NCBI GenBank assembly: GCA_964291415.2
Contig: OZ219918.1
Coordinates: 1,024,001-1,088,000, forward strand
Direction: 5' to 3'
Source of the DNA: Alphaproteobacteria bacterium
Lineage (GTDB): Bacteria > Pseudomonadota > Alphaproteobacteria > SP197
DNA length: 64,000 nt
The translations under genes and the position numbers were made by a program. The notes under the pieces are model-generated. The model was given only the letters and a program-made list of their open reading frames with translations, was not told where the DNA came from and did not search any database. Positions 1 to 64,000 of the stretch are shown piece after piece. Position 1 is the stretch's first letter. Every line of letters starts with the position of its first letter.

Positions 1-25
1 CCAGTCGACCTTCGCACCCAGGGAA

Positions 26-1168
26 ATGGAGTTGCCGGTTCCGATCTCGGAAATCAGGCGGCCGACATTCCCGATCATTACGGTTTCTCTCGTCATCGCC
101 ATCGGCATCGCGGCAGCCTGGTATGTCTATCAGGAAAGCCGCTCCATCGATATCGATCTCATTCCCGAGGTCCCCGGGCCGGTTGCCGAAGGGATATCGC
201 TCGACGCCCCGGATGACGAGAGTTCGGCTGCCCCGGATGGTGACGCCGTGTTCACCACTGCCGGCAACGGGAACCCCGAAGCCGCCGCCGATGCGACGGG
301 CGCCACCGTGGAGCCGGTTGACGATACGGAGCGCGTGGCAGAGGCGCATGTTCCACCGGACACCCTCGGCACGACGGAGGACAGCAGTCCGGATGCCGGT
401 ATGGCGGACGTTGCGCCCGACAGCGAGGGAATGACCGGGGACGACGGTGCGGACGATGCCGTCGCCGTCGCGGACGCGGTTGTTCTCCCTGATACCGTTG
501 ACATCTCCGGGGACAGCAGTCACGACGCCGGCGATGGCGATGCGGCGGATGTCCTGCCCGACAGTGCTGAGGTGGCCGTGGACGGTGGTTCCGATGATGC
601 CGCCGCCGTTACCGAAGAGGTCGCTCTCCCTGACACCGCCGGCGCCTCCGGAGACGGCAGTCCGGATGCCGGCGATGAGGCTGCGACGGCGATTCCAGGC
701 GATGATGCGAACGACGCCGTCGAGGCGGGCCCGCCGGAAGACGATTCCGGCACGGCCATCGACGTGGCTCTCCAGGATGTTGCCGATGCCTCGGGTGAGG
801 AGACGTGGGACGAACCCGTGTTCGCCTCCGAGGACACCGTTCAGCAGACCGAGGTCGCCGATGGCGGGGAGACGGACAGTCAGCACACGGTTTACGGGAC
901 GCCGGGCGCCGGTTCCCGCATCGAGTTGCGTGCCATCGCCGAAACCTGGGTCCAGGTCACGGCGCCGGACGGTGTCGCCGTCCTCACCCATATCCTGCTG
1001 CCCGGGGATGTCTATCATGTGCCGGACCGCGATGATCTCATGCTCGATACCGGAAACGCCGGCGGCCTCGAGATACGGGTTGACGGAGCGCTGATGCCAT
1101 CGCTTGGTGGCGCCGGAGCCGTGGTGCGTGACGTCCTGTTGTCCGTCGAAAGCCTGGCCCGGCGCTGA
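26..1168 (+). CDS. rodZ: RodZ-like cytoskeleton/cell-shape protein; 5'-partial, N-terminal HTH probably upstream of the window
   Basis: Single TM helix, long acidic linker, C-terminal DUF4115-like domain (IELRA..TWVQV...[13 protein letters not shown]); directly upstream of ispG-hisS, the conserved context. Confidence 0.85.
356..676 (+). repeat. Three degenerate intragenic repeats in the RodZ linker (PDT.....DSSPDAG-like)
   Basis: Related DNA units at ~356-400, ~488-535 and ~629-676 (gacagcagtccggatgccgg / gacagcagtcacgacgccgg / gacggcagtccggatgccgg). Confidence 0.7.
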
Positions 1169-1229
1169 TGACGCCTTTACTGGAAGGAGTGGGCGGAGTA
1201 TCAGTCAGGGACCAACCGGAACGCACACC

Positions 1230-2336
1230 ATGAAGGACATTCCGAGACCACCCAGGCGGCGCAGCAGGACCGTCATGGTGGGTCAGGTTGCGGTGGGGGG
1301 CGACGCGCCGATTGCCGTCCAGTCGATGACCAACACGCTCACCAGCGATGTTGAGGCGACATCCTCCCAGGTGAGCGCACTCGCTGTGGCCGGCGCCGAC
1401 ATCGTGCGCGTGTCGTGTCCCGACGAGGACTCGACGGCGGCCTTGCGCAAGGTGGTCTACGAATCACCGGTACCCCTGGTCGCCGATATCCACTTCCACT
1501 ACCGGCGCGCCATCGAGGCGGCCGAGGCCGGTGCGTCCTGTCTGCGCATCAATCCCGGCAACGTCGGCTCGAGCGATCGTGTGAGAGAGGTCGTCAAGGC
1601 GGCCCGGGACCACGGCTGTTCGATGAGAATTGGCGTCAATGCCGGCTCGCTGGAGCGCGACCTCCTTGAGAAGTTCGGCGGTGTCACGCCCGAGGCCATG
1701 GTCGAAAGCGCTCTCGGACACGCCCGTATTCTCGAGGACAACGACTTCCTTGACTTCAAGATCAGCGTCAAGGCGTCCGGCGTTGCGCTGGCTACCGCAG
1801 CCTACCGGATGCTGGCGGCGCAGTGCGACTATCCCCTTCATCTCGGTATCACCGAGGCTGGCGGTCTTGTCACCGGGACCGTCAAGTCATCGGTCGGAAT
1901 CGGCATGTTGCTTGCCGAGGGTATCGGCGACACCATCAGGGTGTCGCTTGCCGCTGACCCGGTCGAGGAGGTGGCTGTCGGCTGGGAGATCCTGAAGGCG
2001 CTGGACTTGCGACGTCGCGGTGTCAATGTCATTGCGTGCCCGTCGTGCGCCCGCCAGCAGTTCAATGTGCCGGAGACGGTCAAGCGCCTTGAGCAGCGCC
2101 TTGCGCATATCGAGACACCGATGTCGGTGTCGATCATCGGCTGTGTGGTGAACGGACCTGGCGAAGCGCGCCTTACCGACATCGGTCTGACCGGTGGAGG
2201 CAAGGGACATCACCTCGTCTACATGTCGGGAAAGGCCGATCACAAGGTGTCCACCGAGGATCTCGTCGAACACGTGGCCACGCTCGTGGAGCAGCGTGCC
2301 GAACAGCTTCGCCACGAAGCCGACGCCGGTGCCTGA
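1230..2336 (+). CDS. ispG: 4-hydroxy-3-methylbut-2-en-1-yl diphosphate synthase
   Basis: [33 protein letters not shown] and GCVVNGPGE motifs; start moved to ATG 1230. Confidence 0.97.
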
Positions 2337-2350
2337 ACGTCCGGGTTCCC

Positions 2351-3601
2351 ATGGGTGAAAAACTGCAGCCGATCCGGGGAACGCGGGATCTCCTGCCCGG
2401 AGACTGTCGAGCCTTCGCGCGTGTCGAGGAGGTCTGCCGCCGCGTTGCCGAGCGCTACGGCTATGGAGAGATTCGCACGCCGGTCCTCGAGGCCACGCAG
2501 GTGTTCTCCCGCACGCTCGGCGATGCGACCGATGTCGTTCAAAAGGAGATGTACACCTTCGACGACCGCAATGGCGACAGCATCACGCTGCGTCCCGAGA
2601 ACACGGCGGGTGTGGCCCGGGCACTGCTCTCCAACGGCCTGCTCGATGCCATGCCGCTCAGACTGCACTATGCCGGTGCGATGTTTCGCCACGAGCGCCC
2701 GCAAAAGGGCCGCTACCGTCAGTTTCACCAGACAGGGGTCGAACTCTTCGGTGTTCCAGAGCCCCTGGGCGACGTCGAGGTCATAACCCTGGCCCGCGAT
2801 GTTCTGGACGAACTCGGGCTTCTTCAGGACACGGTGCTCGAGATCAACACCCTGGGTGACGTGGCCAGCCGGCAGAACCACCTCAACGCCCTGACGGCGT
2901 ACTTCAACGATCACAAGAGCCGGCTGAGCGACATCTCGGTCAAGCGCCTCGAACGCAATCCCCTGCGTATTCTCGATTCGAAGGAGCCGGGTGACCAGGA
3001 CCTGATCGCCGATGCACCGGTCATCCTCGACTACCTCGGCGACGACGCTCGCCGCTTCTTCGATCAGGTGCTCGAAGGCCTCGACACCCTGTCGATTGCC
3101 CACGAGGTCAATCCCCGGATCGTTCGCGGGTTCGATTACTACTGTCACACCGCCTTCGAATTCGTGACGGGAAAGCTGGGCGCCCAGGGAACGGTGATCG
3201 GCGGCGGCCGTTACGATGGTCTGATGGAGCAGATGGGAGGACCTCCGGTCCCCGGTGTCGGCTGGGCGTCCGGAATTGAACGGCTTGCGCTGCTCGCCGG
3301 CGAGCCTCCCGAACCCCGGCGACCCATTGCCCTCATCGGCCTCGGCGAACCGTCCACCAGGAAGGCGCTTGTGCTGGCCCATCGGCTGCGCGGTCAGGGA
3401 TACCATGTCGATCTCGCATACCGGGGCAATCTGCGGCGGCGCATGCAACGCGCCCACAAGGCGGGGGCCAGCCACGCCGTCATCCTCGGCGATGCGGAAT
3501 TGACGCGCGGTGTCGCGCTGGTGCGCGATCTCGACAGCGGCGAACAGCATGAATGCTCCCTTGACCGCCTGGGAGAAGGTCTGCCACGCCCGGGTGCGTG
3601 A
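2351..3601 (+). CDS. hisS: Histidine--tRNA ligase
   Basis: KEMYTF, LRPENTA, FRHERPQKGRYRQF, RGFDYY, GGGRYDGL. Confidence 0.97.
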   Translation: MGEKLQPIRGTRDLLPGDCRAFARVEEVCRRVAERYGYGEIRTPVLEATQVFSRTLGDATDVVQKEMYTFDDRNGDSITLRPENTAGVARALLSNGLLDAMPLRLHYAGAMFRHERPQKGRYRQFHQTGVELFGVPEPLGDVEVITLARDVLDELGLLQDTVLEINTLGDVASRQNHLNALTAYFNDHKSRLSDISVKRLERNPLRILDSKEPGDQDLIADAPVILDYLGDDARRFFDQVLEGLDTLSIAHEVNPRIVRGFDYYCHTAFEFVTGKLGAQGTVIGGGRYDGLMEQMGGPPVPGVGWASGIERLALLAGEPPEPRRPIALIGLGEPSTRKALVLAHRLRGQGYHVDLAYRGNLRRRMQRAHKAGASHAVILGDAELTRGVALVRDLDSGEQHECSLDRLGEGLPRPGA

Positions 3602-4707
3602 CCATGGCGCACAAGACCCACATTTCGGTGGTCGTGACCGGACCGGCCTCGTTCCCGCGTCAGGGACATGAAGCGCTGTTGACGCGCCTGAGGGAAATCG
3701 GAGTCACCGAAGCCCTCGTCATGCGGACACCGGCGGGCATCGACCTTCACGTCATGGCGTCCGATGCCGAAGAGCTTCACGACCTCTTGAGGGCGTGTCT
3801 GGGAGAGGGCGACGGGTACGGGACGATGACCGGTACCGACGCCCTTCGCCGCCTTCTCCAGTCGGCCGCCCGGACAGGCGATCCGGTCCCTGCCGGCGCC
3901 ATCGACGAACTCAAGGAGGGCCACAGGCAGGCATGGCAGGCCGGCATGATCGGCGAGGCGATGCAGGATCGCCTCCAGCTTGCCTACCAGGTGGCTCGGC
4001 AGGTACGCCGCGACAACGTGCTCCAGGATCGCCCCGTGTCGATCGTATCGTCCGCAGTCCACGTCGCCCGGGGTATCCACGGCGACCTCGGGACGGTCCG
4101 CGGACTCCTCATCGGCACCGATGAAGCCGGTGAGATGATTGCCGCGCGACTCCTTGAGTGCGGTCTGGCGACGCTTGTGGTGATGCATGAGCGCCGTCAT
4201 CTGGCAGCCGCCCTTGCCGAGCGCCTCGGCGCGACAAGCGCCGTCACGGGGGATCTTGAAGCCGAACTCGTTCGTGCCGACATCGTCATCCTGTCTGCCG
4301 GCGGTGGTGAACACACCCTGACCGCAGCGGATGTCTCGAAGGCCCTGGCGGCGCGGCGTGCGCGCCCGGTCTTCCTTGTCGATGCCGGTGTTCCCCCTGA
4401 TGCCGATCCGGCGATCGAGTCGCTCGACGACGTGTTCTACTACACTCTCGACCACCTTGAACGCGCGGCCTTCGAGGGAGGACGCCGGCACCCGAAACAG
4501 GACGAAGCGGTTGCGGCCGTTGTCGAGAACGCCATCGCTTCATTTGCCGGGCATGTGTCCGGCGGCGGCGACGCGCCGGGGACGGGACGGATCAGACAGA
4601 TCCTCGAGAACGCCCGCGGCAGGGTCCTTGCCGAGACTCCCGATGCTGACGCCTTCGAGGCGACAGCCGCCCTGGTCGACATTGTTGCCCGTGAGATCGA
4701 CACATGA
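3598..4707 (+). CDS. Glutamyl-tRNA reductase-like protein with degenerate catalytic motifs
   Basis: Lies between hisS and prfA (hemA-prfA-prmC synteny). HemA-like segments (PVSIVSSAV, L..ADIVI, RRARPVFLVDAGVPPD.DP...LDDVFYYTLDHLE) are present, but the TC[N/D]R and GExQILGQ motifs are absent. Confidence 0.75.
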   Translation: MTMAHKTHISVVVTGPASFPRQGHEALLTRLREIGVTEALVMRTPAGIDLHVMASDAEELHDLLRACLGEGDGYGTMTGTDALRRLLQSAARTGDPVPAGAIDELKEGHRQAWQAGMIGEAMQDRLQLAYQVARQVRRDNVLQDRPVSIVSSAVHVARGIHGDLGTVRGLLIGTDEAGEMIAARLLECGLATLVVMHERRHLAAALAERLGATSAVTGDLEAELVRADIVILSAGGGEHTLTAADVSKALAARRARPVFLVDAGVPPDADPAIESLDDVFYYTLDHLERAAFEGGRRHPKQDEAVAAVVENAIASFAGHVSGGGDAPGTGRIRQILENARGRVLAETPDADAFEATAALVDIVAREIDT

Positions 4708-5774
4708 GCCTGGAAGACAGTCTCGCGAAGGTCGTCCTGCGCCATGCCGAACTGGCGGCGCGCCTCAGCGGAGAAACGCCCGGAGCAGAGGAGTACGTCA
4801 GCATGTCACGGGAGTATGCGGAACTCGCTCCCGTGGTGGAGGCCGTCCAGGCGCTTGCAAACGCCAGGCAACAGGGCGTCGATCTCGCCGCCATGATCGA
4901 CAGCGAGACAGACGAGGAGATGCGCCAGCTCGCCCGGGAGGAACACGCGGCTGTAGGCGCCCGCATTTCCGAACTCGAACAGTCGGTTCGCCTCGCCCTG
5001 CTTCCGCGCGACGAGGCGGACGGACGCGACGTCGTTCTCGAGGTGCGCGCCGGCACCGGGGGAGAGGAAGCGATGCTGTTTGCCGGTGTTCTGGTGGAGA
5101 TGTATCGCCGGTATGCCATGACCCGGAGCTGGACATTCGAGGTTGTCGGCAAGACAACATCCAGCACCGGTGGAATCAGGGAGTGCGTCGCCCTGGTTCG
5201 CGGACGCGACGTGTTCGCCCGGTTGAAGTTCGAATCCGGCGTTCACCGGGTACAGCGGGTCCCGACAACGGAATCGCAGGGACGGATCCACACGTCGACG
5301 GCCACCGTCGCGATTCTGCCCGAAGCAGCGGAGGTTGATGTCACGATTGACGCCAACGACCTCCGGATCGACACGTTCCGGGCGTCGGGAGCGGGCGGTC
5401 AGCACGTCAACAAGACGGACAGCGCCGTCAGGATCACGCACCTTCCCACCGGCATCGTGGTGTCGCAACAGAGCGACCGGTCCCAGCACAAGAACCGAGC
5501 CAGGGCCATGACCGTTCTGAGATCCCGCCTCTATGATCTGGAGCGGCGGCAGCGCGATGCCGCAGAAGCGCGGGCCCGCAGGGAGCAGGTGGGCAGCGGT
5601 GACCGTTCGGAACGCATCCGGACCTACAACTATCCCCAGGGACGCATCAGCGACCACCGGATCAATCTCACGCTCTTCAAGCTCGAGGACGTCGTTTCCG
5701 GTCAAGCTCTCGATGAGGTCATCGAACCGCTGATTTCCAGCGACCGGGCGGCGCGGTTGGCGGCGCTTGGCTGA
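4704..5774 (+). CDS. prfA: Peptide chain release factor 1
   Basis: GGQ motif (GAGGQHVN), PxT specificity motif (VQRVPTTE), ERIRTYNYPQGR. Confidence 0.97.
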   Translation: MSLEDSLAKVVLRHAELAARLSGETPGAEEYVSMSREYAELAPVVEAVQALANARQQGVDLAAMIDSETDEEMRQLAREEHAAVGARISELEQSVRLALLPRDEADGRDVVLEVRAGTGGEEAMLFAGVLVEMYRRYAMTRSWTFEVVGKTTSSTGGIRECVALVRGRDVFARLKFESGVHRVQRVPTTESQGRIHTSTATVAILPEAAEVDVTIDANDLRIDTFRASGAGGQHVNKTDSAVRITHLPTGIVVSQQSDRSQHKNRARAMTVLRSRLYDLERRQRDAAEARARREQVGSGDRSERIRTYNYPQGRISDHRINLTLFKLEDVVSGQALDEVIEPLISSDRAARLAALG

Positions 5775-6657
5775 GGTGACGTCGGTCAGCCTTGTCGACG
5801 CCCTGCGGGGAGCGACAGCGACGCTGCGTGCCGCCGGCGTCGAAAACCCTGCCAGGGAGGCCCGGCTTCTGGCGGAGCTTGTCGTCGGCCGCGATGACCC
5901 GCGGCAGCTTTCTCCCGGGGAAGACCGCCATCTCGCCACCCTGGTCGCCCGGCGGGCGGAGCGTGTGCCCTTCGCGCGGATCGCCGGAGTGCGCGAATTC
6001 TGGAGCCTCGATTTCGAGATCACGAAGGACACGCTGATCCCGCGTCCGGACAGCGAAACGCTGATCGAATGCTGCCTTGACCGCTTTGAACATCACCCGC
6101 CGGCACGCATCCTCGATCTTGGCACCGGATCGGGATGTCTCATTGTCACGCTCCTGGTGGCCTGGACCGGAAGTTCGGGAATCGGCGTCGACGTCAACGA
6201 GCGGGCGTGTGCCGTGGCGGCCCGCAACGTGCGCCGCCACGGTGTCGACGATCGTGCCTGGATCATGTGTGGAGACTGGGCTGGTGCCCTCGATTCGACA
6301 TTTGACCTTGTCGTCGCCAATCCCCCCTATGTGCCGAGGTGCGACCTGGCCGGCCTTGACCCGGAGGTCGCCCTTCATGAGCCTCGACTGGCCATTGATG
6401 GCGGCGCGGACGGATACGCCTGCTATCGCCGCGTTGTGCCGCGCCTGCCGACACTTCTGTCGCGACACGGCATGGCCGTCATGGAACATGGCCCCGACCA
6501 GCGGGACGGACTCGCGGTTCTCGCCGGTGACCACGGTCTTGTGGTGGCGGGGACGGCCGACGACTACGGCGGGCGGCACCGTGTCCTTCTTCTGGCGCAT
6601 CGAGACCCGTGGAGAAAGTCCTTGGAAAGCGCTACCGGATTGGTTACCGTCAGGTGA
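5767..6657 (+). CDS. prmC: Release factor glutamine methyltransferase
   Basis: LIPRPDSE, LDLGTGSG, NPPY; overlaps the prfA stop. Confidence 0.95.
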   Translation: MAEVTSVSLVDALRGATATLRAAGVENPAREARLLAELVVGRDDPRQLSPGEDRHLATLVARRAERVPFARIAGVREFWSLDFEITKDTLIPRPDSETLIECCLDRFEHHPPARILDLGTGSGCLIVTLLVAWTGSSGIGVDVNERACAVAARNVRRHGVDDRAWIMCGDWAGALDSTFDLVVANPPYVPRCDLAGLDPEVALHEPRLAIDGGADGYACYRRVVPRLPTLLSRHGMAVMEHGPDQRDGLAVLAGDHGLVVAGTADDYGGRHRVLLLAHRDPWRKSLESATGLVTVR

Positions 6658-6796
6658 CGGAAGAGGAATTCCCGTCAGCGGGAATGTGCGTTACCTTCGA
6701 GAGCGGAACCGGAATGACCCCGCGGAACAGCGAACGCACGCACCCCGCAGGGCCGTCGCTTCCAACCAAACAGAAACCGTCGAGAGCGAGTTTTCC

Positions 6797-7309
6797 ATGA
6801 GATCAGGTGGATCGGGCAGGCGTTTCCGCAACAATCGCGGCAATGCGCGTCGTGCCGGAGGAAACAACCGCAACCAGTCATTCGAAAGTACCGGCCCGGA
6901 CGTCAAGGTACGGGGGACAGCCCAGCAGATTGCCGACAGGTACCTCATGCTGGCGCGAGACGCATCCTCATCCGGTGATCTGGTGGTGGCAGAAAACTGC
7001 CTGCAGCACGCAGAGCACTATCAGAGAATAGTCAATCAGCATGCCGAGCGCGCCGCCGAACAGCAGCGTGAACGCGAGGAGCGGGCCGAACGGCAGCATC
7101 GCCCGCCGGACGACCAGCCCCAGGGGGATTCGGCGGTGTCCGGCTCGCCGGCCCCTGACAACGAGGCCTCTGCGCAACTCCATGGCAACGTGGTCGAGAA
7201 GGGGAACGATCAGCCCCGGCCGCGAACCCGGCGCAGAACCAACGGCGCCGGAGCCGATGACGAGCCCACACCGGCCACACCCGAAAGCGAGCAGCGGGTC
7301 ATAACCTGA
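6797..7309 (+). CDS. DUF4167 domain protein
   Basis: FESTGPDVKVRGTAQQIADRYLMLARDA..SGD.V.AEN..QHAEHY.R; typical position between prmC and clpB in Alphaproteobacteria. Confidence 0.9.
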   Translation: MRSGGSGRRFRNNRGNARRAGGNNRNQSFESTGPDVKVRGTAQQIADRYLMLARDASSSGDLVVAENCLQHAEHYQRIVNQHAERAAEQQREREERAERQHRPPDDQPQGDSAVSGSPAPDNEASAQLHGNVVEKGNDQPRPRTRRRTNGAGADDEPTPATPESEQRVIT

Positions 7310-7390
7310 CAGGGTGCCTGCCCCCCGTCATTCCTCAAGGACTTCTGAATCTCCTCCCCATCCGGGAGCCCCGGCCATTCCTCAGGACCT

Positions 7391-7418
7391 CTTGTGTTGC
7401 ACAAATGCAACACTACAT
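7391..7418 (+). promoter_or_regulatory. Putative sigma32-type promoter of clpB overlapped by an 8-bp inverted repeat
   Basis: CTTG (7391) ... CTACAT (7413-7418); GTGTTGCA-caaa-TGCAACAC at 7394-7413. Confidence 0.5.
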
Positions 7419-7446
7419 GGGATGCAGGTCACAGGGATGATGGTCG

Positions 7447-10041
7447 ATGGATCTTGAGAAGTTCACGGAGAGGTCGCGGGGATTCATTCAGGCGGCCCAC
7501 AGCCTCGCCGAGGCAAGGGGCCACCAGCACATCGTACCCTGCCATCTGGCCAGGGAGCTTCTCTCCGATCGCCAGGGGCTTGCGGCGGAACTGATGCGGG
7601 CCGCCGGCGCCGACCCGGAAAGGGCGCTGGCCGACACCGACAAGGCGCTCCAGCGCCTGCCGAGAATCACCGGTAGCGGCGCGGCACATCTCTACGCATC
7701 TCCGGAGTTCCTCCAGGTCATCAAGGACGCCGGCAAGCGCGCCGCGGAAACCGGCGACAGCTTTGTCACCGCCGAACGCATGTTCGAGGTCCTGGCCAGT
7801 CCTGACAGCGACACGGGGAGAATCCTCGCCGCAGCCGGACTGACACCCGCCGCACTGGCCACGGCCATCGCCGGCATGCGCAAGGGTCGCACCGCCGACA
7901 GCCAGACGGCCGAGGATTCCTTCGAGGCTCTTCGCAAGTATGCCCGGGATCTGACGGCGGCGGCCCGGGAAGGCGACCTCGATCCGGTTATCGGCCGTGA
8001 CGAGGAGATTCGCCGAACCATGCAGGTGCTGTCCCGCCGGACCAAGAACAACCCGGTGCTGATCGGCGAGCCGGGGGTGGGAAAGACGGCCATCGTCGAG
8101 GGTCTGGCCCAGCGCATCGTCAACCACGATGTACCGGAATCCCTTGCCAACCGGACCGTGATTGCCCTCGACCTGGGGTCGATGGTCGCCGGATCGAAGT
8201 TCCGGGGAGAGTTCGAGGAGCGCATGAAGGCGGTTCTCCGGGAGATCGAGGATTCGTCGGGTGACATCATCTGTTTCATCGACGAGCTTCACACCCTCGT
8301 CGGCGCCGGAGCGGCGGATGGCGCGATGGATGCCTCCAACCTGCTGAAGCCTCTCCTGGCGCGCGGCAAGCTCCACTGCGTCGGCGCCACGACTCTCGAC
8401 GAGTACCGCAAGCACATCGAGAAGGACGCGGCGCTCGCGCGCCGTTTTCAGCCGGTCCTGATCGATGAACCGGGGGTCGAGGCCACGGTCTCCATCCTTC
8501 GCGGTCTCAAGGAAAAGTACGAACTGCACCACGGCGTCAGAATCAGCGACGGTGCGACGGTCGCTGCGGCGCGGCTCTCCAGCCGCTACATCACGGACCG
8601 CTTTCTGCCTGACAAGGCCATTGACCTCATCGACGAAGCAGCCAGCAGGCTGAGGATGGAGATCGACTCCAGGCCCGAGGAGATCGACGAGCTCGAGCGC
8701 CGCATCATCCAGCTCAAGATCGAACGCGAGGCTCTTGGACGGGAGGATGACCGGGTATCGCGTGAGCGCCTCGAACGCCTCGAGCGGGAGCTCGCCGATC
8801 TGGAAGGCCGCGCCTTTGCGCTCAACGCCGAGTGGATGAAGGAGCGGGACCGTCTCGAGGAGATGCGCCATCTCAAGGAAGGCCTCGACGAGGCCCGCCT
8901 GGAACTCGAACAGGTGCAGCGCCAGGGTGATCTCGCCCGTGCCGGCGAGGTTGCCTACAGCGTGATACCCGACCTCGAGCGCCGCCTTGCGGCCATCGGG
9001 GAAGCGGAGAGCGACCAGATGCCCGGCGAGGAGGTCACGGAGGAAGCCATCGCGTCGGTGGTGTCGAAGTGGACCGGTATACCCGTGGAGCGTATGCTCG
9101 AAGGCGAGCGCGAACGGCTGGTCGACATGGAGCGCTCGCTTTCGGCCCGCGTGGTCGGCCAGGACGAGGCGCTCGGCGTCGTCGCCAACGCCGTGCGGCG
9201 ATCGCGCGCCGGACTGCAGGATCCCTCGCGGCCGATCGGCAGCTTCATGTTTCTTGGTCCCACTGGAGTGGGCAAGACGGAACTCGTCAAGGCCCTTGCC
9301 GAGTTCCTGTTCGATGATGAATCCGCGATGGTGCGCATCGACATGTCCGAATACATGGAGAAGCACGCCGTCGCGAGGCTGATCGGGGCGCCCCCGGGCT
9401 ATGTCGGGTACGAGGAGGGCGGCGTCCTGACCGAGGCGGTACGCCGCCGTCCCTACCGCGTGGTGCTCTTCGACGAGATCGAGAAGGCGCACGCGGATGT
9501 CTTCAACATCCTCCTGCAGGTTCTCGACGACGGCCGCCTGACGGATGGTCACGGTCGTACAGTTGATTTCAGGAACACGGTGATCGTCATGACGTCCAAC
9601 ACCGGAGCCGGCTACCTTGCGGACATCTCGGGCGACGGAGACGACGAAAGGGCGAGGGACCTGGTGATGGCGGAACTCCGGACGCAATTCCGGCCGGAAT
9701 TCCTCAACCGGCCGGACGAGATCATCTTCTTTCGCCGGCTTGGCCGCGAGCAGATGTCCGCCATCGTCGACATCCAGCTTCGCCGCGTCGGCGCGTTGCT
9801 CGCGGACCGCACCATCACCATCGATGTCGATGAGGGGGCGCGTGAATGGCTTGCCGGGGCAGGGTACGACCCGGTCAACGGCGCCCGCCCGCTCAAGCGG
9901 GTGTTGCAGCGCGCCCTGCAGGATCCTCTCGCGTCCCTGATTCTCAAGGGCGACGTCGCCGACGGTTCGGTCGTCAGGGTGACTGCCGATGCCTCGGGCC
10001 TGGTGATCGAGCCCGGTGCCGCTCTCTTCGAGGCGGCCTGA
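7447..10041 (+). CDS. clpB: ATP-dependent chaperone ClpB
   Basis: Two AAA modules ([16 protein letters not shown]), long coiled-coil middle domain, [13 protein letters not shown]. Confidence 0.98.
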
Positions 10042-10174
10042 ACTCCCGCCGGACGGCCTTGACACGCCCGGTGAGACAGGGAGACGCCGGTCTCCCGAGC
10101 GGGCGCGCGGCGACCAGGACAAGGGGCGTCTTCGACGGCAAGGATCCGGCGATCATGGAGCTGAATCCACACAC

Positions 10175-10203
10175 CCGGGGTCGCACTCGGTTGCCGACCC
10201 CGG
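10175..10203. terminator. GC-rich hairpin between convergent genes
   Basis: CCGGGGTCG-N11-CGACCCCGG; no clear U tract. Confidence 0.4.
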
Positions 10204-10218
10204 CATTCGTGCTCGCGC

Positions 10219-11145
10219 TCACGACCCGATGTCTCTCCCCAGACGTTGCGCAAGGGCAGCGATATGGTGCTGGCTCATGCCGCAGCAGCCGCCGATCGCG
10301 GTGACGCCGCGATCGAGATAGGTGGCGGCCTCACGGGCAAACGCATCCGGTTCGATCTCGTCGTCGAACTGCCAGTTGGGCATTCTGAAACTGCCGGAAT
10401 GAGGATAGGCAAAGAGGGGTCCCGACCAGGCCTCCTTCAACAGATCGAGGCCGGGAGGGGTGTCGGACATCTCGCTGTGCATGATGCCGGCGGCATGGGC
10501 ATCCCCTGCGCCCAGACAGTCATCACGAATTGTCTCGAATGCAATGTCGCCACGTTCGTTGAGACCGACGATCCGGCCGTTCGCGGTCCGCACGCTGAAG
10601 CCGACCCACACGGGAAGTCCCGTGTCCGTCGCGGCGCGGACGGCCAGCGGCGACACGGTGGTATCGAGCATCATTTCCGTGATCAGGAGATCGCAGCCGG
10701 CCGCGGCGAGGGTTTCGGCCTGCAGCGCATAGCTCCGTGCGGCCTCGTCCATTGACGGCCAGCCGCCGGCGCCGAGGCCGGCAAAAAAGCTCGACAGCGA
10801 GCCGGCGATCCAGATCCGGCGGTCCGGCGCCGCCTGCGCGACGGCCTCGCGCACGAGCTCGCAGGCAAGGCGGTTGAGATCAAGCGCCTCGGACTGGGAA
10901 AAGCCGGCATGGCAGAGGACGTGGGGAGCGGCAGCATAGGTGTTGGCAATCAGGATATCCGCGCCGGCATCGATGAAGTCCCGGTGGATGGTGCGGATCA
11001 TGTCCGGGTGATTCTTCAGGGCGGACCCGGCCCACGACTGGGCGTCCATCGGCACGCCCCGGCGTTCGAGTTCGGTGCCCATGCCGCCGTCGATGACAAG
11101 GATGTCGCCGGCCTCCATGCGGTCCTGGACGGTTCCCATGGTCAT
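10219..11145 (-). CDS. Homocysteine S-methyltransferase family protein
   Basis: IDGGMGTELERRG, H.DFI.AGAD...ANTY, C-terminal GGCCG. Confidence 0.88.
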   Translation of the reverse strand: MTMGTVQDRMEAGDILVIDGGMGTELERRGVPMDAQSWAGSALKNHPDMIRTIHRDFIDAGADILIANTYAAAPHVLCHAGFSQSEALDLNRLACELVREAVAQAAPDRRIWIAGSLSSFFAGLGAGGWPSMDEAARSYALQAETLAAAGCDLLITEMMLDTTVSPLAVRAATDTGLPVWVGFSVRTANGRIVGLNERGDIAFETIRDDCLGAGDAHAAGIMHSEMSDTPPGLDLLKEAWSGPLFAYPHSGSFRMPNWQFDDEIEPDAFAREAATYLDRGVTAIGGCCGMSQHHIAALAQRLGRDIGS

Positions 11146-11246
11146 CCCTCCCGAAGCGTCTCCATGGAAGGGTACAGTGCTTCACCGCCCCTTCAAGCGG
11201 CGGTCTCCCTTCAGCCCTCGATGGGCCCCCCGGCACCCGGGCCGCG

Positions 11247-12056
11247 TCAGGGCGTCATGACGACCTCGTGGAGATAACTGGCGATTCCCCGCTCCGGATC
11301 CCACTGGGGCGGATTGCCGAGGGAGACCTCCTGGAACGGAACGCCGTCGAGCCACGTGGTGGTGCGCAGGTGCAGGTGACCGTAGATCACGGCGCGGGCG
11401 TTGTAGCGGAGGTGCCATCCCCTCGTTTTGCGTGTGCCGCACCACGGGCTGAAACGCGGAATGCTTGGCAGGTGGGCGTGCCGCTCTTCCAGGGGGAAGT
11501 GGTTGACGAGGACAGTCGGCTGTCCGGCGGGCAGGGACTCAAGCCTGCGCGCGGCTCGGGCGCACAGGTGAGTGCACCATGAAGCACGGTCGGCAAAGGG
11601 ATCGGGAAAGAGATAGAATTCGTCGGCACATCCGATACCGTCCTCGCGCGCCCAGGCGATCACCTCATCGTCGGCCACGGCGTCCGGTCGGAAGCTGTAG
11701 TCGTAGAGAAGGAAGAGCGGCGCGATGACGGTGTCCTCGCCGGTTCCGGAGTAGACTGGCCAGGGATCCTCCGGCGTAATGATGCCGTGCGTTCGGGCAA
11801 TGGCCACCAACCTGTCATAGAGCGCCTCGCCGCGCGGGCCGTCCTTTCTGGACCACAGTTCGTGGTTGCCCGGAACCCAGACAACCGTCGCGAATCTCTG
11901 TTTCAGGATCCGGAAGCACCACTCGAGGTAGAGCGAGCCGTTGGTCACATCACCGGCCACGATGAGCCAGTCGTCCGGCCTTTCGGGAAGCTCCTCGAGG
12001 GCGTTCCGGTTGACCGGATGCGTGAGGTGGAGGTCGGAAATGGCCCAGAGTGTCAC
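11247..12056 (-). CDS. Metallophosphoesterase, PptH (Rv2795c)-like
   Basis: LWAISDLH, DDWLIVAGD, WVPGNHELW, LFLLYDYSF, NHFPL, FSPWCGT, YGHLH; GTG start overlaps the upstream stop. Confidence 0.85.
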   Translation of the reverse strand: MTLWAISDLHLTHPVNRNALEELPERPDDWLIVAGDVTNGSLYLEWCFRILKQRFATVVWVPGNHELWSRKDGPRGEALYDRLVAIARTHGIITPEDPWPVYSGTGEDTVIAPLFLLYDYSFRPDAVADDEVIAWAREDGIGCADEFYLFPDPFADRASWCTHLCARAARRLESLPAGQPTVLVNHFPLEERHAHLPSIPRFSPWCGTRKTRGWHLRYNARAVIYGHLHLRTTTWLDGVPFQEVSLGNPPQWDPERGIASYLHEVVMTP

Positions 12057-12535
12057 GATTCGGCGGACCGCGCGGCCTGGTAGCGTCCCATGACCTCCGC
12101 CGGCCACGTCACCCGCGGATCGTAGAAGCCTTCGAAAACCGGCGCGCCGTCGGCGAGGTGCACCCAGGGGCGGCGGGTCGAGGTGTAGATGTGAACGTCC
12201 GGCGCCATCACGCGCTGGTCGTCGAGCGTGCCGACCCGCACGAAGGCGATTGCCGTGCCCGATGCGCCGTAGTGGCTCCACACGGCTATCCGGCACTGCG
12301 GACATCGCACGATCTTCTGGCCCCTGCCGCTTGCGCTCGGCGTGTCGACCGTCTCGGGCGAGCCGCTCAGAGTTTCGATGAGGCTGCTTTCGATCATGGC
12401 GTTGAGCGCGAACGCCGATCCGGTCTCGCGCTGGCACCACGTGCAGTGGCAACAGTGAACAAAGAGCGGCGGGCCGTTGACCCGGTATCTGACGACGCCG
12501 CAACCGCAACCGCCTTCAACAGGTGACGATGTCAT
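12053..12535 (-). CDS. GFA/CENP-V family Zn protein
   Basis: GGCGCG.VRY, CHCTWCQR, RCPQC, PDVHIYTS. Confidence 0.9.
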   Translation of the reverse strand: MTSSPVEGGCGCGVVRYRVNGPPLFVHCCHCTWCQRETGSAFALNAMIESSLIETLSGSPETVDTPSASGRGQKIVRCPQCRIAVWSHYGASGTAIAFVRVGTLDDQRVMAPDVHIYTSTRRPWVHLADGAPVFEGFYDPRVTWPAEVMGRYQAARSAES

Positions 12536-12676
12536 GATCCCTCCCTCGTCCGTCCGCAAGCATTGTTGCGATCACGCCCCATGTCTCAAGTGGTTCGCTC
12601 CCCAGTGGACGGTTCCGAAGCTCTTCGCCTATAAGTCAGCCGACAGACCTCATCTTCAGGAACCGGGAACTCTTTC

Positions 12677-13096
12677 ATGACGGAGCGCACACTCTCGATC
12701 ATCAAGCCCGACGCCACCCGTCGCAACCTCACGGGCAGGATCAATGCCATGCTCGAAGAGGCCGGACTGCGGATCGTCGCCCAGAAGCGCACCCGGCTCA
12801 CCGTCGACGAGGCCAGGGCCTTCTACGCCGTGCACAGGGAGCGCCCGTTCTATGAATCCCTTGTCGCATTCATGACGTCCGGCCCGGTGGTCGTGCAGGT
12901 TCTTGAAGGCCGTGACGCCGTCGCCCGCAATCGCGAGGTCATGGGGGCCACCAACCCCGTCGAGGCCGCCGACGGCACCATCCGCAAGGTGTTCGCTGAA
13001 TCCCTGGAGGCCAATTCGGTTCATGGTTCCGATTCGCCGGACAATGCGGCAATCGAGATTGCCTTCTTTTTTTCGGCGCGTGACATCATCGGCTGA
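12677..13096 (+). CDS. ndk: Nucleoside diphosphate kinase
   Basis: [25 protein letters not shown]. Confidence 0.98.
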
Positions 13097-13104
13097 AGTC
13101 CGCC

Positions 13105-13749
13105 TCACGGCGCCGGGTTGACCAGCATGTCGTCTGCCCGGACCGGAGCGTCGACGACAACGCGCTCCCCGACGACCCTGACACGGCCCTCCAGCACGAG
13201 GTTGAGGGCCATGGGATAGATCCTGTGCTCAGCGACGAGAACGCGGTCCGCGAGACTCTCTTCGTCGTCTCCGGGAAGGACCGGGACGGCGGCCTGGGCG
13301 ATGATGGGGCCGGCATCGAGTGCCGGGCGAACGAAGTGCACCGTGCAGCCGGTGATCATGACGCCGCTTTCCAGCACGCGGCGATGACAGGCGGTTCCGG
13401 GAAAGGCGGGGAGCAGGGAAGGGTGAATGTTGACGAGGCGGTCGCGCCAGGCCTCCGCAAATGCGGGTGTCAGGATCCGCATGAATCCGGCAAGGCAGAT
13501 CAGGCCGCACCCTGCCTGGTTCGCCACGTGGTCGAGTTCGGCGTCGAAGGCTTCCCTGCTCGCGTAGCCGGCCGCATCGACGACGCAGTGGGGAAGACCG
13601 GCTTCCTGCGCCTTCTCGAGGCCCGGAGCTCCGGGCCTGCTGGACACGACGACCCCGATGTCTCCGGCAAGCTCACCCCTGGTCCGGGCATCGATCAATG
13701 CCTGCAGATTCGAGCCGCGTCCTGAGATGAAGACGGCCAGCCTCGTCAT
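13105..13749 (-). CDS. purN: Phosphoribosylglycinamide formyltransferase
   Basis: ISGRGSNLQA, LAGFMRIL, NIHPSLLP, GCTVHFV. Confidence 0.97.
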   Translation of the reverse strand: MTRLAVFISGRGSNLQALIDARTRGELAGDIGVVVSSRPGAPGLEKAQEAGLPHCVVDAAGYASREAFDAELDHVANQAGCGLICLAGFMRILTPAFAEAWRDRLVNIHPSLLPAFPGTACHRRVLESGVMITGCTVHFVRPALDAGPIIAQAAVPVLPGDDEESLADRVLVAEHRIYPMALNLVLEGRVRVVGERVVVDAPVRADDMLVNPAP

Positions 13750-14810
13750 GCCAGCCAGTCGTCGGGAACATCAAGGAGGACATGCGGTTCGCCGTCAGTC
13801 GATTCGAGGGCGCCGACAACCGACACGGTCTCGCCATGGTCTTCCAGGGTGCGCTGGACATGCCCCGTGCCATCCCGTGCCACCACCAGCACCATGCCGA
13901 TTCCGCAGTTGAACGTGCGCAGCATCTCGCCGGTCTCGACGGTATCCCGGGCCAGCCAGGAGAACACCGGATCCATCGGCCAGCTGCCGGCCTGAAGGCG
14001 CGCAGCAAGACCGTCGGGGAGAATCCGGGGAATGTTCTCGATGAGGCCGCCCCCGGTAATGTGGGCAACGCCCTTCACATGGCCTGTGGAGATGGCTGCA
14101 AGGACGGTCTTGACGTAAATGCGGGTGGGCCGCATCAGCACGTCGGCCAGGCACTGGTCAGCGGCAAAGGGGGCACGCGCCTCAAGCGGGACCGCACGTT
14201 CGTCAAGAATGCGGCGGACGAGCGAGAATCCGTTGGAGTGGATACCGTCCGCAGCGAGAGCCAGAAGGGTGTCGCCGGCTTCCATGGTGTCCGCGGGGAG
14301 CAGGGCGCCGCGTTCCGCGGCGCCAACGCAGAATCCGGCGAGATCGTAGTCCCCGGCAGCGTAGATGCCGGGCATCTCGGCGGTTTCCCCTCCGATGAGG
14401 GCGCACCCCGCCATCCGACAGCCAGCGGCTACGCCGGCAATGACATCGGCGCCGATCTCCGCATCGAGTTCGCCCATGGCAAGGTAATCGAGAAAGAACA
14501 GCGGCTCCGCGCCCTGGGCCAGAACGTCGTTGACGCACATGGCGACCAGGTCGATGCCAATGGTGTCGTGAATGCCCGTCTCCACCGCAAGGCGCACCTT
14601 GGTGCCGACACCGTCCGTGGCCGAGACCAGGACCGGGTCGCGGTAACCCGCCGCCCGCGGATCGAAGAGTCCGCCGAAACCGCCGAGCCTGGCATCGGCG
14701 CCGGGGCGCCTCGTGGAAGCGGCAAGGGGTGTCGCAGCATCGACAATCTGGCGTCCGGCATCGAGATTGACGCCAGCATCCCCGTAGGTGAGACCCGTCA
14801 TTCCGGTCAT
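13746..14810 (-). CDS. purM: Phosphoribosylformylglycinamidine cyclo-ligase
   Basis: TDGVGTK, DLVAMCVND, GGETAEMPG, HSNGFSL, HITGGG; start 14810 or 14801. Confidence 0.97.
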   Translation of the reverse strand: MTGMTGLTYGDAGVNLDAGRQIVDAATPLAASTRRPGADARLGGFGGLFDPRAAGYRDPVLVSATDGVGTKVRLAVETGIHDTIGIDLVAMCVNDVLAQGAEPLFFLDYLAMGELDAEIGADVIAGVAAGCRMAGCALIGGETAEMPGIYAAGDYDLAGFCVGAAERGALLPADTMEAGDTLLALAADGIHSNGFSLVRRILDERAVPLEARAPFAADQCLADVLMRPTRIYVKTVLAAISTGHVKGVAHITGGGLIENIPRILPDGLAARLQAGSWPMDPVFSWLARDTVETGEMLRTFNCGIGMVLVVARDGTGHVQRTLEDHGETVSVVGALESTDGEPHVLLDVPDDWLA

Positions 14811-14957
14811 TTCCCCGCACATGGCCTCGCCGGGCAGTGCCACGACATTCGGCACCGGCGAGGCCGCCTTGCCGGTCTCGCACCCCACCCCCGGCACTGG
14901 TAGGATGGGCGCACATTACGTCATGATCGCATCATTGCAACGAGGGGCCGGCAAACC

Positions 14958-16019
14958 ATGCCTTTGAAGATGTGGAGGCTTGGCCTTGCCATGTGTGCCG
15001 TGCTCGTTGCCACACCGCTGCCGTCGGCTGACGCGGAGGTCTTCACGGTCTCCGGTGTTGCCGTTGACGAAACGGCAGAAGACACCCGTCTGGCCCGCAT
15101 GAACGCTTTGCGCACGGCTCTCCACATCGCCTGGCGTGACCTCGCGAAGCGTCTGGTTCGAGGCGACCCCGGCACCGTCCTCGACCAGGAGGCCGCTACG
15201 CTCGACGCTCTCGTGCAGGGACTCGAGTTCGATGACGAGAGGATGTCGGCCGGACGCTACCAGGCGGTCATCAGCGTCCGCTTCCGGGCGGAGGCGGTGC
15301 TGGAGATTCTTGGCGAGTCCGGTGTCAGCCACCTGGAAACGCCGGGACCGGTCCTCGTGGTGCTGCCGGTCCTGCAGTCCGGTCCGCAACTTGTCCTTTG
15401 GGAGGCTTCGAACGTCTGGCTTTCCGCCTGGCAGCGATCCAACGGAGGAAACAGCGCTGTCGAACTCATCGTGCCCGGCGGAGACCTTCGGGACATCAGT
15501 CTCATTGATGCCGCCGATGCACTCTCGCAGAACTGGGATCAGCTGGCACGGCTGGTGGCGCTCCATCGCGCCGACGGTGTTCTCATCGCTCATGCACGCA
15601 AGAGCGACGGCACACTTCGTCCACGCCTTACCTGGCTTGACGACGACGGAGCAAGCCCTGTCCTCCTGGCGCGCAACGTACCGCAGGCGTGGCCGATGGA
15701 CGCTCTCGGACGCGCGGTGGAGGCGAGCCGTACCGGTGTCGACGAGCACTGGGCAGCAATGGCGCTGGCACCCGCCGGACCAACCGTCTCCGTCTTCGCC
15801 GACATTCCCGTGACAAGCCTCGCGGAGTGGATCGATATCCGTGATCGCCTCGAAAGCTCCCCGGCCCTGCAGGCCGTCGTCCCGCTTCTGGTCTCGACCA
15901 CGAGAATACGCGCGAGGCTGCTCTACACCGGTACCCGCGAGGACCTTCTTTTCCGCATGCGCCGCGCCGGTCTCGATGTCGACGGCCAGACGGGCTTCCT
16001 CACGATCAGGGCGCGGTGA
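14958..16019 (+). CDS. DUF2066-like exported protein
   Basis: Signal peptide followed by VFTVSGVAVD.TA; conserved position divergent from purM and upstream of hda. Confidence 0.7.
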   Translation: MPLKMWRLGLAMCAVLVATPLPSADAEVFTVSGVAVDETAEDTRLARMNALRTALHIAWRDLAKRLVRGDPGTVLDQEAATLDALVQGLEFDDERMSAGRYQAVISVRFRAEAVLEILGESGVSHLETPGPVLVVLPVLQSGPQLVLWEASNVWLSAWQRSNGGNSAVELIVPGGDLRDISLIDAADALSQNWDQLARLVALHRADGVLIAHARKSDGTLRPRLTWLDDDGASPVLLARNVPQAWPMDALGRAVEASRTGVDEHWAAMALAPAGPTVSVFADIPVTSLAEWIDIRDRLESSPALQAVVPLLVSTTRIRARLLYTGTREDLLFRMRRAGLDVDGQTGFLTIRAR

Positions 16020-16699
16020 ACCAGTACGTCTTCGAATACGATGACCAGCCGGCCTTCGACGAGTCGGAGTTCCTCGTCGCCGACAGCAACGCTGATGCCA
16101 GGGCCTGGATCGATCGGTGGCCGGACTGGGACGGCCGGGGTCTCGCCATCTGGGGCCCGCAAGGGTCGGGCAAGACGCACCTTGCGGACATCTGGCGCCA
16201 GAGGAGCGGTGCCCGGCTGGTGAACGCTGCAGACATTGGTCCCGACTTCTTCGACTCCTGGCAAGGTGGCAATCTGGTCCTGGACGATCGGGTAGACGGA
16301 GTCGGCGAATCCGGTCTGCTGCATGTCATCAATCTCGTGAGAGAGGAAGGCGGTTACCTGCTCATCACGGATACGGCGCCTCCTGCCCGCTGGCAGGTCT
16401 CGCTGCCCGATCTTCGTTCGCGGCTCGCGGCGTTACCGGCCGTGGCGATCGGCCGTCCGGAGGACGACCTGATTGCTGCCGTGCTGGCAAAGCAGTTCCG
16501 CGATCGCCAGATCAAGGTCGGTGACGGGGTCATTTCATACCTCGTGTCGCGCATGGAACGGTCTTTTGGCGCCATCGGCACCATCGTCGCGACCCTCGAC
16601 CTGCTGTCGCTCGTCGAAAAGCGGCCGATCACCGTGCCCCGGGCAAGGCGTGCCCTCGAGGCTGCATTTCTGGAACCTTCACCCGATGGGGAGACATGA
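16016..16699 (+). CDS. hda: DnaA regulatory inactivator Hda/HdaA
   Basis: N-terminal clamp-binding-like QYVF, Walker A GPQGSGKTHL, LPDLRSRL, MERS. Confidence 0.88.
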   Translation: MNQYVFEYDDQPAFDESEFLVADSNADARAWIDRWPDWDGRGLAIWGPQGSGKTHLADIWRQRSGARLVNAADIGPDFFDSWQGGNLVLDDRVDGVGESGLLHVINLVREEGGYLLITDTAPPARWQVSLPDLRSRLAALPAVAIGRPEDDLIAAVLAKQFRDRQIKVGDGVISYLVSRMERSFGAIGTIVATLDLLSLVEKRPITVPRARRALEAAFLEPSPDGET

Positions 16700-17481
16700 C
16701 GATGAAGACAGGACTGGCAGGCCGCAAGGCCATCGTGTGTGCATCGAGCAAGGGCCTGGGGCGGGCCTGTGCCGAGGCGTTGGCGGCTGAAGGCTGCGAC
16801 GTGCTGATCAACGGCCGTACGGTGGAGACGGTCACCGAGACGGCAGCGGCGATCAGGAGGGCCTTTCCGGCGGTCGAGGTGAGGGAAGTCCCCGGTGATG
16901 TCACCCGGAGCGACGTCCAGGAAGCCCTGGTCCATGCCTGGGATGCTCCCGACATTCTCGTCAACAACGCCGGTGGACCGCCGCCCGGCGATTTTCGCGA
17001 GTGGGCGAGGGATGACTGGATGCGGGCGCTCGATGCCAACATGCTGACCGCAATCATGCTGATCAAGTCGACGGTGGACGGCATGATGGAGCGGGGATTC
17101 GGACGCATCGTCAACATCACGTCGGCGGCGGTGAAGTCGCCCATTGAAACCCTCGGTCTCTCCAATGGCGCGCGCGCCGGACTGACAGGCTTCTGCGCCG
17201 GCCTCGCCCGCCAGACCGTGGCCCGCAACGTGACCATCAACGGTCTGCTCCCGGGCCCCTTTGCCACCGACCGGTTGCGCCAGACCATGACCGGGCGCGC
17301 GGCGTCTGGAGAGAGTCTGGAAGAGGCCATGGCGCGTGAAGCCCGCGACAATCCGGCCGGACGTTTTGGCGATCCCGATGAATTCGGGGCGGCCTGCGTG
17401 TTCCTGTGCAGCGCACAGGCCGGATTCATCACCGGCCAGAATCTGGTGCTCGACGGCGGCGCCTTCAGGGGCACGCTGTAG
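16696..17481 (+). CDS. SDR family oxidoreductase
   Basis: ASSKGLG, DILVNNAGGPPPG, LSNGARAGL, ITGQNL.LDGG. Confidence 0.9.
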   Translation: MTMKTGLAGRKAIVCASSKGLGRACAEALAAEGCDVLINGRTVETVTETAAAIRRAFPAVEVREVPGDVTRSDVQEALVHAWDAPDILVNNAGGPPPGDFREWARDDWMRALDANMLTAIMLIKSTVDGMMERGFGRIVNITSAAVKSPIETLGLSNGARAGLTGFCAGLARQTVARNVTINGLLPGPFATDRLRQTMTGRAASGESLEEAMAREARDNPAGRFGDPDEFGAACVFLCSAQAGFITGQNLVLDGGAFRGTL

Positions 17482-17549
17482 GCGCCCGGTCCTCGTCAAC
17501 ACGTGCGCTTCTCGAGATCCCGCCGGCCACGCTTGTGGCATGTGGTGAA

Positions 17550-18419
17550 TCAGCGTCGCCTGGCAAGGCCTCTTCGCAGGAGCAAGGGAAGCTGGCGCAC
17601 GAAGGATCCGGCGTACTGGCCGCGGGAGAGAACGACCCGCTCGGCCAGCGGATCACGGCGATCGAGTTCGGACTTGAGCTTGTTGGCAATCGTGACGATC
17701 ACCGCGCATTCCATGGAAAAGCGCACCCCACGGATCCGGTCGGGCAACGGCGCCGCCCGTTCGAGCAGGCCTCCGGTGGCGGCAAGGCAGCGGTCGAGAA
17801 CGCGGCGCATGGCCGTGGTCGAGCGGGCGCCGTCAAGGGCCTCGACGCCAATGCCGGCCTCGCGAAACCACGCGAGGGGGAGGTAGACCCTGTCGAGGCG
17901 AGCACGGTCCGTCTTGCAGTCCTGCAGGTGATTGAGCACCTGAAGGGCGTTGCAGAGATTGTCCGAAGCCTCGTAGGCCGAAGCAGGTTCGCCATGGAGG
18001 TCGATGAGGTACCGGCCCACGGGGGCAGCCGAGCGGTTGCAGTAGTCCAGGAGGTCGTCCCAGGTTTCGTAGCGCAGCGTCGTGGCGTCCTGGCGAAAGG
18101 CGTCCAGAAGATCGAGCGGGTGGCGCGCCGGCACACCGGTCTCGCTGAGACTGCGGGCGAGGGCGAGCGCTGAAGAGGGGCCCCCGGAGACCGCGCGAGG
18201 GTTGACGAGGGACTCGGCGAAGAGGTCGAGGCGGGTGATCTTGTCGTCGGCCTTGAGTTCCGGGTTGTCGGCAATGTCGTCGGCGGCCCGGGCGAAAGCG
18301 TAGAAGAGATGCACGTGGCGGCGGAAGGGGCGGGCAACGAGCCGAGACGCAACAGGAAAGTTCTCGTCTGCGGATCCCTTGCCCGATGGGGTTTCGACTT
18401 GTTCCTGGAGGGATGTCAC
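17550..18419 (-). CDS. hpnC: Squalene synthase HpnC (hydroxysqualene synthase)
   Basis: [53 protein letters not shown]; GTG start overlaps the rnhA stop. Confidence 0.88.
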
Positions 18420-18883
18420 GGCGTGCCATGCCCTCCGCTGGCATGTTGCCGCATCCCCTTGCGCGCCAACCGGTCGGCGCACTCGTTGCCGGGGTTGCCG
18501 GCATGCCCCTTGACCCATCGCCAGTCGACCTCGTGATGGGCGATCAGCGAATCGAGCTCGCGCCACAGATCGGCATTCTTGACCGGCTGGCGGCCGGCGG
18601 TGGTCCAGCCGTTGCCTTTCCAGCGGTGGATCCACGAGGTGATTCCCTGGCGCAGGTACGTGCTGTCGGTGAAGAGGATGACCCGGGACGGTTGGCGGAG
18701 CGCTTCCAGGGCGCGGATGGCCGCGGTCAGTTCCATGCGGTTGGAGGTGGTCCAGCTTTCCCCGCCGCAGATTTCCCTCCTGTGTTCCCGCCACTCGAGC
18801 AGCGCGCCCCAGCCACCCGGTCCGGGATTGCCCGAACAGGCTCCATCGGTATGAATCACGATGCGATCCGGCGGTGTGGTCAC
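18416..18883 (-). CDS. rnhA: Ribonuclease HI
   Basis: [36 protein letters not shown]. Confidence 0.97.
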
Positions 18884-19830
18884 GAATCCAGCGACGGGTG
18901 GTTGCGGTGATAGCGCATGACCCTGAGGAACTCTCCGGGATCCTTCGGTGTCACGATGGCCCCTCCCACTGGGTTGAGCCAGTCATAGAGACGGGTCAGC
19001 AGGAAACGCAGGGCGGCGCCCCGCGCCAGCAGGGAGAGAGCCGCTCTTTCTGCGTCATCGAGGGGTCGGCGGGAGGTGTAGGCATCGATCAGGGCGCGCG
19101 CCCTGGCGGCGTCGAACCGGCCCTCGGCGCTGAAGCACCATGCGTTGAGGCACACCGCGATATCGTAGGCGAGGAGATCGTTGCAGGCGAAGTAGAAGTC
19201 GATCAGACCCGTCAGTCGCGGCCCGCGGAAGAACACGTTGTCGCTGAAGAGGTCAGCGTGAATGACGCCGCTAGGCAGGTCCCGGGGCCAGCATTCATGA
19301 AGTATGTCGAGTTCCCTGGAGATCTCGTCAGCAAGGCCCGATTCCACCTCGTCGGCACGCTCGCGGCACTGGCCCGCCAGGATGCCCCATGACGACGGCC
19401 CGAGGGCATTCGGGCGATGCATGGAAAAGTCGGCTCCGGTGAGATGCATCTCCGCCAGCGCGTTTCCCACGGCTCTGCAATGACGGGTTTCGATGACTCC
19501 TGGCGACACCCCTTCGAGGAAACTGATCAGGGCGGCCGCCTTGCCCTTGAGACGCCGGAGTGCCTTCCCCTTGCGGTTCCTGATCGGGGTGGGACACGGT
19601 ACGCCCCGGGCGGCGAGGTGTTCCATGAGACCGAGAAAGAAGGGCAGATCCTCCTCTTTCACCCGTTTCTCGTAGAGGGTGAGGATGTAGGATCCGGTGT
19701 CGGTCATGACGAGGTAGTTGCTGTTCTCGACGCCTTCCGCGATGCCCTTCATGGCGAGGATGCTGCCAACGTCGTAATCGGCAAGGAAGGCTGCGAGCTC
19801 CTCGATCGCAACATCGGTGTAGACGGCCAT
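18880..19830 (-). CDS. thrB: Homoserine kinase (type II)
   Basis: [41 protein letters not shown]. Confidence 0.95.
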
Positions 19831-19842
19831 GGAACCGTCCGT

Positions 19843-20775
19843 TCAGTGGGCCAGCGCGCGGGGCAGTCTGAAGTGAACGTTCTCCTCGGAAACCCGGACC
19901 TCCCTGATCGTCACATCATGGTTGTCACGCAGGCACCCGAGCACGTCCTGAACGAGGGTCTCGGGCGCTGATGCACCGGCCGTGAGGCCAAGTGTCGACA
20001 CGCCTTCGAGGTCGAAGCTCCCCAGATGGCTGGCATTCTCGATAAGACAGGCATCTCCCGCCCCCGCCTTGAGCGCCACCTCGACCAGCCTGGAGGAATT
20101 CGATGATGTAGCGGATCCGACCACCAGGACCAGATCGCAGTCGGGAGCGATGGCCCGGACGGCGGCCTGCCGGTTGGTGGTGGCATAGCAGATATCCTGG
20201 CGATGTGGCCCGTGGATGCCGGGAAAGCGTCTCATCAGAATGTCGACGATGTCCCTTGTGTCATCCACCGAGAGTGTGGTCTGGGTGATGTAGGCGAGCT
20301 CCCGATCATCGCCGGGGTCCACTGTTTCGGCGTCCTCCTGATTCTGCACGAGAATGATGCTGCCTTCCGGCAGCTGCCCCATGGTGCCCACCACCTCCGG
20401 GTGTCCCTCGTGACCAATGAGAATCATCAGCCGCCCCTTGAGATGGTGTTTCTGCGCCTCGATGTGAACCTTGGAGACGAGCGGGCATGTGGCGTCGAAG
20501 TAGACGAGGTTCCGCTGGCGGGCTTCCTCCGGCACCGCCTTCGGCACACCGTGCGCCGAAAACACCACGGGCCGGTCGGTTCGCTCGATCTCGTCGAGTT
20601 CCTCGACGAAGACAACGCCCTTCGCCTCGAGGGACGCCACCACGTGCCGGTTGTGAACGATTTCGTGTCGGACGTAGACCGGAGCTCCGTGCAGTTCAAG
20701 CGCGCGCTCGACGATCTCGATCGCCCGGTCGACACCGGCACAACAACCCCTGGGACTGGCAAGGAGAATCTCCAT
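19843..20775 (-). CDS. ispH: 4-hydroxy-3-methylbut-2-enyl diphosphate reductase
   Basis: [42 protein letters not shown]. Confidence 0.97.
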
Positions 20776-20864
20776 GGTCTTTCTTGTTCCGCTTGTTTGC
20801 GTCCGCGCCGGGTTCTATTCTGCGATCTTCAACCATAACGTGTCGTGTGAGAGAAGGACAAGGC

Positions 20865-21107
20865 ATGAGTGAAGGTGCCGTCGTGGCCGCCAAGTCTCCC
20901 TTCAAGGTGGAACTCAAGGCAGGAGAAAAGCAGTTCTGGTGCAGTTGCGGGCGCAGCGCCCGGCAGCCGTTTTGTGACGGTTCCCACAAGGGAACCGGTT
21001 TCATGCCCGTCATCTTCACTCCCGACAAGGCAGGGGCTGCCTGGCTCTGCGCCTGCAAGCGGACCGGCAACCGGCCCTACTGTGACGGAACCCACAGTTC
21101 CCTCTAG
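20865..21107 (+). CDS. CDGSH iron-sulfur protein with two CDGSH motifs
   Basis: WCSCGRS..QPFCDGSH and LCACK.T..RPYCDGTH; RBS upstream of ATG 20865. Confidence 0.92.
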   Translation: MSEGAVVAAKSPFKVELKAGEKQFWCSCGRSARQPFCDGSHKGTGFMPVIFTPDKAGAAWLCACKRTGNRPYCDGTHSSL

Positions 21108-21147
21108 TCCCGTCAGTTCGCGACAATCCCGGGGGAAGACCGGGTCC

Positions 21148-35997: not shown

Positions 35998-37608
35998 TCA
36001 AGCCAGTCGAGCGAGAGGAACATGCTCGTCGGATTCGGAGTGCGTGTTGAACTCCTGTTCGATCTTGGACAGCAGGAAGAATACTCCTTCGACTGCATTG
36101 GTGATTACAAGCACGTCAATCAAGTCGCGCTTTTGCAACGGCGGCTCCATTTCCATGTAGTGCGCTCGCACCTTGCGCATCATTTCTCCGCGATCACCGG
36201 TGAGCCGCTTCACGATGTCCCAGCTCATCCTGTCGTCGCTCTCCATCGCGTCGACCAGCGACAGGAACACGCCGTCGACGCTCTCGCGAACGCTTGTGCG
36301 GAACGGACCGAGGAGCGGGCGGTCCGGGTGCTCGATCAGCGCGCCGCACAGATCCCCGGTCGCGTCCTCGAGCCATGCAAGAAGCTTCTGGCGACTCTGC
36401 ATGGAGTTTCGTTCCTCGGCGCCTTGCGCGGGATGGATCATTTGGAGCTCACTCAGAAAATCGCTGATGTCGTGGAGCAGCTTCCGCGAGGCATAGCGCA
36501 ACGGTTCAAGGTTCTCGCCATGGCGCACCGCCTCGAAGTACTGCGACAGATTCTGAACCACGCGCCGCTGCTCCAGATCGACGAGCGGCAGGGACGTGTC
36601 GACATCGACGGAGGCGTGGTCGTGAATGAACCTTGGTCTTGACAACGAATCGGTTTGCGAGCTCGGCCACAGCCGTTCGAGCAATGCGGCCGACCATCCC
36701 AAGCCAGCGAGCATGACAGGAAGGGGAAGCACGCTGATCAGGACATAGACAAGCGCAAGCTGCTGGTCCAGGTCGAGATCGACAGCGAGGACCAACGCCT
36801 TCATCAAGGGGATATCGAAGTAGAGTTCGCAGTAGAGCAGCGGCACCAGCACCACGCAGACCAGCACGTCGTAGAGCACCATGTACATGGCGACCTGACG
36901 CGATCGGCCCCTGAGACCTGCGGACAACAGATAGAGGATCACGCTCGAGCCGAAACAACTCCCATAGATGACCATGATTGCCTGGTCGACCGAGAAAACG
37001 CCGACGGTCGCCAGACCGATGCCGAAGACGCAGACCGCGTTTGCGGACTGCAGGATGGCTGTCAGCAGTGCAGCGACCAGAAAGGCGAGCGCCAGTGAGT
37101 TGCCCGTGTCTTCGAGCATGTCCCGAAACCACGGCTGCTGGGCCAGGGGCGCGGCAGCATCCTTGAGCAGGACCAAGCCGAGGATGAGCATGGCACCGCC
37201 GAAGAACGCCGCCGCAATGGGTCGGTATCTTGACAGGCGTTCGCTGGCAACCACTGCAGCGGACAGGCCCAGCAGGTAGAACGCGACCACCTTGATGTCG
37301 AAGGTGACGATCACGACCAGTAGCGATCCGCCCACGCATCCGCCGAGAATCAGCGAGAGCGCGCTCCGTGTCCCGATCAGCCCCGATCGCAGGATGCTCA
37401 CCACAATGAATGTCAGCGCGGTCATGCTCTGGGTTATGCCGCCAGCGACGAATCCCCAGAGCAGCGCCGAGAAACGGTTGGTCGTCCATCGACTGGCGGA
37501 CCATCGCAGGCGCCTGCCTGCCAGTGTCTTCAGATTCTCCGTGAGGAGCCACATTCCCGCGATCAACAGGCCGACTCCGCCGGCAACTCCGGCAAAGAGT
37601 TCGGTCAT
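35998..37608 (-). CDS. Na+/Pi cotransporter family protein
   Basis: GGVGLLIAGM, duplicated TQS/LQS-type motifs in the TM region, PRFI linker and helical PhoU-like C-terminus. Confidence 0.82.
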   Translation of the reverse strand: MTELFAGVAGGVGLLIAGMWLLTENLKTLAGRRLRWSASRWTTNRFSALLWGFVAGGITQSMTALTFIVVSILRSGLIGTRSALSLILGGCVGGSLLVVIVTFDIKVVAFYLLGLSAAVVASERLSRYRPIAAAFFGGAMLILGLVLLKDAAAPLAQQPWFRDMLEDTGNSLALAFLVAALLTAILQSANAVCVFGIGLATVGVFSVDQAIMVIYGSCFGSSVILYLLSAGLRGRSRQVAMYMVLYDVLVCVVLVPLLYCELYFDIPLMKALVLAVDLDLDQQLALVYVLISVLPLPVMLAGLGWSAALLERLWPSSQTDSLSRPRFIHDHASVDVDTSLPLVDLEQRRVVQNLSQYFEAVRHGENLEPLRYASRKLLHDISDFLSELQMIHPAQGAEERNSMQSRQKLLAWLEDATGDLCGALIEHPDRPLLGPFRTSVRESVDGVFLSLVDAMESDDRMSWDIVKRLTGDRGEMMRKVRAHYMEMEPPLQKRDLIDVLVITNAVEGVFFLLSKIEQEFNTHSESDEHVPLARLA

Positions 37609-37881
37609 GGCCGTGCTCACTTCGGTTTCGCCAAGCACGGACTCACCTGGCAGGCAGAGCCGGTGCGGTGGGTGCCATTCCTGGATGACGCTCGGGATGC
37701 CCTTGGCTGAAGACGGGTGTGTGTTCCTCAGCCCGCCGGTCGGGCTCAGTTCGGATTGTCCCGCCTCTCCCATCCTCCGGGGTACGGAACCGTTCAGCGC
37801 CGGCCTTCTCACTGCGCCGCTGATTGCCAGCGCATCGTGAAATTGGGTCTTGCGGTGTGTTCGTGTTCCGCCGGTATCGCC

Positions 37882-38130
37882 CTATGCCGCTGCACTTGCG
37901 ATGGTCAGTGTCGGCGTTGCCTCGTCCTTCTCGATAGTCGCCGTAACCTCGCCGCTGGCAACTCCGGCAGCCGAGGCGTTGCCCGGTGTGAGCGTGAGGG
38001 TCTCGTTGCTCTCCGCAAGCACGTCGCAGGCCAACGTTGCCGCGATCGTCCTCCCGGTGTCGCCGGCGACGACGGCGAACGTTCCGGTCGCCGCGGCGGG
38101 GCCCACGCTCACTGTGGCCGTGTCGTCCGA
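37882..38130 (-). pseudogene. Calx-beta-like adhesin domain remnant
   Basis: GTF.V.AG.T..TI......D...ESNETLTLT..NA......GE.TATI..DE..PTLTI; no signal peptide or credible start. Confidence 0.6.
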
Positions 38131-38687
38131 AGTCGCACACCCGCATGCTCTGTTTTCCCGCGGCTCGACCCGACGTCTTCAATGTGCACCGCAAACTCGA
38201 GACCTCATCCAACTGCCGCAGGCACGCGAAGATAGACGCTCACATTGCCGGCGCGCTTCCCCAGCTTTGGGGAGGTTCGGGAACAGTTTTCGGTGCTGCT
38301 CTGCGAAGTCGGCGACGACGGGAGAAGGCTTCAGCGCCGGACGATGATCGCTGCGTTCCGCGGTGCAGTCCGGGGAGCGCACCGGAACTGCCAGCAGCCA
38401 CTCCCAATGGTTGTCATTGACAATCGAGATTCCGACATGTGTGGCAGTCGAGAATCCAACACGTCGGGCGTGAGTTTGTCCCCGACAGGGCTTGGTGCCG
38501 GGCGTCGGACTCGGGGACTGATGAATAGGCCGCAGCCGGTCTTCGAGGCGCCATCAGCCGGTCCTCCGAGTGACGGAATGCGCTGTCCTTCGGCGCAAAT
38601 GCATCCGGCATGTCTGCGGCATCGTCATTTCCTGAAACCGCACACGTTCCAGTGCAATGAGGGCCGCCGGAAAGACGTTCCGGGCGT

Positions 38688-40298
38688 TCAATCCACCGCT
38701 GCCTGGACCCAGTCGGCGAACTCGTCGATGCGGATCAGCGTCGGACGGTCGGTCTGCCAGGCTCGACGCATGGCTGCGGTCACGTCGCTCAGACTCTGCG
38801 GTTCCGCGACCGCCATGCCGTAGGCGTGCGCAAGCGCCACGAAATCGGGATTTCGCGGGTGGACGCCGATCTCCTCGATCCCCTGTTCGCGCATGAATCG
38901 GGCGATCTGCTTGAGACTCCCGTTGTCCCACACGATGACGGGCAGCGGCAGGCGGTGTTCGACGGCCGTCGCGAGCTCGGCCACGGTGAACTGGAGGCCG
39001 CCGTCGCCGATCAGCACGGCGCCCGGTCGCTGTGGCGCGGCGAGCTGGGCTCCGATGGCCGCAGGAAGGGCGAAGCCCAGCGTTCCGAACCCGACCGGGA
39101 AGAACCACTGGCGCGGCCGGTTCGCCGGGAAGAGCGCGTAGCCCGAGTAGGCGATCTGTGTCATGTCGGTGAAGCAGAACCCGTTCTCGGGCAGTGCCTC
39201 CCGGATCGCAGAGATCACCGGTTCGTGCAGGCGCTCCAGCTGACCGAAATCTGCGCGACCAGCGTGGCGCGCTTCGGCGATGGTGTTCTCGCTGAAGCCC
39301 GCCTGCAGATTGCGTCCTTCGAGGCGCTGGATGATGCCGGCCAGCGACTCGCCGGCGTCTCCCAGAACGGCAACGTCGGGACGATAGTCGCGCGCCAATG
39401 TCTCGGCATCGATGTCGATGCGCAAAAGCTTCCCGTTCATGGGGAGGGTGTCCGAGACCCAGACGTCGGGCTCTGCCAATTCCGTGCCGATCGCCACGAC
39501 GAGGCCTGCGTTGCGGATGAATTCCTGAGTGCCCTCCTGGTCGAGCGTCATTTCCAGGGACAGGGAATGGTCGGCCGGGAGCACGCCTTTGCCCGCGATC
39601 GTGGGAATGACGGCGGCGCCGAGCCGCTCGGCGAGCACGCGAACTTCGTTTGCCGCTCCTGTCGCACCTCCGCCGACGATCATCACCGCGGGTCCGAAGG
39701 ACGTCATGAGTTCCGCGGCGGCGTCGAGCGTGGCACCGTCAGGCCACGGTCTTCCCGGCAACGGAGCGGCGTGGAGACCGCCGTCCCAGGGTGCAGCCAG
39801 AACGTCGAGAGGAATGGAGATGTGGCACGGGCGAGGCCGCGCGGAAGCAAAATGCGCGAAGGCGCGGTGCACAAGTTCCCCGGCCTGGCGCGGTGTCATC
39901 GCGATGTCGCTGAATTCCGTGATCGGTGCGGTCACCGCCCGCTGGTCCCGAATCTCGTGGAGGCGTCCGCGGCCCATGCCCAGATCGTCCGTCCTGCCCA
40001 CGGAGGAAAGGATCAGCATGGGCTGGGAGTCCGAATAGGCTTGGCCGATCGGGGTCGCGGCGTTCGTGATGCCGGGACCGCTGATCAGAAGACAGACGCC
40101 GGGGCGGCCGGAGACTCGTGCGTAGCCGTCCGCCATGAACCCGGCCCCCTGCTCGTGACGCACACCCACATGGCGGATCTCGGTCTCGGGCAGCGCCCGG
40201 TAGAAGTCGAGCGTGTGAACGCCTGGCATGCCGAAGACCGTGTCGACACCGTAGGCCTTGAGAAGATGGACGACTGCCTCGCCGGTTGTCAGTGACAT
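38688..40298 (-). CDS. ThDP-dependent 2-oxoacid decarboxylase (AruI/acetolactate synthase-like)
   Basis: VFGMPGVH, RHEQGAGFMADGYAR, GFGTLG, GDGG...WDN ThDP motif. Confidence 0.85.
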   Translation of the reverse strand: MSLTTGEAVVHLLKAYGVDTVFGMPGVHTLDFYRALPETEIRHVGVRHEQGAGFMADGYARVSGRPGVCLLISGPGITNAATPIGQAYSDSQPMLILSSVGRTDDLGMGRGRLHEIRDQRAVTAPITEFSDIAMTPRQAGELVHRAFAHFASARPRPCHISIPLDVLAAPWDGGLHAAPLPGRPWPDGATLDAAAELMTSFGPAVMIVGGGATGAANEVRVLAERLGAAVIPTIAGKGVLPADHSLSLEMTLDQEGTQEFIRNAGLVVAIGTELAEPDVWVSDTLPMNGKLLRIDIDAETLARDYRPDVAVLGDAGESLAGIIQRLEGRNLQAGFSENTIAEARHAGRADFGQLERLHEPVISAIREALPENGFCFTDMTQIAYSGYALFPANRPRQWFFPVGFGTLGFALPAAIGAQLAAPQRPGAVLIGDGGLQFTVAELATAVEHRLPLPVIVWDNGSLKQIARFMREQGIEEIGVHPRNPDFVALAHAYGMAVAEPQSLSDVTAAMRRAWQTDRPTLIRIDEFADWVQAAVD

Positions 40299-40303
40299 GG
40301 TTG

Positions 40304-41050
40304 TCAGTCCTCCTCGTCCTGCTCCGCGGCGACGGCGGCGAGCGTCGCTTCGAGTCCTGCAAAGAGGGAGCCCGTCTCGTCAGCCACGACCATCCAGGCG
40401 GTCCCGAGCGTGCGGGCCAGCCGGCGCTCGGCCGGTGTCCAGCCCGGCATGATCCAGGGCTTGCCGGCTTTGTTCGCAGCCTCGGCGATGGCAACAAGAT
40501 CCGCCTGGTCTTCTGTGTCGAAGCGGTAGCCGCCGCGTCCCTGCGAGAGCGCGAGGTCGGAGGGTCCGACAAAGACCCCGTCCACCGTGTCAAGCGCCAG
40601 AATGGCCTCGATATCGCTGAGCGCGGCGGCGCTTTCGATCATGGGATAACAGCGCTGCCGCCGATTTTCCGCCTCATACCAGCCCTCGGGCGGTGCGTCG
40701 TAGGCGACTGTCCGGCCGCCGGCGAAACTGCGCACGCCGAGCGGCGGGTACTTCGCCGCAGCACAGGCGTGCGCGGCATGTTCGACGCCGCCGATGTGCG
40801 GAATGATCACGCTGTCGCAGCCCATGTCGAGCGCCTGCTGGATGGGGATTGCCTCCGGCCCCAGGACCTTGGCATGGACCTCCAAACCCAGCGCCCGGGC
40901 GAAGACGATCAACCGGTCCGTGCGCTCCTGATCGAAGACCCCATGCTCGACATCCAGCACCACGCGGCGAAAGCCGAGCCCGTGTGCAATCTCGACCATG
41001 GCCGTATGGGGCGTCGAGAGCCAAAAGGCGATGCCGGACAGATCGGTCAC
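40304..41050 (-). CDS. HpcH/HpaI aldolase family protein
   Basis: LDVEHG, KYPPLG.RS, MIES, VDGVFVGPSDL. Confidence 0.88.
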   Translation of the reverse strand: MTDLSGIAFWLSTPHTAMVEIAHGLGFRRVVLDVEHGVFDQERTDRLIVFARALGLEVHAKVLGPEAIPIQQALDMGCDSVIIPHIGGVEHAAHACAAAKYPPLGVRSFAGGRTVAYDAPPEGWYEAENRRQRCYPMIESAAALSDIEAILALDTVDGVFVGPSDLALSQGRGGYRFDTEDQADLVAIAEAANKAGKPWIMPGWTPAERRLARTLGTAWMVVADETGSLFAGLEATLAAVAAEQDEED

Positions 41051-41054
41051 GGTG

Positions 41055-41744
41055 CTACTCGTCGGCCGGGATCGGACCGAAGCCTTCCTCGATCATCGCG
41101 GTTGCGCCCGAGAGTGCGCCCAGCCGCTCGCCATTCCGGAGAGCCTCGTTGAAGGGAACCTCCTCGGCCTGTTCGGCAATGGCGTAATCCACCCAGAACT
41201 GCGCCTCCTCGGGCGGGAACACGACGATGCCGTTCTCGTCGGCCACAACGGCATCCCCCGGGTTGACCACGACGCCGCCGACCGCGACGGGAACGTTGAG
41301 TGCGCCGCCGTGGGCGAGCAGCCGCGTCGTGATAGGTGAAGGCCCCCGGCACCACAACGGCAGATCCATCCGTCTGATGTCGCCGAAATCGGTGGCGCGA
41401 CCGTCGATAACGGCGCCCGCGACCCCGCGGGCCTTCGCGGCAACCGTCAGTGAACCGCCCCAGCACGCGTGACGGTCGTCCCCGCACCGGTCGATGACCA
41501 GAACATCGCCTTCCTGCACATACCCCAGAGCGTGGTGGAGCAGCGCGCAATCGGCGCCCGGGATGCGCACGGTGACGGCCGTACCGGCGATGCGGCGGTC
41601 CGGGATCACGGCCCGGATATCGGGATCGAGGAAACCGTGAAGCCGTTCATGGCCGACCGTGGCGGTCTCAACCTCTGCGAGACGCGCGGCGAGCCCGCCA
41701 TCGATCCGCTGGGGGAAGGGTCGTATGTCGAAGGTGGAGCCCAT
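41055..41744 (-). CDS. RraA/HMG-aldolase family protein
   Basis: AGTAVTV, GDVLVID, ACWGG, IDG..TD, V.VGGV.V.PGD.V.ADE.G; start 41744 or 41762. Confidence 0.88.
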   Translation of the reverse strand: MGSTFDIRPFPQRIDGGLAARLAEVETATVGHERLHGFLDPDIRAVIPDRRIAGTAVTVRIPGADCALLHHALGYVQEGDVLVIDRCGDDRHACWGGSLTVAAKARGVAGAVIDGRATDFGDIRRMDLPLWCRGPSPITTRLLAHGGALNVPVAVGGVVVNPGDAVVADENGIVVFPPEEAQFWVDYAIAEQAEEVPFNEALRNGERLGALSGATAMIEEGFGPIPADE

Positions 41745-41794
41745 CGCCTGACTCTCCCCCACAGCCGGGGAGCAGCGTCCGCGCGCGAGTGCGG

Positions 41795-42907
41795 CTAGAG
41801 GCCCGACTTGACGTCGTCGAAGACACGAATCACCGCCTCGCGTGTATCGGGCGCCATTTCCTCGATAAAGGTCCCCTTGGCCATCATGGCATCGGGATCA
41901 GCGATGCCGAGTTCATCGAGCGTCTCCCGAGCCACGAGCGGGAAGGCCTGCGTGTTGGAATGCCCGTAGCCGTACATCTCGATCAGATTCTTGCCGGCCT
42001 CCGGAGAGGTCCATGCATTGACGAAGTCGTACGCGAGGTCCTGCATCGCCGGATCGCCGTTGCCGAGAGCCAGGCAGCACACCCAGGTGAGGATGCCTTC
42101 CTGCGGGTCCATGAACGACACGTCGAGACCCTGCGCCTTCAGGTTCTTCGCCGATCCGTTCCAGGAGTATGAGAGCACGATCTCGCCCGCTGCCAGAGCC
42201 TGCTCGATCTGGGTCGGATCGGTCCAGTAGAACCGCAGGTTGGCGTGAATGCGCCGCATGATGTCGGCGGCCTCGGCGATTTCGTTCTCGTCCATGGTGA
42301 AGGGGTGGACGCCCAGGATGAGCCCGCAGACCTGCGCGAAGGCGTCGGCGGAGTCGAAGAACGCCATCTTCCCGGCGTAGCGCTCGTCGAGGAAGAGGTT
42401 GTAGGAGTTCTCCATGGGCTCGACCAGGTCCGAGCGATAGAGGATGGACGAATTCCCCCAGTCGACCGGCACGCCAATGACGTCGTCTGCGTAATGCAGC
42501 GCCTTGATCTCGCGCATGCTGGGGAAGATGTCGTTCCAATGCGTGAGGCGGCTCGTGTCCACCGGCCGGATGACGCCAGCGTCTGCCCAGCGGCCGATGC
42601 TGCTGGTGCAGGGGTGTGTCACGTCGGTCGTGTAGCCGCCGCGCAGCTTCTGCAGGGCTTCTTCGAGTTCGCCGAACATGCTGAATTGCGGTGAGGCGCC
42701 ATGCTGGTCGACATAGGCCTGGTGGAACTCCGGCAATTCGTATCCGGACCATTCGAAGACCTGAAGATCGCCGCCCGCGGCGCGTGCCGGCCGCATCGCT
42801 GCGGGGAGCATGAATGTGGAAAGGCCCGCCGAGGCGGCAAGCGACGCGAAGCGGCGCCGGTCGAGTTTGAAGTCGACGCCCCGGGGCGATGTGATCATCG
42901 TCGACAT
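41795..42907 (-). CDS. Tat-exported PotD/PotF-family ABC solute-binding protein
   Basis: DRRRF Tat signal with ARA cleavage site, FEWSGYE, PVDWG, YSWN, P.EG...W. Confidence 0.85.
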   Translation of the reverse strand: MSTMITSPRGVDFKLDRRRFASLAASAGLSTFMLPAAMRPARAAGGDLQVFEWSGYELPEFHQAYVDQHGASPQFSMFGELEEALQKLRGGYTTDVTHPCTSSIGRWADAGVIRPVDTSRLTHWNDIFPSMREIKALHYADDVIGVPVDWGNSSILYRSDLVEPMENSYNLFLDERYAGKMAFFDSADAFAQVCGLILGVHPFTMDENEIAEAADIMRRIHANLRFYWTDPTQIEQALAAGEIVLSYSWNGSAKNLKAQGLDVSFMDPQEGILTWVCCLALGNGDPAMQDLAYDFVNAWTSPEAGKNLIEMYGYGHSNTQAFPLVARETLDELGIADPDAMMAKGTFIEEMAPDTREAVIRVFDDVKSGL

Positions 42908-42995
42908 GTCTGAATCCTCCCTTGGATTGTTCCTTCTCCATGGCATTTTGAGGCAAGTTCGGGCGATTGGATAGCCCTTCTCCTGCATGACCGAT

Positions 42996-43115
42996 GCGTT
43001 CTTGTGTGTACGCTCATCATCGCTGCGAAGTTGAACGACCTCGCCCCCAAGGCCTGGCTTGCCGACGTCCCTGGCCGGGGATGCCGTAGAGCCTTCTGAA
43101 CGAGCTCCCGCCTCG
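42996..43115 (+). mobile_element. IS66-family transposase C-terminal remnant
   Basis: From 43010 reads TLIIAAKLNDLAPKAWLADV, with AFL just upstream and LNELP just downstream in shifted frames; resembles the IS66 C-terminal SLI.TAKLN..DP.AWLADVL...L.ELLP pattern. Confidence 0.7.
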
Positions 43116-43291
43116 GCGTCGGCAGGTTTGTCGTCAGCAGACATTCCCCCAACGGCTGTTCCCGGGGTTCTCCAGGGGTGAGGTTTCTCGACAGGATATG
43201 CGGCCTGCGTTGGGCGACTCCCTCCCATTTGGGGTATCGCGTTCCCGCCGTGTGTGTTTGGATCGGCAAATGAAGAGATCGGGAGCCGGAT

Positions 43292-44767
43292 ATGTCGAAT
43301 CAATCCCCCCCATCTGACGGGGACAAGTACGAAGTGCGGCCGGATTCCGCCGTGACCGCGGACTTGCGGATGTCGCGCGGACAAATGCTCGAACTTGGAC
43401 AAAAGGCGCTCGAACTCGTGGTGGAACGGATCGAGGGCTTGCCCGGAGAGAATGCCTGGGAAGGCGATTTCCGGCAGGTTCTCGAAGATCAACTGAAGGA
43501 GGATCCGCCCGAGGAGGGGCGGCCTGCAGACGAGATCGCCGAAAGGGCGGCGCGGGAAATCCTGTCGTACTCGACACGCCTGGATCACCCGCGCTGCTTC
43601 GGTTTCGTCCCGTCATCGCCCACCTGGCCCGGTATCGTGGCCGACTTCATGGCGAGCGGCTACCACGTCAACCAGTGCACCTGGCTGGTGGCGAGCGGCC
43701 CGAGCCAGGTGGAGCTGGTCGTCATCGACTGGTTCAGGCGCTGGATCGGCTATCCGGAGAACGCCGGCGGGCTCTTCACCAGCGGCGGTTCGGCGGCAAG
43801 CGTCGATGCCTTCGTGGCAGCGCGCGAGGCAGCGGGCCACCCCGAGCGCGCCACAGTTTACATGAGTGACCAGAGCCACAGCGCGCTTGCCCGCGCGGCG
43901 ATGATCGTGGGCGTCCGGCGCGAGTGCATCCGCATGGTCCCGAGCGACGCGCAGTTCCGCATGGAGATGGACGCGCTCACCCGGGCCGTGGCCGAGGATC
44001 GCGATGCCGGGCTCGCTCCTGTCGCGGTGGCCGCAAACGCGGGCACGGTGGGCACAGGCGCAGTTGACCGGTTGGAGGAACTGGCCAATTTCTGCGAGGC
44101 GGAAGGTCTCTGGCTGCATGTCGATGCCGCCTACGGCGGCTTCGCGTTGGTGACGGAGCGAGGCAAACGGCTCCTGCGCGGGATCGAACGAGCCGATTCG
44201 GTCGGGCTTGATGCGCACAAGTGGTTCTTCCAGCCCTACGAAGCGGGTTGCCTGCTGGTGAAGGACGAGAGCACGCTCAAGGATGCCTTCGCGGTGCGGC
44301 CCGATATCCTTCAGGATACGGTATGGGGGGCGAATCACCCCAACTTCTCGGATCTTGGCCTGCAACTGAGCCGCTCGGCCCGCGCTCTGAAGGTCTGGAT
44401 GTCGGTCCAGACATTCGGGATGGCGGCGTTCCGGCACGCAGTCGCCAAGGGAATGGACCTCGCCGCGCGAGCGGAGACCTACATTCGCGAGAGTCCGGTT
44501 CTGGAGAACATGAACCCGGTCACGCTGGGCATCGTGTGTTTCCGGGTCAATCCGGCCGACGATGATCTCGACGAGACAATGCTCGACAAGGTCAACAGGA
44601 CTGTGCTCGCCCGCCTGTTCTGGGACGACCCCGCGTTCGTGTCGTCGACGATGCTGCACGGAACATTCGCGCTCAGGATGTGCATCATCAACCACACCAC
44701 GACCTGGGATGACGTGCGCGAGACTCTGGCGGCTGTCGAGCGCTTCGGGCGCGACGCGCTCGCATGA
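43292..44767 (+). CDS. Group II PLP-dependent amino acid decarboxylase
   Basis: HPR.FGFVP, FTSGGS, HVDAAYGG, DAHKW (PLP lysine), SR..RALK.W. Confidence 0.9.
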   Translation: MSNQSPPSDGDKYEVRPDSAVTADLRMSRGQMLELGQKALELVVERIEGLPGENAWEGDFRQVLEDQLKEDPPEEGRPADEIAERAAREILSYSTRLDHPRCFGFVPSSPTWPGIVADFMASGYHVNQCTWLVASGPSQVELVVIDWFRRWIGYPENAGGLFTSGGSAASVDAFVAAREAAGHPERATVYMSDQSHSALARAAMIVGVRRECIRMVPSDAQFRMEMDALTRAVAEDRDAGLAPVAVAANAGTVGTGAVDRLEELANFCEAEGLWLHVDAAYGGFALVTERGKRLLRGIERADSVGLDAHKWFFQPYEAGCLLVKDESTLKDAFAVRPDILQDTVWGANHPNFSDLGLQLSRSARALKVWMSVQTFGMAAFRHAVAKGMDLAARAETYIRESPVLENMNPVTLGIVCFRVNPADDDLDETMLDKVNRTVLARLFWDDPAFVSSTMLHGTFALRMCIINHTTTWDDVRETLAAVERFGRDALA

Positions 44768-44863
44768 CGGCACGGTCCTCTGCCTTCCCGGCGTCCGCCG
44801 TTCTGGCGCAGAAACGACCCGCCCGGTATCCCTGCGTCCCGCCGCTCCGCACCGTCGGAGTTC

Positions 44864-45309
44864 ATGATATCCAAGCTTCTTTTCGCGTTTCCCGCCTTGG
44901 TTGCCGTATCGTGCGGCGCGCATGCGTCGGGCCCCTAATGTTCGAGGCCGAATGTCGCGAGGACTATGCGACCGTGGGAGAAATCACGGCCGGTCGCCTT
45001 CACCGCGACGTCGACATCGTCGCAAGCGACGGTGTCCCCTTCGTGGGAGGGCACGGCGGCCAGCTGTCCGGTATCGTGATCGTCCGGCAGGGAACCGGAA
45101 ACGACTTCCGTCTGGACGCTCTGATGGAACTGCGGTTGCCGGGTGCGGCCCTCTACGGTCAGGCGCGCCGTGAAGAAGGCGAGCTGCACCAGGGTGAGGG
45201 GAAGCCGAGGATGATCGGAGCCGAGGACGAGTTCGCGGGCGTCGAGGCCACCTGCACTGACTCGGTCCTGCAAGGGGAGACGCTTCTCATCGTCCACGAC
45301 TGTGTGTAA
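44864..45309 (+). pseudogene. Exported hypothetical protein, frameshifted just after its signal peptide
   Basis: GGAG RBS then MISKLLFAFPALVAVSCGAHA-SGP-stop; the coding-like frame continues MFEAECRED... to 45309 after a 1-nt shift in the GGGCCCC run near 44935. Confidence 0.55.
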
Positions 45310-45546
45310 CGCCGGCCAGGCCGCTGACTGGCCAGGATGCCGCATGTTCGAGGATAACGGTCGTCTCGCGACACCTCGGGGCAGCCGTCAGAGGGTGGCC
45401 CCGGGTCGGACGGGTGAACCGATACATGTGACATCGCCGGGTCCAGTACACGGCAACCGGTGTCCTCGGCGACATCGCGTATGACGCTTGCCTGGAGAGG
45501 GCTGTGCGCTCGGGAAAGGGAAGGGGCATCCACTCCGTCGCCTGCG

Positions 45547-46314
45547 ATGAAACAGACTCAATCATACATTGTCGGCGCGACCCCTCGTAGCGGAAGCACG
45601 CTCCTGTGCGACCTTCTCTCCGATACCGCAGCGGCGGGACAACCCCACTCGTACTTCCGGCGTGAAGACATCTCCTGGTGGGCGCATCAATTCGGCGTGT
45701 CGACCGCAGACTGGCGCACCGAGCACGAGTTCGATCGAGCCTACCTGGAAGCCGTGCGGCGGCAGGGGACCGGTGGAACCCGGGTCTTTGGCCTGCGGTT
45801 GATGTGGGAGAGCGTTGCCGGTCTGTCGACAAGGCTCGACTCCTTCTACCCGAATCTGGACAGCGACAAAGCTCGATTCAAGGCAGCATTCGGAGCACAG
45901 GTCTACGTGCATCTCTCCCGCGACGACAAGGTTGCGCAAGCTGTCTCGCTCCTCAGAGCGGAACAAACCGGTCTGTGGCATGTCAATGCCGACGGCACCG
46001 AACGCGAGCGGCTCAAGGCGGGCGAGGTACCTGTCTATAGTGGCCGGGATCTTTCGCGGCTTGTGACACAGATGGAGGAGCACGACAGGTGCTGGACCCG
46101 GTGGTTTCATGAGCAGGACATCGAGCCTCTCCGCATCACCTATGAGAGGCTTTCCGCGGAACCGCAGGCAACGTTGGCGACCGTGTTGTCGGCCCTCGGC
46201 ATGGACTCCGTGCTTGCGGAAGCCGCTGAGCCCAGAACCGCGAAACTGGCGGATCGCGTGAGCCGCGAGTGGGCAACGCGCTTCAGGGCGGAGAGTCGCA
46301 GTGCGCCCACATGA
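45547..46314 (+). CDS. Stf0-family sulfotransferase
   Basis: ATPRSGSTLLC (5'-PSB loop), FGLRLMW, L.R.DKVAQAVS..RA.QTG.W, ITYE.L. Confidence 0.88.
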   Translation: MKQTQSYIVGATPRSGSTLLCDLLSDTAAAGQPHSYFRREDISWWAHQFGVSTADWRTEHEFDRAYLEAVRRQGTGGTRVFGLRLMWESVAGLSTRLDSFYPNLDSDKARFKAAFGAQVYVHLSRDDKVAQAVSLLRAEQTGLWHVNADGTERERLKAGEVPVYSGRDLSRLVTQMEEHDRCWTRWFHEQDIEPLRITYERLSAEPQATLATVLSALGMDSVLAEAAEPRTAKLADRVSREWATRFRAESRSAPT

Positions 46315-46554
46315 TGCCTCCGGCGTGCGGACGGCCTTGCGCAGAGCGACTCAGGCTTCCTTCGTGGAACGGTCGTTCCGGGCTGCCCTCACCCGAGGTT
46401 GTGTCTCTGTCTCGTCAGAGAGGCTGACCTGCGCCCGTGTCGCGTCCCGATCAGCGGCGATGACGCAAGCCGTCGCATAACCTCCACGGCGCCCTCACGC
46501 CAGAGGCGCACCGTTGTTCTGCTGCACAGAGCGGTCGCCTCGTGTCAGACAGAC

Positions 46555-47424
46555 TCAGGCGGGATGCGCGAAATGTTCTTCGATCCAGTCGACGAAAGTC
46601 CGCGCCGCGGGAGTCTCTTCATGTGTGGCCGGAGGCAGGAGGAAATAGCCTTCGGGCATTGCCACACTGTGATCGTACGGACGTTCAAGCCGGCCTTCCG
46701 CGAGCAGCCCGGTCGCCAGCATGTCATGGGCCATCGAGAGGCCGCCGGCGTTCAGGGCTGCGGTCATTGCGACCACGTAGGTTGAAGCGAGATTGACGCT
46801 CCTTTCCGGCGGCAGGGCATGTCCCTGGTCCGCGAGCCATGCGTTCCAGTTCGTCGTCACGCCCGTGCAATCGAAAAGCGGCGCCGTTTCCCACTCGCGG
46901 AACGCCGGTCTCGCGTGTGGCGCACAGACCGGATAGGCCCTTTCCGCCGCGAGCGGCCTCGTAGGCTGCGGCATCAGCGCAGGACGTCCGAAACGGATTT
47001 CAACTTCTGCCACGCCCTCCGCGTTCTGGGGATCCCAGATCGGCGTCGTCAGGTTGAGCGTCAGCCAGGGGTGGGCCTCAAGGAGGGTGCCGAGCCGAGG
47101 TGCGAGCCAGAAGGTCGAGAAGGCAAGGTTGCACCTTACCCTCAACTGCCGCCCGCGATCGCCGGTCAGCGCGCGGGTGCCGGCGGCGAGAACCTCGAAC
47201 GCCTCCTGGACAATGGGGAGGTAGTTCGATCCGCCTTCCGTCAACTGAAGCGCCCGGGTCTTGCGGATGAACAGCGTCAGGCCGACAGCGTCTTCCAGGC
47301 TGCGCACATGCTGGGACACGGCCGACTGGGTGAGGTTCAGTTCAGCCGCGGCCTGCGTGAAGGAAAGATGCCGGGCGGCGGCCTCGAACGCGCGCAGCCA
47401 TGTGAGCGGAGGCAGATTTGTCAT
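46555..47424 (-). CDS. LysR-family regulator, GcvA-like
   Basis: LPPL.WLRAFEAAARHLSFTQAA.EL.LTQSAVSQH. Confidence 0.93.
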   Translation of the reverse strand: MTNLPPLTWLRAFEAAARHLSFTQAAAELNLTQSAVSQHVRSLEDAVGLTLFIRKTRALQLTEGGSNYLPIVQEAFEVLAAGTRALTGDRGRQLRVRCNLAFSTFWLAPRLGTLLEAHPWLTLNLTTPIWDPQNAEGVAEVEIRFGRPALMPQPTRPLAAERAYPVCAPHARPAFREWETAPLFDCTGVTTNWNAWLADQGHALPPERSVNLASTYVVAMTAALNAGGLSMAHDMLATGLLAEGRLERPYDHSVAMPEGYFLLPPATHEETPAARTFVDWIEEHFAHPA

Positions 47425-47453
47425 GGATGGCAAACTCCATGCACAACAGGTGC

Positions 47454-47468
47454 ATAAGCATTCCTAAT
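47454..47468. promoter_or_regulatory. Putative LysR recognition site (T-N11-A)
   Basis: ATAA-gcattcc-TAAT, an AT-rich dyad in the divergent region just upstream of the LysR gene. Confidence 0.55.
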
Positions 47469-47738
47469 GCTAGTGCCGCGAATCCATCGTTTGTCAACAT
47501 CGAACCCTCTGCTCAGGGTTCTCCGGGAGCCCCGACTGCAGGTCGATTGCGATGGATGCTGGACCCCGGGAACCGGAACCGTGGAAAGGTCGCGTCGATC
47601 CAGCCGCCGCCATCCGCCGGACTGCATGTCTCGGCATGCACGGTTCTGCTGCCAACCGCTTCAGCCTGTCGGTGAACCGGGAGGGAACCAGGCGCGTGAC
47701 CGACCCCACGGCCATTCCCGATGAGGAGGGGTTCCGTC

Positions 47739-48785
47739 ATGCCCACTGAGATGAAGAAACCGGGGCCTGCGCCGACCAACGCCGCCTCAAGCGGCGTGAC
47801 GCTTGACAGGAAGACGCTGAAGTCGCTCGCACGGCGCGCCGACGGTCCGGGCCTCGTCTATCTGGCCCAGTGGGGTGCCGGACTGCTCGTCACGGGTTGC
47901 CTCGTTTGGCTCGCCCTCGGCACCTATTGGCTGTGGCCGGCGATGTTCGTCCATGGCGTGCTGTTGACCGTTCCGGTCTATGCGATCAGCCACGAAACGG
48001 CGCACGGCACGGCCTTTCGCAGCACATGGCTCAACGAAACGGTGCTCTGGATCAGTTCGCTGATCTACATGGAGGAGCCGCTGCACCGGCGCTACACCCA
48101 CGCCAACCATCACACCTTCACCTGGCATGTCGGCAAGGACAGCCAGATGCCGTTCGATACACCGATGACGCTTGGCGGCTGGCTGGTTGAAGTCTCCGGG
48201 TTGGGTCTGTTGCGCTTTCACGTGACCGTCCTGGCGCGCCTGGCGAGCGGTCGCTACTCCGACATGATGAGGACGGTGGCTCCGGTCGACGAACTTCGGA
48301 AGATGAGGCGCAATGCCTGGATCTTTCTCGCCCTTTACGCCGCCATCGGCGTGGCGGTGGCGTCGGGAGTCCACGGGCTGCTGTGGTTCCTTGTCCTGCC
48401 ACGTCTCCTGGGAGCGCCGGTCATGCTCCTGTTCACGCTGATCCAGCACGTCGAGATGGGGGAGAACACGCCATCCATTCCGGACAGCACACGGTCCTTC
48501 AGGACCGGCTGGCTGGGCCGGTTCCTCTACATGAACATGAACAATCACGTGGAACATCACCTCTACACGCAGGTGCCGTTCTTCGCGCTGCCGGCCTTGC
48601 GCGACGCGGTGGCCTCGCAGGTTCCCGCTCCGGACCCCGGGTTCTTCCGAACCAACCAGGAGGTGTTCGCGGTCGTCCTGCGCCGGTCACTGGGTCTTTC
48701 GACCAGGTCGCCATCGATCCGCCAGGCGCCGCACATGATCACGACCGGCGGCCCCAGGCGGCATATCGCGCAACGGACCATGTAG
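47739..48785 (+). CDS. Membrane di-iron oxygenase, fatty acid desaturase superfamily (MocD-like)
   Basis: His boxes HETAH, HANHH and HVEHH, plus QH motif and TM helices. Confidence 0.85.
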   Translation: MPTEMKKPGPAPTNAASSGVTLDRKTLKSLARRADGPGLVYLAQWGAGLLVTGCLVWLALGTYWLWPAMFVHGVLLTVPVYAISHETAHGTAFRSTWLNETVLWISSLIYMEEPLHRRYTHANHHTFTWHVGKDSQMPFDTPMTLGGWLVEVSGLGLLRFHVTVLARLASGRYSDMMRTVAPVDELRKMRRNAWIFLALYAAIGVAVASGVHGLLWFLVLPRLLGAPVMLLFTLIQHVEMGENTPSIPDSTRSFRTGWLGRFLYMNMNNHVEHHLYTQVPFFALPALRDAVASQVPAPDPGFFRTNQEVFAVVLRRSLGLSTRSPSIRQAPHMITTGGPRRHIAQRTM

Positions 48786-49624
48786 TGCGCCGGATCTACA
48801 CCTTCGGCGGCCAGCCGGCCACGCGGAACCTGACGGTGGCGGATCTCAGGGCCAACAAGTCTGCGGGCATCAAGATGACGCAGGTCTCGGCGCTGAACGG
48901 CGAAGAGGCGGCGGCCTGCGAGTCGGTGGGCATCGATCTCATCACCATCGCCGACGTCGATATCAGGGAGGTGAGGGCGGCAGCACCAACCACCTTCGTC
49001 ACCGGCAGCCAGACCATGGTGCAGTACGTTACCGAGGATGAAGCGCTCGGCGCCGCAATTCGTTGTGCCGAACAGGGCGCAGACGCGATCTACACGCCGC
49101 GCGGCCTGAAGACTGTCGAGCGGCTGGCCGGCGAAGGGTTGTGTGTCCAGGGCCATCTGGGTCTGGTGCCTCGGCTGTCGACACGCGTGGGCGGGCTGAG
49201 GATCATTGGCAGGACGGCAGACGAAGCCATGCGCCTGTGGGAGGACTTTCGCCGTCTGGAAGAAGCCGGCGCGGTTGCCGCCGAGGTCGAATGCGTTGCC
49301 GTCGAGGCCCTCGTCGAGATCGGCAAGCGCAGCGGCCTCGTGACCCATTCAATCGGCGCCGGCTCCGGCGGCGACATCATCTTTTCGTTCATGGAGGATA
49401 TCTGCGGCGACGTGGAGAACCCGCCGCGCCACGCCAGGGCGTGGGCCGACATGCTCTCATTGCGCCGCGCCATGTCCGCTGAGCGTCTCAAGGGTCTGAC
49501 CGGCTTTCGTGACGAGGTCAGGGCAGGGACGTTTCCGCATGAACCCCATCAAGTCTCCATGAAGGCGGGAGAGCACGAGAAGTTCCGCGAAGCGCTGGAC
49601 ATGTGGCAGCCGGTGCACCGGTGA
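48785..49624 (+). CDS. Divergent PanB-like hydroxymethyltransferase family protein
   Basis: TVADLR..K, GHLGLVP, GGLR..GRTA.EA, LEEAGA...EVECV, SIGAG, F..EV..G.FP; GTG start overlaps the upstream TAG. Confidence 0.78.
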   Translation: MRRIYTFGGQPATRNLTVADLRANKSAGIKMTQVSALNGEEAAACESVGIDLITIADVDIREVRAAAPTTFVTGSQTMVQYVTEDEALGAAIRCAEQGADAIYTPRGLKTVERLAGEGLCVQGHLGLVPRLSTRVGGLRIIGRTADEAMRLWEDFRRLEEAGAVAAEVECVAVEALVEIGKRSGLVTHSIGAGSGGDIIFSFMEDICGDVENPPRHARAWADMLSLRRAMSAERLKGLTGFRDEVRAGTFPHEPHQVSMKAGEHEKFREALDMWQPVHR

Positions 49625-50919
49625 ACGACGCAGCCGACTACACGAAGCCCTTTGCCGCGAAGCCCCGGCCGCTGACGCTGGAACAGGCGGCTTGGATCAC
49701 GCCGCCCGCTCAGGCGACCGATACCGAAGGCATGATCGACGTGCCGCGCATGCGCGCCTGGCGCCGGAACCGCCTGCGCGAGCAGATCGCCGCCCACGGT
49801 CTCGACGCCGTCGTCCTCGTCGAACCATTGGCGATCCGCTACGCCGCCGGCGTACGCAACTGCACGCTGTTTCAGATGCACATCCAGGCGGGCTATCTCT
49901 TCGTGCCCGCCGACGGCCCTGTCATCTACTTCGACAGCCAGCCGGGTCGCGAGACCGGCCGGCAACTCGAGACAATCGACGAAGTTCGCGACGATCTCGT
50001 GCCGCTCTCATACATGTTTTCGGGCTACCGGCAACAGGACATGGCGCGCAAGTGGGCAGAGCAAATGGGTGATCTGATCGCAACGCACTGCGGCAGCGGC
50101 GCCAGGGTCGGGATCGATCGCGCCGGCTTCCACGCGGAACAGGCCCTCGCCGATCAAGGTTTCGCCATGACCGATGCGGCACCGGTTCTGGCCCATGCCC
50201 GCAAGATCAAGTGTCCGGAAGAAGTCCTCGCCATGAACCTCGCCCTGGCGACGGCGGAGGACGGCATGAGCCGAATGCGCGAGGCCTTGCGCAACGGCGT
50301 CTCGGAGCAGGAACTCTGGGCGCTGATGTGGCGTGCGCTGATCGAAAAGGGCGGCGAATGGCTCGACTACCGCCTGCTTGCCTCGGGCGAACGGACCAAT
50401 CCGTGGCAGCAGGAGGCATCGAGCCGGACGATCCGGGCGGGCGATCTTGTCGTGTTCGACTGCGGGCTGGTCGGTCCGTTCAGCTACGGCGCGGACGTCA
50501 GCCGCGCCCTCCGGTGCGGACCGGGGCGGCCGAGCGACTACCAGAAGACACTCTACACGCTCGCCTGGAACGAGGTGATGCACAACACGCGGTTACTACG
50601 GCCCGGAACATCGTTCCGGGACTTCATGGCCGACCGTTTTCTCCAGGAGCCCGGCTTCGGCGACCAGCCCTATCCCTGTGTGGCGCATGGACTGGGCATG
50701 GCCGACGAATGGCCCGTGATTCTCCATTCCCCGGAACACCCGGATCACTACGACGGGGAATTCGAAGCCGGCATGGTGATCTGTGTCGAGAGCTATGTCG
50801 GCGAAGTCGGCGGCCTCGAAGGAGTCAAGCTGGAGGACCAGGTCCTCATCACCGAATCGGGACCGGTCGTGCTGTCGCGCTACCCCTTCGAAGAGACGCT
50901 TCTTCCCCATGAAATCTGA
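49621..50919 (+). CDS. M24 (Xaa-Pro peptidase fold) protein, DddP-like
   Basis: RLLASG.RTNPW.QE, FD.G...Y.AD.SR, HGLG..DEWP, CVESY.G, VKLEDQV. Confidence 0.85.
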   Translation: MNDAADYTKPFAAKPRPLTLEQAAWITPPAQATDTEGMIDVPRMRAWRRNRLREQIAAHGLDAVVLVEPLAIRYAAGVRNCTLFQMHIQAGYLFVPADGPVIYFDSQPGRETGRQLETIDEVRDDLVPLSYMFSGYRQQDMARKWAEQMGDLIATHCGSGARVGIDRAGFHAEQALADQGFAMTDAAPVLAHARKIKCPEEVLAMNLALATAEDGMSRMREALRNGVSEQELWALMWRALIEKGGEWLDYRLLASGERTNPWQQEASSRTIRAGDLVVFDCGLVGPFSYGADVSRALRCGPGRPSDYQKTLYTLAWNEVMHNTRLLRPGTSFRDFMADRFLQEPGFGDQPYPCVAHGLGMADEWPVILHSPEHPDHYDGEFEAGMVICVESYVGEVGGLEGVKLEDQVLITESGPVVLSRYPFEETLLPHEI

Positions 50920-50934
50920 GCGAGGAAACGGGAC

Positions 50935-51243
50935 ATGGGCACATGGATCGAGGTCTGCGCGGCGGGAGACATCGACGAAGAGGATCTCATCCGCTGGGAT
51001 CATGATGGCCGGTCATTCGCGATCTACAACACGCAGAAGGGATTCTTCGCCACCGACGGATACTGCACTCACGAGCAGCAGCACCTCGCGGACGGCCTCG
51101 TTACCGGTACCGTCATCGAATGCCCGCTGCATCAGGGGAGGTTCGACATCGTCACGGGCAAGGCGCTTCGTCCGCCCGTCCGCATCGCCCTGGAGACCTA
51201 TCCCGTCAAGGTCGAAGACGGCATCGTCTTCATCCGGCTCTGA
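50935..51243 (+). CDS. MocE-family Rieske [2Fe-2S] ferredoxin
   Basis: DIDEED.IR.DH.GR.FAIY, CTH...CPLH; GAGG RBS. Confidence 0.9.
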   Translation: MGTWIEVCAAGDIDEEDLIRWDHDGRSFAIYNTQKGFFATDGYCTHEQQHLADGLVTGTVIECPLHQGRFDIVTGKALRPPVRIALETYPVKVEDGIVFIRL

Positions 51244-51280
51244 TAAGGATCCGGCTCCTCGGTCTGCCGGCGATGGTCTC
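51162..51280 (+). repeat. Direct repeat copy 1 (ferredoxin 3' end plus downstream sequence)
   Basis: 51162-51243 matches 53073-53154 at 76 of 82 nt (manual count); similarity continues about 35 nt past the stop. Confidence 0.93.
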
Positions 51281-51471
51281 AAGGCGCGCGGTCTCACGGC
51301 CTCGGTTCCCGGGCTCGACAGCGCGCGCCCGTCGCTCTTGAGCCACCACATTCATCGGGTGCCCGCGGGGCATTTGCGCCCGAAGGGCCTGCCTCGCGGA
51401 AGCGATCAAAGCGACGTCAGTTCCGCGTACAATCGCGATTGCCATTCAAGAAACTCAAGTGGGTGTTCAAG

Positions 51472-51620
51472 ATGAAGCGAGCATTGATCTTTGATCTTGA
51501 TGGAACGTTGCTGACGTCCGAAAAGATCGTGCATTGCGAAACGCTCTCATCCGTGTTGGCCTGCGCGAAACTGGGATTTGTGATCGTCATCGCCACATCC
51601 CGACCTCATCGCGGCTTCCG
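51472..51620 (+). pseudogene. Cof-like HAD hydrolase N-terminal fragment
   Basis: MKRALIFDLDGTLL...IVIATSRP, after which similarity is lost; locally AT-richer. Confidence 0.7.
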
Positions 51621-51924
51621 GCACAAGCATGGCGATGATGGCGCGGGACCACCAAGCAACGCGCCGCGGCACGCGTGTGAACGCCACCGCGACGGCTGAC
51701 AACACCAGCAGAAACGGTTGAAATTCGAGGGGAACTCCCCTAGAGTCGCACTCACGCAGGGCCATGCCCGCGTCTATCAGGGGGAACCCGATGACCACCA
51801 TTCCACGCTACTGTTCCATCACTTGCACCGGCGACACCTTCCTCCTCGATGGGGCGATGGCGAATGAAGGGCACGGACGCGCAGGTCGGGCGAAGTATGC
51901 TCGCATCATGGCACGGAATGTCCC

Positions 51925-52278
51925 GTGAGCCCCGTCGTCTACATCGAAACATCGGTCGTCAGCTATCTGACGGCCTGGCCGTCGCGGGACATGCTCGTCT
52001 CGGCCTATCAGGTGGCGACGCGCGAATGGTGGACCGCGGCGGCGAAGAGGTACGACCTTCTCGCGGCGGCGCTTGTCGACCAGGGTGCAGTGCCGCACCA
52101 CGCCGCCGGCGACGCGGTGCACATCGCCACCGCCGCCTGCCATGCCGTTCACTATCTGGTGAGCTGGAATTTCCGGCACATTGCCAATGCCGCCATGAAC
52201 CCGCACATCGCCCGTGTCTGCCGGCAGGAAGGGTATGAACTGCCGTTCATCTGCACGCCAACTCAACTCATGGAGTAG
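51925..52278 (+). pseudogene. PIN/VapC-like nuclease with an apparent in-frame internal deletion
   Basis: VYIETSVVSYL.A.PSRD...TREWW and DAVHIA.A......YLVSWN.RHIANA...LPFICTP.QL; the central segment usual in this family appears missing. Confidence 0.7.
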
Positions 52279-52282
52279 AACC

Positions 52283-52486
52283 GTGTCGACGCTCAAGGCT
52301 GATTCAGTCATCGCCGAACTGTGGGCGGTACGGGACGCCAACTCGGCCCGTTTCAACCACGACCCTGGCGCCATATGCCGCGATCTTCGATCCCTGGAGG
52401 GGTCCTTCGAACGCGCCGCCACCCACTACGCCTCGCTGGACATCGGTGACGATGTGGACAGCGAGGACCACGGGACCGGCCCGTGA
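52283..52486 (+). CDS. Small partner protein of the PIN gene (putative antitoxin-like)
   Basis: D.VI.EL.AVRD...ARFNHD..AI..DLR pattern typical of ORFs following this PIN subfamily. Confidence 0.5.
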   Translation: MSTLKADSVIAELWAVRDANSARFNHDPGAICRDLRSLEGSFERAATHYASLDIGDDVDSEDHGTGP

Positions 52487-52529
52487 TACCGGCAGCCTCC
52501 GGGGCGGCACCTTCAGGGGAGTCCGCTCC

Positions 52530-53045
52530 ATGACTGACAGGGCCATCTGGACCGCATCAGACCTGCGCTCGGTGGCCATCGCGCTCAACGGCTCGTCCCG
52601 AGGCGCCGTTCCTGCACTGGCGCGATGCCTCAACGTCGACCAGCGTCTGGTTCGCAGGTGGACCAGCGGCAGTATTCCCGTGCCTGCAGAAGTTGTGCAC
52701 AGGATCGAGGCGATCACGGGAGTTTCCACGCCGCCCGAGACAACCTGGCGCCGCGACGAGTGGTTGACCTGCGAAGGTCAGTCAAGGACCGGCGAACAGA
52801 GGCGCAAGTACATCGTTCACACATGGCCGCCACGGTTCCGCTGCCGCGCGGTCGCGGTCGACAGCGATACCGGCCTGCCGCTGAAAGCAGAACAGCCGGC
52901 CGATGTCGACATCGGACTGACCTATGCGGCTTCGCCCGATACTGTGCTCTCCGAATTCGACTGGATCGATCGCCCGCCCTCCGGTGAAGTTCTGGAGCGT
53001 CTTCTTGAAGCCGCCTCGGATGCCATCGACGGCGTGGTCGTCTGA
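52530..53045 (+). CDS. Hypothetical protein with N-terminal HTH-like region
   Basis: GGGGAG RBS; LAR.L.VD.R.VRRW.SG..PVP; C-terminal YIVH..PPRF...F.WID.PP region. Confidence 0.65.
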   Translation: MTDRAIWTASDLRSVAIALNGSSRGAVPALARCLNVDQRLVRRWTSGSIPVPAEVVHRIEAITGVSTPPETTWRRDEWLTCEGQSRTGEQRRKYIVHTWPPRFRCRAVAVDSDTGLPLKAEQPADVDIGLTYAASPDTVLSEFDWIDRPPSGEVLERLLEAASDAIDGVVV

Positions 53046-53072
53046 CAGGCGCCGGTCCGTCAATGCTCACTT

Positions 53073-53187
53073 GGCGCTCCGTCCGCCCGTCCGCGTCGCC
53101 CTGGGCACCTATCCCGTCAAGGTCGAAGACGGAATCGTCTTCATCCGGATCTGAAACGGATCCGGCCAGTCTGCCGGCGACAATCTC
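53073..53187 (+). repeat. Direct repeat copy 2 (orphan ferredoxin C-terminus)
   Basis: Encodes ALRPPVRVALGTYPVKVEDGIVFIRI-stop versus ALRPPVRIALETYPVKVEDGIVFIRL-stop in copy 1. Confidence 0.93.
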
Positions 53188-53387
53188 GGGGTGCCCGAGC
53201 GTGGATGAAGGAGCATCCTTCGGTTCAAGGGGGCGAGGTTGATGGTGCCGATGCGTCTCAGGCAATCGAAGAACGTGTGGCCGTCGAATTCGGATGTCCC
53301 GGAAATCGATTCTCTGGACAGCTCCTGATAGCACATGTCGCGAGCCGGCCAGGAACCGGTTGGGCATACTGGTCGAGGTCGGAGCGG

Positions 53388-55355
53388 TCAGGCGCCGATC
53401 GCCATGCCGGCCTTCAGCCCGTCGAGCACCGCCTCCTCAGCCGTGCGCGGCGAGAGCGCATCGCCAATCACATGCACCTCTCCCGGCCACCCGGCCAGTT
53501 CACCGGCAAGCGCCGCATCGCTCGACGTACCCTGGCACAACACCAGAGTCTCGACCTCGTCGCAGATGATCGGGTCGTCGGTGACCGTATGCTGCAGGTA
53601 GACGGTATCGCGGTCGGCGCCGAACAGCCGGGCGTAGGGGATGATCTCGACGCCAAGCCTGGAAATCTGGCCGATCCAGTGGTCGCGCACCGCTTCCTGG
53701 ATGTTCTGGCCCGGCACCATTCCGGTGACTGCCAGGCGCACGCGGCAGCCGTCCCGCGCCAGCTTCTCGGCCAGACCCAGACCGATCCAGTCGTTCTTCC
53801 AGTCCGCGACCAGCACGGAACCGCCGACATTGGCCTCTCCCCGGATGACCGACCAGGATTCGACCACATGGGCTTCGTCCTCGCCCTCGACCGCGGGCCG
53901 GTAGGGCTGCCCGCCTGTGGCGACGACTGCGGCGTCGGGGCCGGCCTTGCGTATCGTGTCTGCCGTGACAGCAACGCCGAGCGCGACTCGCGCTCCCGCC
54001 AGCTCCATCTCGCGGGCAAGATTGGTCACGATGCCGCCAAATTCGGCGCGTCCGGGAAGTGACTGGGCCAGCAGGGCCTGCCCGCCGAGCCTGCCGGACC
54101 GTTCGTAGAGGGTCACGTCGTGGCCGCGCTCGGCGAGCACCGCGGCGGCCTTCATGCCGGCCGGACCGCCGCCCACGACCCAGACGGTCCGGCGCCGGCG
54201 TGCGGGTGTCTTGACGTGGCCGAACGCGAGTTCGCGACCGGTCTCGGGGTGCTGGATGCAGGAGACGGCGTGATACTGCAACCGATGGCCAATGCACGCC
54301 TGATTGCAGGCAATGCAGCTGCGGATGTCGTCGACTCGTCCGGCCTCGGCTTTCGCGGCGAACGCTGGATCGGCGATCATGCCACGCACCAGGCCGACCA
54401 TGTCGGCCTGGCCGCGGGCGACAATGTCCTCGGCGAGATGGGGCTGGTTGATTCGTCCGGCGACGAGCACCGGAAGCGACAGATGCTGCCTCAGCGCTCC
54501 TGCGCAGGCTGCGACGTGCCCGGGCTCGATCGCCATGGGCGGGACGACATCGACCCAGCCTCGCGCGGTCCGTGTGTTGCCGCCGATGACGTTGACATAG
54601 TCGACGAGGCCCCGGTCCTCCAGGGTCTGGCAGATCTCCAGCACCTCGCCGGACTCCATGGCGCCGGGCGTGGCGTCCGCGTCGCTGATCCTGACACCGA
54701 GTATCGGGTCGCGGCCGATGCTGGCCCGGGCGGCCTCGAGGATCTCGACAAGGAACCGCATGCGATTCTCGAGACTTCCACCGTAGGCGTCGTCGCGCCG
54801 GTTGATCCGGGGATTGAGAAACTGGGCGATCAGATAGCCCATGCTCGCCAGAATCTCGACGCCGTCGAGACCTCCCTCGACGATGTGGCCGGCGGCCCGC
54901 GCATAGGAGTCGGCCAGTTCGGCGAGCAGGGCCGGTGTCGCCGGTGTCGGCATGAGACTGTAGCGTTCGAACGGCACCGCAGACGACGAGATCGCCGGAC
55001 GGCGCGCACCGTCCAGCGTGGCCCTGATGGCTGCCCCCGGGTGAAAGAGCTGACCCAGGATCGCGCAGCCGTGGCCGTGGACGGCGTCTGCCAGGCGCCG
55101 GAAGCCCGGCACGATGCCCGGCTCACCTGCCAGCAGGTACCCGGCGGCGAGATCGAAGCTGGGATGCATCGACATGCCTTCGGCAATGATCATGCCGGCG
55201 CCGCCCCGGGCGCGCGCCTCGTGATAGGCGATGAGGGCGTCCGAGACCCGGCCCCGGTCGCCGAGCGACGTGCCATGGGCCGGAAAGAACAGCCGATTCC
55301 GGATCCGGTGGCCTCGAATCTCGATCGGCTGGAACAGATGCGGGAAGACCGACAT
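53388..55355 (-). CDS. NADH:flavin oxidoreductase (OYE barrel + 4Fe-4S + FAD domain; StcD/DgcA-like)
   Basis: LFQP..I....IRNR, QLFH.G, GYL..QFL.P..N.R.D.YGGSLENR, CIACNQAC, VVGGGPAGM. Confidence 0.9.
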   Translation of the reverse strand: MSVFPHLFQPIEIRGHRIRNRLFFPAHGTSLGDRGRVSDALIAYHEARARGGAGMIIAEGMSMHPSFDLAAGYLLAGEPGIVPGFRRLADAVHGHGCAILGQLFHPGAAIRATLDGARRPAISSSAVPFERYSLMPTPATPALLAELADSYARAAGHIVEGGLDGVEILASMGYLIAQFLNPRINRRDDAYGGSLENRMRFLVEILEAARASIGRDPILGVRISDADATPGAMESGEVLEICQTLEDRGLVDYVNVIGGNTRTARGWVDVVPPMAIEPGHVAACAGALRQHLSLPVLVAGRINQPHLAEDIVARGQADMVGLVRGMIADPAFAAKAEAGRVDDIRSCIACNQACIGHRLQYHAVSCIQHPETGRELAFGHVKTPARRRRTVWVVGGGPAGMKAAAVLAERGHDVTLYERSGRLGGQALLAQSLPGRAEFGGIVTNLAREMELAGARVALGVAVTADTIRKAGPDAAVVATGGQPYRPAVEGEDEAHVVESWSVIRGEANVGGSVLVADWKNDWIGLGLAEKLARDGCRVRLAVTGMVPGQNIQEAVRDHWIGQISRLGVEIIPYARLFGADRDTVYLQHTVTDDPIICDEVETLVLCQGTSSDAALAGELAGWPGEVHVIGDALSPRTAEEAVLDGLKAGMAIGA

Positions 55356-55463
55356 GGCCGATGTCCGTGACGTTCGGGCCGTGAAGTTGACGGAATGAGG
55401 CTTGATGCCACGATCCATGCCTGTTGTACACTCGCCGGTGAACTCGAATCCTGGATGCCCCGC

Positions 55464-56628
55464 CATGGGTCACCGAGTTGTCAATCAATGCTCGGCCTGG
55501 AGCGATGTGGAAGCGATTGCGGGCGCGAACGCCCTGGACGCCCTGGATGGGCCGGTCGAGAAGGCGTCGGCACTGCCCAATGTCTGCTACACGAGCGCGG
55601 CGTGGCAGAAGCTCGAGTTCGAGCGCCTCTTCGCCCGAAGCTGGTTTGTCGCAGGCTTCCTCCATGATGTGCCGGAGCCTGGTGACGCCATGCCGGTCAA
55701 GGCTTTCGGGATGCCGTTGCTCGTGTTGCGCGACCTGGGTGGCGTGGTCCGCGTCTTCCATAACGTCTGCCGCTACCGGCGCACGGTTCTGGTGACCGGG
55801 AAGTGCTCGGGGCTCCGGGAATTCACGAGTCCCTGTCGCGGCTGGACCTACGATCTTGACGGTTCGCTGAGGCGCGGCCCGTCCCTTGATGGCGGCGGCC
55901 CTCACGACGACCCGCCCGGCCTCGTGCCGGTCCGTTCGGACGTGTGGCAGCACTGGATCTTCGTCAACCTCGATGGCAAGGCGCAGTCCCTGGAAGACTA
56001 TCTGGCACCGGCGGCAGACCTCGTCCGGGGCTACGATCTTGGGGCAGCGCGCCACGCAGGGACGGTGCATTTCGAGGTTGCGGCCAACTGGAAGCTGGCG
56101 CTGGAGAACTACATCGAGCCTTACCACGTCTTCGCGGCCCATCCGAGGCTGCATGACTTCGTTCCGATGTCGGAACGGATGCCGAGCCGAATCGACCGCC
56201 ACGTGATGTGGAACCGCTATCTCTTCAGGGCCTCGGAGCCTGGACGGGGCGAAGGGCTGCCCTACTTCCCGAACCTGTCACCCGAGGCCGCCCGCCAGGG
56301 CGTCTGGTTCATCCTCCCCACGGCCTTTGGCGTCGAGGTCTATCCGGATCACGTGGCGAGCTTTCATGTCGCGCCGGTCGCACCGGACCGATGCCGAGAG
56401 CGCATCGACGTCTACCTCGTCGGCGAGGCTGCCACCTCGACGGACTGGGCCGAGGGACGTCAGGCCGTGCTCGACATGTGGAACGAACTCAACCACGAGG
56501 ACATAAGCCTCATCGAGAGCATGCAGAGGGGCCGGATGTCGCCGACCTACGATGGCGGCAGCCTGTCGACCTACTGGGACGAAGCTCCCCTCCATCTCAG
56601 TCGCATGGTCGTTGAGGGCATGCGCTGA
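55464..56628 (+). CDS. Rieske-type oxygenase alpha subunit (choline monooxygenase-like) with non-canonical Rieske motif
   Basis: ANWKLALENYIEPYH....HP and ED...IE.MQ.G catalytic-domain motifs; Rieske region reads CRYR...SPCRGW; start uncertain (55402-55507). Confidence 0.8.
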
Positions 56629-56952
56629 GCCTCATCACTCCTTGCCGCCGCCAGGGGGTTCGGGTATCGAATGACGCTTGGGATCGACTCCGAAGACCCG
56701 GGACAGGGTTTTCGATGCGCCGCCAGCCTCGAAACCCTCTGCCGCCCGACGCGGACGGGTATCGGTCGCAATGATCGGGACGACGGGTATGATTGATGCC
56801 GCCCTGGTGGAGCAGGCTCAGTCTTGCGGGGCCAGCGGCACGGGGTGCGCATAGCCGGTCGAAACGGACGTCGCATTCGGGTGGCCGAGGCGTCCCCGTC
56901 ACCGGACGAACCCGATCGCAACGCGGTCATCCGGGCCCGACAAGGGGGGAAC

Positions 56953-58584
56953 ATGCGAGTCAGCAAACTGAGAACCAGTGTCATCACCCTGGCTGCTGTC
57001 GTTTTGTCAGGCAGCTTCACCCAGGTCTGGAGCGCCGAGTCCCACCCGGTCACGGGCGAAGAGTTGTCGGACGACCAGACCTTCACCTATCGCCTGCTCG
57101 ACCAGTTTCCGACCCTCGACCCGCAACTCAACCAGGACGTGTCGGGCTTTCACGTGATTCGCGATCTCTTCGAAGGTCTCCTGAGCCAGGATGCCGAAGG
57201 CAATCTCGTGCCCGGGGTGGCGACAGGGTTCACGGCGTCGGACAACAACACGACCTACACGTTCACCCTGCGCCCGAATGCCAGGTGGTCGAACGGCGAT
57301 CCGGTGACGGCCCATGACTTCGTCTATGCATGGAGACGGGCGGTTGATCCCGTCACCGCCTCTCCCTACGGCTGGTACCTTGAACTGACCCAGATCGTGA
57401 ACGCTGCGGATATCCTGGCTGGCGAGAAGGAACCGGCCGAACTTGGCGTGCGCGCCGTGGACGATCACACCCTTGAGGTGAGGCTGTTCGCGCCGCTGCC
57501 CTACTTTCCGGCCATGACGACCTATGCGACGCTGTTCCCGGCGCACCGCGCGACCATCGAGGCTCATGGCGCCAAGTGGACGGCGCCCGGGAACCTGGTC
57601 TCCAACGGTGCCTATGTTCTCAGCGAACTGGTGCTGAACGAGTACCACAGGCGCGTGAAGAACCCGCAGTACTGGGGTGCCGACGCCGTGATCATCGAGG
57701 AGGTGACAGGCCTCGTCATCAACGACGACAACCAGGCCCTGACCCGCTATCGCGCCGGTGAACTTGACCACCTCCAGCCCCTGCCCGCCGGACAGTATCC
57801 GGCGCTCAAGGAAGAAATGCCCGATGAGGCGACCAGTGTTCCGCGCCTGTGTTCCTACTACTACGCCATCAACCACTCACAGAGCGGCCATCCGGCGTTG
57901 CAGGACGTGCGCGTGCGCAGGGCGCTCAGCATGGCCATCGACCGCAACGTGATTGTCGAACGGCTCCTGAAGGGTGGCCAATGGCCGGCCTACAACTTCA
58001 CGCATCTCAAGACTGCGGGCTTCGAGATGCCCGAGATTGCCTATGCGTTGCTCGATCAGGCCGAGCGAGACGACGAGGCCAAGCGCCTCATGGCGGCTTC
58101 CGGCATCGAGGACCTGACGCTCAGGCTGATCTACAACACCTCCGAAAGCCACAAACAGATTGCCACTGTCATCAGCCAGATGTGGAAGCAGAAACTCGGC
58201 GTGACGACTGAACTGGCCAACTTCGAGTGGAAGACCTACCTCAACATCATGGACAATCAGGAGTTCGATCTGGCCCGTTCAGGCTGGTGCGGCGACTACA
58301 ACGAGGCATCGACCTTTCTCGACCTGCTCACCACGACCCACGGCGCAAATCGGGGCAAGTACTCGAATCCTGAAGTCGACGAACTCATGAATGCCTCGAA
58401 GACCGTCGCAGATCCGGGCGCGATCTACGCCAAGGTCGAACAGATCCTTGCCGAGGACATGGCCATCATTCCGATCTATCACTATGCCAACACGTTCCTG
58501 CTCTCCAGCGACATGCGGGGCTGGCCCTATGACAACGTCGAAAACAACTGGTACTCGAAGAACCTCTATCGTGTAGCGGACTGA
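56953..58584 (+). CDS. oppA: Oligopeptide ABC transporter substrate-binding protein
   Basis: Signal peptide, TLDP, LFEGL, WSNGDPVTAHDF, SNGAY, W.GDY; start at ATG 56953 after RBS. Confidence 0.9.
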   Translation: MRVSKLRTSVITLAAVVLSGSFTQVWSAESHPVTGEELSDDQTFTYRLLDQFPTLDPQLNQDVSGFHVIRDLFEGLLSQDAEGNLVPGVATGFTASDNNTTYTFTLRPNARWSNGDPVTAHDFVYAWRRAVDPVTASPYGWYLELTQIVNAADILAGEKEPAELGVRAVDDHTLEVRLFAPLPYFPAMTTYATLFPAHRATIEAHGAKWTAPGNLVSNGAYVLSELVLNEYHRRVKNPQYWGADAVIIEEVTGLVINDDNQALTRYRAGELDHLQPLPAGQYPALKEEMPDEATSVPRLCSYYYAINHSQSGHPALQDVRVRRALSMAIDRNVIVERLLKGGQWPAYNFTHLKTAGFEMPEIAYALLDQAERDDEAKRLMAASGIEDLTLRLIYNTSESHKQIATVISQMWKQKLGVTTELANFEWKTYLNIMDNQEFDLARSGWCGDYNEASTFLDLLTTTHGANRGKYSNPEVDELMNASKTVADPGAIYAKVEQILAEDMAIIPIYHYANTFLLSSDMRGWPYDNVENNWYSKNLYRVAD

Positions 58585-58612
58585 TCGAAGGCCCTAACGT
58601 CCGGATCGCCGG

Positions 58613-59536
58613 ATGATCTACTACATCGCCAGGCGTCTTGCGGTTGCCGTGCCGACGCTCCTCATTCTCATCATCGTCTCCTATGTCCTGATGTACACTG
58701 CGCCGGGTGGGCCGTTCGACACCGAGCGCACGCTGCCGCCCGAGGTCATGGCCAACCTCCAGCACAAGTACGGACTCGATCAGCCGCTCGTCGTGCAGAT
58801 CTGGCGGTATGTCGTCTCCATCGTCACGGAATTCGATTTCGGGCCGTCGTTCCAGTACACGGACCAGACCGTCAATGACATCATTCGCCAGGGATTCCCG
58901 GTGACGCTGACCTACGGGGCGTGGTCGTTCCTGGTGGCCGTCCTGGCGGGCGTCTCGTTGGGAATCGCGGCGGCCGTCTGTCACAACACCATTCTCGACT
59001 ACCTCTGCGTCGGAGTTTCCGTCGGCGCCCAGGTCCTGCCGAACTTCGTTCTCGCGCCGGTTCTGACCCTGCTCTTCACGCTGTGGCTGGCCTGGCTTCC
59101 CGGCGGAGGCTGGCAGGGAGGGCACTGGCCCTACGTCGTCATGCCGGTCATCGCACTCTCGACGTCGTTCATGGCCTCGATCGCCCGCATGACCCGATCA
59201 TCCATGCTGGAGGCGCTGAACGCCGACTTCATCCGCACGGCCCGGGCCAAGGGACTGCCGATGCGCCGCATCGTGATCCGTCATGCGCTCAAACCCACCA
59301 TGTTGCCGGTGATCTCCTATCTCGGGCCGACGTTTGTCGGCATGATCACCGGCTCCGTGGTGATCGATGTCTTCTTCGCGACCGGTGGAATCGGCCAGTT
59401 TTTCGTCAACTCGGCGCTGAACCGCGACTATCCGGTGATCATGGGGATCACCATCCTGGCAGGCGCCCTCACCATTGCCTTCAACCTCGTGGTCGACCTG
59501 CTCTACGCCTGGTTGGACCCCCGCATCCGGTACTGA
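58613..59536 (+). CDS. oppB: Oligopeptide ABC permease
   Basis: APGGPF, TARAKGL EAA-loop, NRDYP, LDPRIRY. Confidence 0.93.
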   Translation: MIYYIARRLAVAVPTLLILIIVSYVLMYTAPGGPFDTERTLPPEVMANLQHKYGLDQPLVVQIWRYVVSIVTEFDFGPSFQYTDQTVNDIIRQGFPVTLTYGAWSFLVAVLAGVSLGIAAAVCHNTILDYLCVGVSVGAQVLPNFVLAPVLTLLFTLWLAWLPGGGWQGGHWPYVVMPVIALSTSFMASIARMTRSSMLEALNADFIRTARAKGLPMRRIVIRHALKPTMLPVISYLGPTFVGMITGSVVIDVFFATGGIGQFFVNSALNRDYPVIMGITILAGALTIAFNLVVDLLYAWLDPRIRY

Positions 59537-59537
59537 C

Positions 59538-60473
59538 GTGTCGCCGTTTCTCTTCGGCCGCCGCACCATCCGGACCCTGGCCGCGACCGGCGCACCGGAT
59601 ACATCCGGCGGCCGCTCGCTCTGGCAGGACGCCCGTGGCCGCTTTGTCCGCAACCGTGCGGCCATGGCGAGTCTGGCGGTCCTGTGCGTCCTTGTCCTCT
59701 TTGTGCTCTTCGGCGATGTCCTCGCGGCCTGGTCCAACGAAGAGATCGACTGGGCCATGCTCGGCAACGTCGCGCAGCAGGGGGGACCCTCGTTTGCGAA
59801 CGGCCACTACTTCGGGGTGGACGAACTGGGCCGCGACCTCTATGCGCGCACGGTGCAGGGGACCGGGATATCGCTGATGGTCGGCGTCCTGGGAGCACTG
59901 GTCTCGATGGTGGTCGGCACCCTTTACGGAGCCATTGCGGGATATCTCGGCGGCGCGGTCGACAACGTGATGATGCGCATTGTCGATGTCCTGATGGCCA
60001 TTCCCTACATGTTCGTGCTGATCGTGTTCATGGTCGTGTTCGGCCGCTCGATCCTCATGCTGTTCGTCGGCATCGGCCTCATCAGCTGGCTCGACATGGC
60101 GCGAATCGCGCGGGGTCAGACGCTGTCCATCAAGAACCGGGACTTTGTCGAAGCCGCCGTCGCGATCGGCGTCAGACCGGGGAGGATCATCCTGCGCCAC
60201 ATCATCCCCAATCTTCTGGGCGTGGTCGTGGTCTATGCGACACTTCTCGTGCCGTCGATGATCATCTACGAGAGTTTCATCAGTTTTCTCGGTCTTGGCG
60301 TGCAGGAACCCGCTACCAGCCTGGGCGCGCTCATCAGCGACGGTGCGAGCCAGATGCAGTACGGCACGCTCTGGCAGCTCCTGTTTCCGCTCTCCTTCTT
60401 TGTCACCACGCTGTTCGCATTCTTCTTCGTGGGCGACGGGCTGCGCGATGCGCTCGATCCCAGGGATCGGTGA
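59538..60473 (+). CDS. oppC: Oligopeptide ABC permease
   Basis: SLWQDA..RF.RN.AA, G.D.LGRD, FVEAA.AIG, GDGLRDALDP. Confidence 0.92.
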   Translation: MSPFLFGRRTIRTLAATGAPDTSGGRSLWQDARGRFVRNRAAMASLAVLCVLVLFVLFGDVLAAWSNEEIDWAMLGNVAQQGGPSFANGHYFGVDELGRDLYARTVQGTGISLMVGVLGALVSMVVGTLYGAIAGYLGGAVDNVMMRIVDVLMAIPYMFVLIVFMVVFGRSILMLFVGIGLISWLDMARIARGQTLSIKNRDFVEAAVAIGVRPGRIILRHIIPNLLGVVVVYATLLVPSMIIYESFISFLGLGVQEPATSLGALISDGASQMQYGTLWQLLFPLSFFVTTLFAFFFVGDGLRDALDPRDR

Positions 60474-60476
60474 ACC

Positions 60477-61445
60477 ATGACCCTGCTTCAGGTTCGTGAT
60501 CTCAGCGTCTCCTTCCAGACAGGCGACGGCACGGTCGACGCCGTGAACGGAGTCGACCTCGCGGTCGCGGCCGGACAGGCGATTGCCGTGGTCGGCGAGA
60601 GCGGTTCGGGCAAGAGCCAGATCATGCTCGCCGTCATGGGTCTCCTGGCGCGGAACGGAACGGCGTCGGGCTCGATCAAGTTTGACGGCACCGAACTGCT
60701 CGGTCTCGACGAGCGTGCGTTCAACCGGATTCGCGCGCGCGAGCTCGCGATGATCTTTCAGGATCCGATGACGGCGCTCAATCCCTACATGAGAATCTCG
60801 CACCAGATGACCGAGGTGCTGACACTGCACAAGGGCATGAGTCATGGCGCGGCGCTCGGCGAAGCGGTCCGCCTGCTCGAAGCCATGGAAGTGCCCGAGG
60901 CCCGCACCCGCATCACCATGTATCCACACGAGTTCTCCGGTGGCATGCGCCAGCGGGTGCTGATCGCCATGTCGCTGCTCTGCCGTCCTCGCCTGCTGAT
61001 TGCGGACGAGCCCACCACGGCGCTCGATGCCACGGTCCGCGGCCAGATCATGCACCTTCTCGGGAACGTGAAGTCCATGTTCGACACGGCCGTCATTCTC
61101 GTCACTCACGATGCCGGCATCGTCGCCGGACACTGTGACGAGATGGTCGTGCTCTACGGTGGCCAGGTGATGGAAAGCGGTCCGGTGGCCGAGACCTTCG
61201 CCGCACCGCTTCACCCCTATACGCGCGGTCTGCTGGACGCCGTGCCGCGGCTCGACCGTGACGACGAAAGGTTGCGTGCCATTCCCGGGGATCCGCCGGG
61301 CATGCACCGAACTCCTGGCGGCTGTCCCTTTGCCGCGCGTTGTCCGCGGGCGGACGATCATTGTCATCATGTCAGGCCCCCGGACGTCAGTCATGTGCCG
61401 GGCCGGCGGGTGGCCTGCCACTGGCCCTTGCGCGGTGCGCGATGA
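60477..61445 (+). CDS. oppD: Oligopeptide ABC ATPase
   Basis: [28 protein letters not shown], Cys-rich C-terminus. Confidence 0.93.
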
Positions 61446-62422
61446 ACGTGCCCCTTCTCTCGGTGCGGGATCTTTCGGTCACCTTTCGCGTGCGCCCCGG
61501 AGGAAGCCCCCCGTGGGCCCGGCCGAAGGAGCTACAGGCCGTGCGAGGCGTTGGTTTCGATCTTGCCCCGGCCGAGACGCTCGGTATCGTCGGCGAGAGC
61601 GGATCCGGCAAGTCCACCCTTGCCCGCTCCCTGATCGGGACGGTCCCCGCCACAGGGGGCAGGGCGCTCTGGCAAGGCAAGGACCTGCTGGCGCTGGATC
61701 CCGGGGAGCGCCGGCCCCTTCGTCGCGACATGCAGATGATCTTCCAGGACCCCTTGGGGGCGCTGGATCCCCGCATGACGGCTGGAGAGATCATCGCCGA
61801 ACCTCTCGTGACCCATGAAACAGACCTGTCGAGACTCGAGATCACGTCACGGGTGAAGGCGTTGCTCGAGCGGGTGGGCCTGCTGCCCGAGCACATCAAC
61901 CGCTACCCTCACGAGTTTTCCGGCGGCCAGTGCCAGCGCATCGGCATTGCGCGCGCCCTCATCGTTCAGCCGAAGCTCCTGATTTGCGACGAACCCGTCT
62001 CGGCGCTCGACGTCAGCGTGCAGGCCCAGATCGTCAACCTGCTTCGGGATCTGCAGCATGACCTCGGACTGTCGCTGATCTTCATCTCCCACGACCTCGC
62101 TGTGGTGAAGCACATCGCTGACCGGATCCTGGTGTTCTATCTCGGCCGGGTCATGGAGTATGGCGAGGCACGCGCCCTCGTTCACGATCCGCGCCATCCC
62201 TACACTCGGGCCCTGATCGCAGCGACGCCGGTCCCTGATCCCGCGGCCGAACGCGGACGCCCTTCGGCCGGCCTCGAGGGCGAGTTGCCGTCGCCCCTGT
62301 CGCCGCCATCGGGATGCGTGTTTCGCACCCGTTGTCCTCTTGCCCGTCAATCCTGCGCCGAGGCCGTCCCGGCGCTCGACGAACACGACGACGGTCGTTT
62401 CGTGGCCTGCCCCTTCGGCTGA
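61442..62422 (+). CDS. oppF: Oligopeptide ABC ATPase
   Basis: [39 protein letters not shown]. Confidence 0.93.
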   Translation: MNVPLLSVRDLSVTFRVRPGGSPPWARPKELQAVRGVGFDLAPAETLGIVGESGSGKSTLARSLIGTVPATGGRALWQGKDLLALDPGERRPLRRDMQMIFQDPLGALDPRMTAGEIIAEPLVTHETDLSRLEITSRVKALLERVGLLPEHINRYPHEFSGGQCQRIGIARALIVQPKLLICDEPVSALDVSVQAQIVNLLRDLQHDLGLSLIFISHDLAVVKHIADRILVFYLGRVMEYGEARALVHDPRHPYTRALIAATPVPDPAAERGRPSAGLEGELPSPLSPPSGCVFRTRCPLARQSCAEAVPALDEHDDGRFVACPFG

Positions 62423-62473
62423 GACGGAATCACGAGCGCAAGGCGCGACCTTGCACACGCGAGGCGCCAGACG

Positions 62474-63427
62474 TCAGGACTCCTCTCCCATCGCCCGCAG
62501 GAGACCCTTGACCACGGCCGTCGCGTTGTCGGCCGCCAGGCCCAGGAAGACCTCCAGCTGGTTCGCGCCTTCACCACCGCCGGCGAGATCCGAGAGGCTG
62601 CGCACGGCAATGAAGGGAATGTCGTTGGCATGAGCAACGTGGGCGACCGCAGCGCTCTCCATGTCCAGCACGCGTGCGCCGAAGGTCTGGAACGTCCAGG
62701 TGCGGAACGCGGCGTTGTCGACAAAGGCGCTGCCGGAAACTCCGGATCCGCCGATGACGATCCTGGGATTGTGCTCAAGGCACGAATCTGCCGCCGTGCA
62801 CCGGCTGAGTGCCACCCTGTCCGCCATGGAACGGGCCGCGGCAAGCAAACGGTCGTCCACCGCGAACCAGAAACGTGTTTCGGGATGCTCCATCCCGGAG
62901 CGGAGCACGGTGACCGAACGCGGGAACATCATGCCGAAGTGTCCGTACGGGTACTCGAAGAACGGCATCGTTGCCCAGCCGTCGTCCGTTTCACGCGCGA
63001 ACACCATCTCCAGATACTGACCCCAGCGATCCGTGATCACGACATCGCCGATGTTGAGGCCCGGATCCACGCCGCCGGCAATACCGGAGAACACCACATC
63101 CCGGATGGCGAAATGGTCAAACGCCAACTGCGTCGTCATCGCCGCGTTGACGACACTGATTCCGCTCAGGAAGAGCACGACTTCGTGCCCTTCCAGGGTG
63201 CCCGTGCTGAAGACGACACCGTTCACCGAGAACTCCGATGCGTCTTCCAGGTCGCGCTTCAGAATCGCCAGTTCCGGCGCGAAAGCCGAGATGATGGCGA
63301 TGCGCGGCGTGTCGTCCCCAATCGCGTGCGCGTCGGCCGGCCGTGGCTGAGCAACCGTGAGAAGCAGCAGGACGCCAAGACCGGCGATCAGGGTTCGGCC
63401 GGGAATGAAACGGCGTGTTGACATCAT
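62474..63427 (-). CDS. Exported 5'-methylthioadenosine/SAH nucleosidase family protein
   Basis: Signal peptide ending ADA/AHA, SAF.PE, SGIAGG, DMESAAVAHV, RSLSDLAGG. Confidence 0.85.
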   Translation of the reverse strand: MMSTRRFIPGRTLIAGLGVLLLLTVAQPRPADAHAIGDDTPRIAIISAFAPELAILKRDLEDASEFSVNGVVFSTGTLEGHEVVLFLSGISVVNAAMTTQLAFDHFAIRDVVFSGIAGGVDPGLNIGDVVITDRWGQYLEMVFARETDDGWATMPFFEYPYGHFGMMFPRSVTVLRSGMEHPETRFWFAVDDRLLAAARSMADRVALSRCTAADSCLEHNPRIVIGGSGVSGSAFVDNAAFRTWTFQTFGARVLDMESAAVAHVAHANDIPFIAVRSLSDLAGGGEGANQLEVFLGLAADNATAVVKGLLRAMGEES

Positions 63428-63569
63428 TGCGTGTGTCCCCTGGCAGGAAAGTGGTCCGGGCCCAAAAAGGTGTTGTGACGCCGTCCGAGTCGGGTCTGTC
63501 CGCAATCTCACATGGATCGGCATGTTCGCTCCAGGGGGGCAGCCCGACGTCATCGGGAATGTGGACCGG

Positions 63570-64000
63570 CTACTTCGCGGGAATCGAGAAAACGATGATG
63601 TACGTGAGGACCAGCGCGAGCATGATGAAGAGACATGTGTCGACAAGCTTCAGCCTCGAACGTCTTGGAGAATCCCTGCAACAGTAGGTGAGGGCGAGCA
63701 GTGTCTGCAGGAGGTAGTATGCCGCAAAGGCCCTGGATGCGAGGGCGACGATCTCGAGCAGGTCGACCGCCCAGACGAGAAAGACTGCGGCGACCGCGAT
63801 CGAGACATAGCCCACCCTGGCCGAGAGATGACCGAGACTGTTCTCGCGCAACAGGCCGCCTCCGCCTCCCATGTCGGCCACCGCCGCACTGAACTGACTC
63901 GTCAGTGCGGCGATCATCAGCATGACTGGCAGGATCAGGGCCACCGGCGCCACAGCGTCGACGATCTGCGCGAGCCGGATGTGGACCAGGTCCATGCCCT
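63570..64000 (-). CDS. Multi-pass membrane protein (permease-like), 5'-partial
   Basis: Several TM segments, SQFSAAVAD and ASRAFAAYY motifs; runs off the window end. Confidence 0.65.
   Translation of the reverse strand, partial: GMDLVHIRLAQIVDAVAPVALILPVMLMIAALTSQFSAAVADMGGGGGLLRENSLGHLSARVGYVSIAVAAVFLVWAVDLLEIVALASRAFAAYYLLQTLLALTYCCRDSPRRSRLKLVDTCLFIMLALVLTYIIVFSIPAK

What the first reader, a model, noticed from the sequence alone, without database searches (positions are those of the whole stretch)
46555..51243. Uncharacterised LysR-controlled catabolic operon: MocD-like oxygenase + PanB-like + DddP-like + MocE ferredoxin
Seen: four co-oriented genes with overlapping or tight junctions (48785, 49621-49624, 15 nt), divergent from a GcvA-like LysR with a T-N11-A dyad. 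Known: MocD/MocE/MocF form the ferredoxin-dependent oxygenase proposed to demethylate rhizopine; PanB moves a hydroxymethyl group between methylene-THF and a 2-oxoacid; DddP is an M24-fold enzyme acting as a lyase. Inference: no inositol or rhizopine genes are nearby, so this may be a different pathway. One model is that a methyl group is hydroxylated, the hydroxymethyl unit is captured on THF by the PanB-like enzyme running in reverse, and the M24 protein cleaves the substrate. The substrate is unknown. This is the best candidate for an undescribed system in the window.
Basis: partly seen in the sequence, partly recalled or inferred. Interest (0 to 1): 0.75.

Follow-up and report, generated by a model that had tools for sequence, protein, structure and literature searches.

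The report
Marine demethylase operon with PanB-like partner
This is a real, widely conserved but uncharacterised marine operon, here missing its aldolase gene, that most likely strips methyl groups from a small betaine-like solute and passes the one-carbon units to folate.

Summary
A GcvA-type LysR gene diverges from MocD-like membrane di-iron oxygenase, PanB-like, DddP-like M24 and MocE Rieske ferredoxin genes, with 1-nt, 4-nt and 15-nt junctions.

The genes are syntenic elsewhere. Of 64 relatives of the oxygenase with enough flank, 54 keep MocE, 53 LysR, 36 the PanB-like gene and 29 the M24 gene. 51 also carry a class II aldolase gene between LysR and MocD. In this window that gene survives only as a 45-codon remnant inside the supposed promoter region. 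The remaining genes are under purifying selection.

The PanB-like protein is a separate paralog, not PanB. It has the PanB fold but lacks the residues I recall as PanB's Mg and ketoacid binders. A canonical PanB lies elsewhere in the genome. 75 of 80 relatives have an oxygenase gene within 5 kb, and rhizobial plasmids carry MocD-MocE-MocF-PanB-like operons.

The same M24 orthogroup also occurs next to MttB-type methyltransferases and folate-binding GcvT enzymes. This points to a methylated onium solute whose methyl carbon goes to tetrahydrofolate.

No paper on this cluster turned up in ten searches. The substrate is unknown.

The parts
46555..47424 (-). GcvA-type LysR regulator (289 aa from ATG 47424; ORF also opens at TTG 47433)
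   Evidence: Pfam HTH_1 76.2 bits and LysR_substrate 55.8 bits. NCBIfam GcvA 201.9 against 288. Orthologs (43-91% identity) lie divergent from the operon in 53 of 64 MocD loci. dN/dS 0.14-0.16 against five relatives.
47454..47468 (.). LysR operator dyad ATAAGCATTCCTAAT (contains T-N11-A)
   Evidence: A dyad-like element is found in 42 of 48 orthologous LysR-proximal regions.
47487..47496 (+). Conserved box TCGTTTGTCA (TTGTCA resembles a -35 hexamer), 18 nt after the dyad
   Evidence: The box is found in 40 of 48 regions. Dyad and box occur in order in 36 of 48, with 18-nt spacing in 34 of those 36, and in 0 of 2400 shuffles. Reading it as a -35 element is inference.
47552..47749 (+). Remnant of the class II aldolase gene (homology 47582-47716; 65-codon residual ORF ending inside the MocD start)
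   Evidence: tblastn of the intact aldolases of L008 and L028 gives 57% and 53% identity over 42 and 45 residues, E 6e-12. The N-terminal piece is fused to the C-terminal DEEG tail. The close relative L104 holds a similar short remnant (32-35 aligned residues). L106 keeps a longer decayed copy (residues 15-196).
47739..48785 (+). MocD-like integral-membrane di-iron oxygenase (FA_desaturase family)
   Evidence: PF00487 97 bits. His boxes HETAH, HANHH and HVEHH, and about 4 hydrophobic segments. Ten invariant His in 24 orthologs. 31-32% identity to rhizobial MocD-like proteins. dN/dS 0.12-0.28.
48785..49624 (+). PanB-like paralog (PanBL), PanB fold with a remodelled active site
   Evidence: PF02548 102.6 bits, but only profile positions 68-258. 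TIGR00222 77.4 against 207.55. AF2 model pLDDT 90.4. Best structural match is PanB 1o66, Z 24.8, rmsd 2.8 over 200 residues; the next are ICL/PEP-mutase folds at Z about 15. YTPRG replaces VKxEGG and Ser replaces the Asp of the ADLPF region. A canonical PanB lies elsewhere in the genome.
49621..50919 (+). DddP-like M24 metalloenzyme with creatinase-type N domain
   Evidence: Peptidase_M24 96.7 bits and Creatinase_N 36.8 bits. NF043017 DddP 291.2 against 600. 232 bits to DddP structure 4rzy. Signature D-G-D-Y-H-D-E-E at DddP positions 295/297/307/366/371/377/406/421 in 14 of 14 operon orthologs.
50935..51243 (+). MocE-family Rieske [2Fe-2S] ferredoxin
   Evidence: TIGR02377 134.3 against 136.15 and Rieske 58.3 bits. 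CTH...CPLH motif. 61% identity to the R. etli MocE-like protein. Present in 54 of 64 MocD loci.

Best explanation
This is a LysR-induced operon for oxidative demethylation of a small methylated onium or zwitterionic solute (betaine-type), with the methyl carbon handed to tetrahydrofolate.

Proposed steps:
1. MocD, a membrane di-iron hydroxylase, is fed electrons by the Rieske ferredoxin MocE. The reductase is encoded elsewhere. MocD hydroxylates a methyl group.
2. The PanB-like protein takes the resulting hydroxymethyl or formaldehyde unit and passes it to tetrahydrofolate. It thereby fills the place that a GcvT folate-binding domain fills in other demethylation operons.
3. The DddP-like M24 enzyme performs a metal-dependent C-X cleavage on the same solute or its product. 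This would be a DddP-type elimination or an amidine-type hydrolysis.

Shown: gene content, synteny, active-site signatures, a conserved operator and purifying selection.

Inferred: the chemistry of every step, the order of steps, the role of folate and the class of substrate.

In this genome the aldolase of the consensus operon has been deleted, so the pathway here is a shortened version.
For: - Synteny: of 64 MocD-like loci with enough flank (80 fetched), MocE is present in 54, LysR in 53, the aldolase in 51, PanBL in 36 and M24 in 29.
- PanBL and oxygenases: 75 of 80 PanBL loci have an oxygenase gene within 5 kb. The types are MocD 20, FA_hydroxylase 12+3, Rieske alpha 8, BBOX-type TauD 2 and PhyH/2OG 44.
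- Rhizobial plasmids carry LacI | MocD-MocE-MocF-PanBL. I read this in R. etli IE4803 and S. meliloti pSymB. The MocD-like protein hits 285 plasmid records and the rhizobial PanBL hits 279, with nearly the same genus counts.
- In five genomes whose MocD operon lacks PanBL, a PanBL paralog lies elsewhere. Four of the five sit beside an oxygenase: two MocDEF, one FA_hydroxylase, one PhyH. The one product that oxygenases of such unlike families could share is a hydroxylated methyl group; this is inference.
- Alternative contexts of the same M24 orthogroup (72-76% identity; same signature in 6 of 7 aligned): LysR - MttB-family methyltransferase - DAO/GCV_T folate-binding dehydrogenase - M24 in L226, L228, L235 and L255; MTHFR - pterin-binding methyltransferase - RACo beside M24 in L251; a GcvT-SHMT fusion beside M24 in L252.
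- Onium hints: a betaine-type BCCT transporter (407 against 650 for glycine betaine BCCT) lies next to the operon in L016, L128 and L157. TRAP transporter genes (DctP and DctM) lie next to it in L010 and L012. Variant operons carry a BBOX/TmpA-like dioxygenase (280 against 400) and GbcA-like Rieske subunits.
- M24 keeps DddP's Tyr366 and Asp377 and 5 of its 6 metal ligands.
- All five genes show dN/dS of 0.07-0.28 and no stops against five relatives.
- A MocF-type reductase follows MocE in 4 of 80 marine loci, so the oxygenase is of the three-component MocDEF kind.
Against: - No enzyme of this operon, and no PanB-like paralog, has been assayed. I found no paper on them.
- PanBL is absent from 28 of the 64 MocD operons. 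It is therefore not essential to the oxygenase. That fits an accessory one-carbon role, but also a side branch.
- One PanBL paralog (L198) sits with GMC oxidoreductase, TPP enzyme, aldehyde dehydrogenase and Ldh_2 genes and no oxygenase. The SAR11 copies sit beside HpcH aldolase, aldehyde dehydrogenase, TPP and 2-hydroxyacid dehydrogenase genes, with their oxygenases 2.4-3.4 kb away on the other strand. These contexts suit a 2-oxoacid C-C lyase.
- Formaldehyde condenses with tetrahydrofolate spontaneously (recalled), so a dedicated enzyme is not obviously needed.
- Folate binding by PanBL is untested, and PanB's own folate site is not known to me.
- Transporter evidence is thin. BCCT was counted at 2 of 64 MocD loci and 3 of 50 M24 loci, from three genera in all.
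- The role of the aldolase in the consensus operon is unexplained.
- The genome holds many demethylase genes, so some adjacency of its M24 paralogs to such genes could be chance.
Confidence: 0.45

Rival explanations
1. PanBL is a carbon-skeleton lyase, not a one-carbon handler. The oxygenase hydroxylates a C-H of the solute. PanBL, and in the consensus operon the class II aldolase, then cleave the hydroxylated 2-oxo or hydroxy acid by retro-aldol chemistry. M24 removes the onium or amidino group.
For: - PanB belongs structurally with C-C lyases of the ICL/PEP-mutase fold (Z about 15 for phosphonopyruvate hydrolase, methylisocitrate lyase and oxaloacetate decarboxylase).
- PanBL keeps the residues that align with PanB His136 and Glu181.
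- L198 and the SAR11 loci place PanBL with TPP enzyme, aldehyde dehydrogenase, HpcH aldolase and 2-hydroxyacid or lactate dehydrogenase genes.
- The M382 plasmid has a 2-hydroxyacid dehydrogenase and a TPP decarboxylase where PanBL would sit, next to MocD-MocE-M24.
- The weak GntB (arginine gamma-hydroxylase) match of MocD, 29.5 bits, shows that this oxygenase family can hydroxylate amino-acid carbons.
Against: - The positions I recall as PanB's Mg and ketoacid binders are replaced.
- The rhizobial MocDEF-PanBL operon has a sugar-type LacI regulator and inositol-type dehydrogenases. It shares only the oxygenase and PanBL with the marine operon. A shared skeleton substrate is therefore unlikely, while a shared one-carbon product is likely.
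- M24 relatives sit with folate-binding modules.
Confidence: 0.25
2. Lyase first. M24 is a DddP-type lyase that splits a DMSP-like onium propionate (DMSP, beta-alanine betaine or similar) into acrylate and a volatile methylated sulfide or amine. MocD-MocE then demethylate that volatile product, and PanBL captures the formaldehyde.
For: - DddP's candidate catalytic Tyr366 and Asp377 are conserved.
- MttB, the trimethylamine methyltransferase family, precedes the M24 gene in four loci.
- An MDR reductase with weak acryloyl-CoA reductase/AcuI similarity follows M24 in L235 (116 against 500 and 59 against 440).
- BCCT transporter genes lie nearby.
- Without the aldolase, the four genes of this window would form a complete three-step route.
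Against: - DddP score is 291 against a cut-off of 600.
- DddP-specific metal ligand Asp297 is Gly in 14 of 14 orthologs.
- The MttB-like proteins have no in-frame stop. As I recall, pyrrolysine-free members of this family act on quaternary amines, not on trimethylamine.
- The aldolase-MocD-MocE core occurs without M24 in about half of the operons.
Confidence: 0.15
3. The operon is a decaying relic in this genome. Loss of the aldolase broke the pathway and the remaining genes are on their way out.
For: - The aldolase is reduced to a 45-codon remnant here and to a short remnant in L104, and is decayed in L106.
- No ortholog of that aldolase exists elsewhere in the genome; the best match is 31-32% identical.
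- MocD shows the highest dN/dS of the five genes against L003 and L004 (0.22-0.28).
- A 2-kb insertion lies directly after MocE.
Against: - All five genes are intact, with dN/dS of 0.07-0.28 at dS 0.23-0.53 within the aldolase-less clade.
- The operator is conserved.
- Aldolase-less forms occur in other lineages too. In one search, 13 of the 64 loci lack it.
- Contigs of an RNA library match parts of the operon, which is only a weak hint of expression.
Confidence: 0.08
4. It is a rhizopine-type O-demethylase for a methylated cyclitol, as proposed for MocDEF in rhizobia.
For: - MocE is 61% identical to the R. etli MocE-like protein.
- The MocD-MocE(-MocF)-PanBL association is shared with rhizobial plasmids.
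Against: - MocD is only 31-32% identical.
- The regulator is GcvA-type LysR, not LacI.
- No inositol dehydrogenase, IolE-type or sugar transporter genes lie in the window or in the marine loci I annotated.
- The partners seen are M24, BBOX-like and GbcA-like enzymes and BCCT transporters.
Confidence: 0.04

Closest known systems
MocD/MocE/MocF ferredoxin-dependent oxygenase of rhizopine catabolism (model recalled from Bahar et al. 1998, not read here) and the LacI | MocD-MocE-MocF-PanB-like operons of Rhizobium and Sinorhizobium plasmids
   Same: Membrane FA_desaturase-type oxygenase with three His boxes, a MocE-family Rieske ferredoxin (61% identity) and a PanB-like gene in the same operon. 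A MocF-type reductase follows MocE in 4 of 80 marine loci.
   Different: MocD identity is only 31-32%. The regulator is LysR/GcvA-type instead of LacI. There is no reductase in this operon, and no Reductase_C hit in the genome. There are no inositol genes. An M24 enzyme and, in the consensus, a class II aldolase are added.
DddP, the M24-family DMSP lyase (structures 4RZY and 4B28; passages of PMC4108388 read)
   Same: Creatinase_N plus M24 fold. Metal ligands Asp295, Asp307, His371, Glu406 and Glu421 are conserved, as are the proposed catalytic Tyr366 and Asp377.
   Different: It scores 291 against the DddP cut-off of 600. DddP-specific ligand Asp297 is Gly in all 14 orthologs. It is one of seven DddP-like paralogs in this genome, none above the cut-off. 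It is embedded in demethylation operons.
PanB, ketopantoate hydroxymethyltransferase (structures 1M3U, 1O66)
   Same: Same fold (Z 24.8). The GHLGL(V/T)P and ExV motifs are conserved, including the residues aligned with His136 and Glu181. PanB is a folate-dependent hydroxymethyl transferase, which is the chemistry proposed here.
   Different: Below the NCBIfam PanB cut-offs. Only the C-terminal two thirds match the profile. The GDS insert region is missing, Asp84 is replaced by Ser or Gly, and VKxEGG is replaced by YTPRG. It is always a second copy beside a canonical PanB (6 of 6 genomes tested).
Folate-coupled demethylases: dimethylglycine and sarcosine dehydrogenases, SoxA and TMAO demethylase (GcvT folate-binding domain)
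   Same: In four loci a DAO/GCV_T enzyme lies directly upstream of the M24 gene (with an MttB-family methyltransferase before it), in place of MocD-PanBL. The proposed logic of oxidative demethylation with one-carbon capture on folate is the same.
   Different: The fold (PanB TIM barrel, not GcvT) and the oxidant (membrane di-iron oxygenase with ferredoxin, not a flavin) both differ. No biochemical evidence exists.
Rieske betaine oxygenases GbcA and Stc2, and BBOX/TmpA 2OG dioxygenases
   Same: Relatives of these enzymes replace or join MocD in variant operons beside PanBL (L018, L021-L023, L026).
   Different: None is present in this window's operon. A GbcA-like Rieske subunit lies 4 kb downstream in a separate unit.

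Membership tests
PanB (3-methyl-2-oxobutanoate hydroxymethyltransferase) | Score above the curated family cut-off | tested here: not met
   TIGR00222 scores 77.4 against 207.55 and NF001452 scores 86.8 against 272. The Pfam domain cut-off is passed (102.6 against 28.7), but only on profile positions 68-258 of 259.
PanB (3-methyl-2-oxobutanoate hydroxymethyltransferase) | Mg and ketoacid-binding residues (E. coli Asp45, Asp84, Lys112, Glu114; roles recalled from the 1M3U paper, not read here) | tested here: not met
   In the alignment to 1m3u and to the genome's own PanB, Asp84 becomes Ser, VKxEGG becomes YTPRG, and the GDS region is deleted or rearranged.
PanB (3-methyl-2-oxobutanoate hydroxymethyltransferase) | PanB fold, with His136 and Glu181 equivalents | tested here: met
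   VIA-align Z 24.8 to 1o66, rmsd 2.8 over 200 residues. H124 and E169 are invariant in 26 sequences.
PanB (3-methyl-2-oxobutanoate hydroxymethyltransferase) | Serves pantothenate synthesis as the genome's PanB | tested here: not met
   A canonical PanB (310.7 bits) lies on another contig. Five of five other genomes, two of them SAR11, also carry both forms.
DddP (DMSP lyase) | Score above the NF043017 cut-off | tested here: not met
   291.2 against 600.
DddP (DMSP lyase) | Six metal ligands: Asp295, Asp297, Asp307, His371, Glu406, Glu421 (PMC4108388, passages) | tested here: not met
   Five of six are conserved. Asp297 is Gly282 here and in 14 of 14 operon orthologs.
DddP (DMSP lyase) | Invariant Tyr366 and Asp377 above the metal site | tested here: met
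   Tyr351 and Asp362 are conserved in 14 of 14 orthologs.
DddP (DMSP lyase) | DMSP cleavage to DMS and acrylate | not testable with these tools
   Needs an enzyme assay.
MocE-family Rieske ferredoxin | TIGR02377 cut-off and Rieske CxH...CxxH motif | tested here: inconclusive
   134.3 against 136.15, just under the cut-off. The motif is present. 61% identity to a rhizobial MocE-like protein.
MocD-type oxygenase system (MocDEF) | Membrane FA_desaturase-family protein with three His boxes | tested here: met
   PF00487 97 bits. HETAH, HANHH and HVEHH boxes. Ten invariant His in 24 orthologs.
MocD-type oxygenase system (MocDEF) | Cognate MocF ferredoxin reductase in the operon | tested here: not met
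   None in the window. There is no PF14759 hit in the genome. The best MocF-like match is 30.5% identical and about 530 kb away. It is present after MocE in only 4 of 80 marine loci.
MocD-type oxygenase system (MocDEF) | Association with inositol or rhizopine genes | tested here: not met
   No such genes in the window or in the annotated marine loci.
LysR-type regulator, GcvA subgroup | HTH_1 plus LysR substrate domain, divergent orientation, T-N11-A operator | tested here: met
   The GcvA subfamily cut-off itself is not reached (201.9 against 288).

The most novel reading that the evidence does not exclude
The PanB-like paralogs are a new family of folate-dependent hydroxymethyl or formaldehyde-capturing enzymes. 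They serve oxidative demethylases of at least four unrelated oxygenase families: MocD-type, FA_hydroxylase-type, Rieske and 2OG/PhyH. They occur from rhizobial symbiosis plasmids to roseobacters, sponge symbionts and SAR11. With them, this operon would be the missing catabolic route for an abundant marine methylated solute whose breakdown is unknown. Candidates are beta-alanine betaine, homoserine betaine or a betaine-lipid head group; these are my conjectures, and no call bears on any single compound.
Probability: 0.3. Interest if true: 0.8.

Novelty: new variant of a known kind. Interest (0 to 1): 0.62.

Why it matters
Methylated osmolytes such as betaines and sulfonium compounds are a large flux of carbon, nitrogen and sulfur in the sea and in animal and plant symbioses. 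Several abundant ones have no known catabolic genes.

This operon is widespread. I found 87 relatives of the oxygenase, 233 of the PanB-like protein and 59 of the M24 enzyme among one-genome-per-species collections, many of them from sponge-associated and pelagic bacteria. It is self-contained, carries its own regulator and operator, and is annotated everywhere as 'fatty acid desaturase', 'PanB' and 'peptidase'.

If the PanB-like protein is a one-carbon-capturing partner of oxygenases, three things follow:
- A second, non-GcvT solution would exist for coupling demethylation to folate.
- Hundreds of mis-annotated 'second PanB' genes would be explained, including those on S. meliloti pSymB and in SAR11.
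- A marker would be available for finding unknown oxidative demethylases.

The conserved operator and LysR give a ready-made biosensor for finding the substrate.

Tried and rejected
- Literature: ten searches found no description of the cluster or of a PanB-like paralog. The terms were MocD+MocE; hydroxymethyltransferase+class II aldolase+sterol desaturase+Ruegeria; DddP+Asp377; DddP-like+M24; homoserine betaine+catabolism; beta-alanine betaine+Rieske+marine; rhizopine+Roseobacter+transcriptom; DddP+homolog+trimethylamine+lyase+betaine; pinitol+rhizobi+demethyl+ferredoxin; ketopantoate hydroxymethyltransferase+formaldehyde+demethylase+tetrahydrofolate. Only PMC4108388 (passages) and one bioRxiv introduction passage were read. 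Subscription journals are not covered.
- Earlier findings of this scan: three look-ups, nothing.
- Source names of 120 PanBL homologs: all generic 'PanB' or hypothetical.
- ESM Atlas: generic PanB clusters.
It was never accepted because the queue was full, so there is no result of any kind.
- Flanks: beyond the operon I saw no conserved neighbours, apart from FA_hydroxylase genes in some loci and a few transporter genes.
- Consensus scans: the sigma-70 and terminator scans gave nothing useful in the promoter region or after MocE.
- Read laying: all runs were contigs. An RNA-library run (X6) has contigs at 47661-48023, 49490-49774 and 50383-51225. The tool warns that this does not show transcription, and gaps in cover mean nothing.
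- Specific substrates I considered and could neither support nor exclude: creatine or sarcosine, DMSP or DMS, DMSHB, beta-alanine betaine, homoserine betaine, betaine-lipid head groups, mycosporine-like amino acids, homarine or trigonelline, and C-methyl inositols.
- Rejected idea: that the SAR11 copy is the real PanB. Both SAR11 genomes tested also have a canonical PanB.

Full report
**What is in the sequence**

- LysR, 46555-47424 (-): a GcvA-type regulator with HTH_1 and LysR_substrate domains. GcvA scores 201.9 bits against a cut-off of 288.
- MocD-like, 47739-48785 (+): FA_desaturase 97 bits. His boxes HETAH, HANHH and HVEHH, and about four hydrophobic segments.
- PanB-like ('PanBL'), 48785-49624: its GTG start shares one base with the MocD stop.
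- M24, 49621-50919: creatinase-type N domain, GTGA overlap with PanBL.
- MocE, 50935-51243: Rieske ferredoxin after a 15-nt spacer. TIGR02377 scores 134.3 against 136.15.

The rest of the window is chromosomal housekeeping, an rRNA operon and other catabolic units. There are no inositol genes.

**Synteny**

Searching one genome per species with PanBL gave 233 relatives, of which the best 80 were kept. MocD gave 87 relatives, 80 kept. M24 gave 59 relatives in 58 loci.

Among the 80 MocD loci, 64 have enough flank to judge. Their gene content is below.

| Gene near MocD | Loci (of 64) |
|---|---|
| MocE | 54 |
| Orthologous LysR | 53 |
| Class II aldolase (NF005689) directly upstream of MocD | 51 |
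| PanBL | 36 |
| M24 | 29 |
| FA_hydroxylase | 9 |

The commonest arrangements are:

| Arrangement | Loci |
|---|---|
| aldolase-MocD-PanBL-M24-MocE | 21 |
| aldolase-MocD-MocE | 14 |
| aldolase-MocD-PanBL-MocE | 7 |

The window's form, with no aldolase, occurs in 2 of 64 loci. Both are its close relatives.

Flanks beyond the operon are not conserved. Some copies are bordered by transposases. The unit therefore looks like a self-contained module.

The LysR-proximal DNA carries a conserved dyad, in the window ATAAGCATTCCTAAT at 47454-47468, which contains T-N11-A. Exactly 18 nt later comes TCGTTTGTCA at 47487-47496. Dyad and box occur in this order in 36 of 48 regions and in 0 of 2400 shuffles.

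**The lost aldolase**

The 314 nt between LysR and MocD are not plain promoter. Positions 47582-47716 translate to residues 16-57 of the intact aldolase of L008 (57% identity, E 6e-12). This piece is fused in frame to the aldolase's C-terminal DEEG tail, whose codons form the MocD ribosome-binding site.

The relative L104 has a similar short remnant. L106 keeps a longer decayed copy. No ortholog of this aldolase lies elsewhere in the genome; the best match is 31-32% identical.

The five surviving genes have dN/dS of 0.07-0.28 and no stops against five relatives. Three of those relatives belong to the aldolase-less clade. The shortened operon is therefore probably still in use.

**The PanB-like protein**

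PanBL is not PanB. It scores 77-87 bits against NCBIfam PanB cut-offs of 208-272, and it matches only profile positions 68-258. The genome has a canonical PanB elsewhere (310.7 bits). Five of five other carriers tested, including two SAR11 genomes, also have both forms.

A confident model (pLDDT 90.4) is closest to PanB: 1o66, Z 24.8, rmsd 2.8 over 200 residues. Isocitrate-lyase/PEP-mutase folds follow at Z about 15.

Alignment shows that the residues matching PanB His136 and Glu181 are kept. In contrast, Asp84 is Ser or Gly, the VKxEGG motif is YTPRG, and the GDS region is missing. The roles of these PanB residues are recalled from the literature, not read here.

**PanBL keeps company with oxygenases**

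An oxygenase gene lies within 5 kb in 75 of 80 PanBL loci. Three of the five exceptions are cut by a contig end near PanBL. In the SAR11 loci the oxygenase genes lie 2.4-3.4 kb away on the other strand, a weaker link. The partner types are:

| Oxygenase type | Loci |
|---|---|
| MocD | 20 |
| FA_hydroxylase | 12 + 3 |
| GbcA-like Rieske alpha subunit | 8 |
| BBOX/TmpA-like dioxygenase | 2 |
| PhyH/2OG | 44 |

Rhizobial plasmids carry LacI | MocD-MocE-MocF-PanBL. I read this arrangement in R. etli IE4803 and on S. meliloti pSymB. The rhizobial PanBL is 36% identical to the window's copy and shows the same missing motifs. MocD-like and rhizobial PanBL sequences hit 285 and 279 plasmid records, with nearly the same genus counts.

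In five genomes whose MocD operon lacks PanBL, a PanBL paralog lies elsewhere:
- two sit in MocDEF-PanBL operons followed by two inositol-type (GFO_IDH_MocA) dehydrogenase genes;
- one sits behind an FA_hydroxylase;
- one sits behind a PhyH dioxygenase;
- one sits with GMC oxidoreductase, TPP enzyme, aldehyde dehydrogenase and Ldh_2 genes, without an oxygenase.

**The M24 protein**

M24 is DddP-like but not DddP. It scores 291 against the DddP cut-off of 600. Aligned to DddP structure 4rzy (232 bits), it keeps Asp295, Asp307, His371, Glu406 and Glu421, and also Tyr366 and Asp377. The DddP paper names the first five among the metal ligands and the last two as candidate bases. DddP-specific ligand Asp297 is Gly here. 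This D-G-D-Y-H-D-E-E pattern holds in 14 of 14 operon orthologs.

The genome has seven DddP-like paralogs, none above the cut-off.

**The most telling result**

Some M24 relatives lie outside the operon. Of 50 M24 loci with enough flank, 44 carry operon genes and 6 carry none. The 6, plus two loci cut by contig ends, were followed up. Of the seven M24 copies aligned, six share the signature.

- In L226, L228, L235 and L255 the gene order is LysR, an MttB-family methyltransferase without an in-frame stop, a DAO/FAO_M/GCV_T enzyme (the folate-binding dimethylglycine or sarcosine dehydrogenase type), then M24.
- In L251, M24 lies beside MTHFR, a pterin-binding methyltransferase and a corrinoid activator.
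- In L252, M24 lies beside a GcvT-SHMT fusion.

One and the same enzyme is thus wired either to MocD-MocE plus PanBL, or to classical modules that move methyl groups to folate.

**Substrate class**

Several observations point to a trimethylammonium- or dimethylsulfonium-type carboxylate. None names the compound.
- A betaine-type BCCT transporter gene lies next to the operon in three genera (L016, L128, L157). It scores 407 against 650 for glycine betaine BCCT.
- TRAP transporter genes (DctP and DctM) lie next to the operon in L010 and L012.
- Variant operons carry BBOX/TmpA-like and GbcA-like oxygenases.

**Reading**

The best-supported picture is a LysR-induced oxidative demethylation of a small methylated zwitterion.
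1. MocD, fed by MocE, hydroxylates a methyl group. A MocF-type reductase follows MocE in only 4 of 80 marine loci, and none is encoded here.
2. PanBL handles the hydroxymethyl or formaldehyde unit, probably passing it to tetrahydrofolate.
3. M24 carries out a metal-dependent cleavage on the same solute.

Every chemical step is inference. I put about 0.45 on this reading.

The main rival, at about 0.25, is that PanBL is a retro-aldol lyase on a hydroxylated oxo or hydroxy acid. The SAR11 and L198 contexts favour this, as does the M382 plasmid. There a 2-hydroxyacid dehydrogenase and a TPP decarboxylase accompany MocD-MocE-M24.

A lyase-first variant is also possible. M24 would release DMS or trimethylamine plus acrylate, and MocD would demethylate the volatile product. 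It explains the four genes of this window neatly. It rests on weak hints: MttB adjacency and an AcuI-like reductase in one locus.

**Comparison and novelty**

The operon shares its oxygenase and ferredoxin with the rhizobial Moc system, and its logic with GcvT-coupled demethylases. It differs in three ways: the PanB-fold partner, the DddP-like enzyme and the regulator.

None of my ten full-text searches found it or a PanB-like paralog described. Subscription journals are outside that library.

I rate it a new variant of a known kind. The PanB-like family is the most interesting piece.

**Expression**

One RNA-library run from a sponge metagenome holds contigs that match 47661-48023 (11 differences), 49490-49774 (7 differences, spanning the PanBL/M24 junction) and 50383-51225 (36 differences, spanning the M24/MocE junction). 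The tool warns that this does not prove transcription.

Noticed in passing
window 51272-53345: About 2.07 kb lies between MocE and the next gene that is absent from the close relatives L001 and L002. A metagenome contig also skips 1896 bases here, joining 51264 to 53161. The stretch is bounded by an 88%-identical repeat of about 100 bp of the mocE 3' end (51162-51273 and 53073-53180). It contains an ORF with a weak YdaS-type HTH match (52446-53045, 28.9 against 30 bits). It looks like a small insertion that duplicated its target.
   Followed up: partly
window 53388-62422: A separate demethylase-type unit lies here. It has an OYE/FMN plus FAD flavoprotein of 692 aa (53388-55466, -), divergent from a GbcA-like Rieske alpha subunit (55402-56628; 122.7 against 670 bits) and an Opp-type ABC transporter (56824-62422). 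In the relative L002 it abuts MocE directly. MocE could also serve this Rieske oxygenase; I did not test that.
   Followed up: partly
own genome (G000), several contigs: The repertoire of demethylation-type genes is very large. By tblastn there are at least 22 Rieske alpha, 20 OYE-type flavoprotein, 10 DAO/GCV_T-like and 8 MttB-like hits, plus seven DddP-like M24 paralogs. Three of those paralog sites lie within 7 kb of a DAO/GCV_T-like, an MttB-like or a Rieske gene.
   Followed up: partly
window 38688-46314: Upstream neighbours are a TPP enzyme, an HpcH/HpaI aldolase, an RraA-like aldolase and a PotF-like binding protein with a roughly 260-aa N-terminal extension (41795-43588, possibly an over-long ORF call), all on the - strand. 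These are followed by a PLP decarboxylase (43292-44767) and an Stf0-type sulfotransferase (45460-46314; PF09037 295 bits). Apart from the decarboxylase and binding protein, which also appear in the close relative L002, these were not seen next to the operon in the other loci I annotated.
   Followed up: no
L037, L051 and about 40 other SAR11 loci: The SAR11 PanB-like copies (42-45% identity) sit in a conserved cluster: 2-hydroxyacid dehydrogenase, PhyH, 2OG oxygenase and PanE-like reductase on one strand; DUF1907, an unknown 137-aa protein and PanBL on the other; then HpcH aldolase, aldehyde dehydrogenase, TPP enzyme and a GFO_IDH_MocA dehydrogenase. The function is unknown. These genomes also have a canonical PanB.
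   Followed up: partly
L185 (S. meliloti pSymB), L184 (R. etli plasmid): A four-gene LacI-controlled operon, MocD-like, MocE, FAD reductase and PanB-like, is widespread on Rhizobium and Sinorhizobium plasmids (about 280 records). On pSymB it lies next to capsule and sialic-acid-type genes. I found no paper on its function.
   Followed up: partly
L105 and L001 (one MAG contig): In the closest named relative, LysR-MocD and PanBL-M24-MocE lie about 18 kb apart on the same contig instead of adjacent. This could be an insertion or an assembly artefact.
   Followed up: no
window 30518-35582: A complete rRNA operon: 16S, tRNA-Ile, tRNA-Ala, 23S, 5S and tRNA-Met.
   Followed up: yes
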